Source of the DNA: Candidatus Adlerbacteria bacterium
GTDB lineage: Bacteria > Patescibacteriota > Minisyncoccia > Phycocordibacterales > SBAW01
Reading direction: 5' to 3'
Length of the DNA stretch: 64,000 nt
NCBI GenBank assembly: GCA_037135035.1
Contig: JBAXLB010000001.1
Span: 23,102 to 87,101, forward strand
Shown: piece after piece, positions 1 through 64,000 of the stretch
How the letters are laid out: each line of letters opens with the position of its first letter
How positions within the stretch are numbered: the stretch's first letter is position 1
Made by a program: the position numbers and the translations under genes
Notes under the pieces: model-generated
What the model was told of the DNA's origin: nothing
The model's database searches: none
Seen by the model: only the letters and a program-made list of their open reading frames with translations

Positions 1-500
1 TAGAGCAATCGCTCCAACTGCATAAAAAATTTGACCTCGCAGTTTCTTTGGAAGTAGGGGAGCATCTTTCCGATAAGGCGTCTCGTGTGTTTGTTAAAAA
101 CTTAACTGATGCTGCGCCAGCCATCTTATTTTCTGCGGCGATACCAGGACAAGGTGGTGTGCACCACATCAATGAACAGTGGCCCAGTTATTGGGAGACA
201 CGCTTCCGCGAACAAGGATATGTCCCAGTCGATTGTCTTCGCCGTCATGTGTTGGGTGATACACGAGTTTCATTTTTCTATGCGCAAAATGTGATGATCT
301 ACGTTAAAGAAACTGAGCTTCCAAAGTATCCCAATCTTGCTGAAGAAATTCGCACCGGCCACGGCGTTGCCCTCTCACTCGTGCATCCGCAACTCTACAC
401 GTATTACGAGAGTCGATGGACAAAAATTGCTCCACTCATTTGGAAAGTGCCATTACCCCTCATCAAGTTCGGCAAGCGCATATTGGCGAAAGGCAAATAG
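1..500 (+). CDS. Class I SAM-dependent methyltransferase, C-terminal fragment (5' end lies outside the window)
   Basis: The reading frame is open from the window edge. The motif 'FDLAVSLEVGEHL' resembles the Rossmann-fold methyltransferase motif. The gene is followed by glycan-modification genes. Confidence 0.5.
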   Translation, partial: EQSLQLHKKFDLAVSLEVGEHLSDKASRVFVKNLTDAAPAILFSAAIPGQGGVHHINEQWPSYWETRFREQGYVPVDCLRRHVLGDTRVSFFYAQNVMIYVKETELPKYPNLAEEIRTGHGVALSLVHPQLYTYYESRWTKIAPLIWKVPLPLIKFGKRILAKGK

Positions 501-503
501 AGA

Positions 504-1667
504 CTAGTGCGACAGTGCAGACACCATTGATCGCAGGTCTTCCGCGGTCATTTCAGGATTGTTCCCTATATAGAACCCCACGCTGTGGATATACTTTGCA
601 TTTGGTAGTGGGTGTACGGTAGACGAGTATTTTTTATAGAACGGCTGCTCGGTCATTGAACCGCCGACAATTGGGCGCAACTCGATACCTGCTTCTTCGC
701 ATCGCGCAACATATTTCCCCTGGATTTCTTTTGAAGTACACAGTACCGGGAACGCAAAATTGGAACATACGTCCATTGATACGTTGATCGGATGGAAGTC
801 GGGATTTTTATATACTTTGGAGAGGATGTTAAAATTTTCTACACGTTTTTTAATCATTTCATCCAAATAAGGTAGTTGTGTGAGCCCAATAAATCCTTGG
901 ATATCTGTTGGGCGTAGATTGTAGGCAAGATCATAAAATGTGTAACGGTCATAGAAGTTTGGAATGTCGTGTGTCTCTCGAAGACCTGTCTGCTCTGCAG
1001 GCAAGAGATTCCTGTTCCATCCGTGTGCACGAACCATTTTAAGCATGGCGTATAGTTCTGCATCATCGGTAAGTATCATCCCACCTTCAATGGTAGACAT
1101 ATGGTGTCCAACAAAGAAAGAAAATGTTGATGCGGTTCCAAAGTTTCCAAGACGCGTGCCTTTGTAAACCGAGCCGAGAGACTCACAATTATCTTCGTAC
1201 AGCAAAATACCTTTTTCCGCGCAAAAGTTTTTGATGGCATCAATGTCGCTGCAGAACCCTAGAAGGTTTGTAATGAAGAGCGCTTGAAATGCCTCAGCTG
1301 CATAGGCTTGCTCGAGCGTTGCCCGCGATATATTGAGAGAATCCAATTCAACATCGACAGGCATGGGAGTAAGACCCATTTGTATAATGGGCATCACGTT
1401 TGTTGCCCAGGTGACCGCAGAGAATGCTACCTTGTCTCCGGATTTCAAAGTTCCAAGGTTTATGAGTGCTTGGAATAACGCAAGGTTTGCAGAACTTCCA
1501 CTGTTTACAAATACAGCAAATTTCCTATCGTGCCATGCCGCAAACACTTCTTCAAATGCAACAGTCTGCGGGCCCATACTTAATTGTTTTGCTCCCATTA
1601 CAAAGTCGCATAGTGCCTTTTTTGTCTCCTCTTCCTTATAGAAGGTGTTTTTGATGAGGGAAATCAT
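504..1667 (-). CDS. PLP/PMP-dependent sugar 3-dehydrase of the DegT/DnrJ/EryC1 fold (ColD/RfbH-like: GDP-4-keto-6-deoxymannose or CDP-4-keto-6-deoxyglucose 3-dehydratase)
   Basis: 387-aa aspartate-aminotransferase-fold protein. The PLP-lysine motif is replaced by 'FFVGHHMSTIEGG' (His for Lys), the hallmark of ColD/E1 3-dehydrases. Its length matches ColD (~388 aa). Confidence 0.7.
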   Translation of the reverse strand: MISLIKNTFYKEEETKKALCDFVMGAKQLSMGPQTVAFEEVFAAWHDRKFAVFVNSGSSANLALFQALINLGTLKSGDKVAFSAVTWATNVMPIIQMGLTPMPVDVELDSLNISRATLEQAYAAEAFQALFITNLLGFCSDIDAIKNFCAEKGILLYEDNCESLGSVYKGTRLGNFGTASTFSFFVGHHMSTIEGGMILTDDAELYAMLKMVRAHGWNRNLLPAEQTGLRETHDIPNFYDRYTFYDLAYNLRPTDIQGFIGLTQLPYLDEMIKKRVENFNILSKVYKNPDFHPINVSMDVCSNFAFPVLCTSKEIQGKYVARCEEAGIELRPIVGGSMTEQPFYKKYSSTVHPLPNAKYIHSVGFYIGNNPEMTAEDLRSMVSALSH

Positions 1668-2650
1668 GCAATTGGTTTTATGTTAATAATGTCAAAGAGC
1701 CATGCGTCGAGGAGCTCCAGTTCTTGTGCTGGAATAAATTTTTGTTCAATAAGCTCTACATACACTGCGCGTAGATTTTCAGCAACTCCTCGCTCGGGAG
1801 TTGCAATTCGTTTCGCTGTATTGAATATATCTTCCGAGTGGAGGTAAATTAACATTTCTGCAGCGAAATCTTTTAGATAATTATGAGGATTTCGTTCTTG
1901 CATAACAGTCGAGGCAGTAAATCCAAGGGTCTTTCCTGCACACCACAAAATTGGTTGTGCAATAAGCCCGCGAACGATATCACTTTCTCGAGGAGAGATG
2001 TATGCGGGCAAATAGAGCAAGGGGAACGCTGTTTTTTCATATGTCGTACTCTGACAGTTAAAAGGTGACGAAGCCCCCGCAGACAATACAAGAGGGCCTC
2101 GTTTGTTGAATGTAATTGCGGCACCTTTTGTAAGGCGATATATAGCGTCGACGTCAGTGTCGTTATCGGCCAGATGTTGCCATATTCCGACAGACCCGCC
2201 GAGCATTTCTTCAGCAGGTTTTTTTTGCTCAAGTATCTTATCAAGCGGGTACCCGCGGGGCCAGATAAACTCATCGGTGAAATATTTATAGATATTTACG
2301 AATCCTTGTTCCGATATGTGTCCGTACGTTCCATCGAAGGAAGGAACCTCCCAAGCCCCAAGAGGAATGTTGTCGTCATCTACTTGGGAGATAATGTCGG
2401 CGCCTTGTTCTATCGCACGAAGGAACCCGACCATGGCGCGAGCCGGGAGGTTCCATGGGAGTTTTTGTATCAGGGCGTAGGGTAGTGTTGCTTGATCGTC
2501 AGCTGAGAAATATGTGACGCCATCCTGATGCCACCCCGGGGGAGATTTTTTATCACCAATAGTGATATTGTCCCATCCTGGCATCTGTGACAATTTAAGA
2601 ACTGCTTCAGTGGGAGGGTTGATTGTTGTTGTAACAATGACTTTTTTCAT
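1664..2650 (-). CDS. Putative glycosyltransferase, DUF288/STELLO (GT75-like) family
   Basis: N-terminus 'MKKVIVTTTINPPT' and an acidic 'QVDDDNIPL' motif. Embedded in a glycan locus. The family assignment is from memory of motifs only. Confidence 0.35.
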   Translation of the reverse strand: MKKVIVTTTINPPTEAVLKLSQMPGWDNITIGDKKSPPGWHQDGVTYFSADDQATLPYALIQKLPWNLPARAMVGFLRAIEQGADIISQVDDDNIPLGAWEVPSFDGTYGHISEQGFVNIYKYFTDEFIWPRGYPLDKILEQKKPAEEMLGGSVGIWQHLADNDTDVDAIYRLTKGAAITFNKRGPLVLSAGASSPFNCQSTTYEKTAFPLLYLPAYISPRESDIVRGLIAQPILWCAGKTLGFTASTVMQERNPHNYLKDFAAEMLIYLHSEDIFNTAKRIATPERGVAENLRAVYVELIEQKFIPAQELELLDAWLFDIINIKPIA

Positions 2651-2665
2651 ATAGCTGAATAGTAC

Positions 2666-3559
2666 CTAATACGGGAGAGTAATCCAGCGTTCAGGAATGA
2701 GGTCGCTTGTGTCAAAGGGCTTCGCAAGCCATTTTTTTGGTGCAATTGTGGTGCCGGTATGTGTTTCTTCAGAGAGCCACGCACCCCACCACCCAAATGT
2801 ACTGTTTGATAGTACATGGTGCTTGCAGAGGCTCATGAGCCCAAGGTCTTCATAGTTTTTGTCGGGGCCTTGCCCAATAAATGTCGTTGGTCGGCCTGTA
2901 ACAAGATTTTCGCGGGCCCACTCTATATCATCCGAAAAAACGAAATATTCTCCTTGCGGAAAACGTTCGTTCAATATCCGTATCGCTTCGTCGTAATACT
3001 CAGGAGGGCAGATACCGTGGTGCTTACTTACTGACGCATGTTTAACAAAGTCCCCGCGGCGTATATGGAATGAAATCGATTCAGGTGAATCGAGTATTTT
3101 TTTTGCTATGTCTTTTGAATAGTCGCTGAGAGGAGTTTTGAGCGCAAACTCTTTTCTGATTATGTCTTTGATGGGGAGAAAATATTTTTCAGATAACCAA
3201 TATCCATCGAGGTAGCAGGGAGGTGTAAGTTCCGTCATTTTCTGTGAAAATGTTGAAATATCTTCTGCAACGTAGCGGCGCGGATTGTAGAAGAAAGGGT
3301 TAAGGAGTTTGCCCCGTATCCCTCTTTGGCGTTTATGGCGCTTGAAGGGTGCTACATCACGCTCTGTTGCATATATTTCCTGGATGTTGAAGTGGCTCAA
3401 GCTGTATGTGTGAAATTCATACGTTTTAAAATCTAGGATGTCGAGTTTCAAATCCGCGTCAGTCTTAAGCGACAACATGCGCGCAAACGCATACTGGAAC
3501 ATTTGATTTCCCAAACCCCCGATGATCTTGGGTATAATTACTGGTTTTGTTTTTTCCAT
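2666..3559 (-). CDS. GT11 family alpha-1,2-fucosyl (or colitosyl) transferase
   Basis: N-terminal 'GGLGNQMFQYA' and 'HIRRGDF' motifs are diagnostic of GT11 (FutC/WbsJ/WbgN-like) enzymes. Confidence 0.8.
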   Translation of the reverse strand: MEKTKPVIIPKIIGGLGNQMFQYAFARMLSLKTDADLKLDILDFKTYEFHTYSLSHFNIQEIYATERDVAPFKRHKRQRGIRGKLLNPFFYNPRRYVAEDISTFSQKMTELTPPCYLDGYWLSEKYFLPIKDIIRKEFALKTPLSDYSKDIAKKILDSPESISFHIRRGDFVKHASVSKHHGICPPEYYDEAIRILNERFPQGEYFVFSDDIEWARENLVTGRPTTFIGQGPDKNYEDLGLMSLCKHHVLSNSTFGWWGAWLSEETHTGTTIAPKKWLAKPFDTSDLIPERWITLPY

Positions 3560-3583
3560 ATGGTACGTGAGCCGGTCAATGTG

Positions 3584-4519
3584 TTATTTCTTAGATTCAC
3601 GATACCATTCAATTGTGTTTTTGAGACCTTCTTCGAAAGTAGTTTTTGCTTGGAATCCAAGTTCGCGCGCTGCTTTTGTTGTATCAAATGTTCTGCGCGG
3701 TTGGCCGTCCGGCTGCCCCGGGTTCCATTTGATTTCCCCCTTAAATTCTTGCATTTCGACTATCTTTTCAATTACGGACTTGATTGTCATCTCTTGGCCT
3801 GACCCCAGGTTAATGGGTTCCGGCTTGTCGAATTTCTCCATAGTAAGAATAATTCCTTCGGCAGCATCATCTACGTAGAAAAATTCACGGGTCGGCTCTC
3901 CCGTGCCCCATGCTTCTATCCAAGGCTGGCCGGCTTTCTCCGCCGCATCAATTTTTAGAATAATCGCGGGAATAAGGTGCGAAGAAACAGGACTAAATTC
4001 ATCGTTTGGACCGTAGAGGTTTGCTATCTGTACTGAAACTGCATTAAAACCATATTCATGATTGTACGCTTCGCCTTGCACCTGCATCATCTTTTTTGCC
4101 AATCCATAGGGCGCGTTTGTTTCTTCGGGGAATCCGTTCCAAAAATCACTTTCCTTGAAAGGGACAGGTGTATATTTTGGATACGAACAGATGCTCCCGA
4201 CACCAAGAAATTTTTTAACGCCGGCCTTACGAGCAGCTTCCATGAGCTCGGTATTCATAATTATGTTGTCGTAAAACAGGAGTCCAGGATGTGCTCGGTT
4301 ATATCCGATGCCTCCTGCATTAGCCGCAAGATGGAACACGATATCCACGCCATTGACGGCCTCCTCACAATTTTTGCGGATACGCAGATCGCATTCTTTC
4401 GAACGTGTAATGCGGATGTTTCCTTCTGGAACTCCACGTGCAATCAGTGCTCGCACGACCGCAGTGCCAAGGAAACCAGCTCCGCCGGTCACGAGTATTT
4501 TTTTATTACTGAGTTCCAT
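3584..4519 (-). CDS. fcl: GDP-L-fucose synthase (GDP-4-keto-6-deoxy-D-mannose 3,5-epimerase/4-reductase), Fcl/ColC family
   Basis: Short-chain dehydrogenase (SDR) with 'ILVTGGAGFLG', 'SICSYPK' and 'NLYGPND' motifs matching Fcl/GER. The ColC homolog of the colitose pathway cannot be excluded. Confidence 0.8.
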   Translation of the reverse strand: MELSNKKILVTGGAGFLGTAVVRALIARGVPEGNIRITRSKECDLRIRKNCEEAVNGVDIVFHLAANAGGIGYNRAHPGLLFYDNIIMNTELMEAARKAGVKKFLGVGSICSYPKYTPVPFKESDFWNGFPEETNAPYGLAKKMMQVQGEAYNHEYGFNAVSVQIANLYGPNDEFSPVSSHLIPAIILKIDAAEKAGQPWIEAWGTGEPTREFFYVDDAAEGIILTMEKFDKPEPINLGSGQEMTIKSVIEKIVEMQEFKGEIKWNPGQPDGQPRRTFDTTKAARELGFQAKTTFEEGLKNTIEWYRESKK

Positions 4520-4539
4520 ATTGTTGTATGATATCGCAT

Positions 4540-5670
4540 TTACGTGCGACGAACTCGTCCTGAGACCTTTTTCTTCTTTGTCTTGGGTCTTTTTTTAATT
4601 TGGGCAGTAGGGTGGGGGATGTCGGAAATTGCTCCACCCTCACCGACATAATCGTGTTCTACCATTTCAGACACTAATTCGTGGAAAAGAGTTGCAGGTT
4701 TCCATCCAAGTACTTTTTTTGCCTTTGTGTAATCGCCAAGCAATACATCCACTTCGGCGGGACGGAAGTGAACGGGGTTGATAGCGATAATTTCTTTTCC
4801 AGTCTTTGTATCTATTCCAACTTCTTTGAGATCTTTCCCTTTCCAGGCCAGTTCAAACCCCAACCTAGCTGCTGCATGTTCTGCAAATTCTCTCACTGAA
4901 TACATTTTGCCGGTGGCAAGCACATAATCGTCCGCAACTTTGTGTTGAAGCATGCGCCACATCCCTTCAACGTAATCTCGTGCATGACCCCAGTCGCGCT
5001 TAGCATCCAAGTTGCCGAGGAAAAGTTTTTCATCTTTGCCTAATTTGATACGAGAAAGACCGCGTGTGATTTTCCGTGTTACAAAGTTTTCACCGCGACG
5101 AGGGGACTCATGGTTAAAAAGAATTCCATTTACTGCAAATACTCCGTAGCTTTCTCGATAATTTTTTGTAATCCAATACGCATAGACTTTTGCTACTCCA
5201 TAGGGTGAGCGAGGATAAAATGCAGAATTTTCTGTCAGGGGCAACTCGACCGCCTTGCCAAACATCTCCGAAGAAGATGCTTGGTAAAACTTTGTTTTAA
5301 TTCCAACTTCGCGGATAGCATCCAGTAGTCGTAATGTCCCAAGACCGGTGACTTGGCCTGTATATTCCGGTATATCAAAACTTGTACGCACATGGCTTTG
5401 TGCAGCAAGATTATATATTTCATCAGGGCGTACTTTTTCAAGGATGCGGTTGAGGTTACTCCCATCGGTAAGGTCGCCATAGTGGAGTGTCAAACGCGAA
5501 GGTCCTATGTGTTGGTATTTATGGAGACTCTCGAGGTGTTGAATCCGAGAAGCATTAAACGTACTGGAGCGTCTAATGATTCCATGCACTTCGTAGCCTT
5601 TTTCGAGGAGAAATTCGGCCAAATACGATCCGTCTTGTCCAGTGATGCCGGTAATGAGGGCCTTTTTCAT
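4540..5670 (-). CDS. gmd: GDP-mannose 4,6-dehydratase
   Basis: '[36 protein letters not shown]' is the canonical Gmd N-terminus. Unusual basic tail '[18 protein letters not shown]'. The ORF track starts 33 nt upstream, at 5703. Confidence 0.9.
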
Positions 5671-5731
5671 TGAGGTTCCATCATACTCCGATATATGAGA
5701 CACGAGGTCAAGGTATAGTGCTCTAAAGAAG

Positions 5732-6364
5732 CTAAAGTATTAATCTCTCGGCTACCTCAAGGCAAGCTTTAAAACGTAGATCTACTCCAAAAATAAATTT
5801 CTCCGGTGCCGGCATGTCTGCAAGGGTGAACCATTGTATATCACGAGCTTCTTGGCCTCCATGCAGAGTCTCACCAAGATGGACCTCTCCAATAAGCTCA
5901 ACAGGGAAATAAGAAGAAATCGCGTGTTTAGTAGATTCTGGAAGGAATACCTTCGAATGTATCCAATTCTCTTCCTTTTCTCGAGGAGCAAATTGCCCTA
6001 GAATTACCGGTCTTTCAGAATCAACAAGTAATTTAATTTCACAGCCAAGATCGGTGCGAGCATGACGACGCAATGCATCTTCTATACTTTCAGGCGGATG
6101 GCTTTCCGGTCGACGATTAATGCGTCCGCCAACAGAACATAATTTCCCCGCTAATTTACCGGTATTGCGCACGATTGCCATCGCTTCAAGTTCTCCAGAT
6201 CTGTTACGGCGAACAGGAACCATATCAACGCACATGATAGGCACTATTCTTTCAATAAGAGTATAGAGGGCTTTTGAAATTATAACTCCCTCCGAGGTAA
6301 GTAAATCAGTTCGATCCAGTAGTTCTTGCGCCAACTCCTCAGTAGATTTTTCTTTCAAATACAT
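5732..6364 (-). CDS. Nudix-like hydrolase, possibly GDP-mannose mannosyl hydrolase-like
   Basis: Degenerate Nudix-box-like segment '[29 protein letters not shown]'. Its position next to gmd-fcl mirrors wcaH/gmm in colanic-acid loci. Confidence 0.3.
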
Positions 6365-6373
6365 AATTTTATT

Positions 6374-7630
6374 TTATAAGGTTTTATAAATCATATATAA
6401 CGACAGCGAGGCGCCCGCTTCGGAAAGTATTGTTGCCCACACTGCGCCCCATAAGCCAAAAAAGGGAATTAGTGCGCAAAACAAAATAAATTCAACAGCT
6501 TGGCTTGAAAGTACTGCAATATAGCGTTTCTTAACTTCTCCATGTGCGACGATATATGAGTCTATTACGCCGCGTGGTTGGAAAAGTATCATAAGCGCAA
6601 GAGCTTGGCTTACCAGGATGGAAGGAAGATATTTAGGGAACAAGAATGTAAACAAGAAAGGAACACATGCTATATATATTCCAGTGAGTAGAATTGCACT
6701 TATTGTAAGTTGGCGCAGTCTGAGTGAAAGGCTTTGTTTCGCATCATTTTTTTCTTTTGCGGCAAGTTTTGGAAAGAGAATGGAAAGAACATTGTCGAGT
6801 ATGTTACGCGTTTCAAGGACTGGTGCCAAGGCAAGTGCGTATATAGCCAACTCCGTACCTCCTGAAAAATGAAACAGAAGTAATTGATCTATTTGACCAC
6901 TTACCAGAAGGAAAAAACCTAATGCGCTTAAGTGTTTGCCGAATGTGATAGTCTCTGAAACGTCTTGATTTGACCCTGTGATTTTAAATCTACGTATTGT
7001 CCATAAATATTGGACCCAGCTCCCTAGCGCATTGGAAAAAAAATAGGCAGCTAGTATCCACACGACGTCTTGCGTGAAGAGGAGCGTGGCTACAATAACG
7101 ATTATAGGAAATAGTAATCGAGGGATGCTATAAAAAAAAGAATGTTTGAAGTCTCCCTTAGCAACAATGATTGATTTTGCTAAGCCAAATCCGTTTGAAA
7201 TGATGTTGAATACTGCAATAAAAAGAAAACCGTATCCAAGCGTAGAATTTCCTTGTAAAAAGTAATATCCACCAATACCGGTACTTACAAGGCTTGCTGG
7301 CACGCTCCACAGCATCATAGTACGCACAAGTGCGGGTACTACGTGTTGTTTACCTTGGGCTACGGCGCGCATAAGTGCGCCCCCCATACTATTGAGACTA
7401 AATGCACCAACAACACTCGCTGCGGCCACCACATATTTATAGGTACCAAATAGTTCAGGCGAAAACAGGTTGGCGAATGCGGTTGTGAGTATTAGACCGC
7501 TTGCTATAGCTATTACACGTCCCAGATTGAACCAGACATTGCTCATAAAAAAGTACACCATATCTGTTTTGGTGTATTTTTCGCTCCGGCGAAGGAGGTC
7601 GTATAGGCCCTGTTTTGCTTTTCTAATCAT
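6374..7630 (-). CDS. Polysaccharide/oligosaccharide flippase (Wzx-like, MOP/PST superfamily)
   Basis: ~12 predicted TM helices across 418 aa. The architecture is typical of O-unit flippases. Located in a glycan locus. Confidence 0.7.
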   Translation of the reverse strand: MIRKAKQGLYDLLRRSEKYTKTDMVYFFMSNVWFNLGRVIAIASGLILTTAFANLFSPELFGTYKYVVAAASVVGAFSLNSMGGALMRAVAQGKQHVVPALVRTMMLWSVPASLVSTGIGGYYFLQGNSTLGYGFLFIAVFNIISNGFGLAKSIIVAKGDFKHSFFYSIPRLLFPIIVIVATLLFTQDVVWILAAYFFSNALGSWVQYLWTIRRFKITGSNQDVSETITFGKHLSALGFFLLVSGQIDQLLLFHFSGGTELAIYALALAPVLETRNILDNVLSILFPKLAAKEKNDAKQSLSLRLRQLTISAILLTGIYIACVPFLFTFLFPKYLPSILVSQALALMILFQPRGVIDSYIVAHGEVKKRYIAVLSSQAVEFILFCALIPFFGLWGAVWATILSEAGASLSLYMIYKTL

Positions 7631-7694
7631 GACGGTACCAGAAGTATAACTGTTCTTTGGTGTAAAAAGGTACTTCTGCTACAATGCCCTTTAT

Positions 7695-9989
7695 ATGTCG
7701 TATACCAAATTCTTGAAGTGGGCGCTGCTTGGCGGCCTGGCCCTGGTGTTCTTTGTTCCTTTTATTATCGCTGACGGAGGAGGTGCCTACCAAAACGGGT
7801 TCAATATGTATATTCCGTTTCCGGGGAGCTTTTTCCCATTTATCACGGGGAAGAACTTCATGTTCCGTATGTTGGTCGAATTGTTGGCAGGCCTCTATAT
7901 AGTGCTTGCACTGCGTGAACCAAAGTACCGACCGCGCACGTCGACTCTGTTGTGGGTATTTGGCGCCTTTGTTCTGTGGATGGGTTTTGCAACCATGTTT
8001 AGCGTTGACCCTACCAAGAGCTTTTGGAGTAACTTCGAACGTATGGAAGGGTACCTGACAGTGCTACACCTGTTTGTATATTTCCTCATTGTGGGTGCGG
8101 TCGCCTCGGCAGAAGAATGGTGGGACCGTTTGTTCCAAGTGTCGATAGTGTCTTCGGCACTTATGGGAGTCTATGCGCTGCTACAGCTTGCGGGCGCGCT
8201 TCCTATAAGTAGCCAGAGCGGCCCGCGTGTTGACGGTACATTTGGTAACGCAACCTATTTGGCAGTGTTTATGCTCTTCGGTGTTTTTATCACACTCTTT
8301 ATGCTTGTGAGGCAGCGGAAGTCTATGTGGGCACAGATATTCTACGGCGTTGCACTTGTGCTGCAGGTTACGACGCTTTACTACACTCAAACGCGCGGTG
8401 CGCTCCTTGGCTTGCTTGGTGGGCTGATACTCGCCGGTCTATATATTGTATGGAAGGGAAGGGATGCGCAGTGGCAGCCGCTCCGCAAAGTTGCTCTTGT
8501 TGGCATTGGGGTTATAGCAGTTGTAGTGGTTGGTTTTTTTGCACTCCGCACAACATCGTTTGTAAAAAACAGCGGGACGCTTTCGCGCTTTTCTTCTATC
8601 TCGCTTAGTGACCAGACAACAACCGCGCGCTTCCAGGTGTGGAACATGGCTCTCCAAGGAGTTAAGGAAAAACCTCTTGTGGGTTGGGGCCAGGAAAACT
8701 TTAACTTCGTGTTCAATAAATATTATTCTCCAGAAATGTACAGTCAGGAGCAGTGGTTCGACCGCGCGCACAACCAATTTTTGGACTGGCTTATTGCGGG
8801 CGGACTGCCAGCATTTGCGCTCTACATAGCTTTCTTCGTACTCTCGGTGCTGGTTATATTCCGTTCTCGTTTGAGTGTGCCCGAACAAGCTGTGCTGATA
8901 GGGTTGCTTGCTGCATACGCGTTTAACAACCTTTTTGTGTTCGACGACCTTGTGAGTTCGGTCTACTTTGTAACGTTCCTCGCATTCTTCCATTCGCTTT
9001 CTAAAGGTGCACTGCCGGGTTCGGTTGCCCTTTCGCGCCCACTTAGTGACAAGGGAATTGCTGTTGCAGCGCCCTTTGTTATGGGTGGCGCGCTTCTCCT
9101 TATATGGGTAGTAAACATCCCCGGCCTTGCCCGCGCTGAAGGGTTGCTTGTCGCACTGACGCCGCAGGTGGGAGTCTCAGACGGTCAGGGCGGTATGCGT
9201 GCTGCACAAAAAGACCCAAAAGCACGTCTGCAAGAATTCCAAACAGCGCTTGATGCTGGTGTATGGCCGGGTACACCGCTTGGCCGTCAAGAAGCAACTG
9301 AACAAATGCTCCAGTATGCTTCGGGTATCGCGGCAGCCGCGTCAGTTGACCCTGCAGTAAAACAAGACACCTTTACGGCGACCCAAAACGCGACGGTAGC
9401 GATGTTGGCGGCGCGCCCGCATGACGCCCGCCTCGAATTGTTTTATGGGGCATTCCTCGACACGTTTGGAAAATATCCTGAAGCGCTAGAGTCGTTGACG
9501 AGTGCACTTGTCGACTCTCCACTCAAACAACAAATAATGTTCGAAAAAGGGGTTGTGTACTTAAACGCAAACGATACCCAAAATGCCCAGAGCGTGCTTA
9601 AGACTGCATTTGACGAAGCTCCAGGTTACCGTGACGCTCGCATTTTGTATGCAGCGGCGCTTACCTACAGCGGTAACCAGAAAAGCGCTGACGCACTTTT
9701 AGTTGAAGCCTTCGGTACGGTGTTAGTAGATGACTCGCGTTTGTTGCAGGTGTACACCAACAAAAAACTGTACGACCGCGTGGTTGGTATATGGAAAGCG
9801 CGGATCGAACAAAATCCACAAAATACACAAAGCCATTTAGGTTTGGCAGCAGCGTACTTTACCTCCGGTAATAAAACAGCTGCAATTGCAGAGCTTAACC
9901 GTGCTGCACAGCTCGACCCGGCGCTTGCTGCCCAGGTGCAGTCGGTTATCACACAAATCCAAAACGGAACACTCGCAGTGCCGAAGTAG
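7695..9989 (+). CDS. O-antigen ligase/polymerase-like (Wzy_C) membrane protein with C-terminal TPR-like domain
   Basis: Polytopic N-terminal half with the Wzy_C-type motif 'YTQTRGALLGLLGG'. The C-terminal ~300 aa are Ala/Leu-rich helical repeats (TPR-like). Confidence 0.7.
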   Translation: MSYTKFLKWALLGGLALVFFVPFIIADGGGAYQNGFNMYIPFPGSFFPFITGKNFMFRMLVELLAGLYIVLALREPKYRPRTSTLLWVFGAFVLWMGFATMFSVDPTKSFWSNFERMEGYLTVLHLFVYFLIVGAVASAEEWWDRLFQVSIVSSALMGVYALLQLAGALPISSQSGPRVDGTFGNATYLAVFMLFGVFITLFMLVRQRKSMWAQIFYGVALVLQVTTLYYTQTRGALLGLLGGLILAGLYIVWKGRDAQWQPLRKVALVGIGVIAVVVVGFFALRTTSFVKNSGTLSRFSSISLSDQTTTARFQVWNMALQGVKEKPLVGWGQENFNFVFNKYYSPEMYSQEQWFDRAHNQFLDWLIAGGLPAFALYIAFFVLSVLVIFRSRLSVPEQAVLIGLLAAYAFNNLFVFDDLVSSVYFVTFLAFFHSLSKGALPGSVALSRPLSDKGIAVAAPFVMGGALLLIWVVNIPGLARAEGLLVALTPQVGVSDGQGGMRAAQKDPKARLQEFQTALDAGVWPGTPLGRQEATEQMLQYASGIAAAASVDPAVKQDTFTATQNATVAMLAARPHDARLELFYGAFLDTFGKYPEALESLTSALVDSPLKQQIMFEKGVVYLNANDTQNAQSVLKTAFDEAPGYRDARILYAAALTYSGNQKSADALLVEAFGTVLVDDSRLLQVYTNKKLYDRVVGIWKARIEQNPQNTQSHLGLAAAYFTSGNKTAAIAELNRAAQLDPALAAQVQSVITQIQNGTLAVPK

Positions 9990-10003
9990 TCCGGCAACAC
10001 GCA

Positions 10004-11011
10004 ATGCGTATCGAAGAGAATATCGCGCTCGCGCCCCACACCACATTTTTTATTGGGGGCAGAGCGCGATTTTTTGTGCACGCAAAAACAGTCGATGATG
10101 TGCGGGACACATGTGCGTTTGCGCGTGACAAAAATATTCCCGTACTTGTACTCGGCGGGGGCTCCAATATGTTGGTTGGCGACGCAGGGTTCGACGGTAT
10201 TGTTATAAAAATTGAACTGGACGGAATTGTGCAGGACGGAGATACGCTTGTTGCGGGCGCAGGAGAAAGTTGGGACAGAGTTGTTGCGTATGCAGTCGAA
10301 AAAAAACTCTGGGGGCTTGAAAACCTTTCGGGTATTCCGGGGAGCGTTGGTGGTGCGGTGGTGCAGGGTATTGGTGCATACGGCGCAGCAGTAGGACAAA
10401 CACTTTCGTGGGTTGAGGTGTTTGACCGTGACAATGGAGAAATAAAAAAAATGTCGAATTCCGAATGCCGCTTTGGTTACCGGGACAGTTTTTTTAAACA
10501 TGATAACGAGAAGCATATTATTTTGCGTGCTGCGTTTACGCTTTCGCTATCGGCGGCCGCAACTATTTCATACAAAGACTTGGCAGCAAAATTTAGTGAC
10601 TCCTCTGCAGAAGAGATAGACATACAGGCTGTCCGCACTGCCGTACTTGATATCCGAAAGGGGAAGTTTCCGGACCTTTCTGCCGAAGGTACTGCTGGGT
10701 CGTTTTTTAAAAATCCAATTATGTCAGCTGCTGATGCGAGTGCGCTTAAGCAGGCGTACCCTGACATGCCTCTGTTTGCTATGCCCGAAACCGACGGTGT
10801 TAAAGTGCCGCTTGCGTGGTTACTTGACCACGCACTTGGCTTGCACGGTGCACGCGTGGGCGGTGCGCGGTTATTTGAAAAACAAATACTTGTTATTGCG
10901 GCAGATCGAGAGACATCTTCAATAGATGTAGTAACACTTGCGCGAGATGTACAGAAAAAAGTTTTTGATGAATTAAAAATAAAAATAGAACCAGAAGTAA
11001 AAATAATTTAA
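10004..11011 (+). CDS. murB: UDP-N-acetylenolpyruvoylglucosamine reductase
   Basis: FAD-binding PCMH-type N-terminus 'LAPHTTFFIGGRARFF...VLVLGGGSNML' and a MurB C-terminal domain. Confidence 0.9.
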   Translation: MRIEENIALAPHTTFFIGGRARFFVHAKTVDDVRDTCAFARDKNIPVLVLGGGSNMLVGDAGFDGIVIKIELDGIVQDGDTLVAGAGESWDRVVAYAVEKKLWGLENLSGIPGSVGGAVVQGIGAYGAAVGQTLSWVEVFDRDNGEIKKMSNSECRFGYRDSFFKHDNEKHIILRAAFTLSLSAAATISYKDLAAKFSDSSAEEIDIQAVRTAVLDIRKGKFPDLSAEGTAGSFFKNPIMSAADASALKQAYPDMPLFAMPETDGVKVPLAWLLDHALGLHGARVGGARLFEKQILVIAADRETSSIDVVTLARDVQKKVFDELKIKIEPEVKII

Positions 11012-11202
11012 TTTTTTATTTTTTTTAAATTTAAAAAATAAAAAAGTTATCCACAGAATAAAAATATTTTTCATTGTATCTGTATCGTATGTATTCGATA
11101 CTTGTGTGTAGAGCATCGAGATTGTATATGCCCTTGTCCGCGGACAAACATACACAAGGTCGGTCGATGTCCAGACAACTTGCGACGCGAGTCGCCAAAA
11201 TT

Positions 11203-11247
11203 ATGGCAGCAAAGAAAAAGAAAGCAGCAAAAAAGAAGCGCAAATAG
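11203..11247 (+). CDS. Tiny Lys-rich ORF (MAAKKKKAAKKKRK) inside a structured intergenic transcript. Coding status uncertain.
   Basis: ATG...TAG, 14 codons. It is followed by a hairpin and a terminator. No homolog recognised. Confidence 0.15.
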   Translation: MAAKKKKAAKKKRK

Positions 11248-11302
11248 TCGCGTTTCCGTTTTCAATATACAATTGAAAACGTTGATCCTCTCGAAAGAAA
11301 AG

Positions 11303-11331
11303 TCTTCCGCCTCAGGCGGAGGATTTTTCTT
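11303..11331 (+). terminator. Rho-independent terminator-like hairpin (tccgcc-tca-ggcgga + T-run) 40 nt upstream of secA
   Basis: GC stem followed by 'TTTTTCTTT', seen directly in the sequence. Confidence 0.5.
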
Positions 11332-11373
11332 TATGGCGTTTCTCGGGCAAAAAAATACGCAATATGTTATTCT

Positions 11374-13851
11374 GTGCACATGTTTTCGCTTAGCAGCATC
11401 TTTGGTGATTCCAGTAAAAAGGTCATTGCAGAGAGCCAAAAAACAGTTTCTGCCATAGGCGCTCTCGAGGCTGAATATCAGGCCTATTCAGACACGACCC
11501 TTGCAGATAAGACTGTAGAATTTCGCCTACGCCTTGAGCGGGGCGAAACACTTGACGCCTTGTTGCCAGAAGCTTTTGCTGCAGTGCGGGAAAGTGCGCG
11601 CCGTACCCTGCATTTGCGCCCGTTTGATGTACAGATGGTCGGCGGTATAGTGCTCAACAACCGCGGCATTGCCGAAATGAAGACAGGTGAAGGTAAGACG
11701 CTTGTCGCAACACTCCCTGCATATTTAAATGCTCTGGCAGGAAAAGGAGTCCACGTTATTACTGTTAACGACTATCTCGCACGGCGCGATGCTGTGTGGA
11801 TGGGGCAGGTATATGCCGCACTGGGAATGTCGCTCGGTGTTATTAACGGGGATGCGTCGTATGTCTATGATGCATCACATTCGGAAAATGATGCGATACG
11901 TGACGAAGAAGGAAGCTTCCGTGTACTGTACGAATTTTTGCGCCCGTGTTCACGGCGCGAGGCATACGAAGCAGACATCACATACGGCACTAATAGCGAA
12001 TTTGGGTTCGACTATCTGCGCGATAATATTTCGTATAATTCAAACGAGCTGCGTCAGCGCGGACACTATTTTGCTATTGTCGACGAAATCGACTCGATTT
12101 TAATTGACGAAGCGCGCACTCCACTTATTATTTCGGCTCCTGCGCAGGAGTCGGAGGACTTGTACCGGCAATTTGCCGACATTGCTGCCAAGTTAAACTC
12201 TGACACTGACTACACCGTCGACGAAAAACAAAAAGCGATACAACTCACCGATACTGGTATTGAACATGCAGAAAAATTGCTGGGTATAGAAAATATCTAC
12301 ACCGAAAAAGGTATCAAGTATGTGCACCATTTAGAAACTGCTGTTCGCGCACGTGCATTGTTTATGCGCGACAAAAGCTATGTGGTAAAAAATGGGGAAG
12401 TTATTATTGTCGACGAGTTTACAGGCCGCATGCAGCCGGGCCGTCGTTGGTCGGAAGGCTTGCACCAGGCAATTGAGGCAAAAGAACATGTTCCCGTACA
12501 AAAAGAGTCGCGCACGTTTGCGTCTATTACGTACCAAAACTATTTCCGCCTGTATGAAAAGCTTGCCGGCATGACCGGTACCGCAAAAACCTCTGCTGAG
12601 GAATTTTATAAAGTATACGGGTTGGAGACAGTAGAGATCCCGACTAACCGGGACGTTGTGCGCGCCGACCGCAACGACCAGATATTCCAAACGGAACAAG
12701 GTAAATTCAAAGCACTCGCACGCAAAATTAAAGAGCTGCATGCAAAGGGGCAGCCGGTGTTGGTGGGCACCGTTTCTATTGAAAAGAACGAACTCCTTTC
12801 TGCATATTTAAAAACAGAAGGCGTCCCGCATGAAATCTTGAATGCAAAAAACCACGAACGTGAGGGCGAAATTGTCGCCTCTGCTGGGCACAAAGGTAAG
12901 GTTACTGTTGCAACTAACATGGCTGGCCGTGGTGTGGACATTAAACTGGGTGGAATTTCTGCAACTAAAGAAGAGTCGGACGAGATAAAAAATATGGGTG
13001 GGTTGTTTGTGCTCGGCACTGAGCGGCATGAAGCTCGTCGTATCGACAACCAACTCCGAGGGCGCTCTGGCCGCCAGGGCGACCCGGGCGAGACGCAGTT
13101 TTTTGTATCGCTCGAGGACTCTTTGATGCGCGTATTTGCCCCAGACTCTATAAAAGGTTTGATGGGCCGCTTTGGTATACCGGAAGACGAGCCTATTGAA
13201 AACTCGCTGGTGACCCGTGCGCTTGAAAGTGCGCAGACAAAAATTGAAGGTTTTAACTTTGATGCACGCAAGCATGTGCTCGAATTCGACAACGTGCTCG
13301 ACCGCCAGCGCCGTGCCGTGTATGAGCGCCGCCGTAAAGTGCTTGTCGGTTCACTCGACGAAGTTGAAGACGTATTGAAAGAATTAGCTGCTACAAGTGA
13401 AGAAGCAGTGCAATTACTGTCCAAAAAAGAAGTTGAATTTGGTCGCGAAGAGTTTTTGGGTACTGCACGCAATGTTGTCCTGCAAACACTCGACCTGCTG
13501 TGGGTGGAGCATTTGGAGTCGATGGAGTACTTGCGGGGCAGCGTTAACTTGCGTGCCTACGGCCAGCGTGACCCACTGACCGAATACCGTAAGGAAGGTA
13601 CGCGTATGTACAAAGAGCTGGAATATATGCTCGCCGCCCGTGTGTTTGAAATTTTGGACGGTTTGGTAAAAAATGCAGTACAGCCGATGCCACTACCGAC
13701 ACCAGTTGTTACACTTTCTGCATTGCCCGACGGCGTCGTTGACGAAGTTGGCCGCAATGATATGTGCCCATGCGGTTCTGGTAAAAAATATAAAAACTGC
13801 GGCCTTAAAAATACTGAGGAGCATCAGAAGCTGACAGCCGAGAAAAAGTAA
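11374..13851 (+). CDS. secA: Preprotein translocase ATPase SecA
   Basis: DEAD-like motor motifs ('MKTGEGKTLVATLPAYLNAL', 'VTVATNMAGRGVDIKLG') and the C-terminal zinc finger 'CPCGSGKKYKNCG'. Confidence 0.95.
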   Translation: MHMFSLSSIFGDSSKKVIAESQKTVSAIGALEAEYQAYSDTTLADKTVEFRLRLERGETLDALLPEAFAAVRESARRTLHLRPFDVQMVGGIVLNNRGIAEMKTGEGKTLVATLPAYLNALAGKGVHVITVNDYLARRDAVWMGQVYAALGMSLGVINGDASYVYDASHSENDAIRDEEGSFRVLYEFLRPCSRREAYEADITYGTNSEFGFDYLRDNISYNSNELRQRGHYFAIVDEIDSILIDEARTPLIISAPAQESEDLYRQFADIAAKLNSDTDYTVDEKQKAIQLTDTGIEHAEKLLGIENIYTEKGIKYVHHLETAVRARALFMRDKSYVVKNGEVIIVDEFTGRMQPGRRWSEGLHQAIEAKEHVPVQKESRTFASITYQNYFRLYEKLAGMTGTAKTSAEEFYKVYGLETVEIPTNRDVVRADRNDQIFQTEQGKFKALARKIKELHAKGQPVLVGTVSIEKNELLSAYLKTEGVPHEILNAKNHEREGEIVASAGHKGKVTVATNMAGRGVDIKLGGISATKEESDEIKNMGGLFVLGTERHEARRIDNQLRGRSGRQGDPGETQFFVSLEDSLMRVFAPDSIKGLMGRFGIPEDEPIENSLVTRALESAQTKIEGFNFDARKHVLEFDNVLDRQRRAVYERRRKVLVGSLDEVEDVLKELAATSEEAVQLLSKKEVEFGREEFLGTARNVVLQTLDLLWVEHLESMEYLRGSVNLRAYGQRDPLTEYRKEGTRMYKELEYMLAARVFEILDGLVKNAVQPMPLPTPVVTLSALPDGVVDEVGRNDMCPCGSGKKYKNCGLKNTEEHQKLTAEKK

Positions 13852-13855
13852 TACT

Positions 13856-14287
13856 ATGCGAGAAAGTGCAGGAGGAATTGTCGTGGGGCCGGACGGGCGT
13901 ATTGTGCTTGTATTTCAACACGGTAATTCGTGGTCGTTCCCTAAGGGTGGAGTAGAGGAGGGGGAGACATCTGCACAAGCTGCTACTCGAGAAATATATG
14001 AAGAAGCGGGCATCACACAGCTAGAGTTTGTAGAAGAACTTGGCTCGTACGAGCGATCCTCGATAGGAAAAGATGGGATAGGCGAGCATATAGAATGGGG
14101 CCTACAAAAGAAAACATTGTTTCTCTACACTACTAACCAGCACGCACTCCAACCTCACGACAGCGAGGTTACTGAGGCTCGTTATGTCACACTCGACGAA
14201 GCAACCGAGATGTTGACCCATCCAAAAGACCGCGAGTTTTTGACTAGTGTTCGCGGTAGAATAGACGCATGGATGCATTCGCACTAA
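13856..14287 (+). CDS. Nudix hydrolase
   Basis: Canonical Nudix box 'GGVEEGETSAQAATREIYEEAGI'. Confidence 0.85.
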   Translation: MRESAGGIVVGPDGRIVLVFQHGNSWSFPKGGVEEGETSAQAATREIYEEAGITQLEFVEELGSYERSSIGKDGIGEHIEWGLQKKTLFLYTTNQHALQPHDSEVTEARYVTLDEATEMLTHPKDREFLTSVRGRIDAWMHSH

Positions 14288-15051
14288 CCCCTGCAGCATT
14301 TCTGGCAGGTGTATTAATGTTTTTAGCTCCTTGCACACTGCCGATAATCCCTGGGTATTTGGCGTTTATTGCGGGTGTGCCAGAGCGTGAGTTAGCAAAA
14401 ACTGCCTCGCCCATAGGGCTACGGCCGAGGGGGTTTACTGAAAGTCGCAGGCGTGTGATGCGTAATGCACTGTTTTTTGTACTTGGGTTTTCTGTTGTGT
14501 TTATTATATTGGGGTTGTTTGCTGCGACTCTTGGGGGCATACTCGGGGCCTGGCGCCCGTTTATAAGCCGTGCCGCTGGGGCGGTAATTATACTTTTTGG
14601 GCTGACGATGCTCGGGGTACTTAAAATCCCAGTGTTGTTGTCTGAAAAACGTATACGCACGCCGCACTTTATTACTGTTGGCCGGCCTGAAAGTTCTTTT
14701 GTAATAGGTGTGCTGTTTGCGCTGGGGTGGACACCGTGCGTCGGGCCAATTTTAGGGACGGTGCTTTTGTTTGCTTCAAGTTCTGCAACTTCGGTACAAG
14801 GTGCGCTACTGCTTGGGGTATTTTCCCTAGGGCTCGGTATCCCATTTTTACTTACTGCTTTTTTAATAGGAAGCGCAGGGAAATTTTTTGCACGTATGCA
14901 GGGTAGCATTACGCTCCTTTCAAAACTCGCAGGCGGGCTCCTTGTAGTATTTGGCCTTTCTATGATGGTTGGATATATGGGAGTGTTTACCGAGTGGGTA
15001 GCGGAGTTGTGCAGGACATTTGGGGCAGATGCGTTGCTCCAGTACTTGTAA
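14269..15051 (+). CDS. ccdA: Cytochrome c-type biogenesis/thiol-disulfide transporter CcdA (DsbD transmembrane domain family)
   Basis: 'FLAPCTLPIIPGYLAFIAG' CcdA signature with a second conserved Cys ('GWTPCVGPILG'), and 6 TM helices. Confidence 0.8.
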   Translation: MDAFALTPAAFLAGVLMFLAPCTLPIIPGYLAFIAGVPERELAKTASPIGLRPRGFTESRRRVMRNALFFVLGFSVVFIILGLFAATLGGILGAWRPFISRAAGAVIILFGLTMLGVLKIPVLLSEKRIRTPHFITVGRPESSFVIGVLFALGWTPCVGPILGTVLLFASSSATSVQGALLLGVFSLGLGIPFLLTAFLIGSAGKFFARMQGSITLLSKLAGGLLVVFGLSMMVGYMGVFTEWVAELCRTFGADALLQYL

Positions 15052-15068
15052 CCTGCTAGCATATAACG

Positions 15069-15203
15069 TATGTCGTGGTTCACTATCGGAATACTAGTTG
15101 TTGTGGGGTTTTTAGTGCTCAAATTCCTTGTAAAGCCACTGTTTAAGGTAGTGGCACTCGTGGCGCTTGTCCTTATAGCCTGGTGGTTGTACAAGGGTTT
15201 TTA
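15069..15203 (+). CDS. Unannotated 44-aa hydrophobic small ORF (MSWFTIGILVVVGFLVLKFLVKPLFKVVALVALVLIAWWLYKGF)
   Basis: ATG...TAA ORF filling the ccdA-obg gap. Two predicted TM segments. Below the 60-aa cutoff of the ORF track. Confidence 0.3.
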
Positions 15204-15205
15204 AT

Positions 15206-16177
15206 ATGTCTTTTGTCGATGAATTAGATATAAACGCGCGGGCGGGTAACGGTGGCAATGGTGTTGTCCGCTGGTTGCACTTAAAGTCCCAAGAATATTC
15301 GGGCCCAGCCGGGGGTAACGGCGGAGACGGTGGCGATTTTTATATACGTGGCGTACGTGACATCAACCTCCTTGCCCGTTACCGGGGTGAGAAAAAGTTT
15401 GAAGCAGACGATGGCGACGAAGGGGGCAACCGCAACAAAGAAGGTGCTGGAGGTAAGGATTTTTATCTCGACTTGCCTGTAGGCTCGATTGTGCGTAATA
15501 AGACAACAGGTGAAGAGTTTGAGCTTGTAAGCGAAGGTCAGCAAATACTTATTTTGAAAGGCGGCCGTGGCGGGGCAGGGAACACGGCATTTAAGTCGTC
15601 GACAAACCAGAGCCCTATGGAGAGCATGCCGGGCGCCCGTGGCGAAGTAGCACAACTGCATATCGAGTTGCGTTTGTTTGCCGATGCCGGGCTTATAGGG
15701 TTGCCAAACGCAGGTAAGTCGTCGCTCTTGAACGCGCTTACAGGAGCGTCGGCAAAAGTTGGTTCGTATGCATTTACTACTCTCGACCCAAACTTGGGAG
15801 CCCTGTACGGCCTGGTACTCGCCGATATCCCCGGTATTATCGAGGGAGCTTCTTCGGGGAAGGGTTTGGGGTTTAAATTTCTTCGCCACATTTCCCGCAC
15901 ACGGCTTCTTGTGCACTGTGTCTCACTCGAGTCGGATACTCCGCTTGAAGACTATCAGGTTATCCGTGACGAGTTATCTCGTTTTGAACAGGGCGCACTT
16001 GTGACAAACCCAGAAATAATCGTTTTGACCAAGTCGGATACCCGAGATTCTCTCTATATACAAGAAATAAAAGAGCTTTTTATACACGAAGGCAAGCAGG
16101 TGAGTATCCTGTCTATTTTGGACGACGAATCGGTAAAAGAATTCCGCGACACCCTTGTTGCAACTCTGTCTGCATAA
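15206..16177 (+). CDS. obg: GTPase Obg (short form without C-terminal TGS/OCT domain)
   Basis: Gly-rich Obg fold 'NGGNGVVRWLH...GGNGGDGGDF' and G-domain motifs 'GLPNAGKSS' and 'DIPG'. Confidence 0.9.
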   Translation: MSFVDELDINARAGNGGNGVVRWLHLKSQEYSGPAGGNGGDGGDFYIRGVRDINLLARYRGEKKFEADDGDEGGNRNKEGAGGKDFYLDLPVGSIVRNKTTGEEFELVSEGQQILILKGGRGGAGNTAFKSSTNQSPMESMPGARGEVAQLHIELRLFADAGLIGLPNAGKSSLLNALTGASAKVGSYAFTTLDPNLGALYGLVLADIPGIIEGASSGKGLGFKFLRHISRTRLLVHCVSLESDTPLEDYQVIRDELSRFEQGALVTNPEIIVLTKSDTRDSLYIQEIKELFIHEGKQVSILSILDDESVKEFRDTLVATLSA

Positions 16178-16207
16178 AGCCCTGGTTTGCGGTAGTATAG
16201 TAAGGAA

Positions 16208-17569
16208 ATGAGCGAATATAGGCCCACAATAGGCTTGGAAATACATGCCGAACTGAACACCTACACCAAGATGTTTTGTGGGTGCCTAAATAATGCGGAC
16301 GAAAAGAGCCCAAACGTGAACATCTGTCCTGTTTGTATGGCGCACCCAGGGACACTGCCCGTTATAAACAAAGCGGCCGTCAGCCACGTGTTGCGTATGG
16401 GCGTGGCGCTTGGCTCAAAACTTGCTGACTATACCGAGTTTGACCGTAAGAGTTATTTTTACCCAGACATCCCAAAGGGATATCAAATTAGCCAATTTGC
16501 ATACCCGCTAGTGCAAGGCGGGTCGCTGAAGGGGATAGAGATTACCCGCATCCATTTAGAAGAGGACACAGCGCGTTCGCAGCATGTCGGCGAGACGAGT
16601 CTCGTAGACTTTAACCGTGCAGGTGTGCCGTTGATGGAACTTGTGACTGAGCCCGTGATACACACCGCAGAAGACGCCGGTGCGTTTGCTCGCGAGTTGC
16701 AGTTGTTGCTTCGCTACCTAGGTGCCTCGGAGGCAAATATGGAAAAAGGCGAGATGCGTGTCGAGGCCAATATCTCTGTCAGCAAGACAGATACCTTCGG
16801 TACAAAAGTGGAAGTTAAAAACCTCAACTCGTTTCGCTCGGTTGAGCGAGCTATCGCATTTGAAATTGCTCGGCAAGTCGAGGTACTTGAAGGTGGGGGA
16901 CAGGTGGTCCAGGAGACCCGCGGGTGGAATGAAGGGAACCAGACAACTTTCTCTCAACGTAAAAAAGAGTCGAGTCACGACTACCGCTATTTCCCGGACC
17001 CCGACTTGCCAAAACTCGTGCTGTCGGAACTACCAGAATTTTCTACCGACTCTATTACAAAAGAGTTACCTGAACTGCCGTGGCAAAAACGCGAGCGTTT
17101 GAAGAGTCTCGGATTTTTACAAGAGCAAGACATCGAGCAGTTGGTGGGCGACTTTGAGTTGTCGGTCCTATTTACAGAGATAGAAAAAAAATTGACCCAA
17201 CCCGAACTACTCAAAATTGCTGCAAACTTTATACTCAACGACATCGCTGGACAGCGAAAGAAAAAACCAGAATGGTTGCCGCGCACTGAACTTATCATTG
17301 AGGTGGTAGAAAAATATGCTGAAGGGAAGTTGGCATCGCCGCAAGCAAAGGCGTCGATCCTTGCGGGGATATTGGTTGCGACTATAGACGAGAGTACGCT
17401 CCCGGCGCTTGTTCAAAAAATAGTTGATGCAAACCCTGTAGTGGTTGCGGAGTACAGAGCTGGGAAGGAAGCGGTACTTCAATTTTTAGTAGGGCAAGGT
17501 ATGAAGGAGACCAAAGGTTCCGCTAACCCGGGCACATTGGCCGAGGAATTTAAAAAGGCTCTCAAGTAG
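16208..17569 (+). CDS. gatB: Asp-tRNA(Asn)/Glu-tRNA(Gln) amidotransferase subunit B
   Basis: 'TIGLEIHAELNTYTKMFCGC' is the GatB N-terminus. Full-length homology pattern. Confidence 0.9.
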   Translation: MSEYRPTIGLEIHAELNTYTKMFCGCLNNADEKSPNVNICPVCMAHPGTLPVINKAAVSHVLRMGVALGSKLADYTEFDRKSYFYPDIPKGYQISQFAYPLVQGGSLKGIEITRIHLEEDTARSQHVGETSLVDFNRAGVPLMELVTEPVIHTAEDAGAFARELQLLLRYLGASEANMEKGEMRVEANISVSKTDTFGTKVEVKNLNSFRSVERAIAFEIARQVEVLEGGGQVVQETRGWNEGNQTTFSQRKKESSHDYRYFPDPDLPKLVLSELPEFSTDSITKELPELPWQKRERLKSLGFLQEQDIEQLVGDFELSVLFTEIEKKLTQPELLKIAANFILNDIAGQRKKKPEWLPRTELIIEVVEKYAEGKLASPQAKASILAGILVATIDESTLPALVQKIVDANPVVVAEYRAGKEAVLQFLVGQGMKETKGSANPGTLAEEFKKALK

Positions 17570-17593
17570 GAGATATCAAAATACATCAAAAAA

Positions 17594-17617
17594 CTCGGGG
17601 GTAACCCCGAGTTTTTT
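17594..17617 (+). terminator. Rho-independent terminator after gatB (ctcgggg-gtaa-ccccgag + TTTTTT)
   Basis: Perfect 7-bp GC stem, tetraloop and T6 run. Confidence 0.7.
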
Positions 17618-17639
17618 GATGCTGTATACTAGTCTGTAT

Positions 17640-18371
17640 ATGGATGAGCTAGAAATCTCGGGTAAGCGATACATCTCGTCTAAACGTATTGCTAAAGAAA
17701 ACAAGTACCACTCCGACTATATCGGCCAGCTTATACGTGCAGGTAAAGTTGCTGGTACCAAGGTAGGCAGGGCGTGGTACGTGGAGGAAGCGTCGTTTGC
17801 AGAGTATCTGAACAAAGAGCACAAGATCTATTCTGCTCCCACCCCTTCTGAAAAACCCTCGGTCGCTGCTGTGACTGTAGAAGAGACTCCACTTCCCGTA
17901 GACCTTGAAGCAAAAGAAGCTGAAGAAAAAAATATAATCCAATTGCATGTTATGCCCGAGGAAAAAGTGGAAGAAGTTCTTGAGCAAGAAATATCGACAC
18001 CTGTTGCGGTGTACACGCCTCCAATAAAAAAAACAGGCCTTACCTATATTGCAGACTCGAGCCCTTTGTTTCCTGCAATTTCCAGACGCACAAAACCTCT
18101 TCCTGTAGCTGTAGTGGAAGAGCCTGAAGAAATATACAGAGAAGTTTTGGTAGAAAGAGTGCCTACCAAACGAGCAAAAGAATCAAATAAAAAAATAGTA
18201 GTGTCAGCCTTTTCGTTTCTTGTGTTGAGTGGTATTTTATTTGCTGTTGCTTTGTACGGCTCACTGAACGTTACTACAACGCTTATTGTTGAGAAAGGGA
18301 AATCAGCAAGTGTAGTTCTTTCAGGAAATAACGCACTCTGCTTCATTTTTAATACTTGTCAAAAGATATAG
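17640..18371 (+). CDS. Membrane-anchored protein with N-terminal excisionase/HTH_17-like domain, paralogous to the N-terminus of the giant protein
   Basis: 'ISSKRIAKENKYHSDYIGQLIRAGKVAGTKVGRAWYVEE' aligns with residues 13-53 of the 18802 protein. A C-terminal TM helix is 'VVSAFSFLVLSGILFAVALYG'. The ORF track starts at 17616 (TTG). Confidence 0.6.
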   Translation: MDELEISGKRYISSKRIAKENKYHSDYIGQLIRAGKVAGTKVGRAWYVEEASFAEYLNKEHKIYSAPTPSEKPSVAAVTVEETPLPVDLEAKEAEEKNIIQLHVMPEEKVEEVLEQEISTPVAVYTPPIKKTGLTYIADSSPLFPAISRRTKPLPVAVVEEPEEIYREVLVERVPTKRAKESNKKIVVSAFSFLVLSGILFAVALYGSLNVTTTLIVEKGKSASVVLSGNNALCFIFNTCQKI

Positions 18372-18442
18372 ATACGAGCAGTTTGTTGTCTGAACAGAAA
18401 GAGAGTTTTTCCATGTAGGGCAGAGCTGCTGACATACGTAAC

Positions 18443-18461
18443 CTCCTTCGGGAGGGTTTTT
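18443..18461 (+). terminator. Rho-independent terminator (cctcc-ttcg-ggagg + TTTTT)
   Basis: GC stem plus T-run 70 nt after the stop of the 17640 gene. Confidence 0.6.
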
Positions 18462-18801
18462 AATGTTTATATTTCACCTCTGATAGCCGAGATATCGTTT
18501 AAACAAGGTATAAAAAGTTTATTTTGCTTCAGTTCTCGTCTAGTAGAGATAAATCATTTTTTTATAAAAAATCTAGAAGTAAAAAACTTAGAGACAGATA
18601 AAAATGCTTACACAACTGTTGAGTTTTAGTATGTATATAGATTGTAAAGTTTCACTAAAATATTTTTTATGTGTAGATGAAGTTTTTTATTTCTATCCAC
18701 AGTTTTTTGAAATTTTTTTGTAAAATAATATTCGTTTTGCTCGTACAATGTAGGGCAGTGCTTCCTCCGAAATAACTGAGTAAACAAAAGACACATCGCC
18801 C

Positions 18802-21800
18802 TTGAACACATTACTTTCACAACATGGTGAGCAAATGCTTTCAGCCCGTAAGGTAGCTGAACGTTTGGGTTGCGCCCAGGACTATGTTTCCAAGCTCTGC
18901 CGTGAAGGCAAGCTTGCGGGGAAACAAATTGACGGAGCGTGGTTTATAGAACAGGAGTCAATTTCTACATTTGAAAAAATGCGAGAGGTGGCAAAAATAG
19001 CTCGTGCAGAGGCTCTCGCAGACCAACGCCGAAAGGAAAATAAAGAATATCAAATACAGCGCGCGGGAGAATTTAAAAAACAATTTTTCGCACGGGCTGT
19101 GGGCGCGGTACGTACGGGTGTGTTTTTTGCTGCAGGGTCGGCGCTGCTTCTAGGTTCGGTTGTATTTGCGGGAGAACACGGGAAGGTAAACACTGTACAG
19201 GAAACAGCCGCACATACGCAGCAGGTAGGTACATCTGTTGCACAACATAGTGCGCTCTTTTTTGGAACGCCAACAACATCTGTTGCACTGTCTGCGGCAG
19301 TTGGGGAAACCGCTGCCGCGGCGGTCGGTAGTTTTTTCTCAAGAGTAATTTCATATTTTTTTGCTGCACCAGCAGCGCACTATGTTGTCGCACCGGAAAA
19401 CCCAACTGCATATGTTCCGCAGCAAGTTACTGAAACACAAAGTTCTGCACCGGGCCCTGGCGCGCCAGTTGCCCCGACTAAAACTGTTGTAGTCCAGCAA
19501 AATACGTACCCTGTTATCCAGCGCACGCTTGAGCGTGTCGTGTCGGTTGGTGGCATCAGTGATGCAGAACTTACGGATAGGTTGAACCAACTTAACAACA
19601 AACTACAGTCGCAAATTTCCACCATTGCAAACCCAGGGTACGGAAGCCCGCGTGGGAATTTTGATTTTTCTCAAGCAGTAAATAATCTTTCAAACGTAAC
19701 CGTACATGGAGTTAGCGGTTTAACTGATGCGGACATCCCTGACACTATTTCGCTCTCTGGGGTAACTATTGGAGGTGCCACGATTTCAAGTTTTACGGGT
19801 ACTGGGCTTTCTGTTGTAAACGGAGTGCTCACTGCGTCTGGCGGCTCGGGTTTTTCTACAACGTCTGCCGACTACTACGTCAACGCGTCTTCAACGATAC
19901 CAAAAACGTATAGCGACAATGTTTTTACTGGAGGAAATATTTTTGGTAACTCAACAACTACAAATGCCACAACAACCAATTTATACATAGCAGGTTCAGT
20001 GCGCGGCGGAGGGCTCACTACGTCGTGTATTGGCTCGGGAGACAAAATTATATGGGACGCGACAACGGGCCAATTTGGTTGCGGTACGGACGCAGGAGGT
20101 TCGGGAAGCGGAATATCGGGACTAAAAGCCCAGTATGGTACGGCCCAAACTGGTGCAACACAAACACTTGCAACGTCTACCTCTGGTACCGACTTTACTA
20201 TCACCTCGGCAGGCGACATCCATACATTTAACTTGCCATCCGCGTCGGCATCGAACCGCGGCCTTTTGACTGCGGCTGACTTTACAACGTTTAACAGTAA
20301 ACAGTCGGCACTTTCATTTGCGTACCCGCTGCTTAATTCTGCGGGAACTATTTCGCTGGCGTTTAGTACGACAACTGCAAACACATGGAGCGCGCTCCAA
20401 ACCTTTACGTCGGGCTTCCTTGCAGCTGCATCATCGACTGTAAACAATACTCTTGCTGTTACGGGTGCAACGACGCTTGGCTCGACATTGAACGTACTAG
20501 GGCAGACAACACTCGCTACGTCGCTCAGTGGCCTGCTTAAAGCAACGGCCGGAGTTGTCTCTACTGCGACTGCAGGTGTCGACTACTTAACCTCGGCAAA
20601 TGTATTTAGCTATTTGTTCCCAGGTAATGCAACGTCAACACAGCTGACATTTAACGGCGGCTTCCTCTCAACAGCATCATCAACAATCAACAGCACCTTC
20701 CATATTGGCGGTCTTTCAGACGGCGCCCTCGCAGTCTTCGGAGGCCTTGTTTCGTCAGGTGCCACAACAACTGCAGGTACGGGCCTTACCTACAGTGGCA
20801 ATGCATTTAACGTAAACAGTATTCAAAGCATTAGTAAACTTTCTAACTTGGCGTCTGCTGGTTTTGTCAAAACATCAAGCGACGGAACGCTTTCGGTAGA
20901 CACAGCGACATATCTCACGTCTGCACTTACATCGATTGGTCCGGCAGGACAAACAACAACAGGCGCTGCCGTAACCCTTGCGTCGTCAACTGCAGGAACT
21001 GACTTTACTATCACAGGTTCGGGTTCAACACTTACGTTCAACCTTCCAACTGCGTCTGCATCTAACAGAGGACTTCTCTCGAGTACTGACTGGAATACAT
21101 TTAACAACAAGGGAAATGTTGGGTATCCGTTCGCTCTCTCGGGTAATGCAACGTCAACTCTCACACAATTTAATGCAGGTCTTACTGCATTCGCTTCCTC
21201 AACTATTGGAAGCGGCACACAAAGTGGAGGTCTTACTATCTTCGGTGGTGCAACAACAACTGCGAACGCGTACTTCGGTGCGGCTATTACAGGGGCAACA
21301 ACGTTTACATTGCCGACACTTGGAACAGCGGCTGGAGCATTTCTTGCAGTAGATGCAAATGGACAGATTATTGCCACGACAACACCGAGTGGTGGTGGAG
21401 GTGGTTCGGGTACAGTAACCAACATTGCTACAATATATCCGTTGCTTGGAGGCCCTATTACAAACACCGGCACATTGTCGCTTGCGTTTGGTACTACCAC
21501 CGCAAATATTTGGGGTTCGCTGCAAACATTTTCTGCAGGGTTCCTTGCTGCAGCCTCTTCGACAGTTAACGGTACGTTTGTAGTGACCGGGCAAACAACG
21601 CTTGCGTCGTCGCTCAATGGGCCGCTGCAAGCAAACCAAGGTCTTGTGTCGGCAACAAGCAGTGTCGGTACACTGTACGGCGGTACTGGAGTTACGTCGT
21701 ATACAACGGGAGATATTTTGTATGCAGACGCTACCAACCATCTTGCAAAATTAGGGATTGGCAGCACAGGCAGTGTGTTGAAAGTTGCTGGAGGTCTGCC

Positions 21801-24800
21801 TGGATGGGGACTCGACGCAACGGGCGGCGGCTCGGGTGGAGGGAGCTGGTCTACAACGACGTCACAAGTTGCGGGTGAACTTATAAACTACTCAAACAAT
21901 TCGACTGACATTGTAACTATTGGTAACAACGCAACAACTAGTGCAGCGTTTTGGTTTGACCCGACGGCTCTTGTCGGATACATCTCAAATAAATTGGGCA
22001 TTGGTACGTCCACTCCCTCACAAGCGCTTTCAGTACAAGGCAACAGTTATGTCTCGGGAACGTCCTTCTTTGGTGGGGCAGTGACAGCAACATCGACGCT
22101 TAACGTAACGGGGCTCTCTACACTAGGCTCTTTGAATGTTACTGGCGCAACCACACTCGCCACGTCACTCACGGGCCTCCTTAAGGCGTCATCAGGTGTT
22201 GTTTCAACCGCGGCATACACCGACTTCCCAACAATTGCTGCAGGCACAATACTTGCAAACGCAACAGGCGGGACTGCAGCACCTACGGCCGTTGCAACAT
22301 CAACGTTGTTTGGTACAGGCACGGGTGGCCAAGTACTTACCTGGTCTGCAGGAGTTCCTACATGGGCTGCTACCACCACCTACAGCGCACCACTTGTCTT
22401 TTCAAACGGAAACGTAAGTTGTACGGCTGCCTCGGCCGGTGTTGCGGGCTGCCTTAGCGGTACCGATTGGAGTACATTCAACAACAAACAAGCAACAATT
22501 GCTGCGGCATGGCCTATTACACTTACGGGTGCAACAGTGGGCTTTAATGGCCTTTCAACCTCTACAGCCGCAGTTGTGGGCAACATCCCGTACTACTCAG
22601 GCGTAAACACATTCGCAAACGTTGCAACGTCTGCACCGGCAATTGGTTCGGTACTTACATACTCAGGCACATTGGGAAGCCTCGTGGGTGGTGTAGGAGG
22701 TACCTTCGGTATTGCAAACACGTCTATAACCAATGCAATGCTTGCAGGCTCCATTGCCTACAGCAAACTTGCGTTGACCGGCGCAATCTTGAACGCAGAC
22801 TTGGCAGGCAGTATTGCGTACAGCAAGCTCTCACTGACAGGTGCTATTTTGAACGCTGACCTAGCCGGAAGTATCGCTGCGTCAAAACTCGTTGGCACCG
22901 ATATAACTACTGTTGGCACAGTAACTTCGGGTACGTGGAGTGGTTCCTTTGGCACAGTATCGGGTGCAAACCTCACCAACCTCACCGCTGCAAATGTCAC
23001 GGGATCGCACACCCTCCCAGACGGGGTATTAAGCACGAATGTGCCTCTTTTGAACGCTGCAAATGCGTTTAGCAGTACGTTGAATGTTGCGGGTATCTCT
23101 ACCCTCGCAGGCGTTCTTTCAACGGCCTCATCTACCTTCACAAATTCTTTGCATATATCTTCACTTTCAGACGGAGCCCTCGCAGTCTTTGGCGGTCTCG
23201 TCTCATCAGGTGCAACTACAACTGCAGGCACTGGTCTTACATACAGTGGCAATGCATTTAACGTAAACAGCATACAAAGCATCAGCAGACTCTCGAACTT
23301 GGCAACAGCGGGCTTTGTAAAGACTGCAAGTGATGGAACGCTGTCAGTTGATACCAGTACCTACCTTACCTCGGCTGTCACCTCCGTCACCGGCACCTGG
23401 CCGATTATTTCTTCAGGCGGCAACACGCCAGCGATATCATTCGGCGGCCTCTCAACTTCCACAGCTGCAGTTGTCGGTAACATACCGTACTTCTCTGGTG
23501 CAAATACATTCGCAAATGTTGCAACTTCAGCCCCAGCTATCGGCTCCGTCGTAACATACTCAGGTACACTCGGCAGCTTTGTAGGAGGCGTAGGAGGTAC
23601 CTTCGGTATTGCAAACACGTCGATTACGAATGCGATGTTGGCAGGCTCCATTGCCTACAGCAAGTTGTCTTTGACTGGTGCAATTCTCAATGCCGATCTC
23701 GCGGGTTCGATTGCCTATAGCAAACTCTCATTAACAGGCGCAATACTTAACGCAGACTTGGCGGGCTCTATAGCTGCATCAAAATTGGTTGGTAGTGACA
23801 TTGCAACTGTAGGAACAATCGGCACTGGTGTATGGCAGGGAACTAAGATTGGTCTTGCATATGGCGGCACTAACGCAGACCTTTCTGCGACCGGTGGTGC
23901 ATCGCAAGTACTGCGCCAGTCATCATCAGGCGGTGCTATCACTGTCTCGCAACTTGCAGCGTCTGACCTTTCAAACGGTACGACTGGAAGTGGTGCAGTG
24001 GCTCTCGCAGGAAGTCCGACGTTCAGTGGCAATGCCGCATTTGGAAATGCATCGACCACACAAATAGGCTCAACAGGTAATGCGTATTTTGCGACAAGTG
24101 CAGGTAGTGTCGGTATTGGCACTACGACTCCAACCTCTGCACTTTCTGTCCAAGGTAATTCATATCATTCAGGTACTGCATTCTTTGGTGGAGCAATCAC
24201 TGCAACATCAACGCTTACTCTTTCGGCACTTTCAAACGGAGCCCTCGCAGTCTTTGGCGGTCTCGTCTCATCAGGTGCAACTACAACTGCAGGCACTGGT
24301 CTTACATACACAGGTAATGCATTTAACGTAAATACAACACAGAATGTTGCAAAACTTTCAAACCTCACAACAAACGGTTTTGTAAAAACAAGCGGCAGCG
24401 ACGGAACATTGTCTGTAGACACAAGCACGTATTTGACGAGCGCACTCACATCAATTGGCCCTACAGGACAGACAACAACAGGTCCTGCAGTAACGTTTGC
24501 ATCATCAACGACAGGTACTGACTTTACTATCACAGGATCTGGCTCAACACTAACCTTTAACCTACCAACTGCCTCGGCTTCTAACCGCGGACTTCTCTCG
24601 AGTACTGACTGGACGACCTTCAACAACAAGGGTTCAGGTACGGTCACTGCGGTTTCTGTCGCATCTGCAAACGGCTTTGCGGGCTCGTCGTCTGGTGGTG
24701 CAACGCCGGCACTTACGCTTACAACAACAGTTACAGGACTCTTGAAAGGAAACGGCACTGCAATTTCTGCAGCAGCCCTCACAGATTTCCCAGCAATTGC

Positions 24801-27003
24801 CGCAAACACGGTGCTTGCAAACAATACCTCCGGCTCTGCGGCACCGACCGCCATTGCGACGTCGTCGTTGTTCCAAAATGCGAGCGCAACACTCTCTGGC
24901 CTTTTGACATCAACCGACTGGACGACCTTTAATAACAAAGGTTCGGGCACGGTCACTTCGGTTACTGGCACCTGGCCTATCATCTCGTCAGGTGGTGCAA
25001 CACCAGCAATCTCCTTCGGTGGCCTCTCAACATCAACTGCCGCAGTCGTGGGCAATATCCCGTACTTCTCTGGAGTAAATACATTCGCAAACGTTGCAAC
25101 AACAGCACCGGCCATTGGCTCAGTGCTCACATATTCGGGAACCCTAGGAAGCCTTGTAGGCGGAGTAGGTGGTACCTTCGGTATCGCAAATACATCGATC
25201 ACCAACGCGATGCTTGCAGGCTCAATTGCCTACAGCAAGCTCTCACTGACAGGTGCTATTTTGAACGCTGACCTAGCCGGAAGTATCGCTGCGTCAAAAC
25301 TCGTTGGCACCGATATAACTACTGTTGGCACCATTACTTCCGGTACCTGGAGTGGTTCGTTTGGTGCAGTCAGCGGCGCAAACTTGACCAACCTGACCGC
25401 TGCAAATGTTACTGGTTCTCACACACTTTCGGACGGGGTACTAAGTACCAATGTGCCACTTTTGAACGTGGCAAATACATTTAGTAGTACGGGAATTACG
25501 TCCTTTGGAGGAAGTGTTGGCATTGTAACCACAAACCCGCTTGCAAAACTGGAAGTGGTAGGCTCATCGCAAGCTGCCACCGACCGCAGTACACATTTTG
25601 AGCTTTCAACCGGTACGGGTTTGCTCACAGACGAAAAACTCGTCTTTGGTGTCCACGACGGCGACTACAGCTGGATCCAAGCTGTTAAGAACGGTACCGG
25701 ATACCGCAACTTGGCACTCGAACCAGGTGGCGGCAACGTTGGTATTGGTACCACTACGCCTGCAAGTAAATTATCGATAGAGGCTGCGGTAACAGCGGGT
25801 ACAGCTCCTGGTCTGTTGCTTAGCAATACAAATGGCTCTGTCGGGTCGGGTGCGGCAATTGATTTCTATTTTGGCGCATATAACAAGAGTTCTCGTATTT
25901 ACAGTTACGCCGTCAATGCCAATCAAGGGGATCTTCGTTTCGCTACAGCTAACGGAAGCAGTTTTGCAGATGCAATGACGATTCTCGGTAGTAATCAGTA
26001 TGTCGGTATTGGCAGCACATCGCCGTCGCGTGCAATGTCTATACAGTCGGCAGTGTCGACTGCACAGATGACAGTTGCGTACGACACCAGCCGCTATACC
26101 GACTTCCTGACAAATTCGACAGGTGACTTAACTATCACCCCACAAGGTCAAGATGCTACGCTCTACGACAGCAACTTGTGGATCTGCTCAGGTGTTGCAT
26201 GCCCAACAGGCACACCAACGGGTACGGGTAACATTATTGCCGAGACAAACATCGGCATCGGTACCACCACGCCGAAGTATCGCCTTACTATAGAGTCACA
26301 AAGCACTTCGGAAGACTTGTTCCAAATTGCAACATCGTCGAACCAAAAAGTATTTATCGTCGACCGGAACGGCAGTGTGGGTATAGGTACTACCACGCCA
26401 ACACGTCAGTTCTCCATCTCCGACAGGCTCTTTGTCGGTGCCGGGGGCGTAAGCGGCATGGGTACAGCAACCTCGACCTTTATGGGTGACATAAAAATCA
26501 CCGGTAAACTCGATGTTGGTACTATCGACCCGGTCTACACAATTGACGGCGTGAAGTATGCAACCTACGGTCACTCAACTGTTGGTATTAAAGAAGAGGC
26601 TGTCGAGGTGCTTGAAGTGACAAACAAAAACCCAAAGACCGGCAAATTTGAGATAAAGATTTCGTTTAAAGATCTCGACAAGGGTTCGGACCTCTGGCTC
26701 TTCTACCAAGTGACAGACTTCGGTACCAACTGGAAGAATTTGGTCATTAACCTCACGGCATCGTTTGACGGTAGTGTCTTCTACACCAAAGTACCAAACG
26801 AAGCAGCGGTTATAATCTCTACCTCGCAACCAGGGGAAGTGTCCGCTCGGTTTATTGCAAACCGCTACGACTCGAGCAAGTGGCCAAACATCCGCCCAGA
26901 CCAAAGTGGTCCGTATAAGGGCCATGAGCTTGAGACAAGTGCAGGGCAAGGTATGCCGCTGGGCACAGAGCCGATAAGCTCTGCGCTCGACGCAGCGCTT
27001 TAG
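18802..27003 (+). CDS. Giant (2733 aa) cell-surface fibre/adhesin-like protein. It has an N-terminal excisionase-like HTH module, a single TM helix and a large T/S/G/A/N-rich repetitive ectodomain with tail-fibre-like 'VGIGTTxP' motifs.
   Basis: One uninterrupted 8.2-kb ORF. TM segment 'GVFFAAGSALLLGSVVFAG' at ~aa 100. Three families of long internal repeats. C-terminal repeats 'GNVGIGTTTPASKL', 'GSVGIGTTTPTRQF' and others typical of phage tail-fibre/tailspike-like beta-structures. Confidence 0.85.
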   Translation: MNTLLSQHGEQMLSARKVAERLGCAQDYVSKLCREGKLAGKQIDGAWFIEQESISTFEKMREVAKIARAEALADQRRKENKEYQIQRAGEFKKQFFARAVGAVRTGVFFAAGSALLLGSVVFAGEHGKVNTVQETAAHTQQVGTSVAQHSALFFGTPTTSVALSAAVGETAAAAVGSFFSRVISYFFAAPAAHYVVAPENPTAYVPQQVTETQSSAPGPGAPVAPTKTVVVQQNTYPVIQRTLERVVSVGGISDAELTDRLNQLNNKLQSQISTIANPGYGSPRGNFDFSQAVNNLSNVTVHGVSGLTDADIPDTISLSGVTIGGATISSFTGTGLSVVNGVLTASGGSGFSTTSADYYVNASSTIPKTYSDNVFTGGNIFGNSTTTNATTTNLYIAGSVRGGGLTTSCIGSGDKIIWDATTGQFGCGTDAGGSGSGISGLKAQYGTAQTGATQTLATSTSGTDFTITSAGDIHTFNLPSASASNRGLLTAADFTTFNSKQSALSFAYPLLNSAGTISLAFSTTTANTWSALQTFTSGFLAAASSTVNNTLAVTGATTLGSTLNVLGQTTLATSLSGLLKATAGVVSTATAGVDYLTSANVFSYLFPGNATSTQLTFNGGFLSTASSTINSTFHIGGLSDGALAVFGGLVSSGATTTAGTGLTYSGNAFNVNSIQSISKLSNLASAGFVKTSSDGTLSVDTATYLTSALTSIGPAGQTTTGAAVTLASSTAGTDFTITGSGSTLTFNLPTASASNRGLLSSTDWNTFNNKGNVGYPFALSGNATSTLTQFNAGLTAFASSTIGSGTQSGGLTIFGGATTTANAYFGAAITGATTFTLPTLGTAAGAFLAVDANGQIIATTTPSGGGGGSGTVTNIATIYPLLGGPITNTGTLSLAFGTTTANIWGSLQTFSAGFLAAASSTVNGTFVVTGQTTLASSLNGPLQANQGLVSATSSVGTLYGGTGVTSYTTGDILYADATNHLAKLGIGSTGSVLKVAGGLPGWGLDATGGGSGGGSWSTTTSQVAGELINYSNNSTDIVTIGNNATTSAAFWFDPTALVGYISNKLGIGTSTPSQALSVQGNSYVSGTSFFGGAVTATSTLNVTGLSTLGSLNVTGATTLATSLTGLLKASSGVVSTAAYTDFPTIAAGTILANATGGTAAPTAVATSTLFGTGTGGQVLTWSAGVPTWAATTTYSAPLVFSNGNVSCTAASAGVAGCLSGTDWSTFNNKQATIAAAWPITLTGATVGFNGLSTSTAAVVGNIPYYSGVNTFANVATSAPAIGSVLTYSGTLGSLVGGVGGTFGIANTSITNAMLAGSIAYSKLALTGAILNADLAGSIAYSKLSLTGAILNADLAGSIAASKLVGTDITTVGTVTSGTWSGSFGTVSGANLTNLTAANVTGSHTLPDGVLSTNVPLLNAANAFSSTLNVAGISTLAGVLSTASSTFTNSLHISSLSDGALAVFGGLVSSGATTTAGTGLTYSGNAFNVNSIQSISRLSNLATAGFVKTASDGTLSVDTSTYLTSAVTSVTGTWPIISSGGNTPAISFGGLSTSTAAVVGNIPYFSGANTFANVATSAPAIGSVVTYSGTLGSFVGGVGGTFGIANTSITNAMLAGSIAYSKLSLTGAILNADLAGSIAYSKLSLTGAILNADLAGSIAASKLVGSDIATVGTIGTGVWQGTKIGLAYGGTNADLSATGGASQVLRQSSSGGAITVSQLAASDLSNGTTGSGAVALAGSPTFSGNAAFGNASTTQIGSTGNAYFATSAGSVGIGTTTPTSALSVQGNSYHSGTAFFGGAITATSTLTLSALSNGALAVFGGLVSSGATTTAGTGLTYTGNAFNVNTTQNVAKLSNLTTNGFVKTSGSDGTLSVDTSTYLTSALTSIGPTGQTTTGPAVTFASSTTGTDFTITGSGSTLTFNLPTASASNRGLLSSTDWTTFNNKGSGTVTAVSVASANGFAGSSSGGATPALTLTTTVTGLLKGNGTAISAAALTDFPAIAANTVLANNTSGSAAPTAIATSSLFQNASATLSGLLTSTDWTTFNNKGSGTVTSVTGTWPIISSGGATPAISFGGLSTSTAAVVGNIPYFSGVNTFANVATTAPAIGSVLTYSGTLGSLVGGVGGTFGIANTSITNAMLAGSIAYSKLSLTGAILNADLAGSIAASKLVGTDITTVGTITSGTWSGSFGAVSGANLTNLTAANVTGSHTLSDGVLSTNVPLLNVANTFSSTGITSFGGSVGIVTTNPLAKLEVVGSSQAATDRSTHFELSTGTGLLTDEKLVFGVHDGDYSWIQAVKNGTGYRNLALEPGGGNVGIGTTTPASKLSIEAAVTAGTAPGLLLSNTNGSVGSGAAIDFYFGAYNKSSRIYSYAVNANQGDLRFATANGSSFADAMTILGSNQYVGIGSTSPSRAMSIQSAVSTAQMTVAYDTSRYTDFLTNSTGDLTITPQGQDATLYDSNLWICSGVACPTGTPTGTGNIIAETNIGIGTTTPKYRLTIESQSTSEDLFQIATSSNQKVFIVDRNGSVGIGTTTPTRQFSISDRLFVGAGGVSGMGTATSTFMGDIKITGKLDVGTIDPVYTIDGVKYATYGHSTVGIKEEAVEVLEVTNKNPKTGKFEIKISFKDLDKGSDLWLFYQVTDFGTNWKNLVINLTASFDGSVFYTKVPNEAAVIISTSQPGEVSARFIANRYDSSKWPNIRPDQSGPYKGHELETSAGQGMPLGTEPISSALDAAL

Positions 27004-27016
27004 AAATAGGTACCTT

Positions 27017-27919
27017 TTATTTCGCTGCTTTTGGATTGTTCTTAAAAAAGTCCCAGGCTCGGTCGGTAGCGGCTGCAGTGTATGTGTGCGCGAGCCCTGT
27101 AATATATATGCCGCGTACTTCAGTGCTACTAGCACACGACACAAAAGTTTCTGTCCGTACGCCTTGATCGTTGCGTTGCTCGGCAGGGGTAGGACAATGT
27201 TCAAACGCTGCCCATAGTGCAACAGGATTTTTTGCAGGAATAGGTTCTTGCCGAGTTTTTGCTTGCGGCATTGGGTCGGATGTCCCAACGATAGAAAGGA
27301 GAGATATCGGGTTTTGTGGGGCAGGGAAGGATGTATACAAAAGGCCTGCAACAGGTGCTATGGCTGCGAGTGTGTCCGAGAGCTCACTCCCTAAACGGTA
27401 GGCAAATGTAGCGCCGTTTGAAAAACCAGTGGCAAATATGTGTTCCCGATTAACGTTGTTACTAAAAGTAATATCGCCGAGTATTGCACGTACATAGGCA
27501 ATGTCGTCCACACCGTCGTGCGTAATAGGGGGAATGTTTGCACCCACATGCCACAGGCGGATATTACGCGCTGGGTCGCCCAGCGTGAGGTTGAGAGGCT
27601 TCCTAGGGTCTTCCAGCGTGCCTTGTGCAAACACTACAATAAAGCCTTCGCGCTGTGCTTTTTCCTTCCAGCCCGAATACTGCGCCATCAGTTCAGCAGA
27701 GCCAAGTGGCCCGCCGCCGCCATGGAACACTAGTACCACGGGGAGAGATGAACTTGTGTGTTGTGGTGCGTAGATTAAATATTCACGCTCAAGATTTTGA
27801 ACGTGTATAGAAACAGTACGAAGTGTGTACGAGTTTGAGAACAGAAAAAAATATAGTGCGCATGCACTACTTGCGAGGAGTACTGCGGCAGAAATAAAAA
27901 TAATGTGTGTTCGTGTCAT
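27017..27919 (-). CDS. Secreted alpha/beta-hydrolase, PHB-depolymerase/feruloyl-esterase-like (LpqC family)
   Basis: Signal anchor, 'VVLVFHGGGG' oxyanion region and 'ATGFSNGA' nucleophile elbow (GxSxG). Confidence 0.65.
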   Translation of the reverse strand: MTRTHIIFISAAVLLASSACALYFFLFSNSYTLRTVSIHVQNLEREYLIYAPQHTSSSLPVVLVFHGGGGPLGSAELMAQYSGWKEKAQREGFIVVFAQGTLEDPRKPLNLTLGDPARNIRLWHVGANIPPITHDGVDDIAYVRAILGDITFSNNVNREHIFATGFSNGATFAYRLGSELSDTLAAIAPVAGLLYTSFPAPQNPISLLSIVGTSDPMPQAKTRQEPIPAKNPVALWAAFEHCPTPAEQRNDQGVRTETFVSCASSTEVRGIYITGLAHTYTAAATDRAWDFFKNNPKAAK

Positions 27920-28875
27920 CGCAGAATTTTTTTAAACATCACATCAAGCACCGGCAGGCTGCACAGAAATTCTTTTACAGAAGTTTTTGCAGGTGCAAAA
28001 GGCGACGCGAGTAGTAGCAGTGACCACAAAAATATATGGGACACAAACCCAATGTTTATCACTAAGTAATTACCTACATGGAAGAGTATAAGCAGTAGTC
28101 CCCAGGTGCGATGCAGCTTTGGGCGAAATGCGACAAAAAAAGAAAAAAGTAATAAGTAGAGGGTAAAAAGGTACCACGGGTATATAAGCAGGTAGTGTTC
28201 GACTGCCCAAGGCCCAAGCGCCGTGTGCACACCCGTAAGCAGCTGCCGGTCGGCGATTTGGAGCGCTGCCGAATGGAGCCCGAAAAAGTTTGACTGCCCG
28301 GCTACTATCTGTGCCGCGGCACCATAGAGTTTGCCGAGCCCGCCCATTGTGTAGGTAAGCAGGTTTTCCACCTGGACAGCAAAAAAAACGAGTAAAAATT
28401 TCATCCGTACAACAACAGGTGCGTCAGTTTTTTCGTATCCGTATGGCAAAAAAATAAATAAAAACGATGTGAGCAGCAACCCATATCCGTCTACGTCGAG
28501 CTGCAGTATCGATATATAAAGCGCGCAAAATTCAAACAACGCCAGGAACGAAAGTATGCGCGCAAGACGCCAGTGGGGCTTCCACGCAGCAAGTATGCTG
28601 GTGGTGATAAAAAATACTCGCACGCACGCATATGCTGTGGCGAAGCCGATAAGAGGGAACCAGCGTATAGGCCAGGGTGTTTCTATTTGGGTCTGCGCGC
28701 CAAATGATGTGTCCCAGGTAAAAAGTGCAACAGAAATAAAGAGCAGGAAAAAATAATACATCTGCACTACCGTGCGTGCAGAAAAAAACACCTGCATGTC
28801 TGCGGCATAGTGTTCAAGACGTCGGAGGGGCGAGTCTTTAAAAATATATTCGCGTAGTTGAACTAGATATTTCAT
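27916..28875 (-). CDS. Polytopic membrane protein, HTTM-like (vitamin-K-dependent gamma-carboxylase-related fold)
   Basis: Eight or more hydrophobic segments across 319 aa. The HTTM assignment is tentative. Confidence 0.3.
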   Translation of the reverse strand: MKYLVQLREYIFKDSPLRRLEHYAADMQVFFSARTVVQMYYFFLLFISVALFTWDTSFGAQTQIETPWPIRWFPLIGFATAYACVRVFFITTSILAAWKPHWRLARILSFLALFEFCALYISILQLDVDGYGLLLTSFLFIFLPYGYEKTDAPVVVRMKFLLVFFAVQVENLLTYTMGGLGKLYGAAAQIVAGQSNFFGLHSAALQIADRQLLTGVHTALGPWAVEHYLLIYPWYLFTLYLLLFSFFVAFRPKLHRTWGLLLILFHVGNYLVINIGFVSHIFLWSLLLLASPFAPAKTSVKEFLCSLPVLDVMFKKILR

Positions 28876-29405
28876 GGTGTGTGGTATGTGCCTAATATGT
28901 CGACGCGTTCAAGTGCTCCTGTTTTAAAGCGCTCTATGGGGTCGTAAGTTATTTTAACCACTTGCCAGGAAAGATCTTTTGGAAAATACGCGGCTTCGAG
29001 CTCTGCTCGTACTACGTCGGCCCCTGCAGTGTCGCCCGCCACAAGGGCTTTCCCCAAACGGCGGATACCATCGCGTGCGCGGTTTGTCTGTGCGTCTCCA
29101 ATAATGTCATTCGCTTCGCCAAATAATTCTGGGGGAGTGAGTGCTTTTCCTTTATACGTTACAAGCCGCACGGTGTACTGCGTGCTGAAGTGTTCGTTTG
29201 GGACAAGTGCAAATAAAAACCAATGAAAAAAAGGTGGGAAGCTTTTGTCGTGTGCTGAAGAAAAAAGGAAAAAAGTAGAAAGTCCAATAACAAAATAAAG
29301 CCCTAAAAATATACTCAGTAGTGTCCGCAGTCGCGATACCTCGTGAGTGTCTTTGGGAGAGAGGTTCATGCGTAAGAGAATAGCATGCGCTACACTGGAC
29401 TGCAT
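28872..29405 (-). CDS. Hypothetical membrane-anchored protein
   Basis: ORF with TM 'LLSIFLGLYFVIGLSTFFLF'. The start is probably the internal Met. No recognised domain. Confidence 0.35.
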   Translation of the reverse strand: MQSSVAHAILLRMNLSPKDTHEVSRLRTLLSIFLGLYFVIGLSTFFLFSSAHDKSFPPFFHWFLFALVPNEHFSTQYTVRLVTYKGKALTPPELFGEANDIIGDAQTNRARDGIRRLGKALVAGDTAGADVVRAELEAAYFPKDLSWQVVKITYDPIERFKTGALERVDILGTYHTP

Positions 29406-29406
29406 G

Positions 29407-30918
29407 CGCTGGAAGTACGCGACTTTTTTTGTGTGTTTAATGATAGTCTCTGGCTTGTGTGGATACGGCATATACGCCTATATGCATCGGGGGCCGCTCG
29501 ACTTAACCGGCCAGAGCACTGTTACTATTACCCTTACAAAAAACGGTTTTGTTCCAAATGAGATATACATTAATCGGGGCACAACTGTTGTGTTTAATAC
29601 AACAGCAGGAAACCCGTTTTGGCCCGCGTCTGACTTGCATCCATTCCACACTATATATTCCGCATTTGACCCCAAGGGCCCAGTTGCTGCCACAAGCACC
29701 TGGAGTTTTACGTTCGACAAAGATGGACACTGGAGCTTTCATGACCACATAGGCTTGGCGACCGGTGTGATTATTGTGGTACCTCCTGGTGCTACAGGAG
29801 ACGCAAAATACGATGTGCTTGGGGTCTGTGATGAGCCAGAACAAAGCGGACGTGCGGCATGTTACCGCCAACACATATTGCTTGCGCTTGATAAAAAAGG
29901 TTTGGATGGTGCGATGAATGAAGTGGCATCTGTGTATCAAAACTATCCGGAGTTCCGCCCAGAATGCCATTCGTTTTTGCATGACCTGGGGCTTATGGCA
30001 TATAAAAAGTATGGCGAGCATGTTCCTCCGGCCAATACTATGTATTGCGGGCAAGGGTTCTATCACGGTTACTTAGAAAGTTTTCTTATGGAGCGACATG
30101 GCGATATAAAACCAGCACTTGCATTTTGTACAGCAGAAGCTAAACGACTTGGCGAAAAAACTGTTGCGGGTTTGCAGTGCATGCACGGCATTGGACACAG
30201 CGTTATGGAATATTTGCTTACGACACGTCCTGACCTAAGTAACAACAGCAGGAATCTACAAATACTTCTGGGTCTGGGAGTTGCCGAATGTGCCGCGATG
30301 CCTTCCCCAGAAGGGAAGTTCCGTTGTGCGGACGGGGCGTTCGACGTATTTAAAGCATGGGTCAATGTTCAGAGTTTACAGACTGTCTATACAGATGTTT
30401 TTTCGCTCGACCACCCCTTTGCGTTGTGTACACCTTTGCACGAAACATGGCAGAGGGATGCTTGCGTATGGGAAATGGCAAAAGAAACACTTGTTATTGC
30501 TAACCATAATACGCGCACCTCACTGCAGTCGGTTATGCGTGCTGCGCGCACGTGGTTAGATGGGACATACATGTTTTCTGCAATAACAAGCGTTGCGTTT
30601 GTTTCAGCCGCAAACAATGTCGACATGTCGGATAAAAAACTTGTAGGGCTATGTGCCTCTGTTGTTGATACAACGCTCCATTCATATTGTATTGCTGGCC
30701 TTCTGCGCGGAGTTGTTTTTAACGGCGCGCCGGGAACTGAAGGTGCGCGAGGCGCGGAGTTGTGTCACGTACGTACACTCACGTCAGGTGAAAAAACGCT
30801 CTGTGCCAAGACACTTGTTACGACTCTTGTAAATAACTATGGCGAAGTGGCCCGTGCTGCGGCATGTGCCCTCGTAGCGGATATTCCCGGAACGGACAAA
30901 CTCTGTACACCACAGTAG
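29407..30918 (+). CDS. Cys/His-rich extracytoplasmic protein, paralog 1, with N-terminal cupredoxin-like domain
   Basis: Signal anchor. Cupredoxin-like beta-sandwich 'VTITLTKNGFVPNEIYINRGTTVVFNTTAGNPFWPASDLHPFH...HWSFHDHIG'. Core motifs 'CHSFLHDLG', 'YCGQGFYHGY', 'CMHGIGHSV', 'CADGAFD' and 'CTPLHETWQRDAC'. The ORF track starts at 29347. Confidence 0.6.
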   Translation, partial: RWKYATFFVCLMIVSGLCGYGIYAYMHRGPLDLTGQSTVTITLTKNGFVPNEIYINRGTTVVFNTTAGNPFWPASDLHPFHTIYSAFDPKGPVAATSTWSFTFDKDGHWSFHDHIGLATGVIIVVPPGATGDAKYDVLGVCDEPEQSGRAACYRQHILLALDKKGLDGAMNEVASVYQNYPEFRPECHSFLHDLGLMAYKKYGEHVPPANTMYCGQGFYHGYLESFLMERHGDIKPALAFCTAEAKRLGEKTVAGLQCMHGIGHSVMEYLLTTRPDLSNNSRNLQILLGLGVAECAAMPSPEGKFRCADGAFDVFKAWVNVQSLQTVYTDVFSLDHPFALCTPLHETWQRDACVWEMAKETLVIANHNTRTSLQSVMRAARTWLDGTYMFSAITSVAFVSAANNVDMSDKKLVGLCASVVDTTLHSYCIAGLLRGVVFNGAPGTEGARGAELCHVRTLTSGEKTLCAKTLVTTLVNNYGEVARAAACALVADIPGTDKLCTPQ

Positions 30919-30934
30919 GGCATGAGTACAATGA

Positions 30935-31495
30935 GTGCATATGGAACATGTATCTCATCACGACGAGCTTACCGCGAAAGACCCGGTCGTTGTTGTCACA
31001 ACAGGCCCTGTGTTTACTGTAGACCGCACGAAGCTCCCGACTGTAACGGACCTTCTCGGTGATGAATGGACGGTATGGAAGGGGCCGAAAGAAGGTGAAG
31101 GCCTTGAAGGAGAAGAAGACCAAGACGCTCGCGCAACTGCAGTGAACGCTTTTGATTTTAGCCGCATGAAATTTGTCCACGGTTTTAAAGATGGCGAAGA
31201 CTCTATCGATGGCGAGCAGAAACTAGAACGCTTAAAAGTGCTCCCCGACGTGCGTCCTGACTTTGCATTTGGAATAGGATTGTTTTTAGAGCAGGGGCAG
31301 ACAACACTGCGCTGGCTCTACGACAACCACGGCATCACCTGGTTTGAAATCCCGGGTACGGTGATGTGTCACGACGGCGGGTACCGATACTTTTTAATAC
31401 TGAGCAGGGAAGGCAGCGGTGCGTGGCATTGGGACTATCGCTGGCTTAAACACGAACGCCGTCGCGGCTGGTTGGCACCTATGTTTTCTCTATAG
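30935..31495 (+). CDS. Hypothetical cytoplasmic protein (acidic, no TM)
   Basis: 186-aa ORF. No recognisable domain. Confidence 0.35.
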   Translation: MHMEHVSHHDELTAKDPVVVVTTGPVFTVDRTKLPTVTDLLGDEWTVWKGPKEGEGLEGEEDQDARATAVNAFDFSRMKFVHGFKDGEDSIDGEQKLERLKVLPDVRPDFAFGIGLFLEQGQTTLRWLYDNHGITWFEIPGTVMCHDGGYRYFLILSREGSGAWHWDYRWLKHERRRGWLAPMFSL

Positions 31496-31945
31496 GGAGA
31501 TAGGGAGCAGGTCGCCGACAGTAATGCGACTTGCTTCCAGGCGTTGTTGGTCGGACGAATTGCGCATAATTATATAGATAGGTTCACCTACGCGTAAGTC
31601 TTTTTGGTCGATGTCTTCTACGGAGGCACGTTCAGTCACTCCCGACACTTTTGTGCCGCGTGTGCGTTGTATGACAGTTGCAGAAGTAACCCATGCTTGT
31701 AGTTGTTCGGTCTGCCCCTCTCCATCTGTATATGAGATACGCACCCACCGTTCGTCAGAGTTATTTTTTACCAGTGTTGCGATTCTCTGCACATCAGGAA
31801 TTTTGAGAAGGAGGTTCGTTTGCGCTTTTTTTACGGACACGTTTTGTGCTTGTTGAAATTGCAGCATATTTACCACACAGCTTGCTGCAAGCAAGAATGT
31901 GCAGATAAACAGAAGAGGTATGGCTAGTGAGTCTTTTGTATTCAT
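31490..31945 (-). CDS. Hypothetical secreted/membrane-anchored protein
   Basis: N-terminal hydrophobic segment 'LAIPLLFICTFLLAASCVV' after an internal Met start. Confidence 0.35.
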   Translation of the reverse strand: MNTKDSLAIPLLFICTFLLAASCVVNMLQFQQAQNVSVKKAQTNLLLKIPDVQRIATLVKNNSDERWVRISYTDGEGQTEQLQAWVTSATVIQRTRGTKVSGVTERASVEDIDQKDLRVGEPIYIIMRNSSDQQRLEASRITVGDLLPISL

Positions 31946-31949
31946 GAGG

Positions 31950-32387
31950 TTAAAACGATGACTGTAATAGTATAAGTGCATATGGCACCGATGTGTCTCC
32001 GGTAATCCATATGTCCGCGCGGACTTTTTCTCCGTCAATAATACTATGTTCCTTTGGAGCTACAAGAAGTCGAGTACTACTGATAACTCCGCCCGGTGTT
32101 TTTTGAGGATCTCGTACTAGTACGCGCGTGTCAGCGTCGTACCGTATGCGGACTTTTTTTTCGGCTGAGCCACTTCCTGCTGGTATATTCAGAAGAAACG
32201 TTTGTGGCCCCACGTCAGTAATTGTTCCTTGAAGCGACAGAGGGTAGGGCAGGGTTGCACTGTGTGGAGACGCAAGGGCCCACGAACCGCCTACCTGTTT
32301 TGGTGACACTACCGGCCATATATAGATTCCTGCACACACCCCAAGTGTAATACCAAGGACTAGGGTTAGCGCGGCCAGTGCTCTCAT
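31950..32387 (-). CDS. Hypothetical secreted protein
   Basis: Signal peptide 'MRALAALTLVLGITLGVCAG', 145 aa. Confidence 0.4.
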   Translation of the reverse strand: MRALAALTLVLGITLGVCAGIYIWPVVSPKQVGGSWALASPHSATLPYPLSLQGTITDVGPQTFLLNIPAGSGSAEKKVRIRYDADTRVLVRDPQKTPGGVISSTRLLVAPKEHSIIDGEKVRADIWITGDTSVPYALILLQSSF

Positions 32388-32412
32388 ATACTGTGCAGTA
32401 TACTAGAACTCT

Positions 32413-33873
32413 ATGCGCACATTCCGCTTGTATGTTCCTGCTATAAGTGTGGTTGCCGTATTCCTTCTCTATATAGGTGTCGGACAGACCTATGCAGACA
32501 CGATGGCATCCATTGCGGCAAGTCTATGCGCCCTGTACCTGTGTGGTTTGTCTATACTCTATGCGGGTATCCCACACCCCAAGGAGTGGAAGCCTTCGCA
32601 GTGGCTGCTTGTCGCATTTGTGTTTGTAGTATTGTGTACTACGATTTTTTCTGGAAATTTTTTGCATGCATTCTTTGGCTTTGCACTCGACATGACGTCG
32701 GGGGGTTTTATAGTCCTTATGTGCATCCTTGCGTTATTCGTAGGTGGCTTTTCGCGCGTGGTGCGTCAAGGCCTTTTTATTGCATCAACCTGTGTGCTTG
32801 TAGGTCTTTTGGTGTATCCGTATCTACGCACCGAACAGCTTGTGCGACCGTCACTTACAACAACACTACGGGTAGAGTCGGCGGCGTATACGGACCTCGG
32901 TGGCAAAGTACTTGTGGCCGGCATAGGGCCGAGCGCGTTTACTTATGCGTGGCAAAAATATCGCCCAGGGGAAGTGCTCGCCACCCCTTTTTGGAACGAA
33001 GATTTTTCCGTCGGCAGCGGCCTGCTCCCCACGTTGCTCGTAGAATGTGGGGCTATAGCGGCGCTGTTGTTTACCCTTAGTTTTTTTTCAGCTGTTGCTG
33101 AAGAATTTTTGCAGGTCATTACACGGACATATACAATGCGTCGTCGTGTGGTTGCGCTCGCTTCAGTCGCCGTTATTTTTTTTGCTCTCGCACTGCTCGT
33201 GTATGCAGAACCTTCAGCACCGCTGTTGCTTGCGGTGGCAGTCGCGCTTGGTTCGTGTAGATACGAAGATTCTACGTGTCTTCGTGTACGTCCTTTGGTA
33301 CGAACGATACTTTTTGGAATTTTAGCGGTACTTACTGTTGGCGTTTTGTATCTCGGACTTTCAGCTGCATTTTATTTTTACGCATATGCAAACATGCAGC
33401 AGCAGGACCTTTTGCGCGCGCGCAGTGCAGGAGAATATGCATACGCACTTTCGCCCACGGGACAAACTGACCGTTTGCTCGCACAGATACTCCGTTCAAG
33501 TGGCCACGCACTGGGTAATGCGGCTGCGTCGCAGGTGCAGGTGGGGCAGCTGTTTCATCGTGCAAGCATCTATGCACGCGCAGCAACAGTAACCGAGAGC
33601 GCGAATGCACAAAGTTGGAAATTACTCGGTATCACCCTTGCTGAAGAAATGTCGCTTGCGCCAAGCGAAGACGTATTTTACGAAAGTAAGGCGGCATTCG
33701 AACGCGCGCACGCAGAGTCGCCCAATGATCCCTCGGTACTATTTTTCCAAGCGCAACTTTATATATTAGCTGGTCAAAAGCAGCAGGCCGGAGACGCACT
33801 ACAAGCAGCCCTGGCGCTGCGACCGACCTATACCGAAGCAAGCGATCTTTTGGCTGCGGTGAAGGCTAAATAA
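32413..33873 (+). CDS. Polytopic membrane protein with C-terminal TPR-like domain (Wzy/O-antigen-ligase-like architecture)
   Basis: ~9 TM helices followed by Ala/Gln-rich helical repeats. The architecture resembles the 7695-9989 protein. Confidence 0.4.
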   Translation: MRTFRLYVPAISVVAVFLLYIGVGQTYADTMASIAASLCALYLCGLSILYAGIPHPKEWKPSQWLLVAFVFVVLCTTIFSGNFLHAFFGFALDMTSGGFIVLMCILALFVGGFSRVVRQGLFIASTCVLVGLLVYPYLRTEQLVRPSLTTTLRVESAAYTDLGGKVLVAGIGPSAFTYAWQKYRPGEVLATPFWNEDFSVGSGLLPTLLVECGAIAALLFTLSFFSAVAEEFLQVITRTYTMRRRVVALASVAVIFFALALLVYAEPSAPLLLAVAVALGSCRYEDSTCLRVRPLVRTILFGILAVLTVGVLYLGLSAAFYFYAYANMQQQDLLRARSAGEYAYALSPTGQTDRLLAQILRSSGHALGNAAASQVQVGQLFHRASIYARAATVTESANAQSWKLLGITLAEEMSLAPSEDVFYESKAAFERAHAESPNDPSVLFFQAQLYILAGQKQQAGDALQAALALRPTYTEASDLLAAVKAK

Positions 33874-33883
33874 CATTCTGTAG

Positions 33884-35125
33884 TTAGCGGATGTTGGGCA
33901 AGTCTAATTCGGTCGTGGTTAATTTCCCCGCCTCTATCAGCTGTGCAATTGCTTGCTGTACGTGAGGGTCAGTGAAGGCCTGTAGTTTTTCTGGTGGGTA
34001 AAAGAGGGCTAGCTGTTTTGCTATAGAAAGATAACAAACTTTTTCAGCGTCCAGTGCGTGTATTTGGTTTGATGCACACAAGGCAAGTGCTTTTGGATAT
34101 TCTTGCTCTGGAAAACCTCCGGTAAAAAGTGCGCTCGGGAATATAGTAATACACGAAACAAATAACTCTTTTGAGACAGTTGCGCATGCAGGTATAAGAG
34201 ACAGGTAAGAGTTATGCGGCATGGCTCGCAAAATAAGTACTCGCATTGCCGGTCGAAACGCCTGGACGCGCAGTGAGGGGTCTTCTACCTGAGCAATGTG
34301 TTCTATAAGGGAAGGTACCGTAAGACTAGCTTCTCTAAAAAACCGGTCGGCAACGCCTGCGTAACACATACGCTTCCATGATTTGGCGAGCGTTGTGCAG
34401 AGTGCAAACGGGTGCAACTTGTCAAAGGAAAGGCCGTGTTGTTTTTGGGCAGCCCATTCAAGTAAGGCCGTAAATACACCCCGGTAGCATGTCTGACGTT
34501 CTATGTCTGTCAGTGTGTTGGGCAGAGTGTCGCATTGCCCGAGCGTATCTACTGCAAGTTGGCGTGCGTCCTTGGATGTGTCGTGTGCATGCGCAAGGAC
34601 AAACCCATGCCCGGCAGCGTGGTAACACTGCACGTTTATTGTTGGAAATATATTCGAGAAGCGCGTTTCAAAACTACTACATGTTGCAGTTACAAACGGC
34701 ACGTTTGGATGGTCTGCAAACAAGTGCATAAAAAAACCGTGAGGAACGCCAAAGGTGCAAACGTTTGCGGTCTCGGGGAAGTCGACTGTTTCCAGGCTTC
34801 CTCCGCTATGGAGTAGTTTGGAATACATTTGGTCTCCCATCCAATGGGCGTCGGCATGGCAATTTTCGGGAACTAATATGTTGGGGTAATGACTATATAA
34901 GTATGCGTAGTCGTGGAGCATGTCTGCCGCACCTCCTGTTGCGAGAGATGTATCGAGCAGTCCATACCAACATTCAATTTTGTCCGGCGCAGATGTATGA
35001 GAGTAGTCACATACGGCCGCATGGTATACGAAAGACTGTTGGCTAAAAAAATATATTCCAACACTAAAAATTACTGCAAGTAGTGCTACCCAGAATATGT
35101 GTTGCAGGCATTTTTTTGTGTTCAT
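33884..35125 (-). CDS. Cys/His-rich extracytoplasmic protein, paralog 2
   Basis: Signal anchor. Motifs 'NCHADAHWMGD', 'CTFGVPHGFFMH', 'CYHAAGHGF', 'CYRGVFT' and 'CTTLAKSWKRMCYAGVA' match the family core. Confidence 0.6.
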   Translation of the reverse strand: MNTKKCLQHIFWVALLAVIFSVGIYFFSQQSFVYHAAVCDYSHTSAPDKIECWYGLLDTSLATGGAADMLHDYAYLYSHYPNILVPENCHADAHWMGDQMYSKLLHSGGSLETVDFPETANVCTFGVPHGFFMHLFADHPNVPFVTATCSSFETRFSNIFPTINVQCYHAAGHGFVLAHAHDTSKDARQLAVDTLGQCDTLPNTLTDIERQTCYRGVFTALLEWAAQKQHGLSFDKLHPFALCTTLAKSWKRMCYAGVADRFFREASLTVPSLIEHIAQVEDPSLRVQAFRPAMRVLILRAMPHNSYLSLIPACATVSKELFVSCITIFPSALFTGGFPEQEYPKALALCASNQIHALDAEKVCYLSIAKQLALFYPPEKLQAFTDPHVQQAIAQLIEAGKLTTTELDLPNIR

Positions 35126-36006
35126 TGGAGATTAAACAATCTTTCTACTTGGCCTTCGCAGAGATTTTTTTTGTCATCAACAGTAAAGATTTGGCCGCAA
35201 ACTTTTTTTGATTCCTCTAGAGTTTGTGCGTGTACAACTATTTCGGCTGCTCCGCGCGCGCACACTGTGCGTAGGGCGGGGATAGAGTCATATTTCTGGC
35301 AATACAGGCCGAGTTGCTTCAAATGTTCAGGGGTTCTTTCGTTCTTAAATAGTGACGAAAACCACAGACGAGGAAATTCAAATACGCATTGCGGCATGTC
35401 ATGTTCCCCAAGTGCAAGTTCGTCGCATGGTGCATACGGCGCCGCCTGCGATACAGGAAAGGGTTCCGTGCCTGGAAGCATAGTCCGGTTAAAATATTCC
35501 ATAAACAAACCAGACTCGCAGGCTCCCACCACGTCCCCATGTTTAGAAATACTTTTACACGCAGCTACACTTTGTAGCGCAGAAGTTTTGGTGTACCCAA
35601 AATATCCCACCAGACCGTGCCCTATCCCATGTTCGCACACAAGAGGGTCTGCGCTCTTCGCACATATAGTATCGAGCTTTTTTATTATAGGGAGACCATA
35701 TTCCGCAAGTGCGCGGCCGTACATTTCATGTAAACATGCATACTGTAATGTGTCATCGCACACAGTCATTCCAGAAATTCCTTGTTCTTGATACAGCGCT
35801 GTGCCAAAATAATGACCTTCAAAATGTTCGGTAGTACTCGAGAGCAACTCCCTGTACGCGGGCGCCGCTCCTGTGGAATGTATACGTTCTTCCCAATACT
35901 TCACTCTCGCGTTTTCAACTACAGTAGGTGAGTGTAGTGTATGGTAGAGAAAAAAAACTACTAGAATTCCTCCAAGGAATAAGAATATTTTTATTGCACG
36001 GGGCAT
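35122..36006 (-). CDS. Cys/His-rich extracytoplasmic protein, paralog 3
   Basis: Signal anchor. 'CDDTLQYACLHEMYG', 'CEHGIGHGL', 'CESGLFMEYFN' and 'CDELALGEHDMPQCVFE'. The ORF track extends to 36084. Confidence 0.55.
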   Translation of the reverse strand: MPRAIKIFLFLGGILVVFFLYHTLHSPTVVENARVKYWEERIHSTGAAPAYRELLSSTTEHFEGHYFGTALYQEQGISGMTVCDDTLQYACLHEMYGRALAEYGLPIIKKLDTICAKSADPLVCEHGIGHGLVGYFGYTKTSALQSVAACKSISKHGDVVGACESGLFMEYFNRTMLPGTEPFPVSQAAPYAPCDELALGEHDMPQCVFEFPRLWFSSLFKNERTPEHLKQLGLYCQKYDSIPALRTVCARGAAEIVVHAQTLEESKKVCGQIFTVDDKKNLCEGQVERLFNLQ

Positions 36007-36010
36007 ACAA

Positions 36011-37483
36011 TTATAAATTTTTTGTTCTAAGTGAAGAAGTGCATACAGCTTGGTCGCCAACAGGGATAGTCTTGCATATAGCACTCAGGGCGGTGTTGCT
36101 ATACAGGGCACTCAATGTGTCTATCGTGCGCCTGTAACAATGGGTCCGTGCATCAGATATTGGAAAGAGCGAGCAGTAGGCGAGCATCTGTAGATATTCT
36201 GCTCCGGGCTTGCCTCCAGATGAGAGTGCGTTTGCTACACCATCAATAACTGCCTCCCGCTCTTTTTCTTCTGGAAATGCAATAGTTTCTTCGTACAATT
36301 GTTCCAGTGTCTTGTCTTGCAAGTTGTGTCGCACGGTGTCGTCAAACAACGCCATAAGGCCAGAATACCGTGCATTTCCGGGCAACTGATTTATAAAATA
36401 AATTGCATGTGTGTAGTCGTATCCAACATAGTGTATGTAGCCCATTGCGAGTTCGCTGTAACATGACTGCCTATATGCAGGTGTCTGGGTGCGGCAGAGT
36501 GCTGCGGGGTCGCTTGCACGATAGGAAAGATTATAATCGTTTGAACCTTCAGCGATAGAAAGGGAATTAAAAACTCCAGATGCACACCGTGCGCGCCACT
36601 GTGTGTTTGTTGTAACAGTCTCACATTCTCCAATTGCCTGCATCGCCATTGTTTTTTCATTGCCCCAAGATGCCCCGGGCAATGAGTCAAAGAGTGCATG
36701 CCCAATACCGTGAAAGCACGCAGCCGCTGCCGACGAGCCTGCTGCTCGCGAGGGTAGAACAGGGTCGGTGAGTAGCCCTATACAGTAAGAGTTTGCTTCG
36801 TGTAAATAATCTCTCCCGAGTTCTATAAGCATTTGTTCCATAAAACCGTGGTAAAAACCGTACCCACAGTAACTCGTTTCTGGGCGGGCGATATGCACAC
36901 CTGTTTTTTTATACTCACTGTAGGCGGTACTGCCGAGCACATGCATGACGTCGTGACACTGGTTTTGAAATTCGGGACTTGTTTGGTAGTACTGGCTTAC
37001 AGCGTCGAACCCTGCAGAGAGACCGCTCTGTTTCATCGTGGCTGTTATCTCAGCAGCCCAACAATACCCTCGTGTAATGTCGTGTGACGCGGAAAGACAA
37101 TTTTTTATGCTTTCGTCTTTCGCTCCTTCAACCAATATGGAGCCGCGCATTTCGGGCACTATACGGTCATGAAAGTTCCATACCCCTGCCTGCTCAAATG
37201 TATGAGACCAGATTTCAGTTGGCAGAAGGGCATGTCCCGGGTCGAAAACAAAAGAAAGGCTTTGTGAAGAATATAACTCCGAAGCAGGCCAGAAGGCTGC
37301 GCCCGCGGTGGAGATAAACTGCACGATGTCACCTTTGTGTATGAGTACTGTCTTTGGGATAAAACCTTGCTCTGTGCGAGTAATGGTCACCGTATGTGAG
37401 TGGTGAGTGAGGTAAAAAAATACTCCACATACACATAGAACTAGTGCAACAACACTGCCGACACGTGTTCCGGGGCCTCGCAT
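36011..37483 (-). CDS. Cys/His-rich extracytoplasmic protein, paralog 4, with N-terminal cupredoxin-like domain
   Basis: 'TVTITRTEQGFIPKTVLIHKGDIVQFISTAGAAFWPASELY...WNFHDRIVPEMRGSILV' cupredoxin-like domain. Core 'CHDVMHVLG', 'YCGYGFYHGF', 'CFHGIGHAL' and 'CASGVFN'. Confidence 0.6.
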   Translation of the reverse strand: MRGPGTRVGSVVALVLCVCGVFFYLTHHSHTVTITRTEQGFIPKTVLIHKGDIVQFISTAGAAFWPASELYSSQSLSFVFDPGHALLPTEIWSHTFEQAGVWNFHDRIVPEMRGSILVEGAKDESIKNCLSASHDITRGYCWAAEITATMKQSGLSAGFDAVSQYYQTSPEFQNQCHDVMHVLGSTAYSEYKKTGVHIARPETSYCGYGFYHGFMEQMLIELGRDYLHEANSYCIGLLTDPVLPSRAAGSSAAAACFHGIGHALFDSLPGASWGNEKTMAMQAIGECETVTTNTQWRARCASGVFNSLSIAEGSNDYNLSYRASDPAALCRTQTPAYRQSCYSELAMGYIHYVGYDYTHAIYFINQLPGNARYSGLMALFDDTVRHNLQDKTLEQLYEETIAFPEEKEREAVIDGVANALSSGGKPGAEYLQMLAYCSLFPISDARTHCYRRTIDTLSALYSNTALSAICKTIPVGDQAVCTSSLRTKNL

Positions 37484-37511
37484 GTGGCGTTAGTATAGTA
37501 CGAAACGGCTC

Positions 37512-38105
37512 GTGGTATACTGCGTTTGTATGAAGACGGTGGTTTCTACGTTTGCCAGTTTTGTAGCAATATTTTTTCTGTCGTTCTCCTTTGTTCATGC
37601 CGTCACACTTACCACGGCAGTGTCTATTACCGGCAGCGCAAGCGTAATAGGCGCCCTCTCCAAAGGCTCCGGTACCTTTGTTATCGACGACCCGCTTGAC
37701 CCTGCCAACAAATTGCTCTTTCACTCATTCGTCGAGTCACCTGACGTTAAAAATATCTACGACGGTATTGCAACACTCGACAGCGCGGGGGAAGCAGTGG
37801 TTGACTTACCTGATTATTTTTTAGCTCTTAACCAAGACTTCCGCTATTTGGCGACTCCAATTGCAATCTCTATGCCAAATTTGTATTTAAAAAAAGAAGT
37901 AGCTAAGCGGTGGTTTGGTCTCTTTGGCGCGGTACAGTTTAAAATATCTGGAGGAGTGCCCGGAGCTCGAGTCTCCTGGCAAGTGACTGGTATTCGCCAC
38001 GACCCATATATTTTGGCAAACCCAATTATCCCAGAAGTTGAAAAGACCGATACAACTATAGTGAAAAAAGGTGAGTATCTATTTGAAGGATATGAGAAAA
38101 AGTAA
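37512..38105 (+). CDS. Secreted protein, tandem paralog A (tail-fibre-like C-terminal domain family)
   Basis: Signal peptide. Conserved block 'SKGSGTFVIDDPLDPANKLLFHSFVESPDVKNIYDGIATLD...GARVSWQVTGIRHDPYILANPIIPEVEKTDTTIVKKGEYLFEGYEKK' shared with the next two genes. Confidence 0.55.
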   Translation: MVYCVCMKTVVSTFASFVAIFFLSFSFVHAVTLTTAVSITGSASVIGALSKGSGTFVIDDPLDPANKLLFHSFVESPDVKNIYDGIATLDSAGEAVVDLPDYFLALNQDFRYLATPIAISMPNLYLKKEVAKRWFGLFGAVQFKISGGVPGARVSWQVTGIRHDPYILANPIIPEVEKTDTTIVKKGEYLFEGYEKK

Positions 38106-38652
38106 CTTCCAAGCCAGAGTATATTTGTTTGCAACGTTGTTGCTGTGTGTGCCTGTAGTTGCCCTCGGGGTGACGTTAAAAGGAAATGTAAAATTTGCTG
38201 GGAACCTTGCTATTACAGGCGCCCTTTCCAAGGGCTCCGGTACCTTCGTTATCGACGACCCAGTCGACCCCGCTAACAAACTTCTCTACCACTCGTTCGT
38301 CGAGTCACCTGATGTAAAAAATATCTACGATGGTATTGCAACGTTGGATGACAAGGGAGAGGTAATAGTACAGCTGCCAGAGTATTTCGACGCGCTCAAT
38401 AAAGATTTTAGATATCAATTTTTCCCACTCGACCATGCCGACCCAAATGTATATTTGAAAGTGGGGGCAGACAAAACAAAAAATCAGTTTACTATTGCAG
38501 GGGGCACTCCGGGAGCCCGTGTCTCCTGGCAAGTCACCGGCATCCGCCACGACCCATACATTTTGGCGCATCCTATAGTCCCGGAAGTCGAAAAGACCGA
38601 CACAACGCTTGTGAAGAAAGGCGAGTATCTATTTGAAGGATATGAAAAATAA
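38092..38652 (+). CDS. Secreted protein, tandem paralog B
   Basis: The same conserved block, 80-90% identical to A. Its start overlaps the stop of A. Confidence 0.55.
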   Translation: MRKSNFQARVYLFATLLLCVPVVALGVTLKGNVKFAGNLAITGALSKGSGTFVIDDPVDPANKLLYHSFVESPDVKNIYDGIATLDDKGEVIVQLPEYFDALNKDFRYQFFPLDHADPNVYLKVGADKTKNQFTIAGGTPGARVSWQVTGIRHDPYILAHPIVPEVEKTDTTLVKKGEYLFEGYEK

Positions 38653-39379
38653 TATATATACCTATACGGTCTCGGTGCTCTCGCTACTTGCCTGTGTGCT
38701 TATTCCGCATACTACCCATGCGTATTCACAAGGAGACTACTATGCTGAGTCGGCATATTATTCGCAGCCGTACTACCAAGGAACGTACTATTCACAGTCA
38801 ACGTATTACTCACAAAGTACGTACTATTCACAGTCAACGTATCAGACAACCTTTACAAAAAATGCTACTGCATCGAAAACTGTTGCAGTAACAGGTTCTA
38901 TTTCCAAAGGCTCCGGCACCTTCGTCATTGACCATCCACTGGACCCTGCTAACAAACTTCTCTTCCACTCATTCGTCGAGTCACCTGATGTAAAAAATAT
39001 CTACGATGGTGTTGCTATGTTGGATGGCAAGGGAGAGGTAACAGTAAAGCTTCCGGCATACTTCGAAGTACTTAACAAAGACTATCGTTACTTAGTGCGG
39101 CCACTCGGGCAACCCATGCCTAACCTCTATATAAGCGGCGAAGTGCAAAATAACCAGTTCGGCATTAGCGGAGGCGCCCCGGGCGGGCGCGTCTCCTGGC
39201 AAGTTACCGGCATCCGCCACGACCCCTACATACTCGCCAACCCAATAGTTCCTGAAGTTGAAAAGACCGACACAACATTAGTAAAGAAAGGGGAGTATAT
39301 TTACTCCGCCGGATATACAAAAAATTCGCTTGGCACGCTTAGTTCATTTGCGGCATTTTTTGCGGGGCTGTTCCACTAG
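38642..39379 (+). CDS. Secreted protein, tandem paralog C, with N-terminal YSQSTY repeat region and C-terminal hydrophobic tail
   Basis: The same conserved block plus '(YYSQST)x4' low-complexity repeats. Its start overlaps the stop of B. Confidence 0.55.
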   Translation: MKNNIYTYTVSVLSLLACVLIPHTTHAYSQGDYYAESAYYSQPYYQGTYYSQSTYYSQSTYYSQSTYQTTFTKNATASKTVAVTGSISKGSGTFVIDHPLDPANKLLFHSFVESPDVKNIYDGVAMLDGKGEVTVKLPAYFEVLNKDYRYLVRPLGQPMPNLYISGEVQNNQFGISGGAPGGRVSWQVTGIRHDPYILANPIVPEVEKTDTTLVKKGEYIYSAGYTKNSLGTLSSFAAFFAGLFH

Positions 39380-39579
39380 CTACGGCGTACGCTATACTAT
39401 AGACATTAGACTATGATTAAGAAATTTCTTATAGGACTCGGGTTCCTTCTTCCTGTCCTGACATTTGGGTTTGTTTCGAATAAAGGCAAACAGGAACTAT
39501 TTTGCCCTGTTGTGCCTTCTCCAAACCAAGAGGCAGAAAAGCAAACACAAGGAAAATCTACAGACAAGGTCTACTACGT

Positions 39580-39975
39580 ATGGTGCGGCGGCGTGTACTA
39601 ACAGAAGGTCTGGTGTCTGGCCAGTCATGGGAAGCGCTTGGTCGGTTGCTTGATGATGTACGCCCAAAGGGTCTCGGGCTCCTGTTGCCCCCATTATTAC
39701 AGCTACATGGCCTCGCGTATGTAGAAGCGCGCGCGAGAGGTATTGTTGTGGCGAGTACGTTTCCTTCGCAGCTTGGTGCACTTACAGGTCTTGCACGAGA
39801 AATTTCTATAGAAGCATTTGTAACAACAGAGGCTCTCGCGCGGGAAGTTGTTCCTCATCTTGAAGGTCTTGGAATTCTCTCCTCTATTAAAGGTTGGCTT
39901 ATTGTCACTACGTCTGGCGAAGTTTCTCCGTACACGCCACCCAAAGGGGTGGTCGTGTTTGACCCACTACTATGA
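39580..39975 (+). CDS. Hypothetical protein, translationally coupled to the downstream ligase gene
   Basis: The ORF ends in ATGA, overlapping the start of the 39972 gene. No recognised domain. Confidence 0.3.
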   Translation: MVRRRVLTEGLVSGQSWEALGRLLDDVRPKGLGLLLPPLLQLHGLAYVEARARGIVVASTFPSQLGALTGLAREISIEAFVTTEALAREVVPHLEGLGILSSIKGWLIVTTSGEVSPYTPPKGVVVFDPLL

Positions 39976-41258
39976 CCCCACTTTCTCGTGCACTGCAATT
40001 TGCAATTTTAAATCCGTATTCGGATTTTTATCGCCGTAAGTATGGCAGTGAGTACAAAACATATATAGAAAAAGATCTTGCTGACATCCCCTTGCTGACA
40101 CGGGAGGAAATAGATGTAACTCCTTTTTTTGACCGCATTTTTATCCCAAAGGAAATGATACATTTTGTGCGGGCAACGTCCGGGTCATCGGGGCGGGGAG
40201 TTATTGCGTTCCCGCTTGCAGAAGAGCCAGAGCTAATGCGCTACCGGAAGTCGCTTGGCTTTAGCGGGGAAGAAGCACTTGCGGGCCGTTTTTTTGGACC
40301 CTATTTTAAAAAAGAAGATACGTATTCTATTCTCATATATTCGCCGTCAAATGCTGTGCACGAAACATATGTAGTAGAGGAGGGTGGGCACGTCGCAGTG
40401 TCGGGCGACTATCGCGACCAAGAAAAAACATTTGCGCTTGCCGAAGCTGCAGGAGTCGACTCGATGTATTCGTTTCCTTCACCTCTTGCAGGTGTCGGAC
40501 ACTATGTCGCAGGGGGGCCGCTTGCTGCGCGTATGCGCCTTATTGTTTTGATGGGTGAGCGCGTGACAGAGCCGCTGCGTAGAGAATTAGTTGAGACATT
40601 TCCACATGCAACTATTGCTGCCGTCTACGCTACCGTAGACGCCCATGGCACTGTTGCATATACCTGCCCGAGCCACCTGACCACTGCACCAAACTATATG
40701 CACGTATTCCCAACGTACCAGCTAGAACTTGTCGACCCAGAAACCGGCCATGTAGTTCCGCAGGTGGAGGGTGCTGAAGGCGAAGTGGTGATAACAGCAC
40801 TGACACCGATGGCGTTTTCTCTTGTGCGCTACCGCACGGGTGACTACGCCGTGGTGCGCCAGCACGGGATCTGTTCGTGTGGTAGTACAGATCCTGTGTT
40901 TGAAATACTCGGCCGTGTTGGCTTAGACAGGATAAAACTCCTGCCGTACGGAGGTATAAGTAGTGCCGCACTTGAAGAAGCAGTGCTAAGGCTCTCATAT
41001 AAAGTTACAGACTTTACTGCTGCGTGGGACGAGCGTATAAAACCACCAAGCCTCTCGGTAGTTCTATATACCGACACTGCCCCGGCTGATACCACTACAG
41101 AGCTGCTCGGCCCTGCTATCCAGGTAAGCTCTACGCGAACATATGCCGACCTTGTAGAGCTCGGTGTTGTTGCACCACTTGTATGTACTGTGGAGCCGGT
41201 AGAAGTATTGCGCACATTACCAACAGACAAACGCAAACGACTTCAAGTATCTAGATAG
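39972..41258 (+). CDS. Adenylate-forming enzyme of the phenylacetate-CoA ligase/coenzyme F390 synthetase (PaaK/CapK) family
   Basis: P-loop-like 'VRATSGSSGRGV' (cf. the TSGTTG motif) and 'YRTGDYAV' (cf. the YRTGD motif). Length ~430 aa as in CapK. Confidence 0.55.
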   Translation: MTPLSRALQFAILNPYSDFYRRKYGSEYKTYIEKDLADIPLLTREEIDVTPFFDRIFIPKEMIHFVRATSGSSGRGVIAFPLAEEPELMRYRKSLGFSGEEALAGRFFGPYFKKEDTYSILIYSPSNAVHETYVVEEGGHVAVSGDYRDQEKTFALAEAAGVDSMYSFPSPLAGVGHYVAGGPLAARMRLIVLMGERVTEPLRRELVETFPHATIAAVYATVDAHGTVAYTCPSHLTTAPNYMHVFPTYQLELVDPETGHVVPQVEGAEGEVVITALTPMAFSLVRYRTGDYAVVRQHGICSCGSTDPVFEILGRVGLDRIKLLPYGGISSAALEEAVLRLSYKVTDFTAAWDERIKPPSLSVVLYTDTAPADTTTELLGPAIQVSSTRTYADLVELGVVAPLVCTVEPVEVLRTLPTDKRKRLQVSR

Positions 41259-42860
41259 TTAGTGCATACGCGCACGAACATATTCTGCACGTTTTTGTTG
41301 TAGTTGTGTAAGTGGCGGGACAAGTACTCGTGCGCGCGCAGGAATGTCTCGTGTAAGTAATGTGCGGATATCGGAAAACGCAGGTTCAGTGTCGCGTATC
41401 TGCATATACGAAACATACGGTACTCCCTGTCCTTTTGATATCTGGTCGGCGGGCGTTGCTCTTTGTGTAGTTAAAGGTTCTGGTGTGGGAGAAATAGTTT
41501 TGTTGTTGAGCGCATAGAGCTGCGACAAGCCGCCACGGGAGATAAAGTACACAAGTGTTGGGCTTGACTGCAGGTTGTAGATAATAGAGCCGCCAATTTG
41601 GAGGTCGTCAAAATATCCAACCGTGCCAGCAAAATCAGCACTGTTTGTCTCGGCTTCTGTTACAAGTTCTATAAGCCGCAGAACTTCTGTTTGTCCGCCG
41701 AGCCTCTCTGTAAGTATGTTCTTAGATGTGCCGCGAACAGTTTCTGTCGCCGCCCTAATAAATGCATAGTATGCAGTGTCTGTAAGGAAAGGCGCTTCTG
41801 TAAAGTTTTTTTGTGCACTCACTAAAGTTTCGAAAAGGGGAGAGGTAGGTGCCGTAGGTGTAAATGGATTCTGTCTCAGCGTATCGTATGCACGTTGTAT
41901 AGTTACTGTTTTCCCAAAATCTATACCTGCGTCGGGGCACAAGTATGCGCGGAATGGTTGGTAGGTAAAAGAGTCGCCCTCTTTTCGAAGTGCTGCATAA
42001 AAAGGTTGTGTGCTGGTTCGTACATCTTCAAAATATAAGTCACTCAAATAGACCGCCTGTGTCGTCGGTAAGTTTGAAAGTCGCGACACTCCTCCAACAA
42101 CTGCAAAAAAAGCAGGTGAGTCGGTAAAGCAGGAAGACTGTGCAAGCGAAATAAGAGGTCGAGTACCAATAGATGGATAGGCAACTGTAAGTGCGTCACG
42201 GTTTTCTAGCACGCTGCTGAGAACGCTTTCGGTGGGGGGCAGATTTTGGCCGACATCGTGCGGTCCAAATTGCAGCTGTAATTTTGTCAGCGACTCGCAG
42301 GCTCCGGCTGTACCGTCAAAACATGCGAACCGAGCCTTTTCTTTTTCTTCTGCTCTTGTGTCTGTCAGGAGTGTGTCTGCGAGCACATTTCGTATATGAG
42401 TAGCTGTTGTTCGTCCGCTAAACAATTCATATTGCGAGCCCGACATGTCGCGGGCGAGCAGGGCGACAGCATCTTCTAGGTCTTTCTTGTGTGCCGCAAT
42501 AAGTGAGAGAAGTAGTGTGTGATACAACGTAGCATGTTCCAGCGTTGGCTCTGCAAGCATCTGCCTCCTAGCCTCTTCTGTTTGTGGGAGTAGATCTAAA
42601 AAACGAAATGGGTATATATGGTCTCGCACATAGGCACCTTCTGGAAAGGCAGGAAGTGCTACAGAGGCAGATATTTTAAATGCTGCTATTTGGGTTTTTA
42701 GGTCTGCTGTTTCAAACCCTGGAAATGCAAACAGTGGGTCAAGTGCATGGGCTTCTGCATATGCTGCGGGGTTTCCAACTGACATCTTCATCTCACGGAG
42801 GCGCGCCAGGCTGCCTATGCTGGCAAGCAGGACCAACATAATCAAGCATAGTCCTGCCAT
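41259..42860 (-). CDS. Large hypothetical secreted/membrane-anchored protein
   Basis: N-terminal TM 'MAGLCLIMLVLLASIGSLA', ~530 aa. No recognised domain. The ORF track extends to 42935. Confidence 0.4.
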   Translation of the reverse strand: MAGLCLIMLVLLASIGSLARLREMKMSVGNPAAYAEAHALDPLFAFPGFETADLKTQIAAFKISASVALPAFPEGAYVRDHIYPFRFLDLLPQTEEARRQMLAEPTLEHATLYHTLLLSLIAAHKKDLEDAVALLARDMSGSQYELFSGRTTATHIRNVLADTLLTDTRAEEKEKARFACFDGTAGACESLTKLQLQFGPHDVGQNLPPTESVLSSVLENRDALTVAYPSIGTRPLISLAQSSCFTDSPAFFAVVGGVSRLSNLPTTQAVYLSDLYFEDVRTSTQPFYAALRKEGDSFTYQPFRAYLCPDAGIDFGKTVTIQRAYDTLRQNPFTPTAPTSPLFETLVSAQKNFTEAPFLTDTAYYAFIRAATETVRGTSKNILTERLGGQTEVLRLIELVTEAETNSADFAGTVGYFDDLQIGGSIIYNLQSSPTLVYFISRGGLSQLYALNNKTISPTPEPLTTQRATPADQISKGQGVPYVSYMQIRDTEPAFSDIRTLLTRDIPARARVLVPPLTQLQQKRAEYVRARMH

Positions 42861-42898
42861 TTTGAGGTTTTGCATTGCCGTCAAGTATACTAAATAGT

Positions 42899-44053
42899 AT
42901 GCAGGTTTCCACGAAACTGCGGCGCATGTTGCCAAAACTCATCCCACTTTTTTTGCTGTGTACAATTGTTGGATACGCATACTATGTACGTATGGCGACT
43001 CCATATCCGGAAGTGACTGAGATAGCACATCATGAAAGTACTTTTAATGAATTAAATGCATATTTTAAAGATATTGCAGTAAAAAAGGGCGCGCTGTATG
43101 CGTTTGAAATATTACGTCGTGCGCCTTTACCACCCCAAACAGACATTCACTTGCTTGGGCACACAGTTGGGGACGAGCTGTATAAACAATATGGCAAAGA
43201 TGCAATTCAATACTGTACGAATGAATTTCGCAATGCTTGCTCACACACAGTTGTAGTTGGTCTGTTGCTCGACTATGGTGAAAAAGCTCTAGACGATATT
43301 TCAGAATCCTGCAAAAAAGCTCCGGGAGGTATAGGTGCGTACACGATGTGCTTCCATGGTCTTGGGCACGGTGTGCTTGCGTACGAAAATTACAACTTAG
43401 AAAAAACAATAACGCTCTGTAAAAAGGTGGGCACTAAAGCAGCGGGTTTTGAAGAATATCCACAGTGTGTTGGCGGTGCTATTATGGAATTAATTTCCGG
43501 TGGAGGCCACAGTCCTGAAGTGTGGAGTACGATGCGCCCACAGTATTTGACCACTGCCGACCCTCTCTCTCCTTGCGACAAGCCGTATATGCCAAAAGAA
43601 GTTCGCGCTTTTTGTTATATCTACATCACACCACATTTAATTGAGGCTGCAGGCGGTGACAAAAATCACCCTGACCCTGCGGTATTTCCGAAAGCCTTTT
43701 CACTGTGTCGTGCACTTCCAGTGGGCGACCACGACCGCGACGTGTGTATAGGGTCGTTCGGAAAAGAATTTATTTGGTGGGCACGGCAGAGCGATGCGCG
43801 CGATATTACTACACTGACCGACGAGGAGCTCGGACGTATGGCATTGTGGTGCTCACGTTCTGGTAATGCGCATGACACAACACTATGTCTTGAAAGTATA
43901 CAAGATTCTCTCTATTGGGGTGGAGAAAATGATCCAAAAATTTCCGTACATTTCTGCGCACTTCTTGGTGTACAAGACCCGGCAGCAGAACGCTCGTGCG
44001 CTTCGTATTTACAGGTCCTTACTGACAGATATACACCCCACACATCAAAATGA
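42899..44053 (+). CDS. Cys/His-rich extracytoplasmic protein, paralog 5
   Basis: Signal anchor. 'HLLGHTVGDELY', 'CTNEFRNACSHTV', 'CFHGLGHGV', 'CVGGAIMELI' and 'CDKPYMPKEVRAFCYIY'. Confidence 0.55.
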   Translation: MQVSTKLRRMLPKLIPLFLLCTIVGYAYYVRMATPYPEVTEIAHHESTFNELNAYFKDIAVKKGALYAFEILRRAPLPPQTDIHLLGHTVGDELYKQYGKDAIQYCTNEFRNACSHTVVVGLLLDYGEKALDDISESCKKAPGGIGAYTMCFHGLGHGVLAYENYNLEKTITLCKKVGTKAAGFEEYPQCVGGAIMELISGGGHSPEVWSTMRPQYLTTADPLSPCDKPYMPKEVRAFCYIYITPHLIEAAGGDKNHPDPAVFPKAFSLCRALPVGDHDRDVCIGSFGKEFIWWARQSDARDITTLTDEELGRMALWCSRSGNAHDTTLCLESIQDSLYWGGENDPKISVHFCALLGVQDPAAERSCASYLQVLTDRYTPHTSK

Positions 44054-45117
44054 AGTACCCGCTGGGCTACCATAGTGCTGCCCTACTCTGCATAGCACTG
44101 GTTCTTGGAAGTATTGTTGTTTCGCACATGCGCACAAGCTCCTTGAAGGTGCCTGTGTTTGCGTTGTATACCAATGAAGGCTTTAGAGAGGCAGGGGCAT
44201 TTTGGAAAGGAGAAATAGCGCGAGCAGGTGGCAAAAAAGCCTATACAGAATTTCTTCGGACGTACGCAAGTTCGACACCCGGAGACCAGCACACAATGGC
44301 GCATATTTTTGGAGGCAGTTTATATGCGCAGGAAGGAGTGGCGGGACTTTCTGCCTGTGACGACTCGTTTGCGTACGGTTGTTTCCACGAATTTTTAGGG
44401 CGCGCTATACAACAGGAAGGTCTTACTATTGTTGGGACGCTCAACGAGGCTTGCTTTAAAGCACTGGGTCCCGGGAAAGCACTTTCCTGTACTCACGGTC
44501 TTGGACATGGTATCGAGTCGTATCTTGGATACACAGACGACGCGTTGATACAAAGCCTTGATGTATGTAAGAAACTTGCAAACAGTGACCCTATTGGTGG
44601 CTGTCCAGGAGGAGTTTTTATGGAATTTAATATGCGCACTATGCATTCGTTTTCTGGCATGCCGCCACGGAGTGTTGAACCAGAAGGTCTACAGTATCCG
44701 TGCAGTATATTTACGGGCGGTGATGCGGAGGTTTGCTATTATTGGCAGCCGCAATGGTGGTATCAGACTTTTAAAAGTGAAGGAAAGAGCTCTAGGGACA
44801 TAGTTGCTCGTATAGGAGCATTATGTAGTGGCACAGCAATGAGTGTGCATACAAAATGTTTTCAAGGAGTAGGTACTATTGTTGCTATGGCTGCAGACTA
44901 TGACGTTGCAGAAACAATCAGGCTATGTACTCTTGCGTCTGCGCGCAACGATGAGCGAAGCCCCTGTAGAGTAACTGCCGCCGACTCTTTTTTTGCGGAG
45001 GTGTCCGCTCGCAGTCGCGCTCGAGGCTTGTGTGTAGGTCTCGTTGAGCCATGGTACACAATGTGTGGCAAGGCAGCTTCAGGTAGGTCAGAAGTACCTC
45101 CTGCGGGTCGCGACTAA
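44050..45117 (+). CDS. Cys/His-rich extracytoplasmic protein, paralog 6
   Basis: Signal anchor. 'CDDSFAYGCFHEFLG', 'CTHGLGHGI', 'CPGGVFMEFN' and 'CSIFTGGDAEVCYYW'. Start/stop overlap with paralog 5 (ATGA). Confidence 0.55.
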   Translation: MKYPLGYHSAALLCIALVLGSIVVSHMRTSSLKVPVFALYTNEGFREAGAFWKGEIARAGGKKAYTEFLRTYASSTPGDQHTMAHIFGGSLYAQEGVAGLSACDDSFAYGCFHEFLGRAIQQEGLTIVGTLNEACFKALGPGKALSCTHGLGHGIESYLGYTDDALIQSLDVCKKLANSDPIGGCPGGVFMEFNMRTMHSFSGMPPRSVEPEGLQYPCSIFTGGDAEVCYYWQPQWWYQTFKSEGKSSRDIVARIGALCSGTAMSVHTKCFQGVGTIVAMAADYDVAETIRLCTLASARNDERSPCRVTAADSFFAEVSARSRARGLCVGLVEPWYTMCGKAASGRSEVPPAGRD

Positions 45118-45122
45118 ATACT

Positions 45123-46346
45123 ATGAATACGCAGAGAAAAAATAATAGGTGGGCGCATGTTGCAGCGACAGTCTTGGTAGGTTTGTTGGCGTTGTTTCTT
45201 GTTGTTTCTGCAAACGCTGGGCTGTCCCGGTCACTAGCTCGCACGACAGCCACATTTTTTGTTTGGTATTGTGCACAGAAGCCAGACAGTGCCGGATGCT
45301 ACGAACGCACCGTGCCGCGTCTTTTATATGTAGTCCCTGTTACAGATGTGTTTTCGGTCATACGTGAAATTCAAACGCAAGATACCTCGTATCGTTTTTG
45401 CCACGTGCTTGCGCACAACATAGGACAAGACGAAGTTGCTAGGGACACGGGTGCATGGGTGAGCTTGATGCATAAAAACCCACCGGACAGTGTGTGTTCT
45501 AACGGGTATATCCACGGCATTATTGTTGGTAGGTTCCATGCGGCGGAGCTACCTCCCGAACAAATTGATGCAATTGAGCCTGACCTGGCCCGGGCATGCG
45601 AACCTGCTGCCGATTGGAGCCCGACAAACCTCGACAAAGCAATGTGTTACCACGGCATGGGGCACGTGCTCACGTTTATAACGGGTGCCGACATGCCTCG
45701 AGCAGTTTCGTACTGTAAAAAAATAGCCATAAAAACTAATGGCGAAGACTATAGTCAAACGTGTATCTCTGGCGTGTTTATGCAAATTTTCCAACCGCTT
45801 GAACCAGAAGACTACGAACTTATCGAGAGACTTCCGGCCAAACCCACGCGCGACACACTTGCGCAATTTTGCGGTGCGTACAAAACAGAAGAAGAGCGCA
45901 GTTTATGTTTTGGTGAAGGATGGCCACTGTTCCGTGACGACTTAAAAACTGCTGCGGGTGTACAAGCATTTTGTACAACAGTAAAAGACTCCGCAACACA
46001 AACAAATTGCTACCGCACCGCACTTACTATTGGTGCGCGGACGTCGCTTGGGCAGCCAGAAAAACAAATGGCAGTTTGCAGTGCTTTGCCAGGAGCACTT
46101 GGGCAGGAATGTTTTGGCATCCTTGCCGAGGCATTTGTCGAAGAAGACAGAACACAAGGCCCGGCCGCTGCAGCTATCTGTACACATGCAGGGGAGCAGT
46201 ACTCGGAGAGTTGTTTTGGATATCTGGCAAACCTTGCAAACTTTACATTTGGAAGTGATACAGTGAACAGAGAGAAGCTCTGCGCCGTCTTGCCCGAGAG
46301 CATGCGGCAACAGTGCGCAAAGAACAATTCGTCTACCACGTTATGA
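45123..46346 (+). CDS. Cys/His-rich extracytoplasmic protein, paralog 7
   Basis: Signal anchor. 'RFCHVLAHNIG', 'CSNGYIHGI', 'CYHGMGHVL', 'CISGVFMQIF' and 'CTTVKDSATQTNCYRT'. Confidence 0.55.
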   Translation: MNTQRKNNRWAHVAATVLVGLLALFLVVSANAGLSRSLARTTATFFVWYCAQKPDSAGCYERTVPRLLYVVPVTDVFSVIREIQTQDTSYRFCHVLAHNIGQDEVARDTGAWVSLMHKNPPDSVCSNGYIHGIIVGRFHAAELPPEQIDAIEPDLARACEPAADWSPTNLDKAMCYHGMGHVLTFITGADMPRAVSYCKKIAIKTNGEDYSQTCISGVFMQIFQPLEPEDYELIERLPAKPTRDTLAQFCGAYKTEEERSLCFGEGWPLFRDDLKTAAGVQAFCTTVKDSATQTNCYRTALTIGARTSLGQPEKQMAVCSALPGALGQECFGILAEAFVEEDRTQGPAAAAICTHAGEQYSESCFGYLANLANFTFGSDTVNREKLCAVLPESMRQQCAKNNSSTTL

Positions 46347-46864
46347 AAAAGTTTTTACTTCTAAGTATTACGCTGCTATTGGTACCTTTGGGTGTGTTTG
46401 CTCATACAACCGGCAAAAGTGTAGAGCAAACCGTAGGAAAGTACTTACTAGACGTGGGCTATAACCCGGACCCAGTTGTTGCGGGGGACTCTACCTATTT
46501 TGATTTTAAAATATATCAAAACGGCCCTACACCGGGTGACGCACCGTACCGCAATGTATGGGTACGTATCTACCAAGACAATGTCACGTTGTTTGCAGCC
46601 GGCATTGCGCATATGGAGACTGGCCCAACAGGGCTTGTGTATACGTTTGCAGCGCCCGGCGTGTACAGCGTTTCGGTGCGATACGAAACAGCTGACGATA
46701 CGCTAGGCGAGGCAACATTTCAAATACCTGTTGCTGCTGGAGAAACGACAGCATATCTATGGCTCTGGTATATAGCTTCGGGTGCAGTTGGTTTTTGTAT
46801 GGGGGCCTCAGCTTTGTATGTGTATGCGAGGAAAAAGAAGCGCTGGGAGCGTGGTATTCTGTAA
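46343..46864 (+). CDS. Hypothetical secreted protein with C-terminal TM anchor
   Basis: Signal peptide 'MKKFLLLSITLLLVPLGVFA' and a C-terminal 'YLWLWYIASGAVGFCMGASALYVYA' TM helix followed by 'RKKKR'. Confidence 0.45.
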   Translation: MKKFLLLSITLLLVPLGVFAHTTGKSVEQTVGKYLLDVGYNPDPVVAGDSTYFDFKIYQNGPTPGDAPYRNVWVRIYQDNVTLFAAGIAHMETGPTGLVYTFAAPGVYSVSVRYETADDTLGEATFQIPVAAGETTAYLWLWYIASGAVGFCMGASALYVYARKKKRWERGIL

Positions 46865-46867
46865 GAT

Positions 46868-47818
46868 ATGTCGTGGTGGAAATTTGTAAAATACAATAAC
46901 GCGGTACCTATCATTATCTCTCTATTGGTGCTTTCTGCAGGTTCAGCATTTGCTGCAAGTCCTGCAATTCGTTCCGACGTTGCTGCAGGGGTGTTGTCGT
47001 CGGAAACTAAAGTTCTGTCAGTCGACAATACCTACTTAGCACATAAAGATCTTTCCTCGTATACTCCTCGCGTAACCATTTTGGCAGTAAGTGAAGATGA
47101 TGATTTTTATTATGTCGGCTACTCCCTGTCTACTATCGACGTTAAAGACTCTGTGTGGCAAGACACCACAAAAAATGAAACGTTGAAAGTTCAAAAAACG
47201 GTATTGGAAGGAAAAGACTTAGGGATATATGTCACCCACGAACTAGTACAGCGCATTGCGCACGAGGTAGATATTTTGCGCGAAACACAGCAAATAGAAA
47301 AAGCGCAAGTTTCTCAAAAAGTTGTTGCAACAAGCTACGGAGGTCTGGTGGGCAAATTCCTCGATGACACGACGGAGACATTGCCGGGGTACGTGCCTGT
47401 TGTCGATGAAACTGTTTCCGCAGCACCCACTAGCTCGGGCAGCACTTCGTCTGGAGACTCGCCAAGCACAGCCCCTGCGCCTCAAACCGGGGGAGGAGGA
47501 GCGCCGACACTGCAAATACTCGGCAACAATCCAGCACAGCTTAGCGTTGGTGACTCATATATAGACCTGGGCGCCGTTGCAACAGACAATGTTGGACACG
47601 AACTTGGCTACACGCTCTACCTCGACGGCACCAAAGTGTACGAAATTCAAATTAACACCAAAGCATACGGCGTACATACTATAAAATACGTTACTGTAGA
47701 CAGTGCAGGAAACACGACAGAGGCAACTCGTACAGTTGTTGTAGGTACACCTCCACCCGTTGTGCCGGATGCGTCTTCGCCCCCTGCCACCGCAAGCTCT
47801 TCTGAAAGTAGCCTGTAG
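46868..47818 (+). CDS. Secreted protein with C-terminal bacterial Ig-like (DUF5011-type) domain
   Basis: Signal peptide. 'PTLQILGNNPAQLSVGDSYIDLGAVATDNVGHELGYT...VTVDSAGNTTEATRTVVV' fits the DUF5011 Ig-like consensus. Confidence 0.5.
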   Translation: MSWWKFVKYNNAVPIIISLLVLSAGSAFAASPAIRSDVAAGVLSSETKVLSVDNTYLAHKDLSSYTPRVTILAVSEDDDFYYVGYSLSTIDVKDSVWQDTTKNETLKVQKTVLEGKDLGIYVTHELVQRIAHEVDILRETQQIEKAQVSQKVVATSYGGLVGKFLDDTTETLPGYVPVVDETVSAAPTSSGSTSSGDSPSTAPAPQTGGGGAPTLQILGNNPAQLSVGDSYIDLGAVATDNVGHELGYTLYLDGTKVYEIQINTKAYGVHTIKYVTVDSAGNTTEATRTVVVGTPPPVVPDASSPPATASSSESSL

Positions 47819-47841
47819 TCCGAGTCTGGTATACTCGTAGT

Positions 47842-48882
47842 ATGGCAATAAAAATAGCAATTAACGGGTTTGGGCGTATTGGACGAGCGTTTATGCGGGT
47901 TGTGCAGGAGCATCCGGAACTAGAAGTGGTAGCAGTCAACGACTTGAGCGATGCCGAAAATTTGGCGTATTTGTTGACACATGACAGCGTCTACGGGCAG
48001 GCAAAATTTCCTGTTGCTACAGAAAACGGCGCACTTGTTGTCGGCGGTACAAAAATTCCTGTCTACGCGGAAGCTGACCCAAGTAACCTCCCATGGAAAG
48101 ACTTAGATATTGATATTGTTGTTGAAAGTACGGGGTTTTTTACAAGTTATGAAAAAGCAAAAGTACATATAGCTGCGGGGGCTAAACGTGTAGTTATCAC
48201 CGCACCTGTTAAAGACGATGCGCCCGAAGGCCTTGCGGGCGCGACTATACTTGTTGGAATTAACGACGATAAATTTGAGACGTCTATTATTACGTCAAAC
48301 GCGTCGTGTACCACAAACGCATCGAGCCCGCTTATACAAATTTTGAACGAGGCTGTCGGAGTTGAAAAAGCAGTACTCTCCACTACCCACGCCTACACGG
48401 CGTCTCAAAACATAGTCGATGGACCAGTTAAAAAAGCAAAAGGTAAAGATGACTTCCGTGACGGACGTGCAGGTGCAGACAATATTGTGCCGTCTTCAAC
48501 CGGCGCGGCAATTGCGGTAACCAAAGCGCTGCCCGAACTTGCAGGTAAATTCGACGGCATTTCCTTGCGCGTGCCGGTTGTTGCAGGTTCTATTGCTGAC
48601 GTAACGTTTATCGCAAAGCGTCCTACAAGTGTGGAAGAGATAAACAATATTTTAACAAACGCTGCAGCAGACGAACGATGGAAACCGGTATTTGCAGTCA
48701 CGACCGAGCCGCTGGTTTCAAGCGACATCCTTGGGAACGCACATGCCTCTATTGCCGACCTGTCTCTCACTCGTGTTGTGGACGGCAACCTGGTCAAAGT
48801 ACTGGCGTGGTACGACAACGAAATGGGGTACACACATTCGCTTGTCGAACATGTAAAGCGCCTCGCGAAGCATATTAAATAG
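47842..48882 (+). CDS. gap: Glyceraldehyde-3-phosphate dehydrogenase
   Basis: 'IAINGFGRIGR' NAD-binding N-terminus and a GAPDH catalytic-domain pattern. Confidence 0.9.
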   Translation: MAIKIAINGFGRIGRAFMRVVQEHPELEVVAVNDLSDAENLAYLLTHDSVYGQAKFPVATENGALVVGGTKIPVYAEADPSNLPWKDLDIDIVVESTGFFTSYEKAKVHIAAGAKRVVITAPVKDDAPEGLAGATILVGINDDKFETSIITSNASCTTNASSPLIQILNEAVGVEKAVLSTTHAYTASQNIVDGPVKKAKGKDDFRDGRAGADNIVPSSTGAAIAVTKALPELAGKFDGISLRVPVVAGSIADVTFIAKRPTSVEEINNILTNAAADERWKPVFAVTTEPLVSSDILGNAHASIADLSLTRVVDGNLVKVLAWYDNEMGYTHSLVEHVKRLAKHIK

Positions 48883-48883
48883 T

Positions 48884-49330
48884 ATGCGCATCTATCTGGC
48901 GTCCGACCACGCGGGTTTTGAATTAAAAAATTCTCTAGCTTCTTTTTTGCATGAGAGGGGAGACGAGGTGCAAGATGTGGGTCCACATACGCGAGTAGAA
49001 GACGATGACTATCCAGACTATATAGTACCGCTTGCAAAAAAAGTTGCTGAAACACCCGGGAGTTTTGGTATTGCTGTTGGGGGCTCGGGCCAAGGGGAGG
49101 CAATGGCCGCCAACCGTGTAAAAGGAATAAGGGCGGCTGTGTATTACGGAAATAATCTCGATATTCTAAAGCTGTCACGTGAGCATAACGACACAAATAT
49201 TCTTTCTTTAGGTGCGCGATTTCTTTCTGACGAAGAAGCAAAAGAAGCTGTAGAGCTTTGGTTGAGCGTTCCCTTTAGTGGCGACGAGCGCCACGTGCGA
49301 CGTATAGCTAAACTCGACCAGCATGATTGA
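48884..49330 (+). CDS. rpiB: Ribose-5-phosphate isomerase B
   Basis: 'MRIYLASDHAGFELK' RpiB/LacAB family N-terminus, 148 aa. Confidence 0.85.
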   Translation: MRIYLASDHAGFELKNSLASFLHERGDEVQDVGPHTRVEDDDYPDYIVPLAKKVAETPGSFGIAVGGSGQGEAMAANRVKGIRAAVYYGNNLDILKLSREHNDTNILSLGARFLSDEEAKEAVELWLSVPFSGDERHVRRIAKLDQHD

Positions 49331-50012
49331 GATCGTCCCTGCCATACTTCCAAAAAGTGTTACTGATTTAGAAATTAACCTAGTGCGTATTGAAAACGCA
49401 GGAGGTACGGTGCAAGTCGACATGGTCGACGGCGTGTATGCAAAAAATAAAACCTGGCCGTACTCTGCGCCAGGCTCGTTTGAAGCGTTTGTGTCGGGTG
49501 ATGAGGGTCTGCCGCACTGGGGGCAGTTCGACTTCCAGTTTGACGTGATGGCAGAACATCCAGAACTTGATGTGGAAAATTTTGTCCGTGCAGGTGCTGC
49601 GGGTATTGTGTTGCACGCAAAAGCTGCGGGTGCACTTGCAGCTATGCATCTGCTACAACAATACCGGGGGACAGAACTGGTGCCGGTTGAGGTCGGCATT
49701 GCACTTATGCCAGGTGCCCCGCTCGACGCCCTCCTGCCTTTTGAGGGGCTTTATGACTTTGTGCAGGTGATGGGTATCGGGCGTGTTGGCTTCCAAGGCC
49801 AAGAGTTTGATGAGCGTTGTTTAAGTTTGGTGCAAACATTGCGCGCAGCACACCCAGAACTTTTTATACAAGTCGACGGAGGTATCACACTAGAACATGT
49901 TCGCGTGCTTACGCAGGCCGGCGCTAACCGACTTGTGGTCGGGCACGATATACTTGAGGCAGATGACCCGCTCGAAGAAATTAGCCGCTTGCGAGGGGAG
50001 TCACGTATATAA
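49323..50012 (+). CDS. rpe: Ribulose-phosphate 3-epimerase-like TIM-barrel enzyme
   Basis: 'IEIVPAIL' start and 'VDGGITLEHVRVLTQAGANRLVVG' C-terminal phosphate-binding motif. Pentose-phosphate context. Confidence 0.6.
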   Translation: MIEIVPAILPKSVTDLEINLVRIENAGGTVQVDMVDGVYAKNKTWPYSAPGSFEAFVSGDEGLPHWGQFDFQFDVMAEHPELDVENFVRAGAAGIVLHAKAAGALAAMHLLQQYRGTELVPVEVGIALMPGAPLDALLPFEGLYDFVQVMGIGRVGFQGQEFDERCLSLVQTLRAAHPELFIQVDGGITLEHVRVLTQAGANRLVVGHDILEADDPLEEISRLRGESRI

Positions 50013-50867
50013 ATGTTGACCGAACAAAAAATAAAAGAACTTGAGCTGCGCGCAGAAGCCGTGCGCGAGACAATTGTTGAAATGCTCACGGCTGCAGGTA
50101 GCGGCCACACGGCGGGGCCACTTGGCATGGCCGACATTTTTGCTGCATTGTATTTTTATATTTTAAAACATGACCCGCATAACCCGGGCTGGGAGGAACG
50201 CGACCGACTGATACTTTCAAACGGGCATATTGTGCCGGTGCGCTATGCCGCAATGGCACACGCAGGGTATTTTCCTGTTGCTGAATGTTTAACTCTGCGC
50301 AAATTTGGGAGCCGCCTGCAAGGCCATCCGGAACGTTTGCGGTTGCCGGGCTTGGAAACTACGTCGGGGCCACTCGGCTCGGGGCTTTCGCAAGCAGCAG
50401 GATACGCATATGGCGCACGCATGGACGATAAAAAATTCCGTGTCTACTGTGCAATGTCCGACGGCGAACAAGATGCAGGGAACGTGTGGGAGGCAGCGAT
50501 GTTTGCCGGCAACAACAAGCTTTCAAACCTTACTGCAATAGTGGACCGCAACAATATCCAGATAAACGGTATGACCGAACATGTGATGCCTCTCGAACAT
50601 TTGCGAGCTAAGTACGAAGCATTTAACTGGCACGTGATTGAAGTTGACGGGCATAACATACGCGAGTTTGTCGATGCAACAGAGCAAGCAAAAGCCATTT
50701 ATGAGCGCCCGACGGTAATTATTGCACACACCATACCGGGAAAGGGAATTAAAGAAATTGAATTCGACTACCGTTGGCATGGCAAACCGCCAAGTAAAGA
50801 GGAAGCGCAGAAGTTCCTTGCCGAACTGCGCACACTGAAAGGAAAGATAGCAAGCGAACACGAATAA
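50013..50867 (+). CDS. Transketolase, N-terminal (TPP-binding) subunit
   Basis: 'GSGHTAGPLGMADIFAALYF' and 'SNGH' motifs of the transketolase PP domain. A separate ORF from the C-terminal half. Confidence 0.85.
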   Translation: MLTEQKIKELELRAEAVRETIVEMLTAAGSGHTAGPLGMADIFAALYFYILKHDPHNPGWEERDRLILSNGHIVPVRYAAMAHAGYFPVAECLTLRKFGSRLQGHPERLRLPGLETTSGPLGSGLSQAAGYAYGARMDDKKFRVYCAMSDGEQDAGNVWEAAMFAGNNKLSNLTAIVDRNNIQINGMTEHVMPLEHLRAKYEAFNWHVIEVDGHNIREFVDATEQAKAIYERPTVIIAHTIPGKGIKEIEFDYRWHGKPPSKEEAQKFLAELRTLKGKIASEHE

Positions 50868-50868
50868 T

Positions 50869-51864
50869 ATGTTAAACCCTGCTGCAAAATTAAATACGGA
50901 GACTTTTTCTTCCCAAACCCCTTCTCTCGCGGCTACTCGTGATGGGTTTGGAAAAGGCCTGTTGGAGCTGGGAGAAAAAGACCCGCGCGTCCTCGCACTG
51001 TGCGCCGACTTGGCCGAGTCGACCCGCATGCTTGCCTTCAAAGAAAAATATCCCGAGCGGTACATTGAGCTTGGCGTTGCCGAGCAAAACTTGGCGGCGG
51101 TCGCAAGCGGGTTGGCAAACTACGGGAAAATTCCTTTTATAGCGTCGTACGCTGCCTTTTCCCCTGGTCGCAACAACGAACAAATTCGCACCACAATTTC
51201 CCTAAACAACGTTCCTGTCAAAATTGTAGGTTCGCATGCAGGGCTTTCAGTGGGCCCGGACGGCGCAACCCACCAAGCTCTTGAGGACATTGCACTCATG
51301 CGTGTACAGCCAAACATGACGGTGTTGTCTCCGTGCGACGAGGAAGAAGCTCGCAAGGCAACACTCGCGGCAGCTGCGCATGACGGCCCTGTGTACATCC
51401 GTTTGGCGCGCGAAAAGACACCGGTGATGACCACAGTAGAATCACCATTTGCTATTGGACGCGCAAATTTGCTTTGGCTGGGCGAAAACCCACAAGTCAC
51501 TATATTTGCAACGGGACCGCTCGTGTACCAGGCGCTTCAAGCTGCAAAAGAATTGGAAAGCGAAATTTCAGTTTCTGTAATTAATATACACACTATAAAA
51601 CCGCTCGACACAGCAGCTATCCTCGCCGCTGCAAAAAACTCAGGCGCAGTAGTGACTGTTGAAGAACATCAAATTGCTGGGGGCTTGGGTAGTGCTGTTG
51701 CTGAAGCGCTCGCGCAGGCTTACCCGGTACCAATAGAATTTGTTGGCGTTCGAGACCAGTTTGGACAGTCGGGGGAGCCGGCAGAATTGCTGGCGCACTA
51801 CAAGCTAGACACCCCTGCAATTAAAGAGGCCGTTAAAACTGTTTTTGCACGAAAGCTACAGTAG
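50869..51864 (+). CDS. Transketolase, C-terminal (Pyr-binding + C-terminal domain) subunit
   Basis: Pyrimidine-binding-domain pattern 'ELGVAEQNLAAVASGLA...GSHAGLSVGPDGATHQALEDIALMR'. Confidence 0.85.
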   Translation: MLNPAAKLNTETFSSQTPSLAATRDGFGKGLLELGEKDPRVLALCADLAESTRMLAFKEKYPERYIELGVAEQNLAAVASGLANYGKIPFIASYAAFSPGRNNEQIRTTISLNNVPVKIVGSHAGLSVGPDGATHQALEDIALMRVQPNMTVLSPCDEEEARKATLAAAAHDGPVYIRLAREKTPVMTTVESPFAIGRANLLWLGENPQVTIFATGPLVYQALQAAKELESEISVSVINIHTIKPLDTAAILAAAKNSGAVVTVEEHQIAGGLGSAVAEALAQAYPVPIEFVGVRDQFGQSGEPAELLAHYKLDTPAIKEAVKTVFARKLQ

Positions 51865-51879
51865 CGCTGAACCACAGAG

Positions 51880-52908
51880 CTACATTTTTTCTAGTTTGTA
51901 TTCGGCTGGTGCGTTTTGTATATACTCTTCTAATTTTTCGCGTGTCAGCAAGCCTTTTTGTGCGCCGACTTCTTGCACGACACACATTGCATTGACCGGG
52001 CCCCAGAGCAATGCTTCCTGTAGTGGCTTTCCGAGTGCAAGTGCTGCAGTAACGCTCGACGCAAAGGCATCTCCTGCGCCCGTACGTTCAAACGGCGGCC
52101 TGGTGTCTGGGTACATTGGTACAAACCAAAACGTGCCGTCTTCTGTACGCGCATACGCGCCTTTTCTGTCGTTGGTGATTACTACAATTTTTGGACCGAG
52201 CGCGTGCAGGCCTTCGAGTAATTTTTTTATATCGTCTGCCTCGCCCGTGGCCGGGCTATGGCCGAGGGTTGCTTCGACTTGTAAAATCCGCTGCGCCTCT
52301 TCTTTGTTGCAGACAAACAAACTGGTTCGCTTATAGATACTTTTTAGAGCTTCCACTCCCAACTTCATCTGGAATGTACCTGGTTGGAAGGCGAGTTTTG
52401 TGTTTGGATTTTTCTCGAGCCATTCGCCCAGTGCCGTGTGGTAGGGAAGCGAATTGTCTGCGAGCGACGAAAGGTATATCCACTTCACTGATGTAGGGAT
52501 TTCCGGTAGGCGATAGTCGTAGTTTTCATGTTTTACCAAAATAGTGCGCTCCGTTTCGTACCACAGCACATAGTGGTAATTGCTGGGGCGGCTAGGGTCC
52601 TTCACCATAAACGTGATGTCCACTTTTTCTGCTTTCAAAACTGCTAAGCAGTCCTCGCCGTACCTATCTTCGCCGGTATATGCACGGAGTGCGGAACTTA
52701 AGCCCAAACGTGCCGCTGCGACTGTAGCATTGGACGCGTTACCCACCGCAGGCATCAATATAAAGTAGTCGTAGGGGATTTTGTCACCCCACTTCATGCA
52801 AATTTCGCATTGTTCGGAGTCTAATTTGCAATGGACGTTCGCTTCTTTCAGCCGGATAAAAGGTTCCGTCACAATATCTCCAATAGCAAAAAAATCGATC
52901 GGCTCCAT
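51880..52908 (-). CDS. PfkB-family carbohydrate kinase (ribokinase/phosphofructokinase-like)
   Basis: PfkB signature 'GAGDAFASSVTAALALG' near the C-terminus. Confidence 0.7.
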   Translation of the reverse strand: MEPIDFFAIGDIVTEPFIRLKEANVHCKLDSEQCEICMKWGDKIPYDYFILMPAVGNASNATVAAARLGLSSALRAYTGEDRYGEDCLAVLKAEKVDITFMVKDPSRPSNYHYVLWYETERTILVKHENYDYRLPEIPTSVKWIYLSSLADNSLPYHTALGEWLEKNPNTKLAFQPGTFQMKLGVEALKSIYKRTSLFVCNKEEAQRILQVEATLGHSPATGEADDIKKLLEGLHALGPKIVVITNDRKGAYARTEDGTFWFVPMYPDTRPPFERTGAGDAFASSVTAALALGKPLQEALLWGPVNAMCVVQEVGAQKGLLTREKLEEYIQNAPAEYKLEKM

Positions 52909-52931
52909 ATCAACTAGTATATACTGATTCT

Positions 52932-53789
52932 ATGCAAACATTACGGGAGACAATTCAGGAATATAAAGACAGCAAGAAAGCGCTCGGGCATTTTAATTTT
53001 TCCGACTCAAACCAGCTGGCAGCAATTGCCGCAGCTGCAAAAGAATGTGGGCTGCCGGTTGTTGCAGGACTTTCCGAAGGCGAGCGCGCATTTTTCCCAC
53101 TTGCGCATGCGCGTGCACTGGTTGACCTCTACCAAGCACAGGGAATTCAAATATATGTAAATGCCGACCACACCTACAGTGTGGAAAAAGTGCAGCATGC
53201 CATTGCCGACGGCGCCGACTCGGTTGTTGTTGACGGTGCAAAGCTGCCCTTTGAAGAAAACGAACATTTGCTCGCGACCTGCGTAAAGTACGCACGTGCC
53301 AGCGGACGCGATGTGCTTATGGAAGGCGAACTTGGCTATATTGGTACGTCGTCAAATGTAATGGCTACGCTGCCCGAAGGCGCTGCCATAACAGAAGAGA
53401 TGATGACTAACCCGGACGAGTTAAAACGTTTGGTGGAAGAGACGGGTATAGACTTGGTGGCGCCTGCAGTCGGTAACATTCACGGTATTGTGTTGCAGGG
53501 CCAACCAAAACTTTCTATCACGCGCATTGCTCAACTTAATGCCGCAGCCGGAGTGCCACTTGTATTGCACGGCGGGTCTGGCTCGTCTGACACAGAGTTT
53601 GTGCAAGCAGTGCAGGCTGGGGTTGTGATGATACATATCAACACCGACCTGCGCGTGCTCTACCACGACACTCTAAAAAACACGCTTGATACGGGAACTG
53701 AGACTACCCCCTACAAATTCCTGACCCCCTCAGTCCAAAAAATGCAGGCATACGTCTCCCAGAAAATCCGCCTCTTTGCAGGGCAGTAA
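52932..53789 (+). CDS. fba: Class II fructose-bisphosphate aldolase
   Basis: 'ALGHFNFSDSNQ' N-terminal region. 'LHGGSG' and 'HINTDLR' class-II aldolase motifs. Confidence 0.85.
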   Translation: MQTLRETIQEYKDSKKALGHFNFSDSNQLAAIAAAAKECGLPVVAGLSEGERAFFPLAHARALVDLYQAQGIQIYVNADHTYSVEKVQHAIADGADSVVVDGAKLPFEENEHLLATCVKYARASGRDVLMEGELGYIGTSSNVMATLPEGAAITEEMMTNPDELKRLVEETGIDLVAPAVGNIHGIVLQGQPKLSITRIAQLNAAAGVPLVLHGGSGSSDTEFVQAVQAGVVMIHINTDLRVLYHDTLKNTLDTGTETTPYKFLTPSVQKMQAYVSQKIRLFAGQ

Positions 53790-53827
53790 AGGTTGCCTTT
53801 TCTAGTACTTTTGGTATACTCGCTCGC

Positions 53828-54475
53828 ATGCAACTGACGATAGAAAAGCGCGATATAACCAAAAAAGCCAAGGCCCTCCGCGAGGCGGGAGTCTTGCCAG
53901 CGGTCGTCTATGGCCGTAGCGAAGAGTCGACTCCAATTTCGATAAACCGCAAAGACTTCGAAAAGCTTTTTAAAACAGCAGGTTCGTCTACTGTTATTAC
54001 TCTTACCGGTGTGGGCGAAGACAAAGATGCGCTCATCCACGACGTATCGTTCCATGCAGTTTCTGGCGCACCACTGCACGCCGACTTTTACGCAATTGAA
54101 AAAGGTCAGACAGTTACTGTGTCGGTGCCGTTCGAATTTGATGGCGTGTCACCTGCAGTTAAAGAGCTCGGTGGTATTTTGGTTAAGGTTATGCACGAAC
54201 TCGAAATGGAAGTCTTGCCAAAAGACTTGCCGAGCTCAATCCGCGTTGATATTTCAAAGCTTACAGACCTTGATAGCCAGATAAAAATTAAAGATTTAGA
54301 TATTCCTAAAAGCGCAGTAATCAGCGTCGACGTGGAAGAAGTTGTCGCCATGGTGGACACTGCAAAAGAAGAAACTGAAGAAAGTGCACCGATGGACCTT
54401 TCTGCAATTGAAACCAGCGTCGAGCGTGGTAAAAAACCAGAAGACGCGCCCGTCGAAGGAGAATCAGCAGAATAA
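53828..54475 (+). CDS. rplY: 50S ribosomal protein bL25 (general stress protein Ctc form)
   Basis: 'LTIEKRDITKKAKALREAGVLPAVVYGR' L25 N-terminus with an acidic C-terminal extension. Confidence 0.85.
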   Translation: MQLTIEKRDITKKAKALREAGVLPAVVYGRSEESTPISINRKDFEKLFKTAGSSTVITLTGVGEDKDALIHDVSFHAVSGAPLHADFYAIEKGQTVTVSVPFEFDGVSPAVKELGGILVKVMHELEMEVLPKDLPSSIRVDISKLTDLDSQIKIKDLDIPKSAVISVDVEEVVAMVDTAKEETEESAPMDLSAIETSVERGKKPEDAPVEGESAE

Positions 54476-54481
54476 CACCAA

Positions 54482-54510
54482 CTGTCCCGCGCTCGCGGGG
54501 CAGTTTTGTT
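54482..54510 (+). terminator. Rho-independent terminator after rplY
   Basis: 'ctgtcccgcg-ctc-gcggggcag' hairpin followed by 'TTTTGTTTT'. Confidence 0.55.
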
Positions 54511-54574
54511 TTATATGGGTCATTCATTTCGTCCCCGGCAGGGAGCTTTTTGGTCTGGTAGAATAGAAGGATAC

Positions 54575-55942
54575 ATGAAGCGACTGCTGTGCTACATAGG
54601 TTTTTTTACTATTGCCGTTCTGTTTGTGTCCGCGGCACATGCACCCGTATTTCAGGTGCCTACCGTACACGCCCAAGACTTAACCCCTGAACAACGCGCC
54701 CAACTCCAAACCGAGTACGACCAGCTACAGGCTGAAATTGCGCAGTGGCAAAAAGTACTCGACGACACAAAGGCAAAAAAGAACACGCTTACCGGCGACG
54801 TTACCTCTTTGACTGCGCAGATAAACAAAGCGCAAGCGCAAATAGACCAGCGCAACATTACGATAAAAACACTCGGTAGTGAGATAACAAAAAAGACCGC
54901 AACAATACAAACGCTCGAACAAAAAATAGAGGCGGGGCACGATTCGTTGTCTAAACTTATTCGTGAAAAGAACGAGGCAGAAAGTACGCCTCTTGCGATG
55001 GTTGCACTTTCTTCAGAAACACTGTCCAGTTTTTTTGATGACGTGCAGTCTATCGACACTATAGACCAGCAGCTCCAAGACCTTTTTAACCAGCTGCGCG
55101 GTGTAAAAACCGAAACACAAAACGAAAAAGACGCCCTCGCAGCTAAGCAAAGTGCACAAGTTGATGCCCGCTACAAAGTGGAGCTGACACAGCAGCAGAT
55201 AAACGCTGACAAGCAGCAAAAAAAGCAGCTCTTGGCTATAACTACTAACCAAGAAACGCAGTATCAAAAAGTACTTGCCGCAAACCAGGCAAAAGCCGCA
55301 GCTATTCGTGCGGCGCTGTTTCCCCTGCGTGACGCGGCCGCTATTGAGTTCGGTGCGGCGCTGCAGTTTGCCCAGGTTGCACAGAAGTCGACCGGCGTCG
55401 ACCCAGCTTTGGTGCTTGCGATACTTACCCAAGAGTCAAACTTAGGCGCAAATGTAGGGCAGTGCTATTTAAAAGACGAAACAACTGGTGCAGGGGTGGG
55501 TAAAAATAGTGGGAAAGCATTTGCAAAAGTTATGAGCCCGACCCGCGATGTGCCGCCGTTTTTGGCGCTCGCAGACAAGCTTGGATTTGACCCACACGGG
55601 CAGGTGGTGTCGTGTCCTATTGCAAGTGCTGGCGGGTGGGGAGGTGCAATGGGTCCTGCGCAATTTATCCCGTCAACCTGGGCGCTGTACGCAAAACGTA
55701 TTGCCGCGGCTGACGGCGTGTCAACCGCAAACCCTTGGAACCCGCAAGACGCTATAACCGCGATGTCTGTGTACCTCGGCGACTTGGGGGCAGACAAGGG
55801 AGGATACACAGCGGAGTCTACTGCGGCTGCCAAATACTACGCTGGAGGAGCCTGGGCAACCGCTGGGAAGACCTATGCAAGCCAAGTTATGTCGCGAGTG
55901 GCCGCGATACAGCAAAATATCGACTTCTTGAACGATCTATAA
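54575..55942 (+). CDS. Secreted coiled-coil protein with C-terminal lytic-transglycosylase (SLT/lysozyme-like) domain
   Basis: Signal peptide, ~200 aa of Gln/Ala/Lys-rich coiled coil, then 'AILTQESNLG...GAMGPAQFIPSTW' resembling the SLT catalytic Glu and GLMQ...T motifs. Confidence 0.5.
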   Translation: MKRLLCYIGFFTIAVLFVSAAHAPVFQVPTVHAQDLTPEQRAQLQTEYDQLQAEIAQWQKVLDDTKAKKNTLTGDVTSLTAQINKAQAQIDQRNITIKTLGSEITKKTATIQTLEQKIEAGHDSLSKLIREKNEAESTPLAMVALSSETLSSFFDDVQSIDTIDQQLQDLFNQLRGVKTETQNEKDALAAKQSAQVDARYKVELTQQQINADKQQKKQLLAITTNQETQYQKVLAANQAKAAAIRAALFPLRDAAAIEFGAALQFAQVAQKSTGVDPALVLAILTQESNLGANVGQCYLKDETTGAGVGKNSGKAFAKVMSPTRDVPPFLALADKLGFDPHGQVVSCPIASAGGWGGAMGPAQFIPSTWALYAKRIAAADGVSTANPWNPQDAITAMSVYLGDLGADKGGYTAESTAAAKYYAGGAWATAGKTYASQVMSRVAAIQQNIDFLNDL

Positions 55943-55964
55943 CCCTGTGCTATAGTGTAGGTAT

Positions 55965-56174
55965 ATGAAGACAGAAACGCACCCAACCTATTTTGCTGAG
56001 GCAAAAGTTACCTGCGCATGCGGACGGGCCTTTACTGTGGGCTCAACGCAGGAAAAACTCTCTGTCGAAATTTGCAGCGCATGCCACCCGTTCTATACCG
56101 GTAACGAAAAGATCTTGGATGCCGCAGGTCGCGTAGAAAAATTCAGAGCTCGTCGCGCAGCCGCAAAAAAGTAG
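55965..56174 (+). CDS. rpmE: 50S ribosomal protein bL31
   Basis: '[15 protein letters not shown]...[10 protein letters not shown]' zinc-ribbon L31 signature. Confidence 0.9.
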
Positions 56175-57146
56175 ATGGCTACAGAGGCGGACTTGCTCCT
56201 CTATAAAGAAAACCCAAAGACCGCATATTTTGCTGCGGAGCTCGAACGCTTGGCTGTAGAAGAAAAGGAGCTTAAAGAAATGGCAACGGGCGACTTGGGA
56301 GAACTTGCCAAGGACGACCTTGCACGCATTGAAGAACAAAAAGCAGCCTTGCTCGCGGAGATAGAGAAAATTTTAGATAAAGAAAAACTCGAGGAAGAGT
56401 TCCCCAACGAAGCGATTTTGGAAATCCGCGCAGGCGTAGGTGGGGAAGAGGCTGCATTGTTTGCTGAAGAGCTTTCCCACATGTATCGCGCATATGCCGA
56501 CCAGTGTGGCTGGCAGGTGCGTGTGCTTTCGGAGTCTAAGACCGACCTTGGGGGATATAAAGAAGTTGTGCTTGAAGTAAAAGGCCTCGAAGTATACAAA
56601 CGCCTCCGGTTCGAAACTGGTGTGCACCGCGTCCAACGAATACCTGCAACAGAAAAGTCCGGTCGCGTCCATACGTCGACTGCGTCGGTTGCTATTTTGC
56701 CGATACGCAAAAAACACACTATAGAAATTAACCCTGGCGATATCGAAATGGAATTTTCGCGTGCGGGGGGTGCGGGCGGACAGAACGTCAACAAAGTGGA
56801 AACTGCGGTGCGCATTGTGCACAAACCAACAGGCTTGGAAGCGCGTTCGCAGTCGGAGAGAAACCAGTTGGGTAACCGCGAAAAGGCGATGGCCGTGCTC
56901 TTGGCAAAACTTGAACAGCACGAAGAAGAAAAGGCTCGGGCGAAGCTTTCGGCTGACCGGAAGCTACAAATTGGTACTGGCGACAGGTCGGAAAAAGTGC
57001 GCACCTACAACGTGCTCCAAGACCGTATCACCGACCACCGCATTAAAGAGAGTTGGCACAACTTACCGCTTATTTTTGCCGGTAACATTAACCCCATGCT
57101 CGACGCCCTGGCCGCGGCCCAGACCGGGGTGGAGGCGGTTGCATAA
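56175..57146 (+). CDS. prfA: Peptide chain release factor 1
   Basis: 'PAT' tripeptide ('[13 protein letters not shown]') and a 'GGQ' motif ('[19 protein letters not shown]'). Confidence 0.9.
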
Positions 57147-57181
57147 CCAGTGTGGCCGTGCTATTCTAGCCCGTATCTTAT

Positions 57182-57916
57182 ATGGAAAAAAACGAATCAG
57201 TTATAGACAAGTTGTTTTCGCTCGGAGCCCATTTTGGCTACGCGCCGTCACGCCGCCACCCGTCTGTTGCACCGTATATTTTCGGTAGCAAAGGAGGTAC
57301 TGAATTGTTTGACCTCGAACGCACATCGGTGTGTTTTACCGACGCGCTCGAATATATAAAAACACTCGCAGCAGCGCGTAAAACGGTACTTTTTGTCGGC
57401 AGCAAAGCTGAGGCTCGCGAAGCCTTGAAGCGCGCCGCAGAACGCTTAAACCAGCCGTACGTTGCGTCACGTTGGATAGGCGGCACACTCACCAACTTTT
57501 CTGAAATCAAAAAGCGCCTTAACCTTTTGACCGAACAAACCGACCAGCGCGAAAAGGGCGAATTGCAGAAGTTTACTAAACACGAACGTTTGCTTATTGA
57601 CCGCAATATCACCGACCTGGAAGCAATGTTTGGAGGCTTGAAGGGCATGAACAAACTCCCCGACGCTTTGTTTATTGTCGACCCACGTCAGGAAAGTGGC
57701 GCAGTTGCAGAGGCGCGCCAACTAAACATCCCAATTGTTTCGTTGCTTAACTCCGACTGCGATAAGAGCCTTATCACATACCCAATTCCTGCAAACGACG
57801 CGTCTCTCCAGGTAGTAGCGTACGTGCTCGACGAAGTTGCAAAAACATACGAAAGCAATATGGGCGCAGTGCCCACCGCAGACTCTCTTGCGGCAGCACC
57901 TGCAGTAGCAGCGTAG
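57182..57916 (+). CDS. rpsB: 30S ribosomal protein S2
   Basis: 'LFSLGAHFGYAPSRRHPSVAPYIFGSKGGTELFDLERT' S2 pattern. Confidence 0.9.
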   Translation: MEKNESVIDKLFSLGAHFGYAPSRRHPSVAPYIFGSKGGTELFDLERTSVCFTDALEYIKTLAAARKTVLFVGSKAEAREALKRAAERLNQPYVASRWIGGTLTNFSEIKKRLNLLTEQTDQREKGELQKFTKHERLLIDRNITDLEAMFGGLKGMNKLPDALFIVDPRQESGAVAEARQLNIPIVSLLNSDCDKSLITYPIPANDASLQVVAYVLDEVAKTYESNMGAVPTADSLAAAPAVAA

Positions 57917-57942
57917 TTCTTTAGCCCTAACATAAAATATAT

Positions 57943-58527
57943 ATGGCAGTCAGTGCAGATGTAGTAAAAGAGCTCCGCGACAAAACAGGCATTTCTGTCA
58001 TGGAATGCAAAAAGGCGCTTGAAGAAGCAGGTGGTGACATGGACAAAGCTATTGTTGTCCTTTCACGCCGCAGTGCAGAAATTGCACGCAAAAAAGGAGA
58101 CCGTTCGTTTGGTGCAGGTACTGTTGCTTCATATATCCACAACACCGGCCAGGTTGGTGCTATGGTTATGCTTTCCTGCGAGACTGACTTTGTCTCAAAG
58201 AACGAAGATTTTATAAAACTCTGCCGCGATATTGCGATGCATGCGGCTGCAACAAAGCCCGAATATATTGCGCGCGAAGACGTGGGCGAAGCTGCGCTTA
58301 AAGAGCTTGAAACAATCTTTTTGCCAGACGTTAAAGACAAGCCAGAAAATTTGCGCGAGCAAATTCTTGCCGGCAAAGTGCAGTCGCGTTTGAAAGAAAT
58401 AGTGCTGCTCGAGCAGTCGTTTATCAAAGACGACAGCAAGACTGTGGCACAGCTCTTGCTCGATGCTGCACAGAAGTTTGGCGAACGTGTCGAGGTAAGC
58501 AAGCTCGGTTGTTTTTCGGTTAAATAG
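57943..58527 (+). CDS. tsf: Elongation factor Ts (short form)
   Basis: 'VKELRDKTGISVMECKKALEEAGGDMDKAIVVL' UBA-like N-terminus. Gene order rpsB-tsf. Confidence 0.9.
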   Translation: MAVSADVVKELRDKTGISVMECKKALEEAGGDMDKAIVVLSRRSAEIARKKGDRSFGAGTVASYIHNTGQVGAMVMLSCETDFVSKNEDFIKLCRDIAMHAAATKPEYIAREDVGEAALKELETIFLPDVKDKPENLREQILAGKVQSRLKEIVLLEQSFIKDDSKTVAQLLLDAAQKFGERVEVSKLGCFSVK

Positions 58528-58545
58528 TACTATATACTGGGTTCT

Positions 58546-58959
58546 ATGGTGCTCTTTTTCACCACAACACTGTTTGTGTCGATAGTCGGGCTCTTGTCGC
58601 TCTTGGCGGTTAAACGCTGGGAGCTAAAGACAGGGAACGTGCTATTCTTGGCACGAGTGCGGCCCACGGTGGGCACCATGGCGCATGTATTTTTGCTCTG
58701 GGTAGAGCGCGTACTCCCGGCGCTTGCGGCGCACCACGGGCAGAGAACAGTTGCTGTAGTGCGTGCGTGGACACACAGGACAATTGCACGCGGGGTGCTT
58801 GCGGCCGAGCGTGGGCTCGAGCATACGCTCGACACAATACGCGGTGCAACCGACCACCCAAAAAGCAGCAAGGAAGCGTCGGCATTTTTACGCGAGGTAG
58901 CCGAGCATAAGCGCAGGTTACTGCGCCGGAAGCCCAGAGAAAAAAAGATTAAAGAATAG
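58546..58959 (+). CDS. Hypothetical membrane-anchored protein with basic C-terminus
   Basis: N-terminal TM 'FFTTTLFVSIVGLLSLLAV'. No recognised domain. Confidence 0.3.
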   Translation: MVLFFTTTLFVSIVGLLSLLAVKRWELKTGNVLFLARVRPTVGTMAHVFLLWVERVLPALAAHHGQRTVAVVRAWTHRTIARGVLAAERGLEHTLDTIRGATDHPKSSKEASAFLREVAEHKRRLLRRKPREKKIKE

Positions 58960-58965
58960 TAGCAT

Positions 58966-59028
58966 GTGCCGCCTTAGGGCCGACGTTTCAGTCGGCCTCC
59001 CGACCTCCTACGGAGCGTCGGGACTCAG
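58966..59028 (+). repeat. Structured repeat A: 'GTGCCGCCTTAG' + two GC hairpins + 'CTCAG' (mimics the tRNA 5' end with an insertion)
   Basis: It shares both 5'/3' borders and both hairpin stems (ccgac...gtcgg) with repeat B at 59304-59365. Its borders equal the first 15 nt of the adjacent tRNA (GCCGCCTTAG|CTCAG). Confidence 0.6.
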
Positions 59029-59035
59029 AAAAAAA

Positions 59036-59299
59036 ATGGCTTGGGTATATATACTCAAAACGAAATCAGGGAAGTATTACGTCGGTAGTACTACTGACAT
59101 GGATGAGCGTTTCAAACATCACATGGGAGGGCACACTCCTTCAACAAAAAGTCTGGGTCCGGAAAAAGTATTATTGAAACAGGAATATAAAACGCTCAAA
59201 GAAGCTCGTTTTGTTGAGGGCAAAATCAAAAACCTGAAACGAAGAGATTACATTGAAAAGATACTGAAAGACGGCTATATTAAGATAGCGTTACGGTAA
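59036..59299 (+). CDS. GIY-YIG nuclease-family protein (small, UPF0213/YhbQ-like)
   Basis: 'WVYILKTKSGKYYVGSTTDMDERFKHH' matches the GIY-x10-YVG motif with a downstream Arg/His. 87 aa. Confidence 0.7.
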   Translation: MAWVYILKTKSGKYYVGSTTDMDERFKHHMGGHTPSTKSLGPEKVLLKQEYKTLKEARFVEGKIKNLKRRDYIEKILKDGYIKIALR

Positions 59300-59303
59300 A
59301 ACA

Positions 59304-59365
59304 GTGCCGCCTTAGTCCCGACGAGCAAGTGCTGTCGGGACCCCGACTGAAACGTCGGGGCTCAG
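59304..59365 (+). repeat. Structured repeat B (direct-repeat partner of A, with hairpin order and orientation swapped)
   Basis: 'GTGCCGCCTTAG-tcccgac..gtcggga-ccccgacTGAAACgtcgggg-CTCAG'. The TGAAAC loop is the reverse complement of the GTTTCA loop in repeat A. Confidence 0.6.
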
Positions 59366-59380
59366 TTATAATAACAATTC

Positions 59381-59456
59381 GCCGCCTTAGCTCAGTTGGT
59401 AGAGCAACTCTTTTGTAAAGAGAAGGTCCCCAGTTCAAATCTGGGAGGCGGCTCCA
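59381..59456 (+). tRNA. tRNA-Thr (anticodon UGU), CCA encoded
   Basis: Manual fold: 7-bp acceptor stem GCCGCCT/AGGCGGC, D-arm GCTC..GAGC, anticodon loop TTTGTAA, 5-nt variable loop, T-arm CCCAG-TTCAAAT-CTGGG, discriminator U, CCA. Confidence 0.8.
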
Positions 59457-59461
59457 AAAAG

Positions 59462-60145
59462 TTAGTTTGAAGCTTTTGTAGAAGTTGCGGCGGTTGAGGT
59501 TGCGAGGGTTTTTAACTCTGGGATAAGCTTTTCGACTTCGTCGAGAGTTTTAAAGCCATACACTGGTGCGCGATTGTTAACTATAAACGCAGGCAGCGGG
59601 CCTTGTAGTTTTTGTAATGCAATAAGTGTCTTTACTGCCGAGAGGTCGAGGTTGTAGTCGAACGAATATACGCGGAGCCCCGGGTATGTTTCCCGCAAGT
59701 AGGAAAGCTCTTGCCCCATGCGGCCGCAGTCTTTGCAGTCACCTCTGTTAGAGTAAAAGTACAGCACAAAGACTGGCTTTGAATGGCATTTTTCTGAAAT
59801 TTGCTGCAGCAAAAGATAGTCTTTAATTTCAAGTAGGGAATACTGCTCTTTTAAATTGATAACCTCTTTGTTGGTAGCTCCCAAGTTTTCTTCTGCGACA
59901 GAAAGGCGGCTTGCGAGAGAGTTAAGCTCATCGGAAAGCACCGGGTTTTCGGCAATTATTTTGCAGTCGAGATGCCCGAGCAGTTCAAACTGTGTTTCGC
60001 TCGAAAGGATGTCGATGGAAATACTTTCTTCCGTTGCGCGGATGTCCGCAATGCGCTGTGTGTCGATCCGTTGTGCGATATAAAATGCGGTACCAAAAAT
60101 CGCCCCAGTGATGACAAATGCGAGGATATATTTCTGCCAGTGCAT
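59462..60145 (-). CDS. Membrane-anchored thioredoxin-like protein (CxxC)
   Basis: N-terminal TM and a 'GDCKDCGRMGQEL' CxxC motif in a ~100-aa C-terminal thioredoxin-like region. Tentative. Confidence 0.35.
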   Translation of the reverse strand: MHWQKYILAFVITGAIFGTAFYIAQRIDTQRIADIRATEESISIDILSSETQFELLGHLDCKIIAENPVLSDELNSLASRLSVAEENLGATNKEVINLKEQYSLLEIKDYLLLQQISEKCHSKPVFVLYFYSNRGDCKDCGRMGQELSYLRETYPGLRVYSFDYNLDLSAVKTLIALQKLQGPLPAFIVNNRAPVYGFKTLDEVEKLIPELKTLATSTAATSTKASN

Positions 60146-60164
60146 AAAAAATAAATGTTTAAAT

Positions 60165-61400
60165 TTAAACCAACCAACCGCGCTCCTGTGCCCACACAGT
60201 GTCCCACAGTGCGCGGGCTAGCCACAAAGGTGCGATGAAGCCAAACAGCGCAAAGTAGGAGATAAAAGCTTTTAGCGGAAGGCGGGTTTGTGCGATGCGT
60301 TGTCCAAGTACAACGGCCATAAGCGTCATACCAAGTGTTGCAATGACAAGGAAGCTAAGCATGCTGGTGTTAATGTAAAACCACTGTAAGGAATTTGTGG
60401 AGACGTGGGGCGGCACGTGCGTCGCCAACATATCCAACACATGTGTGGAGACGAATTCTGTAATACGCCATACGGTGTAGGATGCAGTATAGAGGCCACC
60501 TAAAAAAGCAACGAGCCCAAAGGGGAGCACGAGTACGCCGAAGTGTCCATATTTCCGGTTGAAGTACATATATGAATAGTCGCGGGAATTCTCTAAAAAA
60601 CCACGCGACCAACGGGTGCGCTGGCGAACAAGTGCCCCGACCGTTGGGGGGACATTGGTATACACAAGTGCTGTGTGTACGTTGGTGATTTTGAGTCCAT
60701 TGGCATGCATGCGGAACGCCATCTCCATATCTTCAGTATGATGGGCTTTGCGGAAGAGGCCTATTTTTTCAAACACACTGCGGCGGTAAATGGAAAATGG
60801 ACCCGGCAAAACAGAAATCGCACTCAGGTTGTCAAACATTTTTTTGTAAAATATGCCGAAGGTATACTCGACCGACTGCATAAGTTCGAGCAGGTTGCGC
60901 GGGTGGTTAACCTTCATCGCAGGTGCAACAGCCATCGCTTCGGGGTCCCGTTCAAATTCTTTGGCGACTTCAAGCAATGCGTCTTTTGCTACAAACGAGT
61001 CGGCGTCGAGGCATCCAACAAGGTCGCTTTCTGAGCGGTTAATGGCGTAGTTGAGCGCGGCATATTTACTACCCTCGTTCTTTTTTTGATAGATCTTAAT
61101 TTGTGGGTTGTGTGCAAAAATTTGCGCTGCCTCATACGTGTTGTCGGTCGAACCGTCGTCGACTATAACAATAGACAGTTTGTCCTTTGGGTAGTCCATT
61201 GCAAGGAGCGACTCCACAGTACCTGCAAGTGTCTTTGCTTTGTTCCAGCAGGGGATAATGATGGTCGTACTTGGGTAGTAATTCGGCAAAGTAGCAGTCT
61301 TCTGTTGGGGGCGTTTTTCCAAGAATGAAATAAGCAAAAAAACCTCGAAATAGAGGCCTACAAACAGGAATATATATATGCCAAATGACCCAATGTCCAT
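60165..61400 (-). CDS. Processive family-2 glycosyltransferase (cellulose/chitin/hyaluronan-synthase-like, membrane-embedded)
   Basis: GT2 'IIIPCWNKAKT...VIVDDGSTDNT' (DxD) and 'VRQRTRWSRG' (QxxRW) motifs. N- and C-terminal TM helices. The ORF track extends to 61625. Confidence 0.75.
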   Translation of the reverse strand: MDIGSFGIYIFLFVGLYFEVFLLISFLEKRPQQKTATLPNYYPSTTIIIPCWNKAKTLAGTVESLLAMDYPKDKLSIVIVDDGSTDNTYEAAQIFAHNPQIKIYQKKNEGSKYAALNYAINRSESDLVGCLDADSFVAKDALLEVAKEFERDPEAMAVAPAMKVNHPRNLLELMQSVEYTFGIFYKKMFDNLSAISVLPGPFSIYRRSVFEKIGLFRKAHHTEDMEMAFRMHANGLKITNVHTALVYTNVPPTVGALVRQRTRWSRGFLENSRDYSYMYFNRKYGHFGVLVLPFGLVAFLGGLYTASYTVWRITEFVSTHVLDMLATHVPPHVSTNSLQWFYINTSMLSFLVIATLGMTLMAVVLGQRIAQTRLPLKAFISYFALFGFIAPLWLARALWDTVWAQERGWLV

Positions 61401-61419
61401 TTGACGATTATACCGTATA

Positions 61420-62187
61420 ATGCTCTTTATGGAAACTGAAGCGCGCCTGCCCGCCGACCGGCGGGGACACCTGCACCCAATAAGCTCGCTCATACGCGAA
61501 GCCAATAACATCTTCTCCGAGATGGGTTTTACCTTTGCCGAAGGACCGCTTGTGGAAAAGGAATGGTACAACTTTGACGCGCTTAACGTACCCAAGGACC
61601 ACCCAGCCCGCGATATGCAGGACACCTTTTTTATTAAGGATGAAAAAGAGATGGTCTTGCGTACACATTGTTCGCCAGTGCAGGTGCGTTATATAGAAGA
61701 GCAGTTGAAAAAAAATATCCAGCCGCCGTATCGTGTAATAGTTCCTGGGCCTGTATTCCGCAACGAAGCAACTGACATGACGCATGAAGCAGAGTTTTTT
61801 CAAATGGAATGTTTGGTTGTTGGCGAAGATGTTACACTCGCACATCTAAAAGGAACACTGGAAAAATATTTTACAGAAGTATTTAAGGGGGTCAGTGTTG
61901 AAATTCGTTTCCGTCCGAGCTTTTTTCCTTTTACGGAGCCCAGTGTTGAGGTGGATGTGCGCCTGATTGGTGAAAAAGCTCCCGAAAAACTGCGTGGCCG
62001 CTGGATAGAGATGATGGGCGCTGGTATGGTGCACCCGAACGTTATTAAAAATGCAGGCCTCGACCCACAGAAATATCGTGGGTTTGCATTCGGCATGGGT
62101 CTCGACCGTTTGGCTATTTTGCGTTGGGCAATAGACGACATCCGCCTGATGCATTCGGCTGACCTGCGGTTTGTAAATCAGTTTTAA
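61420..62187 (+). CDS. pheS: Phenylalanine--tRNA ligase alpha subunit (catalytic core only, short form)
   Basis: Class II aaRS motifs 'FRNEATDMTHEAEFFQMECLVVG' and 'GAGMVHPNV...GFAFGMGLDRLAIL'. Confidence 0.85.
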   Translation: MLFMETEARLPADRRGHLHPISSLIREANNIFSEMGFTFAEGPLVEKEWYNFDALNVPKDHPARDMQDTFFIKDEKEMVLRTHCSPVQVRYIEEQLKKNIQPPYRVIVPGPVFRNEATDMTHEAEFFQMECLVVGEDVTLAHLKGTLEKYFTEVFKGVSVEIRFRPSFFPFTEPSVEVDVRLIGEKAPEKLRGRWIEMMGAGMVHPNVIKNAGLDPQKYRGFAFGMGLDRLAILRWAIDDIRLMHSADLRFVNQF

Positions 62188-62190
62188 TAT

Positions 62191-64000
62191 ATGAAAGTAA
62201 GCAAACTCTGGCTCGATAAATTTTTTGATACACCGCTACCAAGCGCGGATGTTTTGAGTAATGCACTTACGTTCCATGCATTTGAAATAGATGGGGTTGA
62301 AAAGGTCGGCGAGGCTAAACCGTCTGACGGTCGCCCGACGGACGTAAGTCCGTTTAGGGATGAAGTACTGGATGTAAAAGTCACCCCAAACCGCGGCCAC
62401 GACGCGCTTTCGCACCGCGGTATCGCAAAAGAACTTTCTGCGATTTTGAAATTGCCGCTTGCACATGACCCGTTTGTTGTAAGTAGCGACTTCTCTAAAA
62501 AAAGTGCCACAGTTACTGTTTCAATACAGAGTGACCTTTGTAAGCGTTATTTTGCGGCATATATAAAAGGCGTAAAAGTCGGACCCTCGCCAAAATGGCT
62601 TAAAGATAGATTGGAAGCAATTGGCCAGCGCTCCATCAACAATGTTGTGGATGCGACAAACTTCGTCATGTTTAACACCGGCCAACCCTTGCACGCATTT
62701 GATGCGGACAAACTTGGAAGCTTGGACATTGGGGTGCGTTTGGCAAAGGCGGGCGAAAAAATGATGGCGCTCGACGGGAAAGAATATGGGCTGAGTGACT
62801 CCAACCTTGTTATTACTGCGGGAGACGTGGCCGTAGGTATTGCCGGCGTGAAGGGCGGTATGGCATGTGGGATTACCGAAGATACAAAAGATATTGTTAT
62901 AGAGTCAGCAAATTTTGACGGAGTTACTGTGCGTAAAAGTGCAGGAACTTTGAAATTGCGCACCGACGCATCGGCACGGTTCGAACAAGGCATTTCTCCC
63001 GAACTTGCCGCAGAAGGTATGAAAGGGATGTTGGAGTTTGTTGCACACCAAATCGGTGGAGAAGTTGCCGGATTTGTAGATGTGTACCCTGAGCCGCAAC
63101 AGCAAACATATGTGTCCGTCACAGTTGAGCAAGTGAATAAAGTTTTGGGTGCCGAACTTACTGGTGCAGACATTGCTGATGTATTTACTCGACTTGGCCT
63201 CGCATACAAAGAGCAGAGCGGTGTGTTCGAGGTGCAGCCACCATTTGAGCGGCTCGACTTGATTATTGCTGAAGACTTGATCGAAGAAGTCGGCCGTATT
63301 GTTGGCTACGACAAAATCCCTGCAACTCCGCTTCCGGCATTTGAGAAAACTTCTGAGTTAAACCAAAACTTTTATACAGCAGAAAAAGTCCGCGAAGAAC
63401 TGCTCGCGCAAGGATATTCGGAAGTGTTTACCAGTGTTTTTGCACCGAAAGGGGAGCGCGTTGTACTCAATAAAGTTGACGGTGTTAACCCATACCTCCG
63501 CACGACCCTTGTCGACGGACTCAATGCTGCACTCAAGAAAAATATCCCCAACAAAGACCTCTTGGGTTTGAAAGAAGTAAAACTCTTCGAGATTGGAGTT
63601 GTTTGGAAAGATGGGAAAGCCTCGCCCGTGGACGGTCTACGGCCGAGGGAAACAACGATGGTCGGAATCGTGACAGAAAAACAACCAGCTGTAGAAGAGC
63701 CGCTCGCCATGCATGCACCAGGTGTGTTTCCTGCTGAATATCAAAACCTGCCACTTTCAGTAGCTGTGCAATACAAACCGTTTTCTAAATACCCGTACAT
63801 TGTCCGCGATGTTGCTGTGTGGACTCCTGCTGGAACCGATGAAAAAAATGTAGCAGAGATGATACAAAGAGAAGCAGGGGAACTATGTTCAAAAGTTTCT
63901 CTCTTCGACACATTCAGCAAAGGTGAAAAAACTTCGCTCGCATTTCGCCTTATTTTCCAATCGTTTGACAGAACACTCACGGAGGTAGAAGTCAACAAAA
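62191..64000 (+). CDS. pheT: Phenylalanine--tRNA ligase beta subunit, 3' end outside the window
   Basis: ATG at 62191, open to the window end. tRNA-binding N-terminal domain, B3/4 domain ('NNVVDATNFVMFNTGQPLHAFDADKL') and B5 domain. Directly follows pheS. Confidence 0.85.
   Translation, partial: MKVSKLWLDKFFDTPLPSADVLSNALTFHAFEIDGVEKVGEAKPSDGRPTDVSPFRDEVLDVKVTPNRGHDALSHRGIAKELSAILKLPLAHDPFVVSSDFSKKSATVTVSIQSDLCKRYFAAYIKGVKVGPSPKWLKDRLEAIGQRSINNVVDATNFVMFNTGQPLHAFDADKLGSLDIGVRLAKAGEKMMALDGKEYGLSDSNLVITAGDVAVGIAGVKGGMACGITEDTKDIVIESANFDGVTVRKSAGTLKLRTDASARFEQGISPELAAEGMKGMLEFVAHQIGGEVAGFVDVYPEPQQQTYVSVTVEQVNKVLGAELTGADIADVFTRLGLAYKEQSGVFEVQPPFERLDLIIAEDLIEEVGRIVGYDKIPATPLPAFEKTSELNQNFYTAEKVREELLAQGYSEVFTSVFAPKGERVVLNKVDGVNPYLRTTLVDGLNAALKKNIPNKDLLGLKEVKLFEIGVVWKDGKASPVDGLRPRETTMVGIVTEKQPAVEEPLAMHAPGVFPAEYQNLPLSVAVQYKPFSKYPYIVRDVAVWTPAGTDEKNVAEMIQREAGELCSKVSLFDTFSKGEKTSLAFRLIFQSFDRTLTEVEVNK

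Follow-up and report, generated by a model that had tools for sequence, protein, structure and literature searches.

A Cys-less cupredoxin subtype with a conserved His/Asp motif in CPR/Patescibacteria, often fused to a Cys/His-rich helical core

A substantial part of bacterial diversity belongs to the CPR/Patescibacteria, whose surface biology is still almost wholly unknown. The cupredoxin fold is a Greek-key beta-sandwich of ~90-120 residues, as in plastocyanin, amicyanin and azurin. Among the described cupredoxin systems, type-1 blue copper proteins such as amicyanin and plastocyanin use the ligand set His...Cys-x(n)-His-x(n)-Met. Multicopper oxidases and NirK combine a two-domain His-x-His arrangement with a type-1 Cys, and the His residues of the multicopper oxidase H-C-H motif bind a trinuclear cluster at a domain interface. 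EfeO joins a cupredoxin (Cup) domain to a helical metal-binding, imelysin-like M75 domain (HxxE), and its gene accompanies those for EfeU and EfeB. Metal-free cupredoxin folds also exist, an example being quinol oxidase subunit II. FtrB (Cup-II, Brucella; PDB 8VUK), a cupredoxin whose ligand Cys is replaced by Asp, is reported to bind Cu(II) by means of this residue, D118, and to show Fe(II) oxidation in vitro (PMC11966278). In YcnI, a cupredoxin-fold protein tethered to the membrane, the N-terminal His is the Cu(II)-binding site (PMC8424229). In CPR genome papers, single-domain cupredoxins are assumed to feed NirK (PMC5581439, PMC12931201).

The domain described here, named the FWPAS type after its motif, resembles amicyanin and plastocyanin in fold and size, has an amicyanin-short ligand loop and, by alignment to canonical repeats, keeps their N-terminal His ligand. 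Unlike these proteins, it has Asp or Asn in place of Cys and no loop His or Met, while three additional invariant His residues and a seven-residue insertion, FWPAS[DN]x, are present. It is also attached to the membrane by an anchor and in most cases forms one protein with a large helical domain.

Two inserted domains with a cupredoxin fold

The window analysed was a stretch of 64,000 nucleotides from an uncultured and ultra-small Candidatus Adlerbacteria bacterium (contig JBAXLB010000001.1), and seven paralogs of a Cys/His-rich helical core protein were found in it. When four of these were aligned, only paralogs 1 and 4 had an insert of approximately 95 residues, placed after the hydrophobic anchor and ahead of the Cys/His core. 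The original prediction of an inserted beta-sandwich of about 100 aa in these two proteins was therefore upheld, and the open reading frames and peptides that it quoted were recovered from the sequence.

Paralog 1 (29407..30918, forward strand) is a protein of 503 aa consisting of a signal-anchor, an FWPAS-type cupredoxin domain and a helical Cys/His core. Its AF2 model (pLDDT 92.2, pTM 0.85) showed a helix at residues 2-26, strands at 38-125 and helices at 146-489. The first helix, MRWKYATFFVCLMIVSGLCGYGIYAY (29410..29484), is the predicted membrane anchor, and because it is preceded by Arg/Lys, the positive-inside rule predicts an extracellular location for everything that follows it. The cupredoxin-fold domain spans residues ~35-126 (29509..29784), as delimited by Pfam, profile, AF2 and Foldseek data, and has the complete family motif. 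It is followed by the core (29809..30915), with 16 conserved Cys as well as His188, His192, His220, His260 and His264. Paralog 4 (36011..37483, reverse strand; 490 aa) is the first gene of the operon paralog 4-3-2 and likewise encodes a signal-anchor, an FWPAS-type domain, here degenerate, and a core. An exact-sequence look-up found the identical protein on four independent contigs. Its cupredoxin-fold domain comprises residues ~29-121 (37121..37399), identified by Foldseek from an AF2 model of the domain alone (pLDDT 93.1).

The Pfam profile PF13473 (Cupredoxin_1), which we take to be the family that InterPro calls 'EfeO-type cupredoxin-like', was covered nearly in full by both domains, with sub-threshold scores of 15.5 bits for paralog 1 and 12.3 bits for paralog 4 against a gathering cutoff of 27 bits. 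The paralog 1 domain in isolation scored 20.9 bits, still under the cutoff. Across the wider family, PF13473 matched 36 of 37 members (best E 7.8e-8), relatives such as P0037 reached 67.5 bits, and the FWPAS family profile matched amicyanin over the whole domain (E 1.8e-6). No NCBIfam family matched the domain of either paralog. In Foldseek searches, each of the 42 highest-ranked PDB matches of the paralog 1 model was a protein or domain with the cupredoxin fold (TMt up to 0.77). The paralog 4 domain model gave 329 matches with E<=0.001, headed by plastocyanin and amicyanin (E 1.5e-7, TMq 0.80-0.83), while E. coli EfeO (7wgu) was ranked 31 with a TMq of 0.74. The similarity of both inserts to cupredoxins is far beyond chance, and from these profiles and models both are assigned to the superfamily as real cupredoxin-fold domains. 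The cupredoxin-like fold that had been claimed for them thus agreed with both the profile search and the structure check. The likeness to EfeO-type domains held as far as the nearest Pfam family is concerned but did not extend to kinship with EfeO itself, plastocyanin and amicyanin being closer in structure.

Ligand positions and conservation of the FWPAS subtype

The subtype is recognised by the invariant signature FWPAS[DN]xHPxH...FD...H[DN]H. In paralog 1, the segment FWPASDLHPFH (29617..29649) contains the family-specific seven-residue insertion, as seen in alignment to canonical Cys-His-Met cupredoxin repeats, followed by His78 and His81. The insertion lies just ahead of the N-terminal His, and the same alignment identifies His78 as the counterpart of that type-1 ligand; the register of this loop is ambiguous, with HMMER placing amicyanin His53 opposite Ser42 of the profile and His56 opposite His45. 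Of the three His residues gained relative to canonical blue-copper domains, one is at +3 from the retained His and the others are on either side of the former Cys. The latter correspond to the segment F-H112-D113-H114 (29737..29748), in which the profile alignment puts Asp at the type-1 Cys position between two invariant His. More precisely, the amicyanin residues Cys92, His95 and Met98 aligned with profile positions 80 (D113 of paralog 1), 83 and 86, respectively.

On the same profile, all 58 canonical repeats had Cys80-His83-Met86, and 44 of the 58 had His at position 45. By comparison, the Asp/Asn class comprised 190 instances, 176 with Asp and 14 with Asn at position 80. Positions 45, 48 and 81 each had His in 179 of the 190, and position 79 had it in 184; most exceptions were non-FWPAS repeats of multi-repeat proteins. 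Positions 83 and 86 were variable in this class, the commonest residues at 83 being A, N, S, R and D. The absence of a type-1 copper site, also part of the original prediction, was therefore confirmed by the Asp at the Cys position and the missing downstream His and Met. The four His and the Asp/Asn were near-invariant even though the domains, whether fused, standalone or in tandem, are only ~45-55% identical. H78, H81, H112, D113 and H114 (paralog 1 numbering) form a strictly conserved, candidate ligand-like set, within which the 14 Asn substitutions suggest for the Asp a possible structural role instead of one in metal ligation.

The H-D-H segment also aligned without gaps with residues 506-508 of ascorbate oxidase (1aoz), and with the YHCH segment of the multicopper oxidase from N. 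maritimus (9cck). The His-x-His of the FWPAS domain is thus placed as in the H-C-H that flanks the type-1 position in multicopper oxidases and NirK, and its H-P-x-H is similar to H-P-x-H-x-H, a motif found in domain 3 of the oxidases. The FWPAS domain differs from these enzymes in standing alone, with no partner cupredoxin domain, and in lacking both the Cys and the third His of H-P-x-H-x-H; it was not assigned to them.

Database searches at E<=1e-30 returned 270 cluster representatives. Among species genomes there were 260 loci, of which the best 80 were MAGs, mostly labelled as CPR/Patescibacteria groups. Judged by motif and distribution, the FWPAS type is a widespread, undescribed, Cys-less cupredoxin subtype specific to CPR/Patescibacteria.

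The domain of paralog 4 departs from this pattern. In an ungapped comparison with paralog 1, H-P-x-H was replaced by Y71-S-S-Q74 (37262..37273, reverse strand), the codons at the two lost His being TAT and CAA compared to CAT and CAC in paralog 1. A third His was replaced by Arg in F-H-D-R107 (37163..37174, reverse strand). Three of the four family His are therefore Tyr, Gln and Arg in paralog 4, the sole FWPAS-type instance among the 190 to lack several of them, and no close relatives of this degenerate domain were found in JGI metagenome contigs. Because of these losses, this site in paralog 4 is probably metal-free, although the fold has been kept. Going by their residues, the domains of paralogs 1 and 4 are not equivalent: the original prediction that two family members carry the domain applies to the fold in both, but the full His site is found in paralog 1 only.

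The helical core family and an associated N-terminal-His protein

The other five core paralogs in the window have no cupredoxin domain. Paralog 2 (33884..35125, reverse strand; 413 aa) and paralog 3 (35122..36006, reverse strand; 294 aa from the ATG at 36006, also 294 aa in public assemblies) matched the core HMM with E values of 7.6e-89 and 3.8e-33, respectively. Further core-only paralogs were located on the forward strand at 42875-44053 (E 1.9e-15), 44050-45117 (E 2.1e-21) and 45123-46346 (paralog 7; E 2.5e-24). All seven have five invariant His, which are conserved equally in the domain-less paralogs and in paralog 4. The core gave no match to Pfam, including M75/imelysin, to NCBIfam or to PDB sequences. 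With the core profile, PDB hits were at chance level only, namely the amidase motif CFHGTGH (E 0.06) and MANF. Its Foldseek matches were generic alpha-solenoids, none of them imelysin-like. A profile search with the core alone returned unnamed 'hypothetical proteins' throughout, and a repeated homologue search with a full-length alignment added nothing new. An array of 7-8 core paralogs is more in keeping with an enzyme or binding family that has diversified than with a metal relay of a simple kind.

FWPAS domain and core were fused in 118 of 181 proteins, with the order reversed in P0036. Among 79 related loci, 51 had a fused gene, 42 a standalone domain gene and 64 also core-only paralogs; the standalone domains retain their His in the absence of a fused core. 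The recurrent neighbours in these loci reflected housekeeping synteny (GAPDH, ribulose-phosphate epimerase and transketolase). Genes for copper transporters, copper chaperones, NirK or other cuproenzymes were neither present in the window nor recurrent in the 79 loci. One further small cupredoxin-like family also recurred as a neighbour, and the host organism looks fermentative.

A small protein encoded at 46343..46864 (forward strand) begins within the stop of paralog 7 (ATGA overlap). It has a signal peptide (...GVFA|H) that would leave His at the mature N-terminus, a beta domain of ~115 aa and a C-terminal membrane anchor. Its homologues adjoin in 32 of 83 related loci. His immediately followed the predicted signal peptide in 33 of 33 sequences, and all full-length homologues ended with a C-terminal membrane anchor. 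In the P0064/P0105/P0172 class (~9 representatives), this module was fused to the FWPAS domain. The signal peptide, mature N-terminal His, small putative beta-sandwich and C-terminal anchor follow the layout of YcnI (DUF1775). In sequence, however, the protein matched neither DUF1775 nor any PDB chain, and no significant match was found in Pfam or NCBIfam. Comparison of its domain with the FWPAS profile by hhalign gave a probability of 1.4%, i.e. no detectable similarity.

Candidate roles of the FWPAS domain

A role in handling metal or in redox chemistry on the cell surface, as suggested by the original prediction, is plausible, and both the conserved motif and the recurrent gene associations lend it strength. 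On balance, and by a modest preference, we read the FWPAS domain as an extracytoplasmic, His-based, type-2-like metal site at the 'northern' end of the barrel, with Cu(II) as the best guess for the bound metal. Its partners at the surface would be the disulfide-rich helical core, with its own five invariant His, and the membrane-anchored N-terminal-His protein, and together the three may capture, relay or use a metal ion.

With Cys changed to Asp/Asn and the loop His and Met gone, the FWPAS domain cannot be a blue-copper electron carrier. A plastocyanin-type role, for example as a donor to NirK, would agree with the JGI naming of several family members as 'plastocyanin', with plastocyanin and amicyanin being the closest structures, and with the supply of NirK by single-domain cupredoxins assumed in the CPR genome papers. 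Such a role is nevertheless barely credible, being already contradicted by a sequence in which only one of four type-1 ligands remains, and the window contains no NirK. An EfeO/FtrB-like ferroxidase, in which the Cys-less cupredoxin would bind Cu(II), oxidise Fe(II) and supply the helical domain with Fe(III) for uptake, is another reading. PF13473 is the nearest Pfam family, EfeO matches in structure, FtrB likewise has Asp for the ligand Cys, and EfeO has an analogous plan, its cupredoxin preceding a helical domain that binds metal. We nonetheless consider this role quite improbable. The FtrB motif is D118/H121 (Asp-x-x-His) together with Glu residues that bind an Fe(II) mimic, whereas here the motif is His-Asp-His, the position at Asp+3 is variable and, on reading the family consensus, no conserved counterparts of FtrB E84, E86 and E93 were seen; the domain was not placed in FtrB/Cup-II. 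Membership of EfeO was likewise rejected: the window proteins score under the Pfam cutoff, the core is neither M75 nor imelysin-like, and neither FTR1/EfeU permease nor DyP peroxidase (EfeB) genes were present in the window or recurrent in the 79 loci.

Two further readings were weighed. In one, the domain would bind no metal and act as an Ig-like spacer or docking module, its His serving in packing, pH sensing or protein contacts. The precedent of quinol oxidase subunit II, the confidently predicted fold of paralog 4 despite its three lost His, the replacement of Asp by Asn and the lack of any copper-homeostasis context in the window or the 79 loci would all be consistent with this. It is unlikely given the near-invariance of the four His and the Asp/Asn, a degree of conservation typical of ligands or catalytic residues, and the location of the conserved His at or flanking copper-binding positions of homologues. 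In the other, a type-2/type-3-like site between domains or subunits would be made up of the flanking His and His81 together with the five-His cluster of the core or with another subunit, giving a new copper oxidase. Here, the alignment of H-D-H with the H-C-H that binds the trinuclear cluster, the five invariant His in every core paralog, the defined domain-core packing suggested by the model (pTM 0.85), and the reversed order in P0036 and adjacent split genes, which show that the modules belong together, are in favour. We hold such a composite centre to be improbable, as the core His are just as conserved in the domain-less paralogs and in paralog 4, and the standalone domains keep their His with no core attached.

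A broader reading is given a low probability: the FWPAS cupredoxin, the disulfide-stapled five-His core and the N-terminal-His membrane protein could constitute an unrecognised extracellular copper system in CPR bacteria. This would be either a copper enzyme of a new kind, with a centre to which the His-x-His face of the cupredoxin and the His cluster of the helical domain both contribute, or a new capture route in organisms lacking all known copper importers. If so, many of the CPR 'plastocyanin' calls cited for electron transfer to NirK would be of the Cys-less type.

The FWPAS[DN]xHPxH...H[DN]H signature is present in hundreds of sequence clusters, and the domain goes by the name 'plastocyanin' in public annotation. 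This label underlies the published proposals of cupredoxin-to-NirK transfer in CPR bacteria, and a Cys-less domain could not serve as a blue-copper site. The domain is also tied to two uncharacterised modules, the tandemly expanded His/Cys-rich helical family and the N-terminal-His protein. This provides concrete proteins that could be expressed to learn whether copper, or some other metal, is put to use on the surface of such minimal cells. The ligand swap retains exactly the positions of the multicopper oxidase interface cluster, which bears on the evolution of cupredoxin metal sites.

Fold of the domain inserted in paralogs 1 and 4

Four Cys/His-rich proteins of this family, paralog 1 (29407-30918, + strand), paralog 2 (33884-35125, - strand), paralog 3 (35122-36006, - strand) and paralog 4 (36011-37483, - strand), were aligned. 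Only in paralogs 1 and 4 was the hydrophobic N-terminal anchor separated from the conserved core by approximately 95 additional residues, confirming the original prediction that two family members carry an inserted domain; the peptides quoted in its support were exactly those encoded by the two genes.

The domain had also been proposed to be cupredoxin-like, and profile search and structure prediction both recovered this fold. Against Pfam, paralogs 1 and 4 covered nearly the entire PF13473 (Cupredoxin_1) profile at 15.5 and 12.3 bits, below the cutoff of 27. The 36 homologues were all from uncultured CPR bacteria, the names including one Candidatus Kaiserbacteria and, for a paralog on the window's own contig, Candidatus Adlerbacteria. 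PF13473 was matched by 36 of the 37 isolated domains (best E-value 7.8e-8), and the domain profile matched amicyanin over its full length (E 1.8e-6); the next matches were plastocyanins, NirK and multicopper oxidases. In the AlphaFold2 model of full-length paralog 1 (pLDDT 92.2, pTM 0.85), residues 2-26 form a membrane helix, 38-125 a beta domain and 146-489 a core that is entirely helical. The best 42 Foldseek matches of this model in the PDB, each covering the N-terminal domain, were without exception cupredoxin-fold proteins or domains. Modelled by itself, the domain of paralog 4 (pLDDT 93.1) best matched plastocyanin and amicyanin (TMq 0.80-0.83, E 1.5e-7), with E. coli EfeO ranked no higher than 31. 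Since the fold was found by both approaches, it was accepted as real in both paralogs, and the assignment is near certain.

Residues at the putative metal site of the FWPAS type

An exhaustive HMMER search gave 9268 representatives at E<=0.001, 270 of them at E<=1e-30, and 250 domain instances from this search were aligned to the family profile, whose numbering is used below. The canonical repeats of multi-repeat proteins had Cys80-His83-Met86 in 58/58 and His45 in 44/58. The Cys-less subtype found in the window, termed the FWPAS type after its signature FWPAS[DN]xHPxH...FD...H[DN]H, retained His45, immediately preceded by a seven-residue insertion, FWPAS[DN]x. Position 80 was occupied by Asp (n=176) or Asn (n=14), and no conserved residue was found at positions 83 and 86. 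The type-1 copper site is therefore missing, as originally predicted. Relative to the canonical repeats, the FWPAS type has gained His48, His79 and His81. Among the 190 instances with Asp/Asn80, His was present at each of positions 45, 48 and 81 in 179 and at position 79 in 184; those short of these His residues were mostly non-FWPAS repeats of multi-repeat proteins.

In the profile alignments, Asp80 lay opposite Cys92 of amicyanin, and the H-D-H triplet lay opposite YHCH of the N. maritimus multicopper oxidase 9cck. The triplet also aligned without gaps to residues 506-508 of ascorbate oxidase, H506-C507-H508, in which Cys binds type-1 copper and the His on either side bind the trinuclear cluster, which sits at a domain interface. 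The register of this C-terminal motif is robust. The N-terminal loop is aligned with less certainty: ungapped alignment to the canonical repeats makes His45 the type-1 His, whereas the HMMER alignment to amicyanin placed ligand His53 opposite Ser42.

The motif was complete in paralog 1, where its five residues are H78, H81, H112, D113 and H114. Paralog 4 has Y71-S-S-Q74 and H-D-R107, with three of the four His replaced; no other FWPAS-type domain in the alignment lacked several of these His. The identical protein was encoded on four independent public contigs, so these losses are not an assembly error. Paralog 4 has retained the fold, most likely without the putative metal site.

A small anchored family with a ~95-aa domain and conserved Cys22 ... 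YGYxCys81-Asp was present in 13 related loci (including L019, L075, L033, L060, L070, L049 and L013), none in the window. It matched the FWPAS domain as a distant relative (hhalign probability 65.7%, E 5.8e-5), with Cys81 opposite the former ligand position.

Helical core, N-terminal-His protein and gene context

The core had no sequence match in Pfam, NCBIfam or the PDB, and Foldseek against the PDB returned generic alpha-solenoids only. Of its 16 conserved Cys, several have been lost pairwise, a pattern consistent with disulfides, and five His (188, 192, 220, 260 and 264) are present in nearly every paralog examined. The window encodes seven core paralogs, three of them in a second tandem array (42875-46346, + strand; 392, 355 and 407 aa) with all five His present. 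A related genome has eight consecutive core paralogs, only one with the cupredoxin domain. The FWPAS[DN]xHP pattern was confirmed at 260 loci in species genomes; MAGs labelled mostly as CPR/Patescibacteria groups made up the best 80. Across 79 of the 260 loci, the domain was fused to the core in 51 and standalone and anchored in 42, and core-only paralogs were also present in 64; one family protein (P0036) has domain and core in swapped order.

The last core paralog of the second array, paralog 7, is translationally coupled to the gene at 46343-46864 (+ strand), whose start overlaps the paralog 7 stop. The product carries a signal peptide, after which the mature chain begins with His as HTTGKS..., then a beta domain of ~115 residues and finally a C-terminal membrane anchor. 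Homologues were found in 32/83 loci, often immediately 3' of a standalone cupredoxin gene, and His immediately followed the predicted signal peptide in 33/33 sequences; another protein class carries this N-terminal-His module and the FWPAS domain in one chain. No database match was obtained. The protein shares its layout with YcnI, in which the N-terminal His is the site of Cu(II) binding (PMC8424229); the searches gave no sequence similarity to YcnI. The protein may be a metal binder of the histidine-brace type.

The second array is followed by genes for GAPDH, ribulose-phosphate 3-epimerase and a split transketolase (47842-51864, + strand). These genes also adjoin arrays in ~6-10 further CPR loci, which places the array in a conserved chromosomal neighbourhood rather than on a mobile element.

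Candidate function and remaining genes

The loss of three type-1 ligands and the three invariant His acquired around the former site, together with the tight genomic and domain-fusion link between the FWPAS domain, the five-His core and the N-terminal-His protein, lead us to favour, by a modest degree, an extracellular His-based metal site. The domain would lie outside the cell, as suggested by the positive-inside rule and the disulfide-rich partner, and would bind metal at a type-2-like site. The metal would be Cu(II), given the fold ancestry, the YcnI-like partner and the precedent of FtrB, a Cys-to-Asp cupredoxin in which D118 is required for Cu(II) binding (PMC11966278), and the domain may act jointly with the core and the N-terminal-His protein. 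The acceptance of Asn at position 80 and the lack of copper-homeostasis or cuproenzyme genes nearby, in the window and related loci, count against this reading.

A purely structural domain fits poorly with the invariance of four His and is rather improbable; a composite inter-domain copper centre is given the same low weight. Slightly less probable still is a ferroxidase of the EfeO/FtrB type, as the Asp-x-x-His is absent, no conserved equivalent of the Glu residues is apparent in the family consensus and the gene context includes no permease. The JGI/IMG label 'plastocyanin', borne by the Cys-less domains of P0011, P0032, P0033, P0073, P0083 and P0172, implies a blue-copper electron carrier, but the ligand residues contradict this role, which is extremely unlikely, and the label is misleading for the subtype. 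In work on CPR metabolism, cupredoxin or 'plastocyanin' genes have been treated as NirK electron donors (PMC5581439, PMC12931201); should these prove to be FWPAS-type genes, the assigned role would have to be reconsidered. No earlier description of the subtype, its signature or its partners seems to exist. Cys-less cupredoxins have precedents in EfeO Cup-I, FtrB Cup-II and YcnI, so the FWPAS type is a variant and not a new kind of protein.

Several further genes were recorded around the paralogs. Three tandem paralogs (37512-39379, + strand; 197, 193 and 248 aa) encode small secreted or anchored proteins sharing the motif ...GSGTFVIDxPLDPANKLL(F/Y)HSFVESPDVKNIYDG...RVSWQVTGIRHDPYILA; they had no match in Pfam or NCBIfam, and homologues lie upstream of core arrays in loci L001, L002, L056 and L077. 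Just upstream of the paralog 1 neighbourhood, a secreted esterase of 300 aa (27017-27919, - strand) resembles extracellular short-chain PHA/PHB depolymerases (NCBIfam NF050058, E 3.5e-30, under the cutoff). A gene pair (27916-29471, - strand) codes for a multi-pass membrane protein of 319 aa and a second protein of 199 aa, and no family match was obtained for either; both genes are kept beside the paralog 1 orthologue in L005 and are also present in L030. With the genes as called, the first 65 bp of the 199-aa ORF are shared with the start of paralog 1, which is read from the other strand. A giant ORF (18802-27003, + strand; 2733 aa), rich in Gly/Ser/Thr/Ala and with long internal repeats such as SITNAMLAGSIAYSKL(A/S)LTGAILNADLAGSIA..., probably encodes an adhesin or a fibre of the cell surface. 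The genes at 32413-33873 and 7695-9989 (+ strand) encode two large membrane proteins, both multi-pass and with TPR repeats at the C-terminus, the latter also with an O-antigen-ligase (Wzy_C) domain; one of the two genes separates paralog 1 from the paralog 4-3-2 operon.

Follow-up and report, generated by a model that had tools for sequence, protein, structure and literature searches.

A 413-bp insertion with a GIY-YIG nuclease gene and double-hairpin modules in a tRNA-Thr gene of a Candidatus Adlerbacteria bacterium: a possible homing-like cassette

The window analysed here, a 64-kb stretch (64,000 nucleotides) from a Candidatus Adlerbacteria (CPR) bacterium, carries a 413-bp insertion (58978-59390) in a tRNA-Thr(UGU) gene, located after G10 of the tRNA. 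The insertion contains an 87-aa GIY-YIG nuclease gene and two double-hairpin modules, and the locus belongs to a large family of cassettes present at many different tRNA genes of Patescibacteria. The preferred reading, with a probability of about 55%, is that of a homing-endonuclease-like selfish cassette which targets the D-arm of tRNA genes. An initial annotation had described the two repeated elements, the open reading frame (ORF) between them and the tRNA that follows, and all its coordinates and sequences were correct.

The insertion in the tRNA-Thr(UGU) gene and its empty sites

The features of the locus are listed below with their position in the window, strand and basis.

58546-58959, + strand: p137, conserved hypothetical ORF of 137 aa, upstream neighbour (ORF list)
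58968-58977, + strand: tRNA-Thr nt 1-10, copy 1 (GCCGCCTTAG), the original 5' end of the gene, in place (identity to tRNA nt 1-10)
58978-59023, + strand: double-hairpin module A (folding; same module type in 80/88 related loci)
59024-59028, + strand: CTCAG, tRNA nt 11-15, remnant 3' of module A (match to tRNA nt 11-15)
59029-59035, + strand: A7 spacer (5' untranslated region) 5' of the start codon (sequence)
59036-59299, + strand: gene of the 87-aa single-domain GIY-YIG nuclease, UPF0213/Slx1-like (Pfam PF01541, PDB profile search, AF2/Foldseek)
59300-59305, + strand: trailer AACAGT, which separates the stop codon from tRNA fragment copy 2 (sequence)
59306-59315, + strand: tRNA-Thr nt 1-10, copy 2, the 3' end of insertion unit 1 (exact repeat)
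59316-59360, + strand: double-hairpin module B, in flipped orientation (reverse complement of the module A core; folding)
59361-59365, + strand: CTCAG, tRNA nt 11-15, second remnant (sequence)
59366-59380, + strand: 15-nt spacer TTATAATAACAATTC of the ORF-less unit 2 (sequence; homologous spacer in locus L163)
59381-59456, + strand: intact regenerated tRNA-Thr(UGU) (ARAGORN; Rfam tRNA 68.1 bits)
59462-60145, - strand: p227, conserved ORF of 227 aa, downstream neighbour, convergent with the tRNA (ORF list)

The insertion is recognised by comparison with the syntenic relatives, since most of them have an uninterrupted, identical tRNA at this place. For this analysis p227 served as the host marker, with which 80 orthologous loci were retrieved. 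Wherever the region is on the contig, these loci keep the order tsf, p137, tRNA-Thr(UGU) and p227, and the homologs of p137, a protein without Pfam or NCBIfam match, lie directly 5' of tRNA-Thr(UGU) in the syntenic relatives. At these empty sites the tRNA directly follows p137, its intact sequence begins 7-59 nt after the p137 stop, and there is no GIY-YIG gene or hairpin module; in three of them (L091, L101 and L111) the tRNA is identical to that of the window in 76/76 nt. None of the 80 loci fetched through p227 has a double-hairpin module, and none has the GIY-YIG gene of the window at the tRNA-Thr site. Occupied sites with the same synteny were also found: L164 and L169 present the one-unit form (ORFs 82% and 75% identical, respectively), and L163 (ORF 80% identical) presents a two-unit form like that of the window, with a homologous spacer and the unit-2 module in direct orientation. 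When the loci are clustered by the host marker, occupied and empty ones are intermingled.

Two units, arranged head to tail, make up the insertion and share one layout: a double hairpin, tRNA nt 11-15, a spacer with or without an ORF, and nt 1-10 copied anew. The 87-aa GIY-YIG gene belongs to unit 1 (58978-59315), and unit 2 (59316-59390) has no ORF and an inverted hairpin module. The nt 1-10 copy of the last unit abuts the original nt 11-76, so that a complete tRNA gene is rebuilt, with nt 1-10 from unit 2 and nt 11-76 from the original gene. The original 5' end of the tRNA remains upstream, split off by the hairpin module. ARAGORN and Rfam call a single tRNA-Thr(UGU) at the locus, and it starts with GCCGCCTTAG followed by CTCAG.

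The repeats at the locus, element A (58966-59028) and element B (59304-59365), are each formed by GTGCCGCCTTAG, two hairpins and CTCAG; the ORF lies 7 nt after element A and 4 nt before element B, and the tRNA begins 15 nt after element B, as first described. These repeats had been taken as mimics of the tRNA 5' end. Their identity to nt 1-10 holds, but they are real gene fragments, and copy 1 is located at the tRNA start of the relatives. The 64-kb window contains exactly three copies of GCCGCCTTAG, which lie together inside 423 bp, and no further copy of the double-hairpin element. The 45-46 bp core of element A is the reverse complement of that of element B, with the flanks GTGCCGCCTTAG and CTCAG in direct orientation in both, in agreement with the swap of hairpin order and orientation noted at the outset. 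Module A is composed of 58978-58997 (GGCCGAC, loop GTTTCA, GTCGGCC) and 58998-59023 (TCCCGAC..GTCGGGA), and module B of 59316-59340 (TCCCGAC..GTCGGGA) and 59341-59360 (CCCCGAC, loop TGAAAC, GTCGGGG). Two compensatory base-pair changes distinguish the versions of the hairpin common to both (GGCCGAC..GTCGGCC in module A, CCCCGAC..GTCGGGG in module B).

Concerning the shorter segments, the remnant after the module is longer in some related loci (nt 11-24 in L169, nt 11-32 in L170), and the spacer before the ORF varies in sequence and length among relatives. Trailers comparable to AACAGT are TTAGT (L169) and ATACGT (L163). The usual form in the family is nt 1-10 after the ORF fused directly to nt 11-76, and in L164 and L169 the intact tRNA lies 3-5 nt after the ORF. 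The counterpart of the unit-2 spacer in L163 is TTCAATAAACATTC. This spacer is not the native 5' flank of the tRNA, because that place, 8 nt after the end of p137, is already taken by fragment copy 1. A TATAAT hexamer within the spacer, 9 nt 5' of tRNA position +1, was not reported as a full promoter by the consensus promoter scan; the numbers of promoter-like (2 versus 1.0) and terminator-like (4 versus 1.4) matches were not conspicuous against the shuffled expectation. The Rfam scan of positions 56000-62000 (E <= 1) gave only the tRNA and a chance ALIL match inside prfA, and a ribozyme, riboswitch or intron at the locus was discarded on this ground.

The GIY-YIG protein and the hairpin modules across the family

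The assignment of the 87-aa ORF to the GIY-YIG proteins, proposed from the letters alone, was borne out by a Pfam PF01541 match (E = 1e-11, 45.4 bits, cut-off 22.6) and by the fold. The AF2 model (pLDDT 86.8) presents a three-stranded sheet plus helices, and Foldseek against the PDB gave UPF0213 BH0048 (1zg2, probability 1.00) first, followed by Slx1, UvrC-N and I-TevI. The PDB profile search agreed, with 1zg2 as the best match (E = 1e-9) and Slx1 next. Regarding the choice between UPF0213 and homing endonucleases, the protein has therefore the GIY-YIG fold and is closest to UPF0213 BH0048, and I-TevI ranks after Slx1 and UvrC-N. Residues Y5, Y15, G17, R25, H29 and E61 are invariant in 32 homologs, and by analogy the invariant Y, R, H and E residues may have catalytic-type roles. 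The protein consists of the catalytic domain alone plus one conserved C-terminal helix, KR(K/R)DYIEK, which is particular to the window family, and it has no separate DNA-binding domain. Seg proteins and I-TevI are much larger than 87 aa and carry a DNA-binding domain; the small size of the window protein and the lack of the DNA-binding domain of these enzymes count against homing.

Gene callers record a version of 111 aa that starts at ATG 58964 and runs through element A. The family alignment shows that the true start is 59036, and the exact-sequence look-up of the 87-aa product gave no match because of the recorded 111-aa form. The dN/dS of the ORF is about 0.1 or lower and the synonymous sites are saturated. 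These values and the invariant residues point to a nuclease that is maintained. Saturated synonymous sites among copies at the same locus together with strong protein conservation are unusual for a purely selfish gene, which speaks against homing, and they would fit a function useful to the host. In IMG/VR no close viral relative was found (the best was 36% identical), so a phage origin was rejected; the lack of close relatives on viral contigs is also a point against homing.

The profile of the family gathered 507 protein clusters (50% identity) at E <= 1e-10, and hundreds of related CPR lineages carry the same element at many different tRNA genes. There are also 8766 weaker GIY-YIG relatives. 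The same layout recurs in related loci at 21 anticodon classes: in 87 loci the GIY-YIG ORF is directly followed by a tRNA gene in the same orientation, and these tRNAs correspond to 11 amino acids. In 33/87 loci the stop of the ORF is the TAG at tRNA nt 8-10, and in 30 loci the gap between ORF and tRNA is -9 to +6 nt. An exact or near-exact upstream copy of the first 10-15 nt of the adjoining tRNA, split by a double hairpin, is present in 80/88 loci, and compared with the tRNA such fragments often show decay. The common form has one hairpin-split fragment 5' and the ORF abutting the intact tRNA, with the end of the module usually 6-25 nt 5' of the ATG. The bracketing of the ORF on both sides, described at first, is present in the window but is a minority variant (about 6-9/88 loci). 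ORFs with about 70-75% identity sit at different tRNAs, for example Thr(UGU), Thr(GGU), Arg(UCU) and Val(UAC).

The layout is repeated, with other hairpin cores (CCGCC/GGCGG, CCCGC/GCGGG), in a second, UPF0213-like GIY-YIG subfamily located at tRNA-Ser genes. These different cores suggest cognate pairs of protein and hairpin.

Some loci present more complex forms. L077 is a tandem in which tRNA nt 1-19, a hairpin and nt 20-26 stand between two identical copies of the ORF. L194, a locus of the second subfamily, contains a unit with no ORF, and the spacer of this unit repeats the 5' untranslated region of the ORF. In L012, L049 and L080 a hairpin lies within a full-length tRNA copy after the ORF, and a second, intact tRNA copy is also there; in most other cases the hairpin-bearing tRNA copies are truncated fragments. 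In two loci only, L170 and L171, the native tRNA-Thr is in pieces bearing three hairpin modules and the tRNA-Thr after the ORF is of the type of another lineage, a pattern in which the flanking tRNA appears to have been transferred along with the ORF.

The modules themselves follow a precise rule. They are inserted 3' of YAR (TAG 46, CAA 22, CAG 15 and TAA 5 of 104 sites), with a pyrimidine at position +1 in 95/103. Once the module is taken out, the two flanks give the tRNA sequence exactly, and no target site is duplicated. At least five positions in the tRNA are used (10/11, 15/16, 18/19, 22/23 and 53/54, the slash marking the junction). In L170 the modules are precisely at 22/23 and 53/54, with flanks that are non-homologous to the D-arm site; copying by homology does not explain them, and they are thus an observation against homing. 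In 819 kb of fetched DNA, 91/94 double-hairpin modules are at <=200 nt from a GIY-YIG ORF. The dispersed tRNA-derived MITE/REP family which the initial annotation offered as an alternative does not agree with this linkage, nor with the absence of modules from the 80 p227 loci. A MITE was also rejected on the junctions, where the flanks are consecutive tRNA nucleotides (..TAG/CTCAG..) with no target-site duplication.

Each module combines a single hairpin unit with its inverted copy; loop 1 begins with G in 71/72 modules and loop 2 ends with C in 61/72. Next to the conserved CCGAC/GTCGG core, the two outer pairs are of Watson-Crick type in 86% of 213 hairpins, with four pair types, compared with 33-37% expected if the positions were independent; by this covariation the hairpin structure is under selection. 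Among the stem mismatches G.T (18) and A.C (20) are equally frequent, which is uninformative on whether structure matters at the RNA or DNA level and therefore gives no sign of RNA-strand-specific selection. Both module orientations occur. The order of loop lengths looks random (35 versus 30), but a random orientation was rejected because the outer base-pair types are strongly orientation-biased: the outer pair TC..GA is most often at hairpin 2, as in module A of the window, and at hairpin 1 in 4/72 modules. Flips like that of module B must therefore be rare. A T-shaped fold like that of the AAV ITR, closed by a stem of the tRNA flanks, was also considered. The tRNA-Thr flanks CTTAG and CTCAG form 4/5 pairs of such a stem, but it fails for others such as tRNA-Asn and is therefore not a general feature.

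Proposed mechanism and alternative explanations

The target of the nuclease, the repair pathway and the role of the hairpins are inferred as follows. The GIY-YIG protein would be a homing-type endonuclease that cuts tRNA genes in the conserved D-arm at YAR/Y, with U8-A9-G10/C11 or C13-A14-R15/Y16 as putative cut sites; that the cut is at or near the insertion site is suggested by the YAR/Y rule of the junctions. The break would be repaired by copying from an occupied allele: a 3' end terminating in tRNA nt 1-x would pair with the hairpin-split fragment of the donor, synthesis would run through the hairpin, the spacer, the ORF and the donor nt 1-x, and the new strand would re-anneal via the tRNA body. 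The hairpin module would abolish the cut site in the left-over fragment. The rebuilt tRNA could be cut again, and repair from the upstream fragment of the same locus would then produce tandem units, from which the loss of one ORF would give the bracketed form of the window. The hairpin disrupts the upstream fragment, and the tRNA rebuilt downstream is intact and has the same D-arm. Since the presumed cut site is kept in the rebuilt tRNA, the occupied allele would not be immune as in classical homing, and the tandem units of L077 and of the window (unit 2) suggest that re-cutting happens.

The presence of empty and occupied sites, the GIY-YIG fold and the 21 anticodon classes support the initial proposal, in which the locus is the footprint of a mobile or homing element directed at tRNA genes, its target being duplicated. 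Probable mobility, deduced from the interleaved occupied and empty loci and the similar ORFs at different tRNAs, is counted in favour of homing, and so are L077, L194, L012, L049 and L080, which correspond to predicted intermediates.

The main rival explanation is that the two-fold-symmetric double-hairpin module is itself mobile, as a small element comparable to REPINs or to the ends of IS200/IS605, and that the GIY-YIG protein is its putative cognate structure-specific nuclease or transposase, an idea regarded as rather doubtful. The module would be installed 3' of YAR in tRNA-gene DNA, and the tRNA duplications would be the survivable outcomes of insertion in an essential gene. The precise insertion after a 3-nt motif without target-site duplication, at five or more tRNA positions and at some of them without flanking homology, is in line with it, and so are the inverted pair of a single hairpin unit, the strong stem covariation, the strict linkage of modules to the ORF and their occurrence in both orientations. 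Moreover, the tRNA-Ser subfamily keeps the layout with different hairpin cores, and Slx1, a structure-specific nuclease, is among the closest solved relatives of the protein. Nevertheless, the orientation is strongly biased and not random, only 3/94 modules are away from an ORF, with no dispersal of the REPIN or MITE type, and the idea alone leaves unexplained both the fresh exact copy of tRNA nt 1-x that ends each unit and the constant abutment of the ORF on tRNA position +1. We know of no GIY-YIG DNA transposase.

Another explanation, considered improbable, is a domesticated operon in which a host GIY-YIG gene is co-transcribed with the tRNA and the hairpins plus the tRNA 5' fragment form a structured 5' leader that serves stability, processing or autoregulation. 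The strong purifying selection on an ORF with saturated synonymous sites would agree with this, as would the constant juxtaposition of ORF and tRNA (with the stop inside tRNA nt 8-10 in the 33/87 loci mentioned), the mostly 6-25 nt between module end and ATG, and the maintenance of unit 2 and its spacer in the window and L163. However, the whole block is missing from syntenic relatives with a normal tRNA, the cassette occurs at 21 anticodon classes with closely related ORFs at different tRNAs, decay of the upstream fragments in comparison with the tRNA is frequent, and modules are also present in dead downstream tRNA remnants with no ORF following. The equal G.T and A.C mismatches and the lack of an Rfam family match also argue against a leader. 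As for a local tandem duplication of the tRNA 5' end with fortuitous GC hairpins, or a mis-assembly, slippage repeats beside tRNA genes and chimeric metagenome assemblies are possible in general, and no specific result favours them here. The locus is base-for-base identical in at least two independent assemblies and is therefore no assembly artefact, and about 80 other genomes have the same architecture. Furthermore, repeat and hairpin counts are far above the shuffled expectation: CCGAC(N4-14)GTCGG occurs 7 times in the window against 0.4 expected, a number reached by no shuffle, and 4/7 of these are in elements A and B, the other three being unrelated isolated single hairpins without tRNA-like flanks. 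The folding of element A (-33.2 kcal/mol, z = -4.0) and of element B (-30.2 kcal/mol, z = -3.5) was matched in stability by 0/200 shuffles in each case. Chance or artefact is in practice already refuted.

A broader interpretation can be put forward only tentatively, namely a novel class of mobile DNA made of a small GIY-YIG protein and its cognate double hairpin. The enzyme would install the symmetric module at YAR/Y in tRNA-gene DNA, and the element would survive in minimal genomes, whose tRNA genes are essential and often present in one copy, by rebuilding the 5' end of the invaded gene. Such a class would comprise two or more protein subfamilies that differ in their hairpin cores, and could swap the resident tRNA for a foreign one.

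If the homing-like reading is correct, the cassette represents a widespread strategy by which selfish nuclease genes settle in essential tRNA genes, through insertion in the D-arm with the 5' end rebuilt and a hairpin-capped stump left behind. It would also explain the tRNA-gene fragments and the N-terminally extended GIY-YIG gene calls in CPR/Patescibacteria, and would provide a mechanism of tRNA gene duplication or replacement, hence of horizontal tRNA transfer, in very small genomes. The 87-aa nuclease could have specificity for tRNA-gene DNA or for defined hairpins and might serve as a tool. In addition, where the nuclease stop lies inside the tRNA (nt 8-10), as is often the case, translation and tRNA 5' processing would be unusually coupled.

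Relation to known systems

A full-text literature search gave no description of this arrangement of nuclease, hairpins and tRNA, PMC13011429 and PMC12455944 included, and the element is apparently undescribed so far. An integrase-type tRNA island was rejected, since the GIY-YIG protein is the sole protein encoded in the 413 bp and no tyrosine or serine recombinase gene is present. Elements with a tyrosine integrase insert in a tRNA gene and bring a replacement copy of the displaced segment, and the tRNA gene of the window is likewise kept functional by a replacement segment. Those elements usually replace the 3' part of the gene and measure kilobases, whereas the elements described here work without an integrase, span 75-340 bp and replace the 5' segment (nt 1-10 or 1-15). 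A tRNA intron (group I, group II or bulge-helix-bulge) was also discarded, given the absence of an Rfam match at E <= 1 and the presence of the hairpins mostly in truncated copies. Collaborative homing reportedly joins a free-standing endonuclease with a separate intervening sequence in the case of the cyanophage psbA intron and F-CphI. There, as in the window, the nuclease gene is outside a short insertion that interrupts its presumed target, but the module of the window is not a self-splicing intron (no Rfam match) and lies in a dead fragment and not in a working gene.

The REP/REPIN-RAYT and IS200/IS605 systems, taken here from general knowledge, share with the locus the short GC-rich hairpins in inverted pairs, the insertion 3' of a short motif without target-site duplication and the single nuclease gene flanked by cognate hairpins. 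The enzyme of the window is a GIY-YIG protein and not an HUH/Y1 transposase. Unlike REPINs, the hairpins are not dispersed (91/94 in the fetched DNA stay beside the ORF), their targets are tRNA genes, and each unit carries a rebuilt piece of its target.

By profile and fold, the closest proteins are those of the UPF0213/COG2827 (YhbQ, BH0048, EF2693) and Slx1 type, of similar size and with a single domain, from which the window family differs by its own C-terminal helix. To our knowledge, no link of these proteins to tRNA genes or hairpin modules has been described. The UPF0213-like second subfamily has the same tRNA architecture, and therefore the link with tRNA genes may extend beyond the window family.

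On the side of homing, the source cited here places SegB, of the Seg family of free-standing GIY-YIG homing endonucleases of T4-like phages, in the T4 tRNA gene cluster (PMC2330249). The element of the window resembles Seg in being a lone GIY-YIG gene between genes and beside tRNA genes, in its presence or absence at the same locus among relatives, and in the flanking tRNA sequence apparently carried along (here L170 and L171). It differs from Seg in its host, a bacterial chromosome with no close viral relatives of the element, in its position inside the tRNA gene, whose 5' end is rebuilt so that the target is regenerated and not destroyed, and in the conserved double-hairpin module beside the gene.

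Insertion of a nuclease cassette in the tRNA-Thr gene

The 87-aa ORF lies between two hairpin-split copies of the 5' end of tRNA-Thr(UGU), the only tRNA gene in the window. The features of the locus are:

58966-59028: element A, GTGCCGCCTTAG followed by two GC-rich hairpins (CCGAC..GTCGG stems; module A) and CTCAG
58968-58977: tRNA fragment copy 1, 8 nt after the stop codon of p137
58978-59315: unit 1, with module A and CTCAG (tRNA nt 11-15), then an A7 spacer and the GIY-YIG ORF, followed by AACAGT as trailer and one copy of GCCGCCTTAG (tRNA nt 1-10)
59036-59299: 87-aa ORF, 7 nt 3' of element A and 4 nt 5' of element B
59304-59365: element B, GTGCCGCCTTAG followed by two GC-rich hairpins (CCGAC..GTCGG stems; module B) and CTCAG
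59316-59390: unit 2, with module B (flipped) and CTCAG, then a spacer of 15 nt and one copy of GCCGCCTTAG
59381-59456: tRNA-Thr(UGU), starting with GCCGCCTTAG|CTCAG, 15 nt past element B

The initial annotation had placed the elements, the ORF and the tRNA here, and all are present with the sequences it gave. It had also noted that hairpin order and orientation are swapped between the elements; their 45-46-bp cores are mutual reverse complements and the tRNA-like flanks are direct in both. GCCGCCTTAG has exactly three copies in 64 kb, all inside 423 bp, and the CCGAC..GTCGG pattern occurs seven times against 0.4 expected, four of them in the two elements. Both elements fold well beyond shuffled controls (z = -4.0 and -3.5 for A and B), and two compensatory base pairs separate the versions of their common hairpin. 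The locus is identical in sequence in two further assemblies. A weak match to the Rfam ALIL pseudoknot at 56222-56309, inside the RF1 (prfA) coding region, is almost certainly due to chance (E = 0.37; 17.2 bits where the gathering score is 50).

Empty sites were sought in 80 orthologous loci, fetched from metagenomes by means of the 227-aa gene convergent with the tRNA. The gene order tsf, p137 (a 137-aa ORF), tRNA-Thr(UGU), 227-aa ORF is kept wherever the region is on the contig, with the tRNA directly after p137 and both the GIY-YIG gene and the hairpin module absent. Such empty sites, which the initial annotation had proposed looking for, include L091, L101 and L111, where the uninterrupted tRNA is identical to that of the window (76/76). 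Since these syntenic relatives have an uninterrupted tRNA without nuclease gene or hairpins, the 413 bp in the window are a derived insertion. The intact tRNA of relatives begins 7-59 nt after the p137 stop, a range that includes fragment copy 1. The suggestion that the repeats are a tRNA 5' end split by an insertion is borne out: copy 1 occupies the native tRNA position, and the tRNA nucleotides on either side of the hairpin module follow directly on one another. Insertion after nucleotide G10 is the simplest description. The 413 bp consist of two head-to-tail units of common design, and the final copy of nt 1-10 joins the original nt 11-76; therefore, the intact tRNA gene is rebuilt.

The neighbour p137 (58546-58959) is kept beside tsf in relatives and gave no family match. 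Its G+C content of 0.60-0.62, versus about 0.48 nearby, is unusually high, and it has a hydrophobic N-terminal stretch. One further CCGAC..GTCGG pair in its 3' part (58848-58884) looks like chance. The unit-2 spacer (59366-59380) contains TATAAT, 9 nt 5' of tRNA position +1, which may provide the rebuilt tRNA with a promoter of its own, although a simple promoter scan did not pick it up. Other two-unit loci (L031, L037 and L043) have A/T-rich hexamers resembling TATAAT in their spacers.

Some relatives with the same synteny are occupied, and they represent stages of the insertion. L164, L169 and L172 carry unit 1 alone (ORFs 82% and 75% identical in the first two), and their tRNA starts a few nucleotides after the ORF or overlaps it. 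L163 (ORF 80% identical) carries the two units, and its unit-2 spacer is homologous to that of the window, but its second module is direct, not flipped. In the close relatives L170 (100-720) and L171 (560-1145), the native tRNA-Thr is split into nt 1-10, 11-32, 18-22, 23-53 and 54-76, interspersed with three hairpin modules. The working tRNA-Thr(UGU), which follows their ORF, differs in its acceptor stem and T-arm; these are typical of another lineage, and this looks like a tRNA gene replacement.

A GIY-YIG family at many tRNA genes

The fold proposed for the ORF was recovered by Pfam, a PDB profile search and the predicted structure, all of which give a GIY-YIG domain. The closest solved structures are UPF0213 proteins, followed by Slx1, UvrC-N and the I-TevI catalytic domain. 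An identical protein is on record from a Candidatus Adlerbacteria MAG. Gene callers report 111 aa from the ATG at 58964, running through element A (58964-59299); the conserved protein start is at 59036, inside that call. The 20-60-aa N-terminal extensions of many family members in a large protein library are probably gene calls of the same kind. Purifying selection on the ORF is strong, with pN about 0.1 and saturation at synonymous sites.

The profile matched 507 clusters (50% identity; E <= 1e-10) among 1.8 billion proteins. With an alignment of homologs as query, 80 loci were retrieved from Patescibacteria MAGs. Overall, the ORF lies directly 5' of a same-strand tRNA gene in 87 loci; its stop codon is the TAG of tRNA nt 8-10 in 33, and the ORF-tRNA gap is -9 to +6 nt in 30. 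These tRNAs represent 21 anticodon classes and 11 amino acids. The cassette arrangement recurs across the family: a 5' fragment of the adjoining tRNA, frequently exact over 10-15 nt and split by one double-hairpin module, stands upstream of the ATG in 80 of 88 loci. The bracketed form of the window was found in about 6-9 of them, at Thr, Asn and Arg tRNAs. ORF kinship tracks tRNA type (nearest neighbour with the same anticodon in 30/81 cases versus 5.7 expected); ORFs about 70-75% identical to one another are also found at different tRNAs. Occupied and empty loci are interleaved when clustered by host marker. L077 has the ORF twice in tandem, as identical copies with tRNA nt 1-19, a hairpin and nt 20-26 between them. 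In L012, L049 and L080 the ORF is followed by a full-length tRNA copy that contains the hairpin, and a second, intact copy lies upstream. In L017 (435-690), the tRNA-Ile(UAU) copy after the ORF is broken near position 47 by about 165 nt holding another intact tRNA-Ile(UAU), and the 3' part of the first copy lies further downstream.

A second, UPF0213-like subfamily occupies tRNA-Ser genes (L065, 400-1005; L015, minus strand, 25-431; L190, 1100-1545; L194, 1110-1620). Its protein, about 33% identical to that of the window, ends in KYKGG..F. The architecture is the same (tRNA 5' fragment, two hairpins, ORF, intact tRNA) and the hairpin cores differ (CCGCC/GGCGG and CCCGC/GCGGG). In L190 the tRNA is split in the anticodon loop, after nt 36. 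In one ORF-less unit of this subfamily, the spacer repeats the 5' UTR of the ORF. In L141 (reverse complement, about 5960-6240), a distant GIY-YIG-like ORF (29% identical) lies between pheS and pheT. It is flanked on both sides by a perfect inverted repeat, about 13 bp long (CCCGTTAGAGAT / ATCTCTAACGGG), and no tRNA is involved.

The hairpin module and its junction rule

The module splits the tRNA precisely, mainly at positions 10|11 and 15|16 and more rarely at 18|19, 22|23 and 53|54. The insertion site is preceded by YAR (TAG 46, CAA 22, CAG 15 and TAA 5 of 104) and followed by a pyrimidine in 95/103 cases, which defines the junction as YAR|Y. In each module, one hairpin unit is present as an inverted pair; loop 1 begins with G (71/72) and loop 2 ends with C (61/72). 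Its orientation is biased, and module B of the window is among the rare flipped copies. The structure is under selection: the two base pairs beyond the conserved core show covariation, being Watson-Crick in 86% of 213 hairpins versus 33-37% expected, with four pair types. It is also tied to the nuclease gene. A GIY-YIG ORF lies within 200 nt of 91 of 94 modules (819 kb), which speaks against the dispersed repeat family considered as an alternative in the initial annotation.

Possible mechanism and known systems

The most likely reading, with a probability of roughly 0.55, is that the putative nuclease, the GIY-YIG protein, would cut the D-arm DNA at YAR|Y and an occupied allele would be copied to repair the break. 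The hairpin would block the cut site in the stump, and tandem units would arise if the rebuilt tRNA were cut again; unit 2 of the window could be the remnant of such a unit after loss of its ORF. However, the presumed site is still present in the rebuilt tRNA, the enzyme has no DNA-binding domain, and the hairpins are also precise at non-homologous sites. These same points favour the main rival, tentative and about half as probable, in which the hairpin itself is the mobile unit handled by the GIY-YIG protein. Such a system would be akin to REPIN/RAYT or IS200/IS605 but use another class of enzyme. The strong selection on the ORF would agree with a domesticated leader or operon, but this reading is improbable given the empty sites, the many tRNA types and the hairpins in dead remnants.

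Full-text literature searches, including work on Patescibacteria introns and gene exchange, found no description of this arrangement. Should the GIY-YIG enzyme turn out to mobilise the hairpin, the cassette could be a new class. Of the known systems, the free-standing GIY-YIG homing genes of T4-like phages are among the nearest, above all SegB, described as located in a tRNA cluster (PMC2330249). UPF0213/Slx1 proteins are nearest by fold, and REPIN/RAYT systems are near in their hairpin logic. A single-domain GIY-YIG gene, a cognate double hairpin and a regenerated tRNA 5' end do not occur together in any of these.
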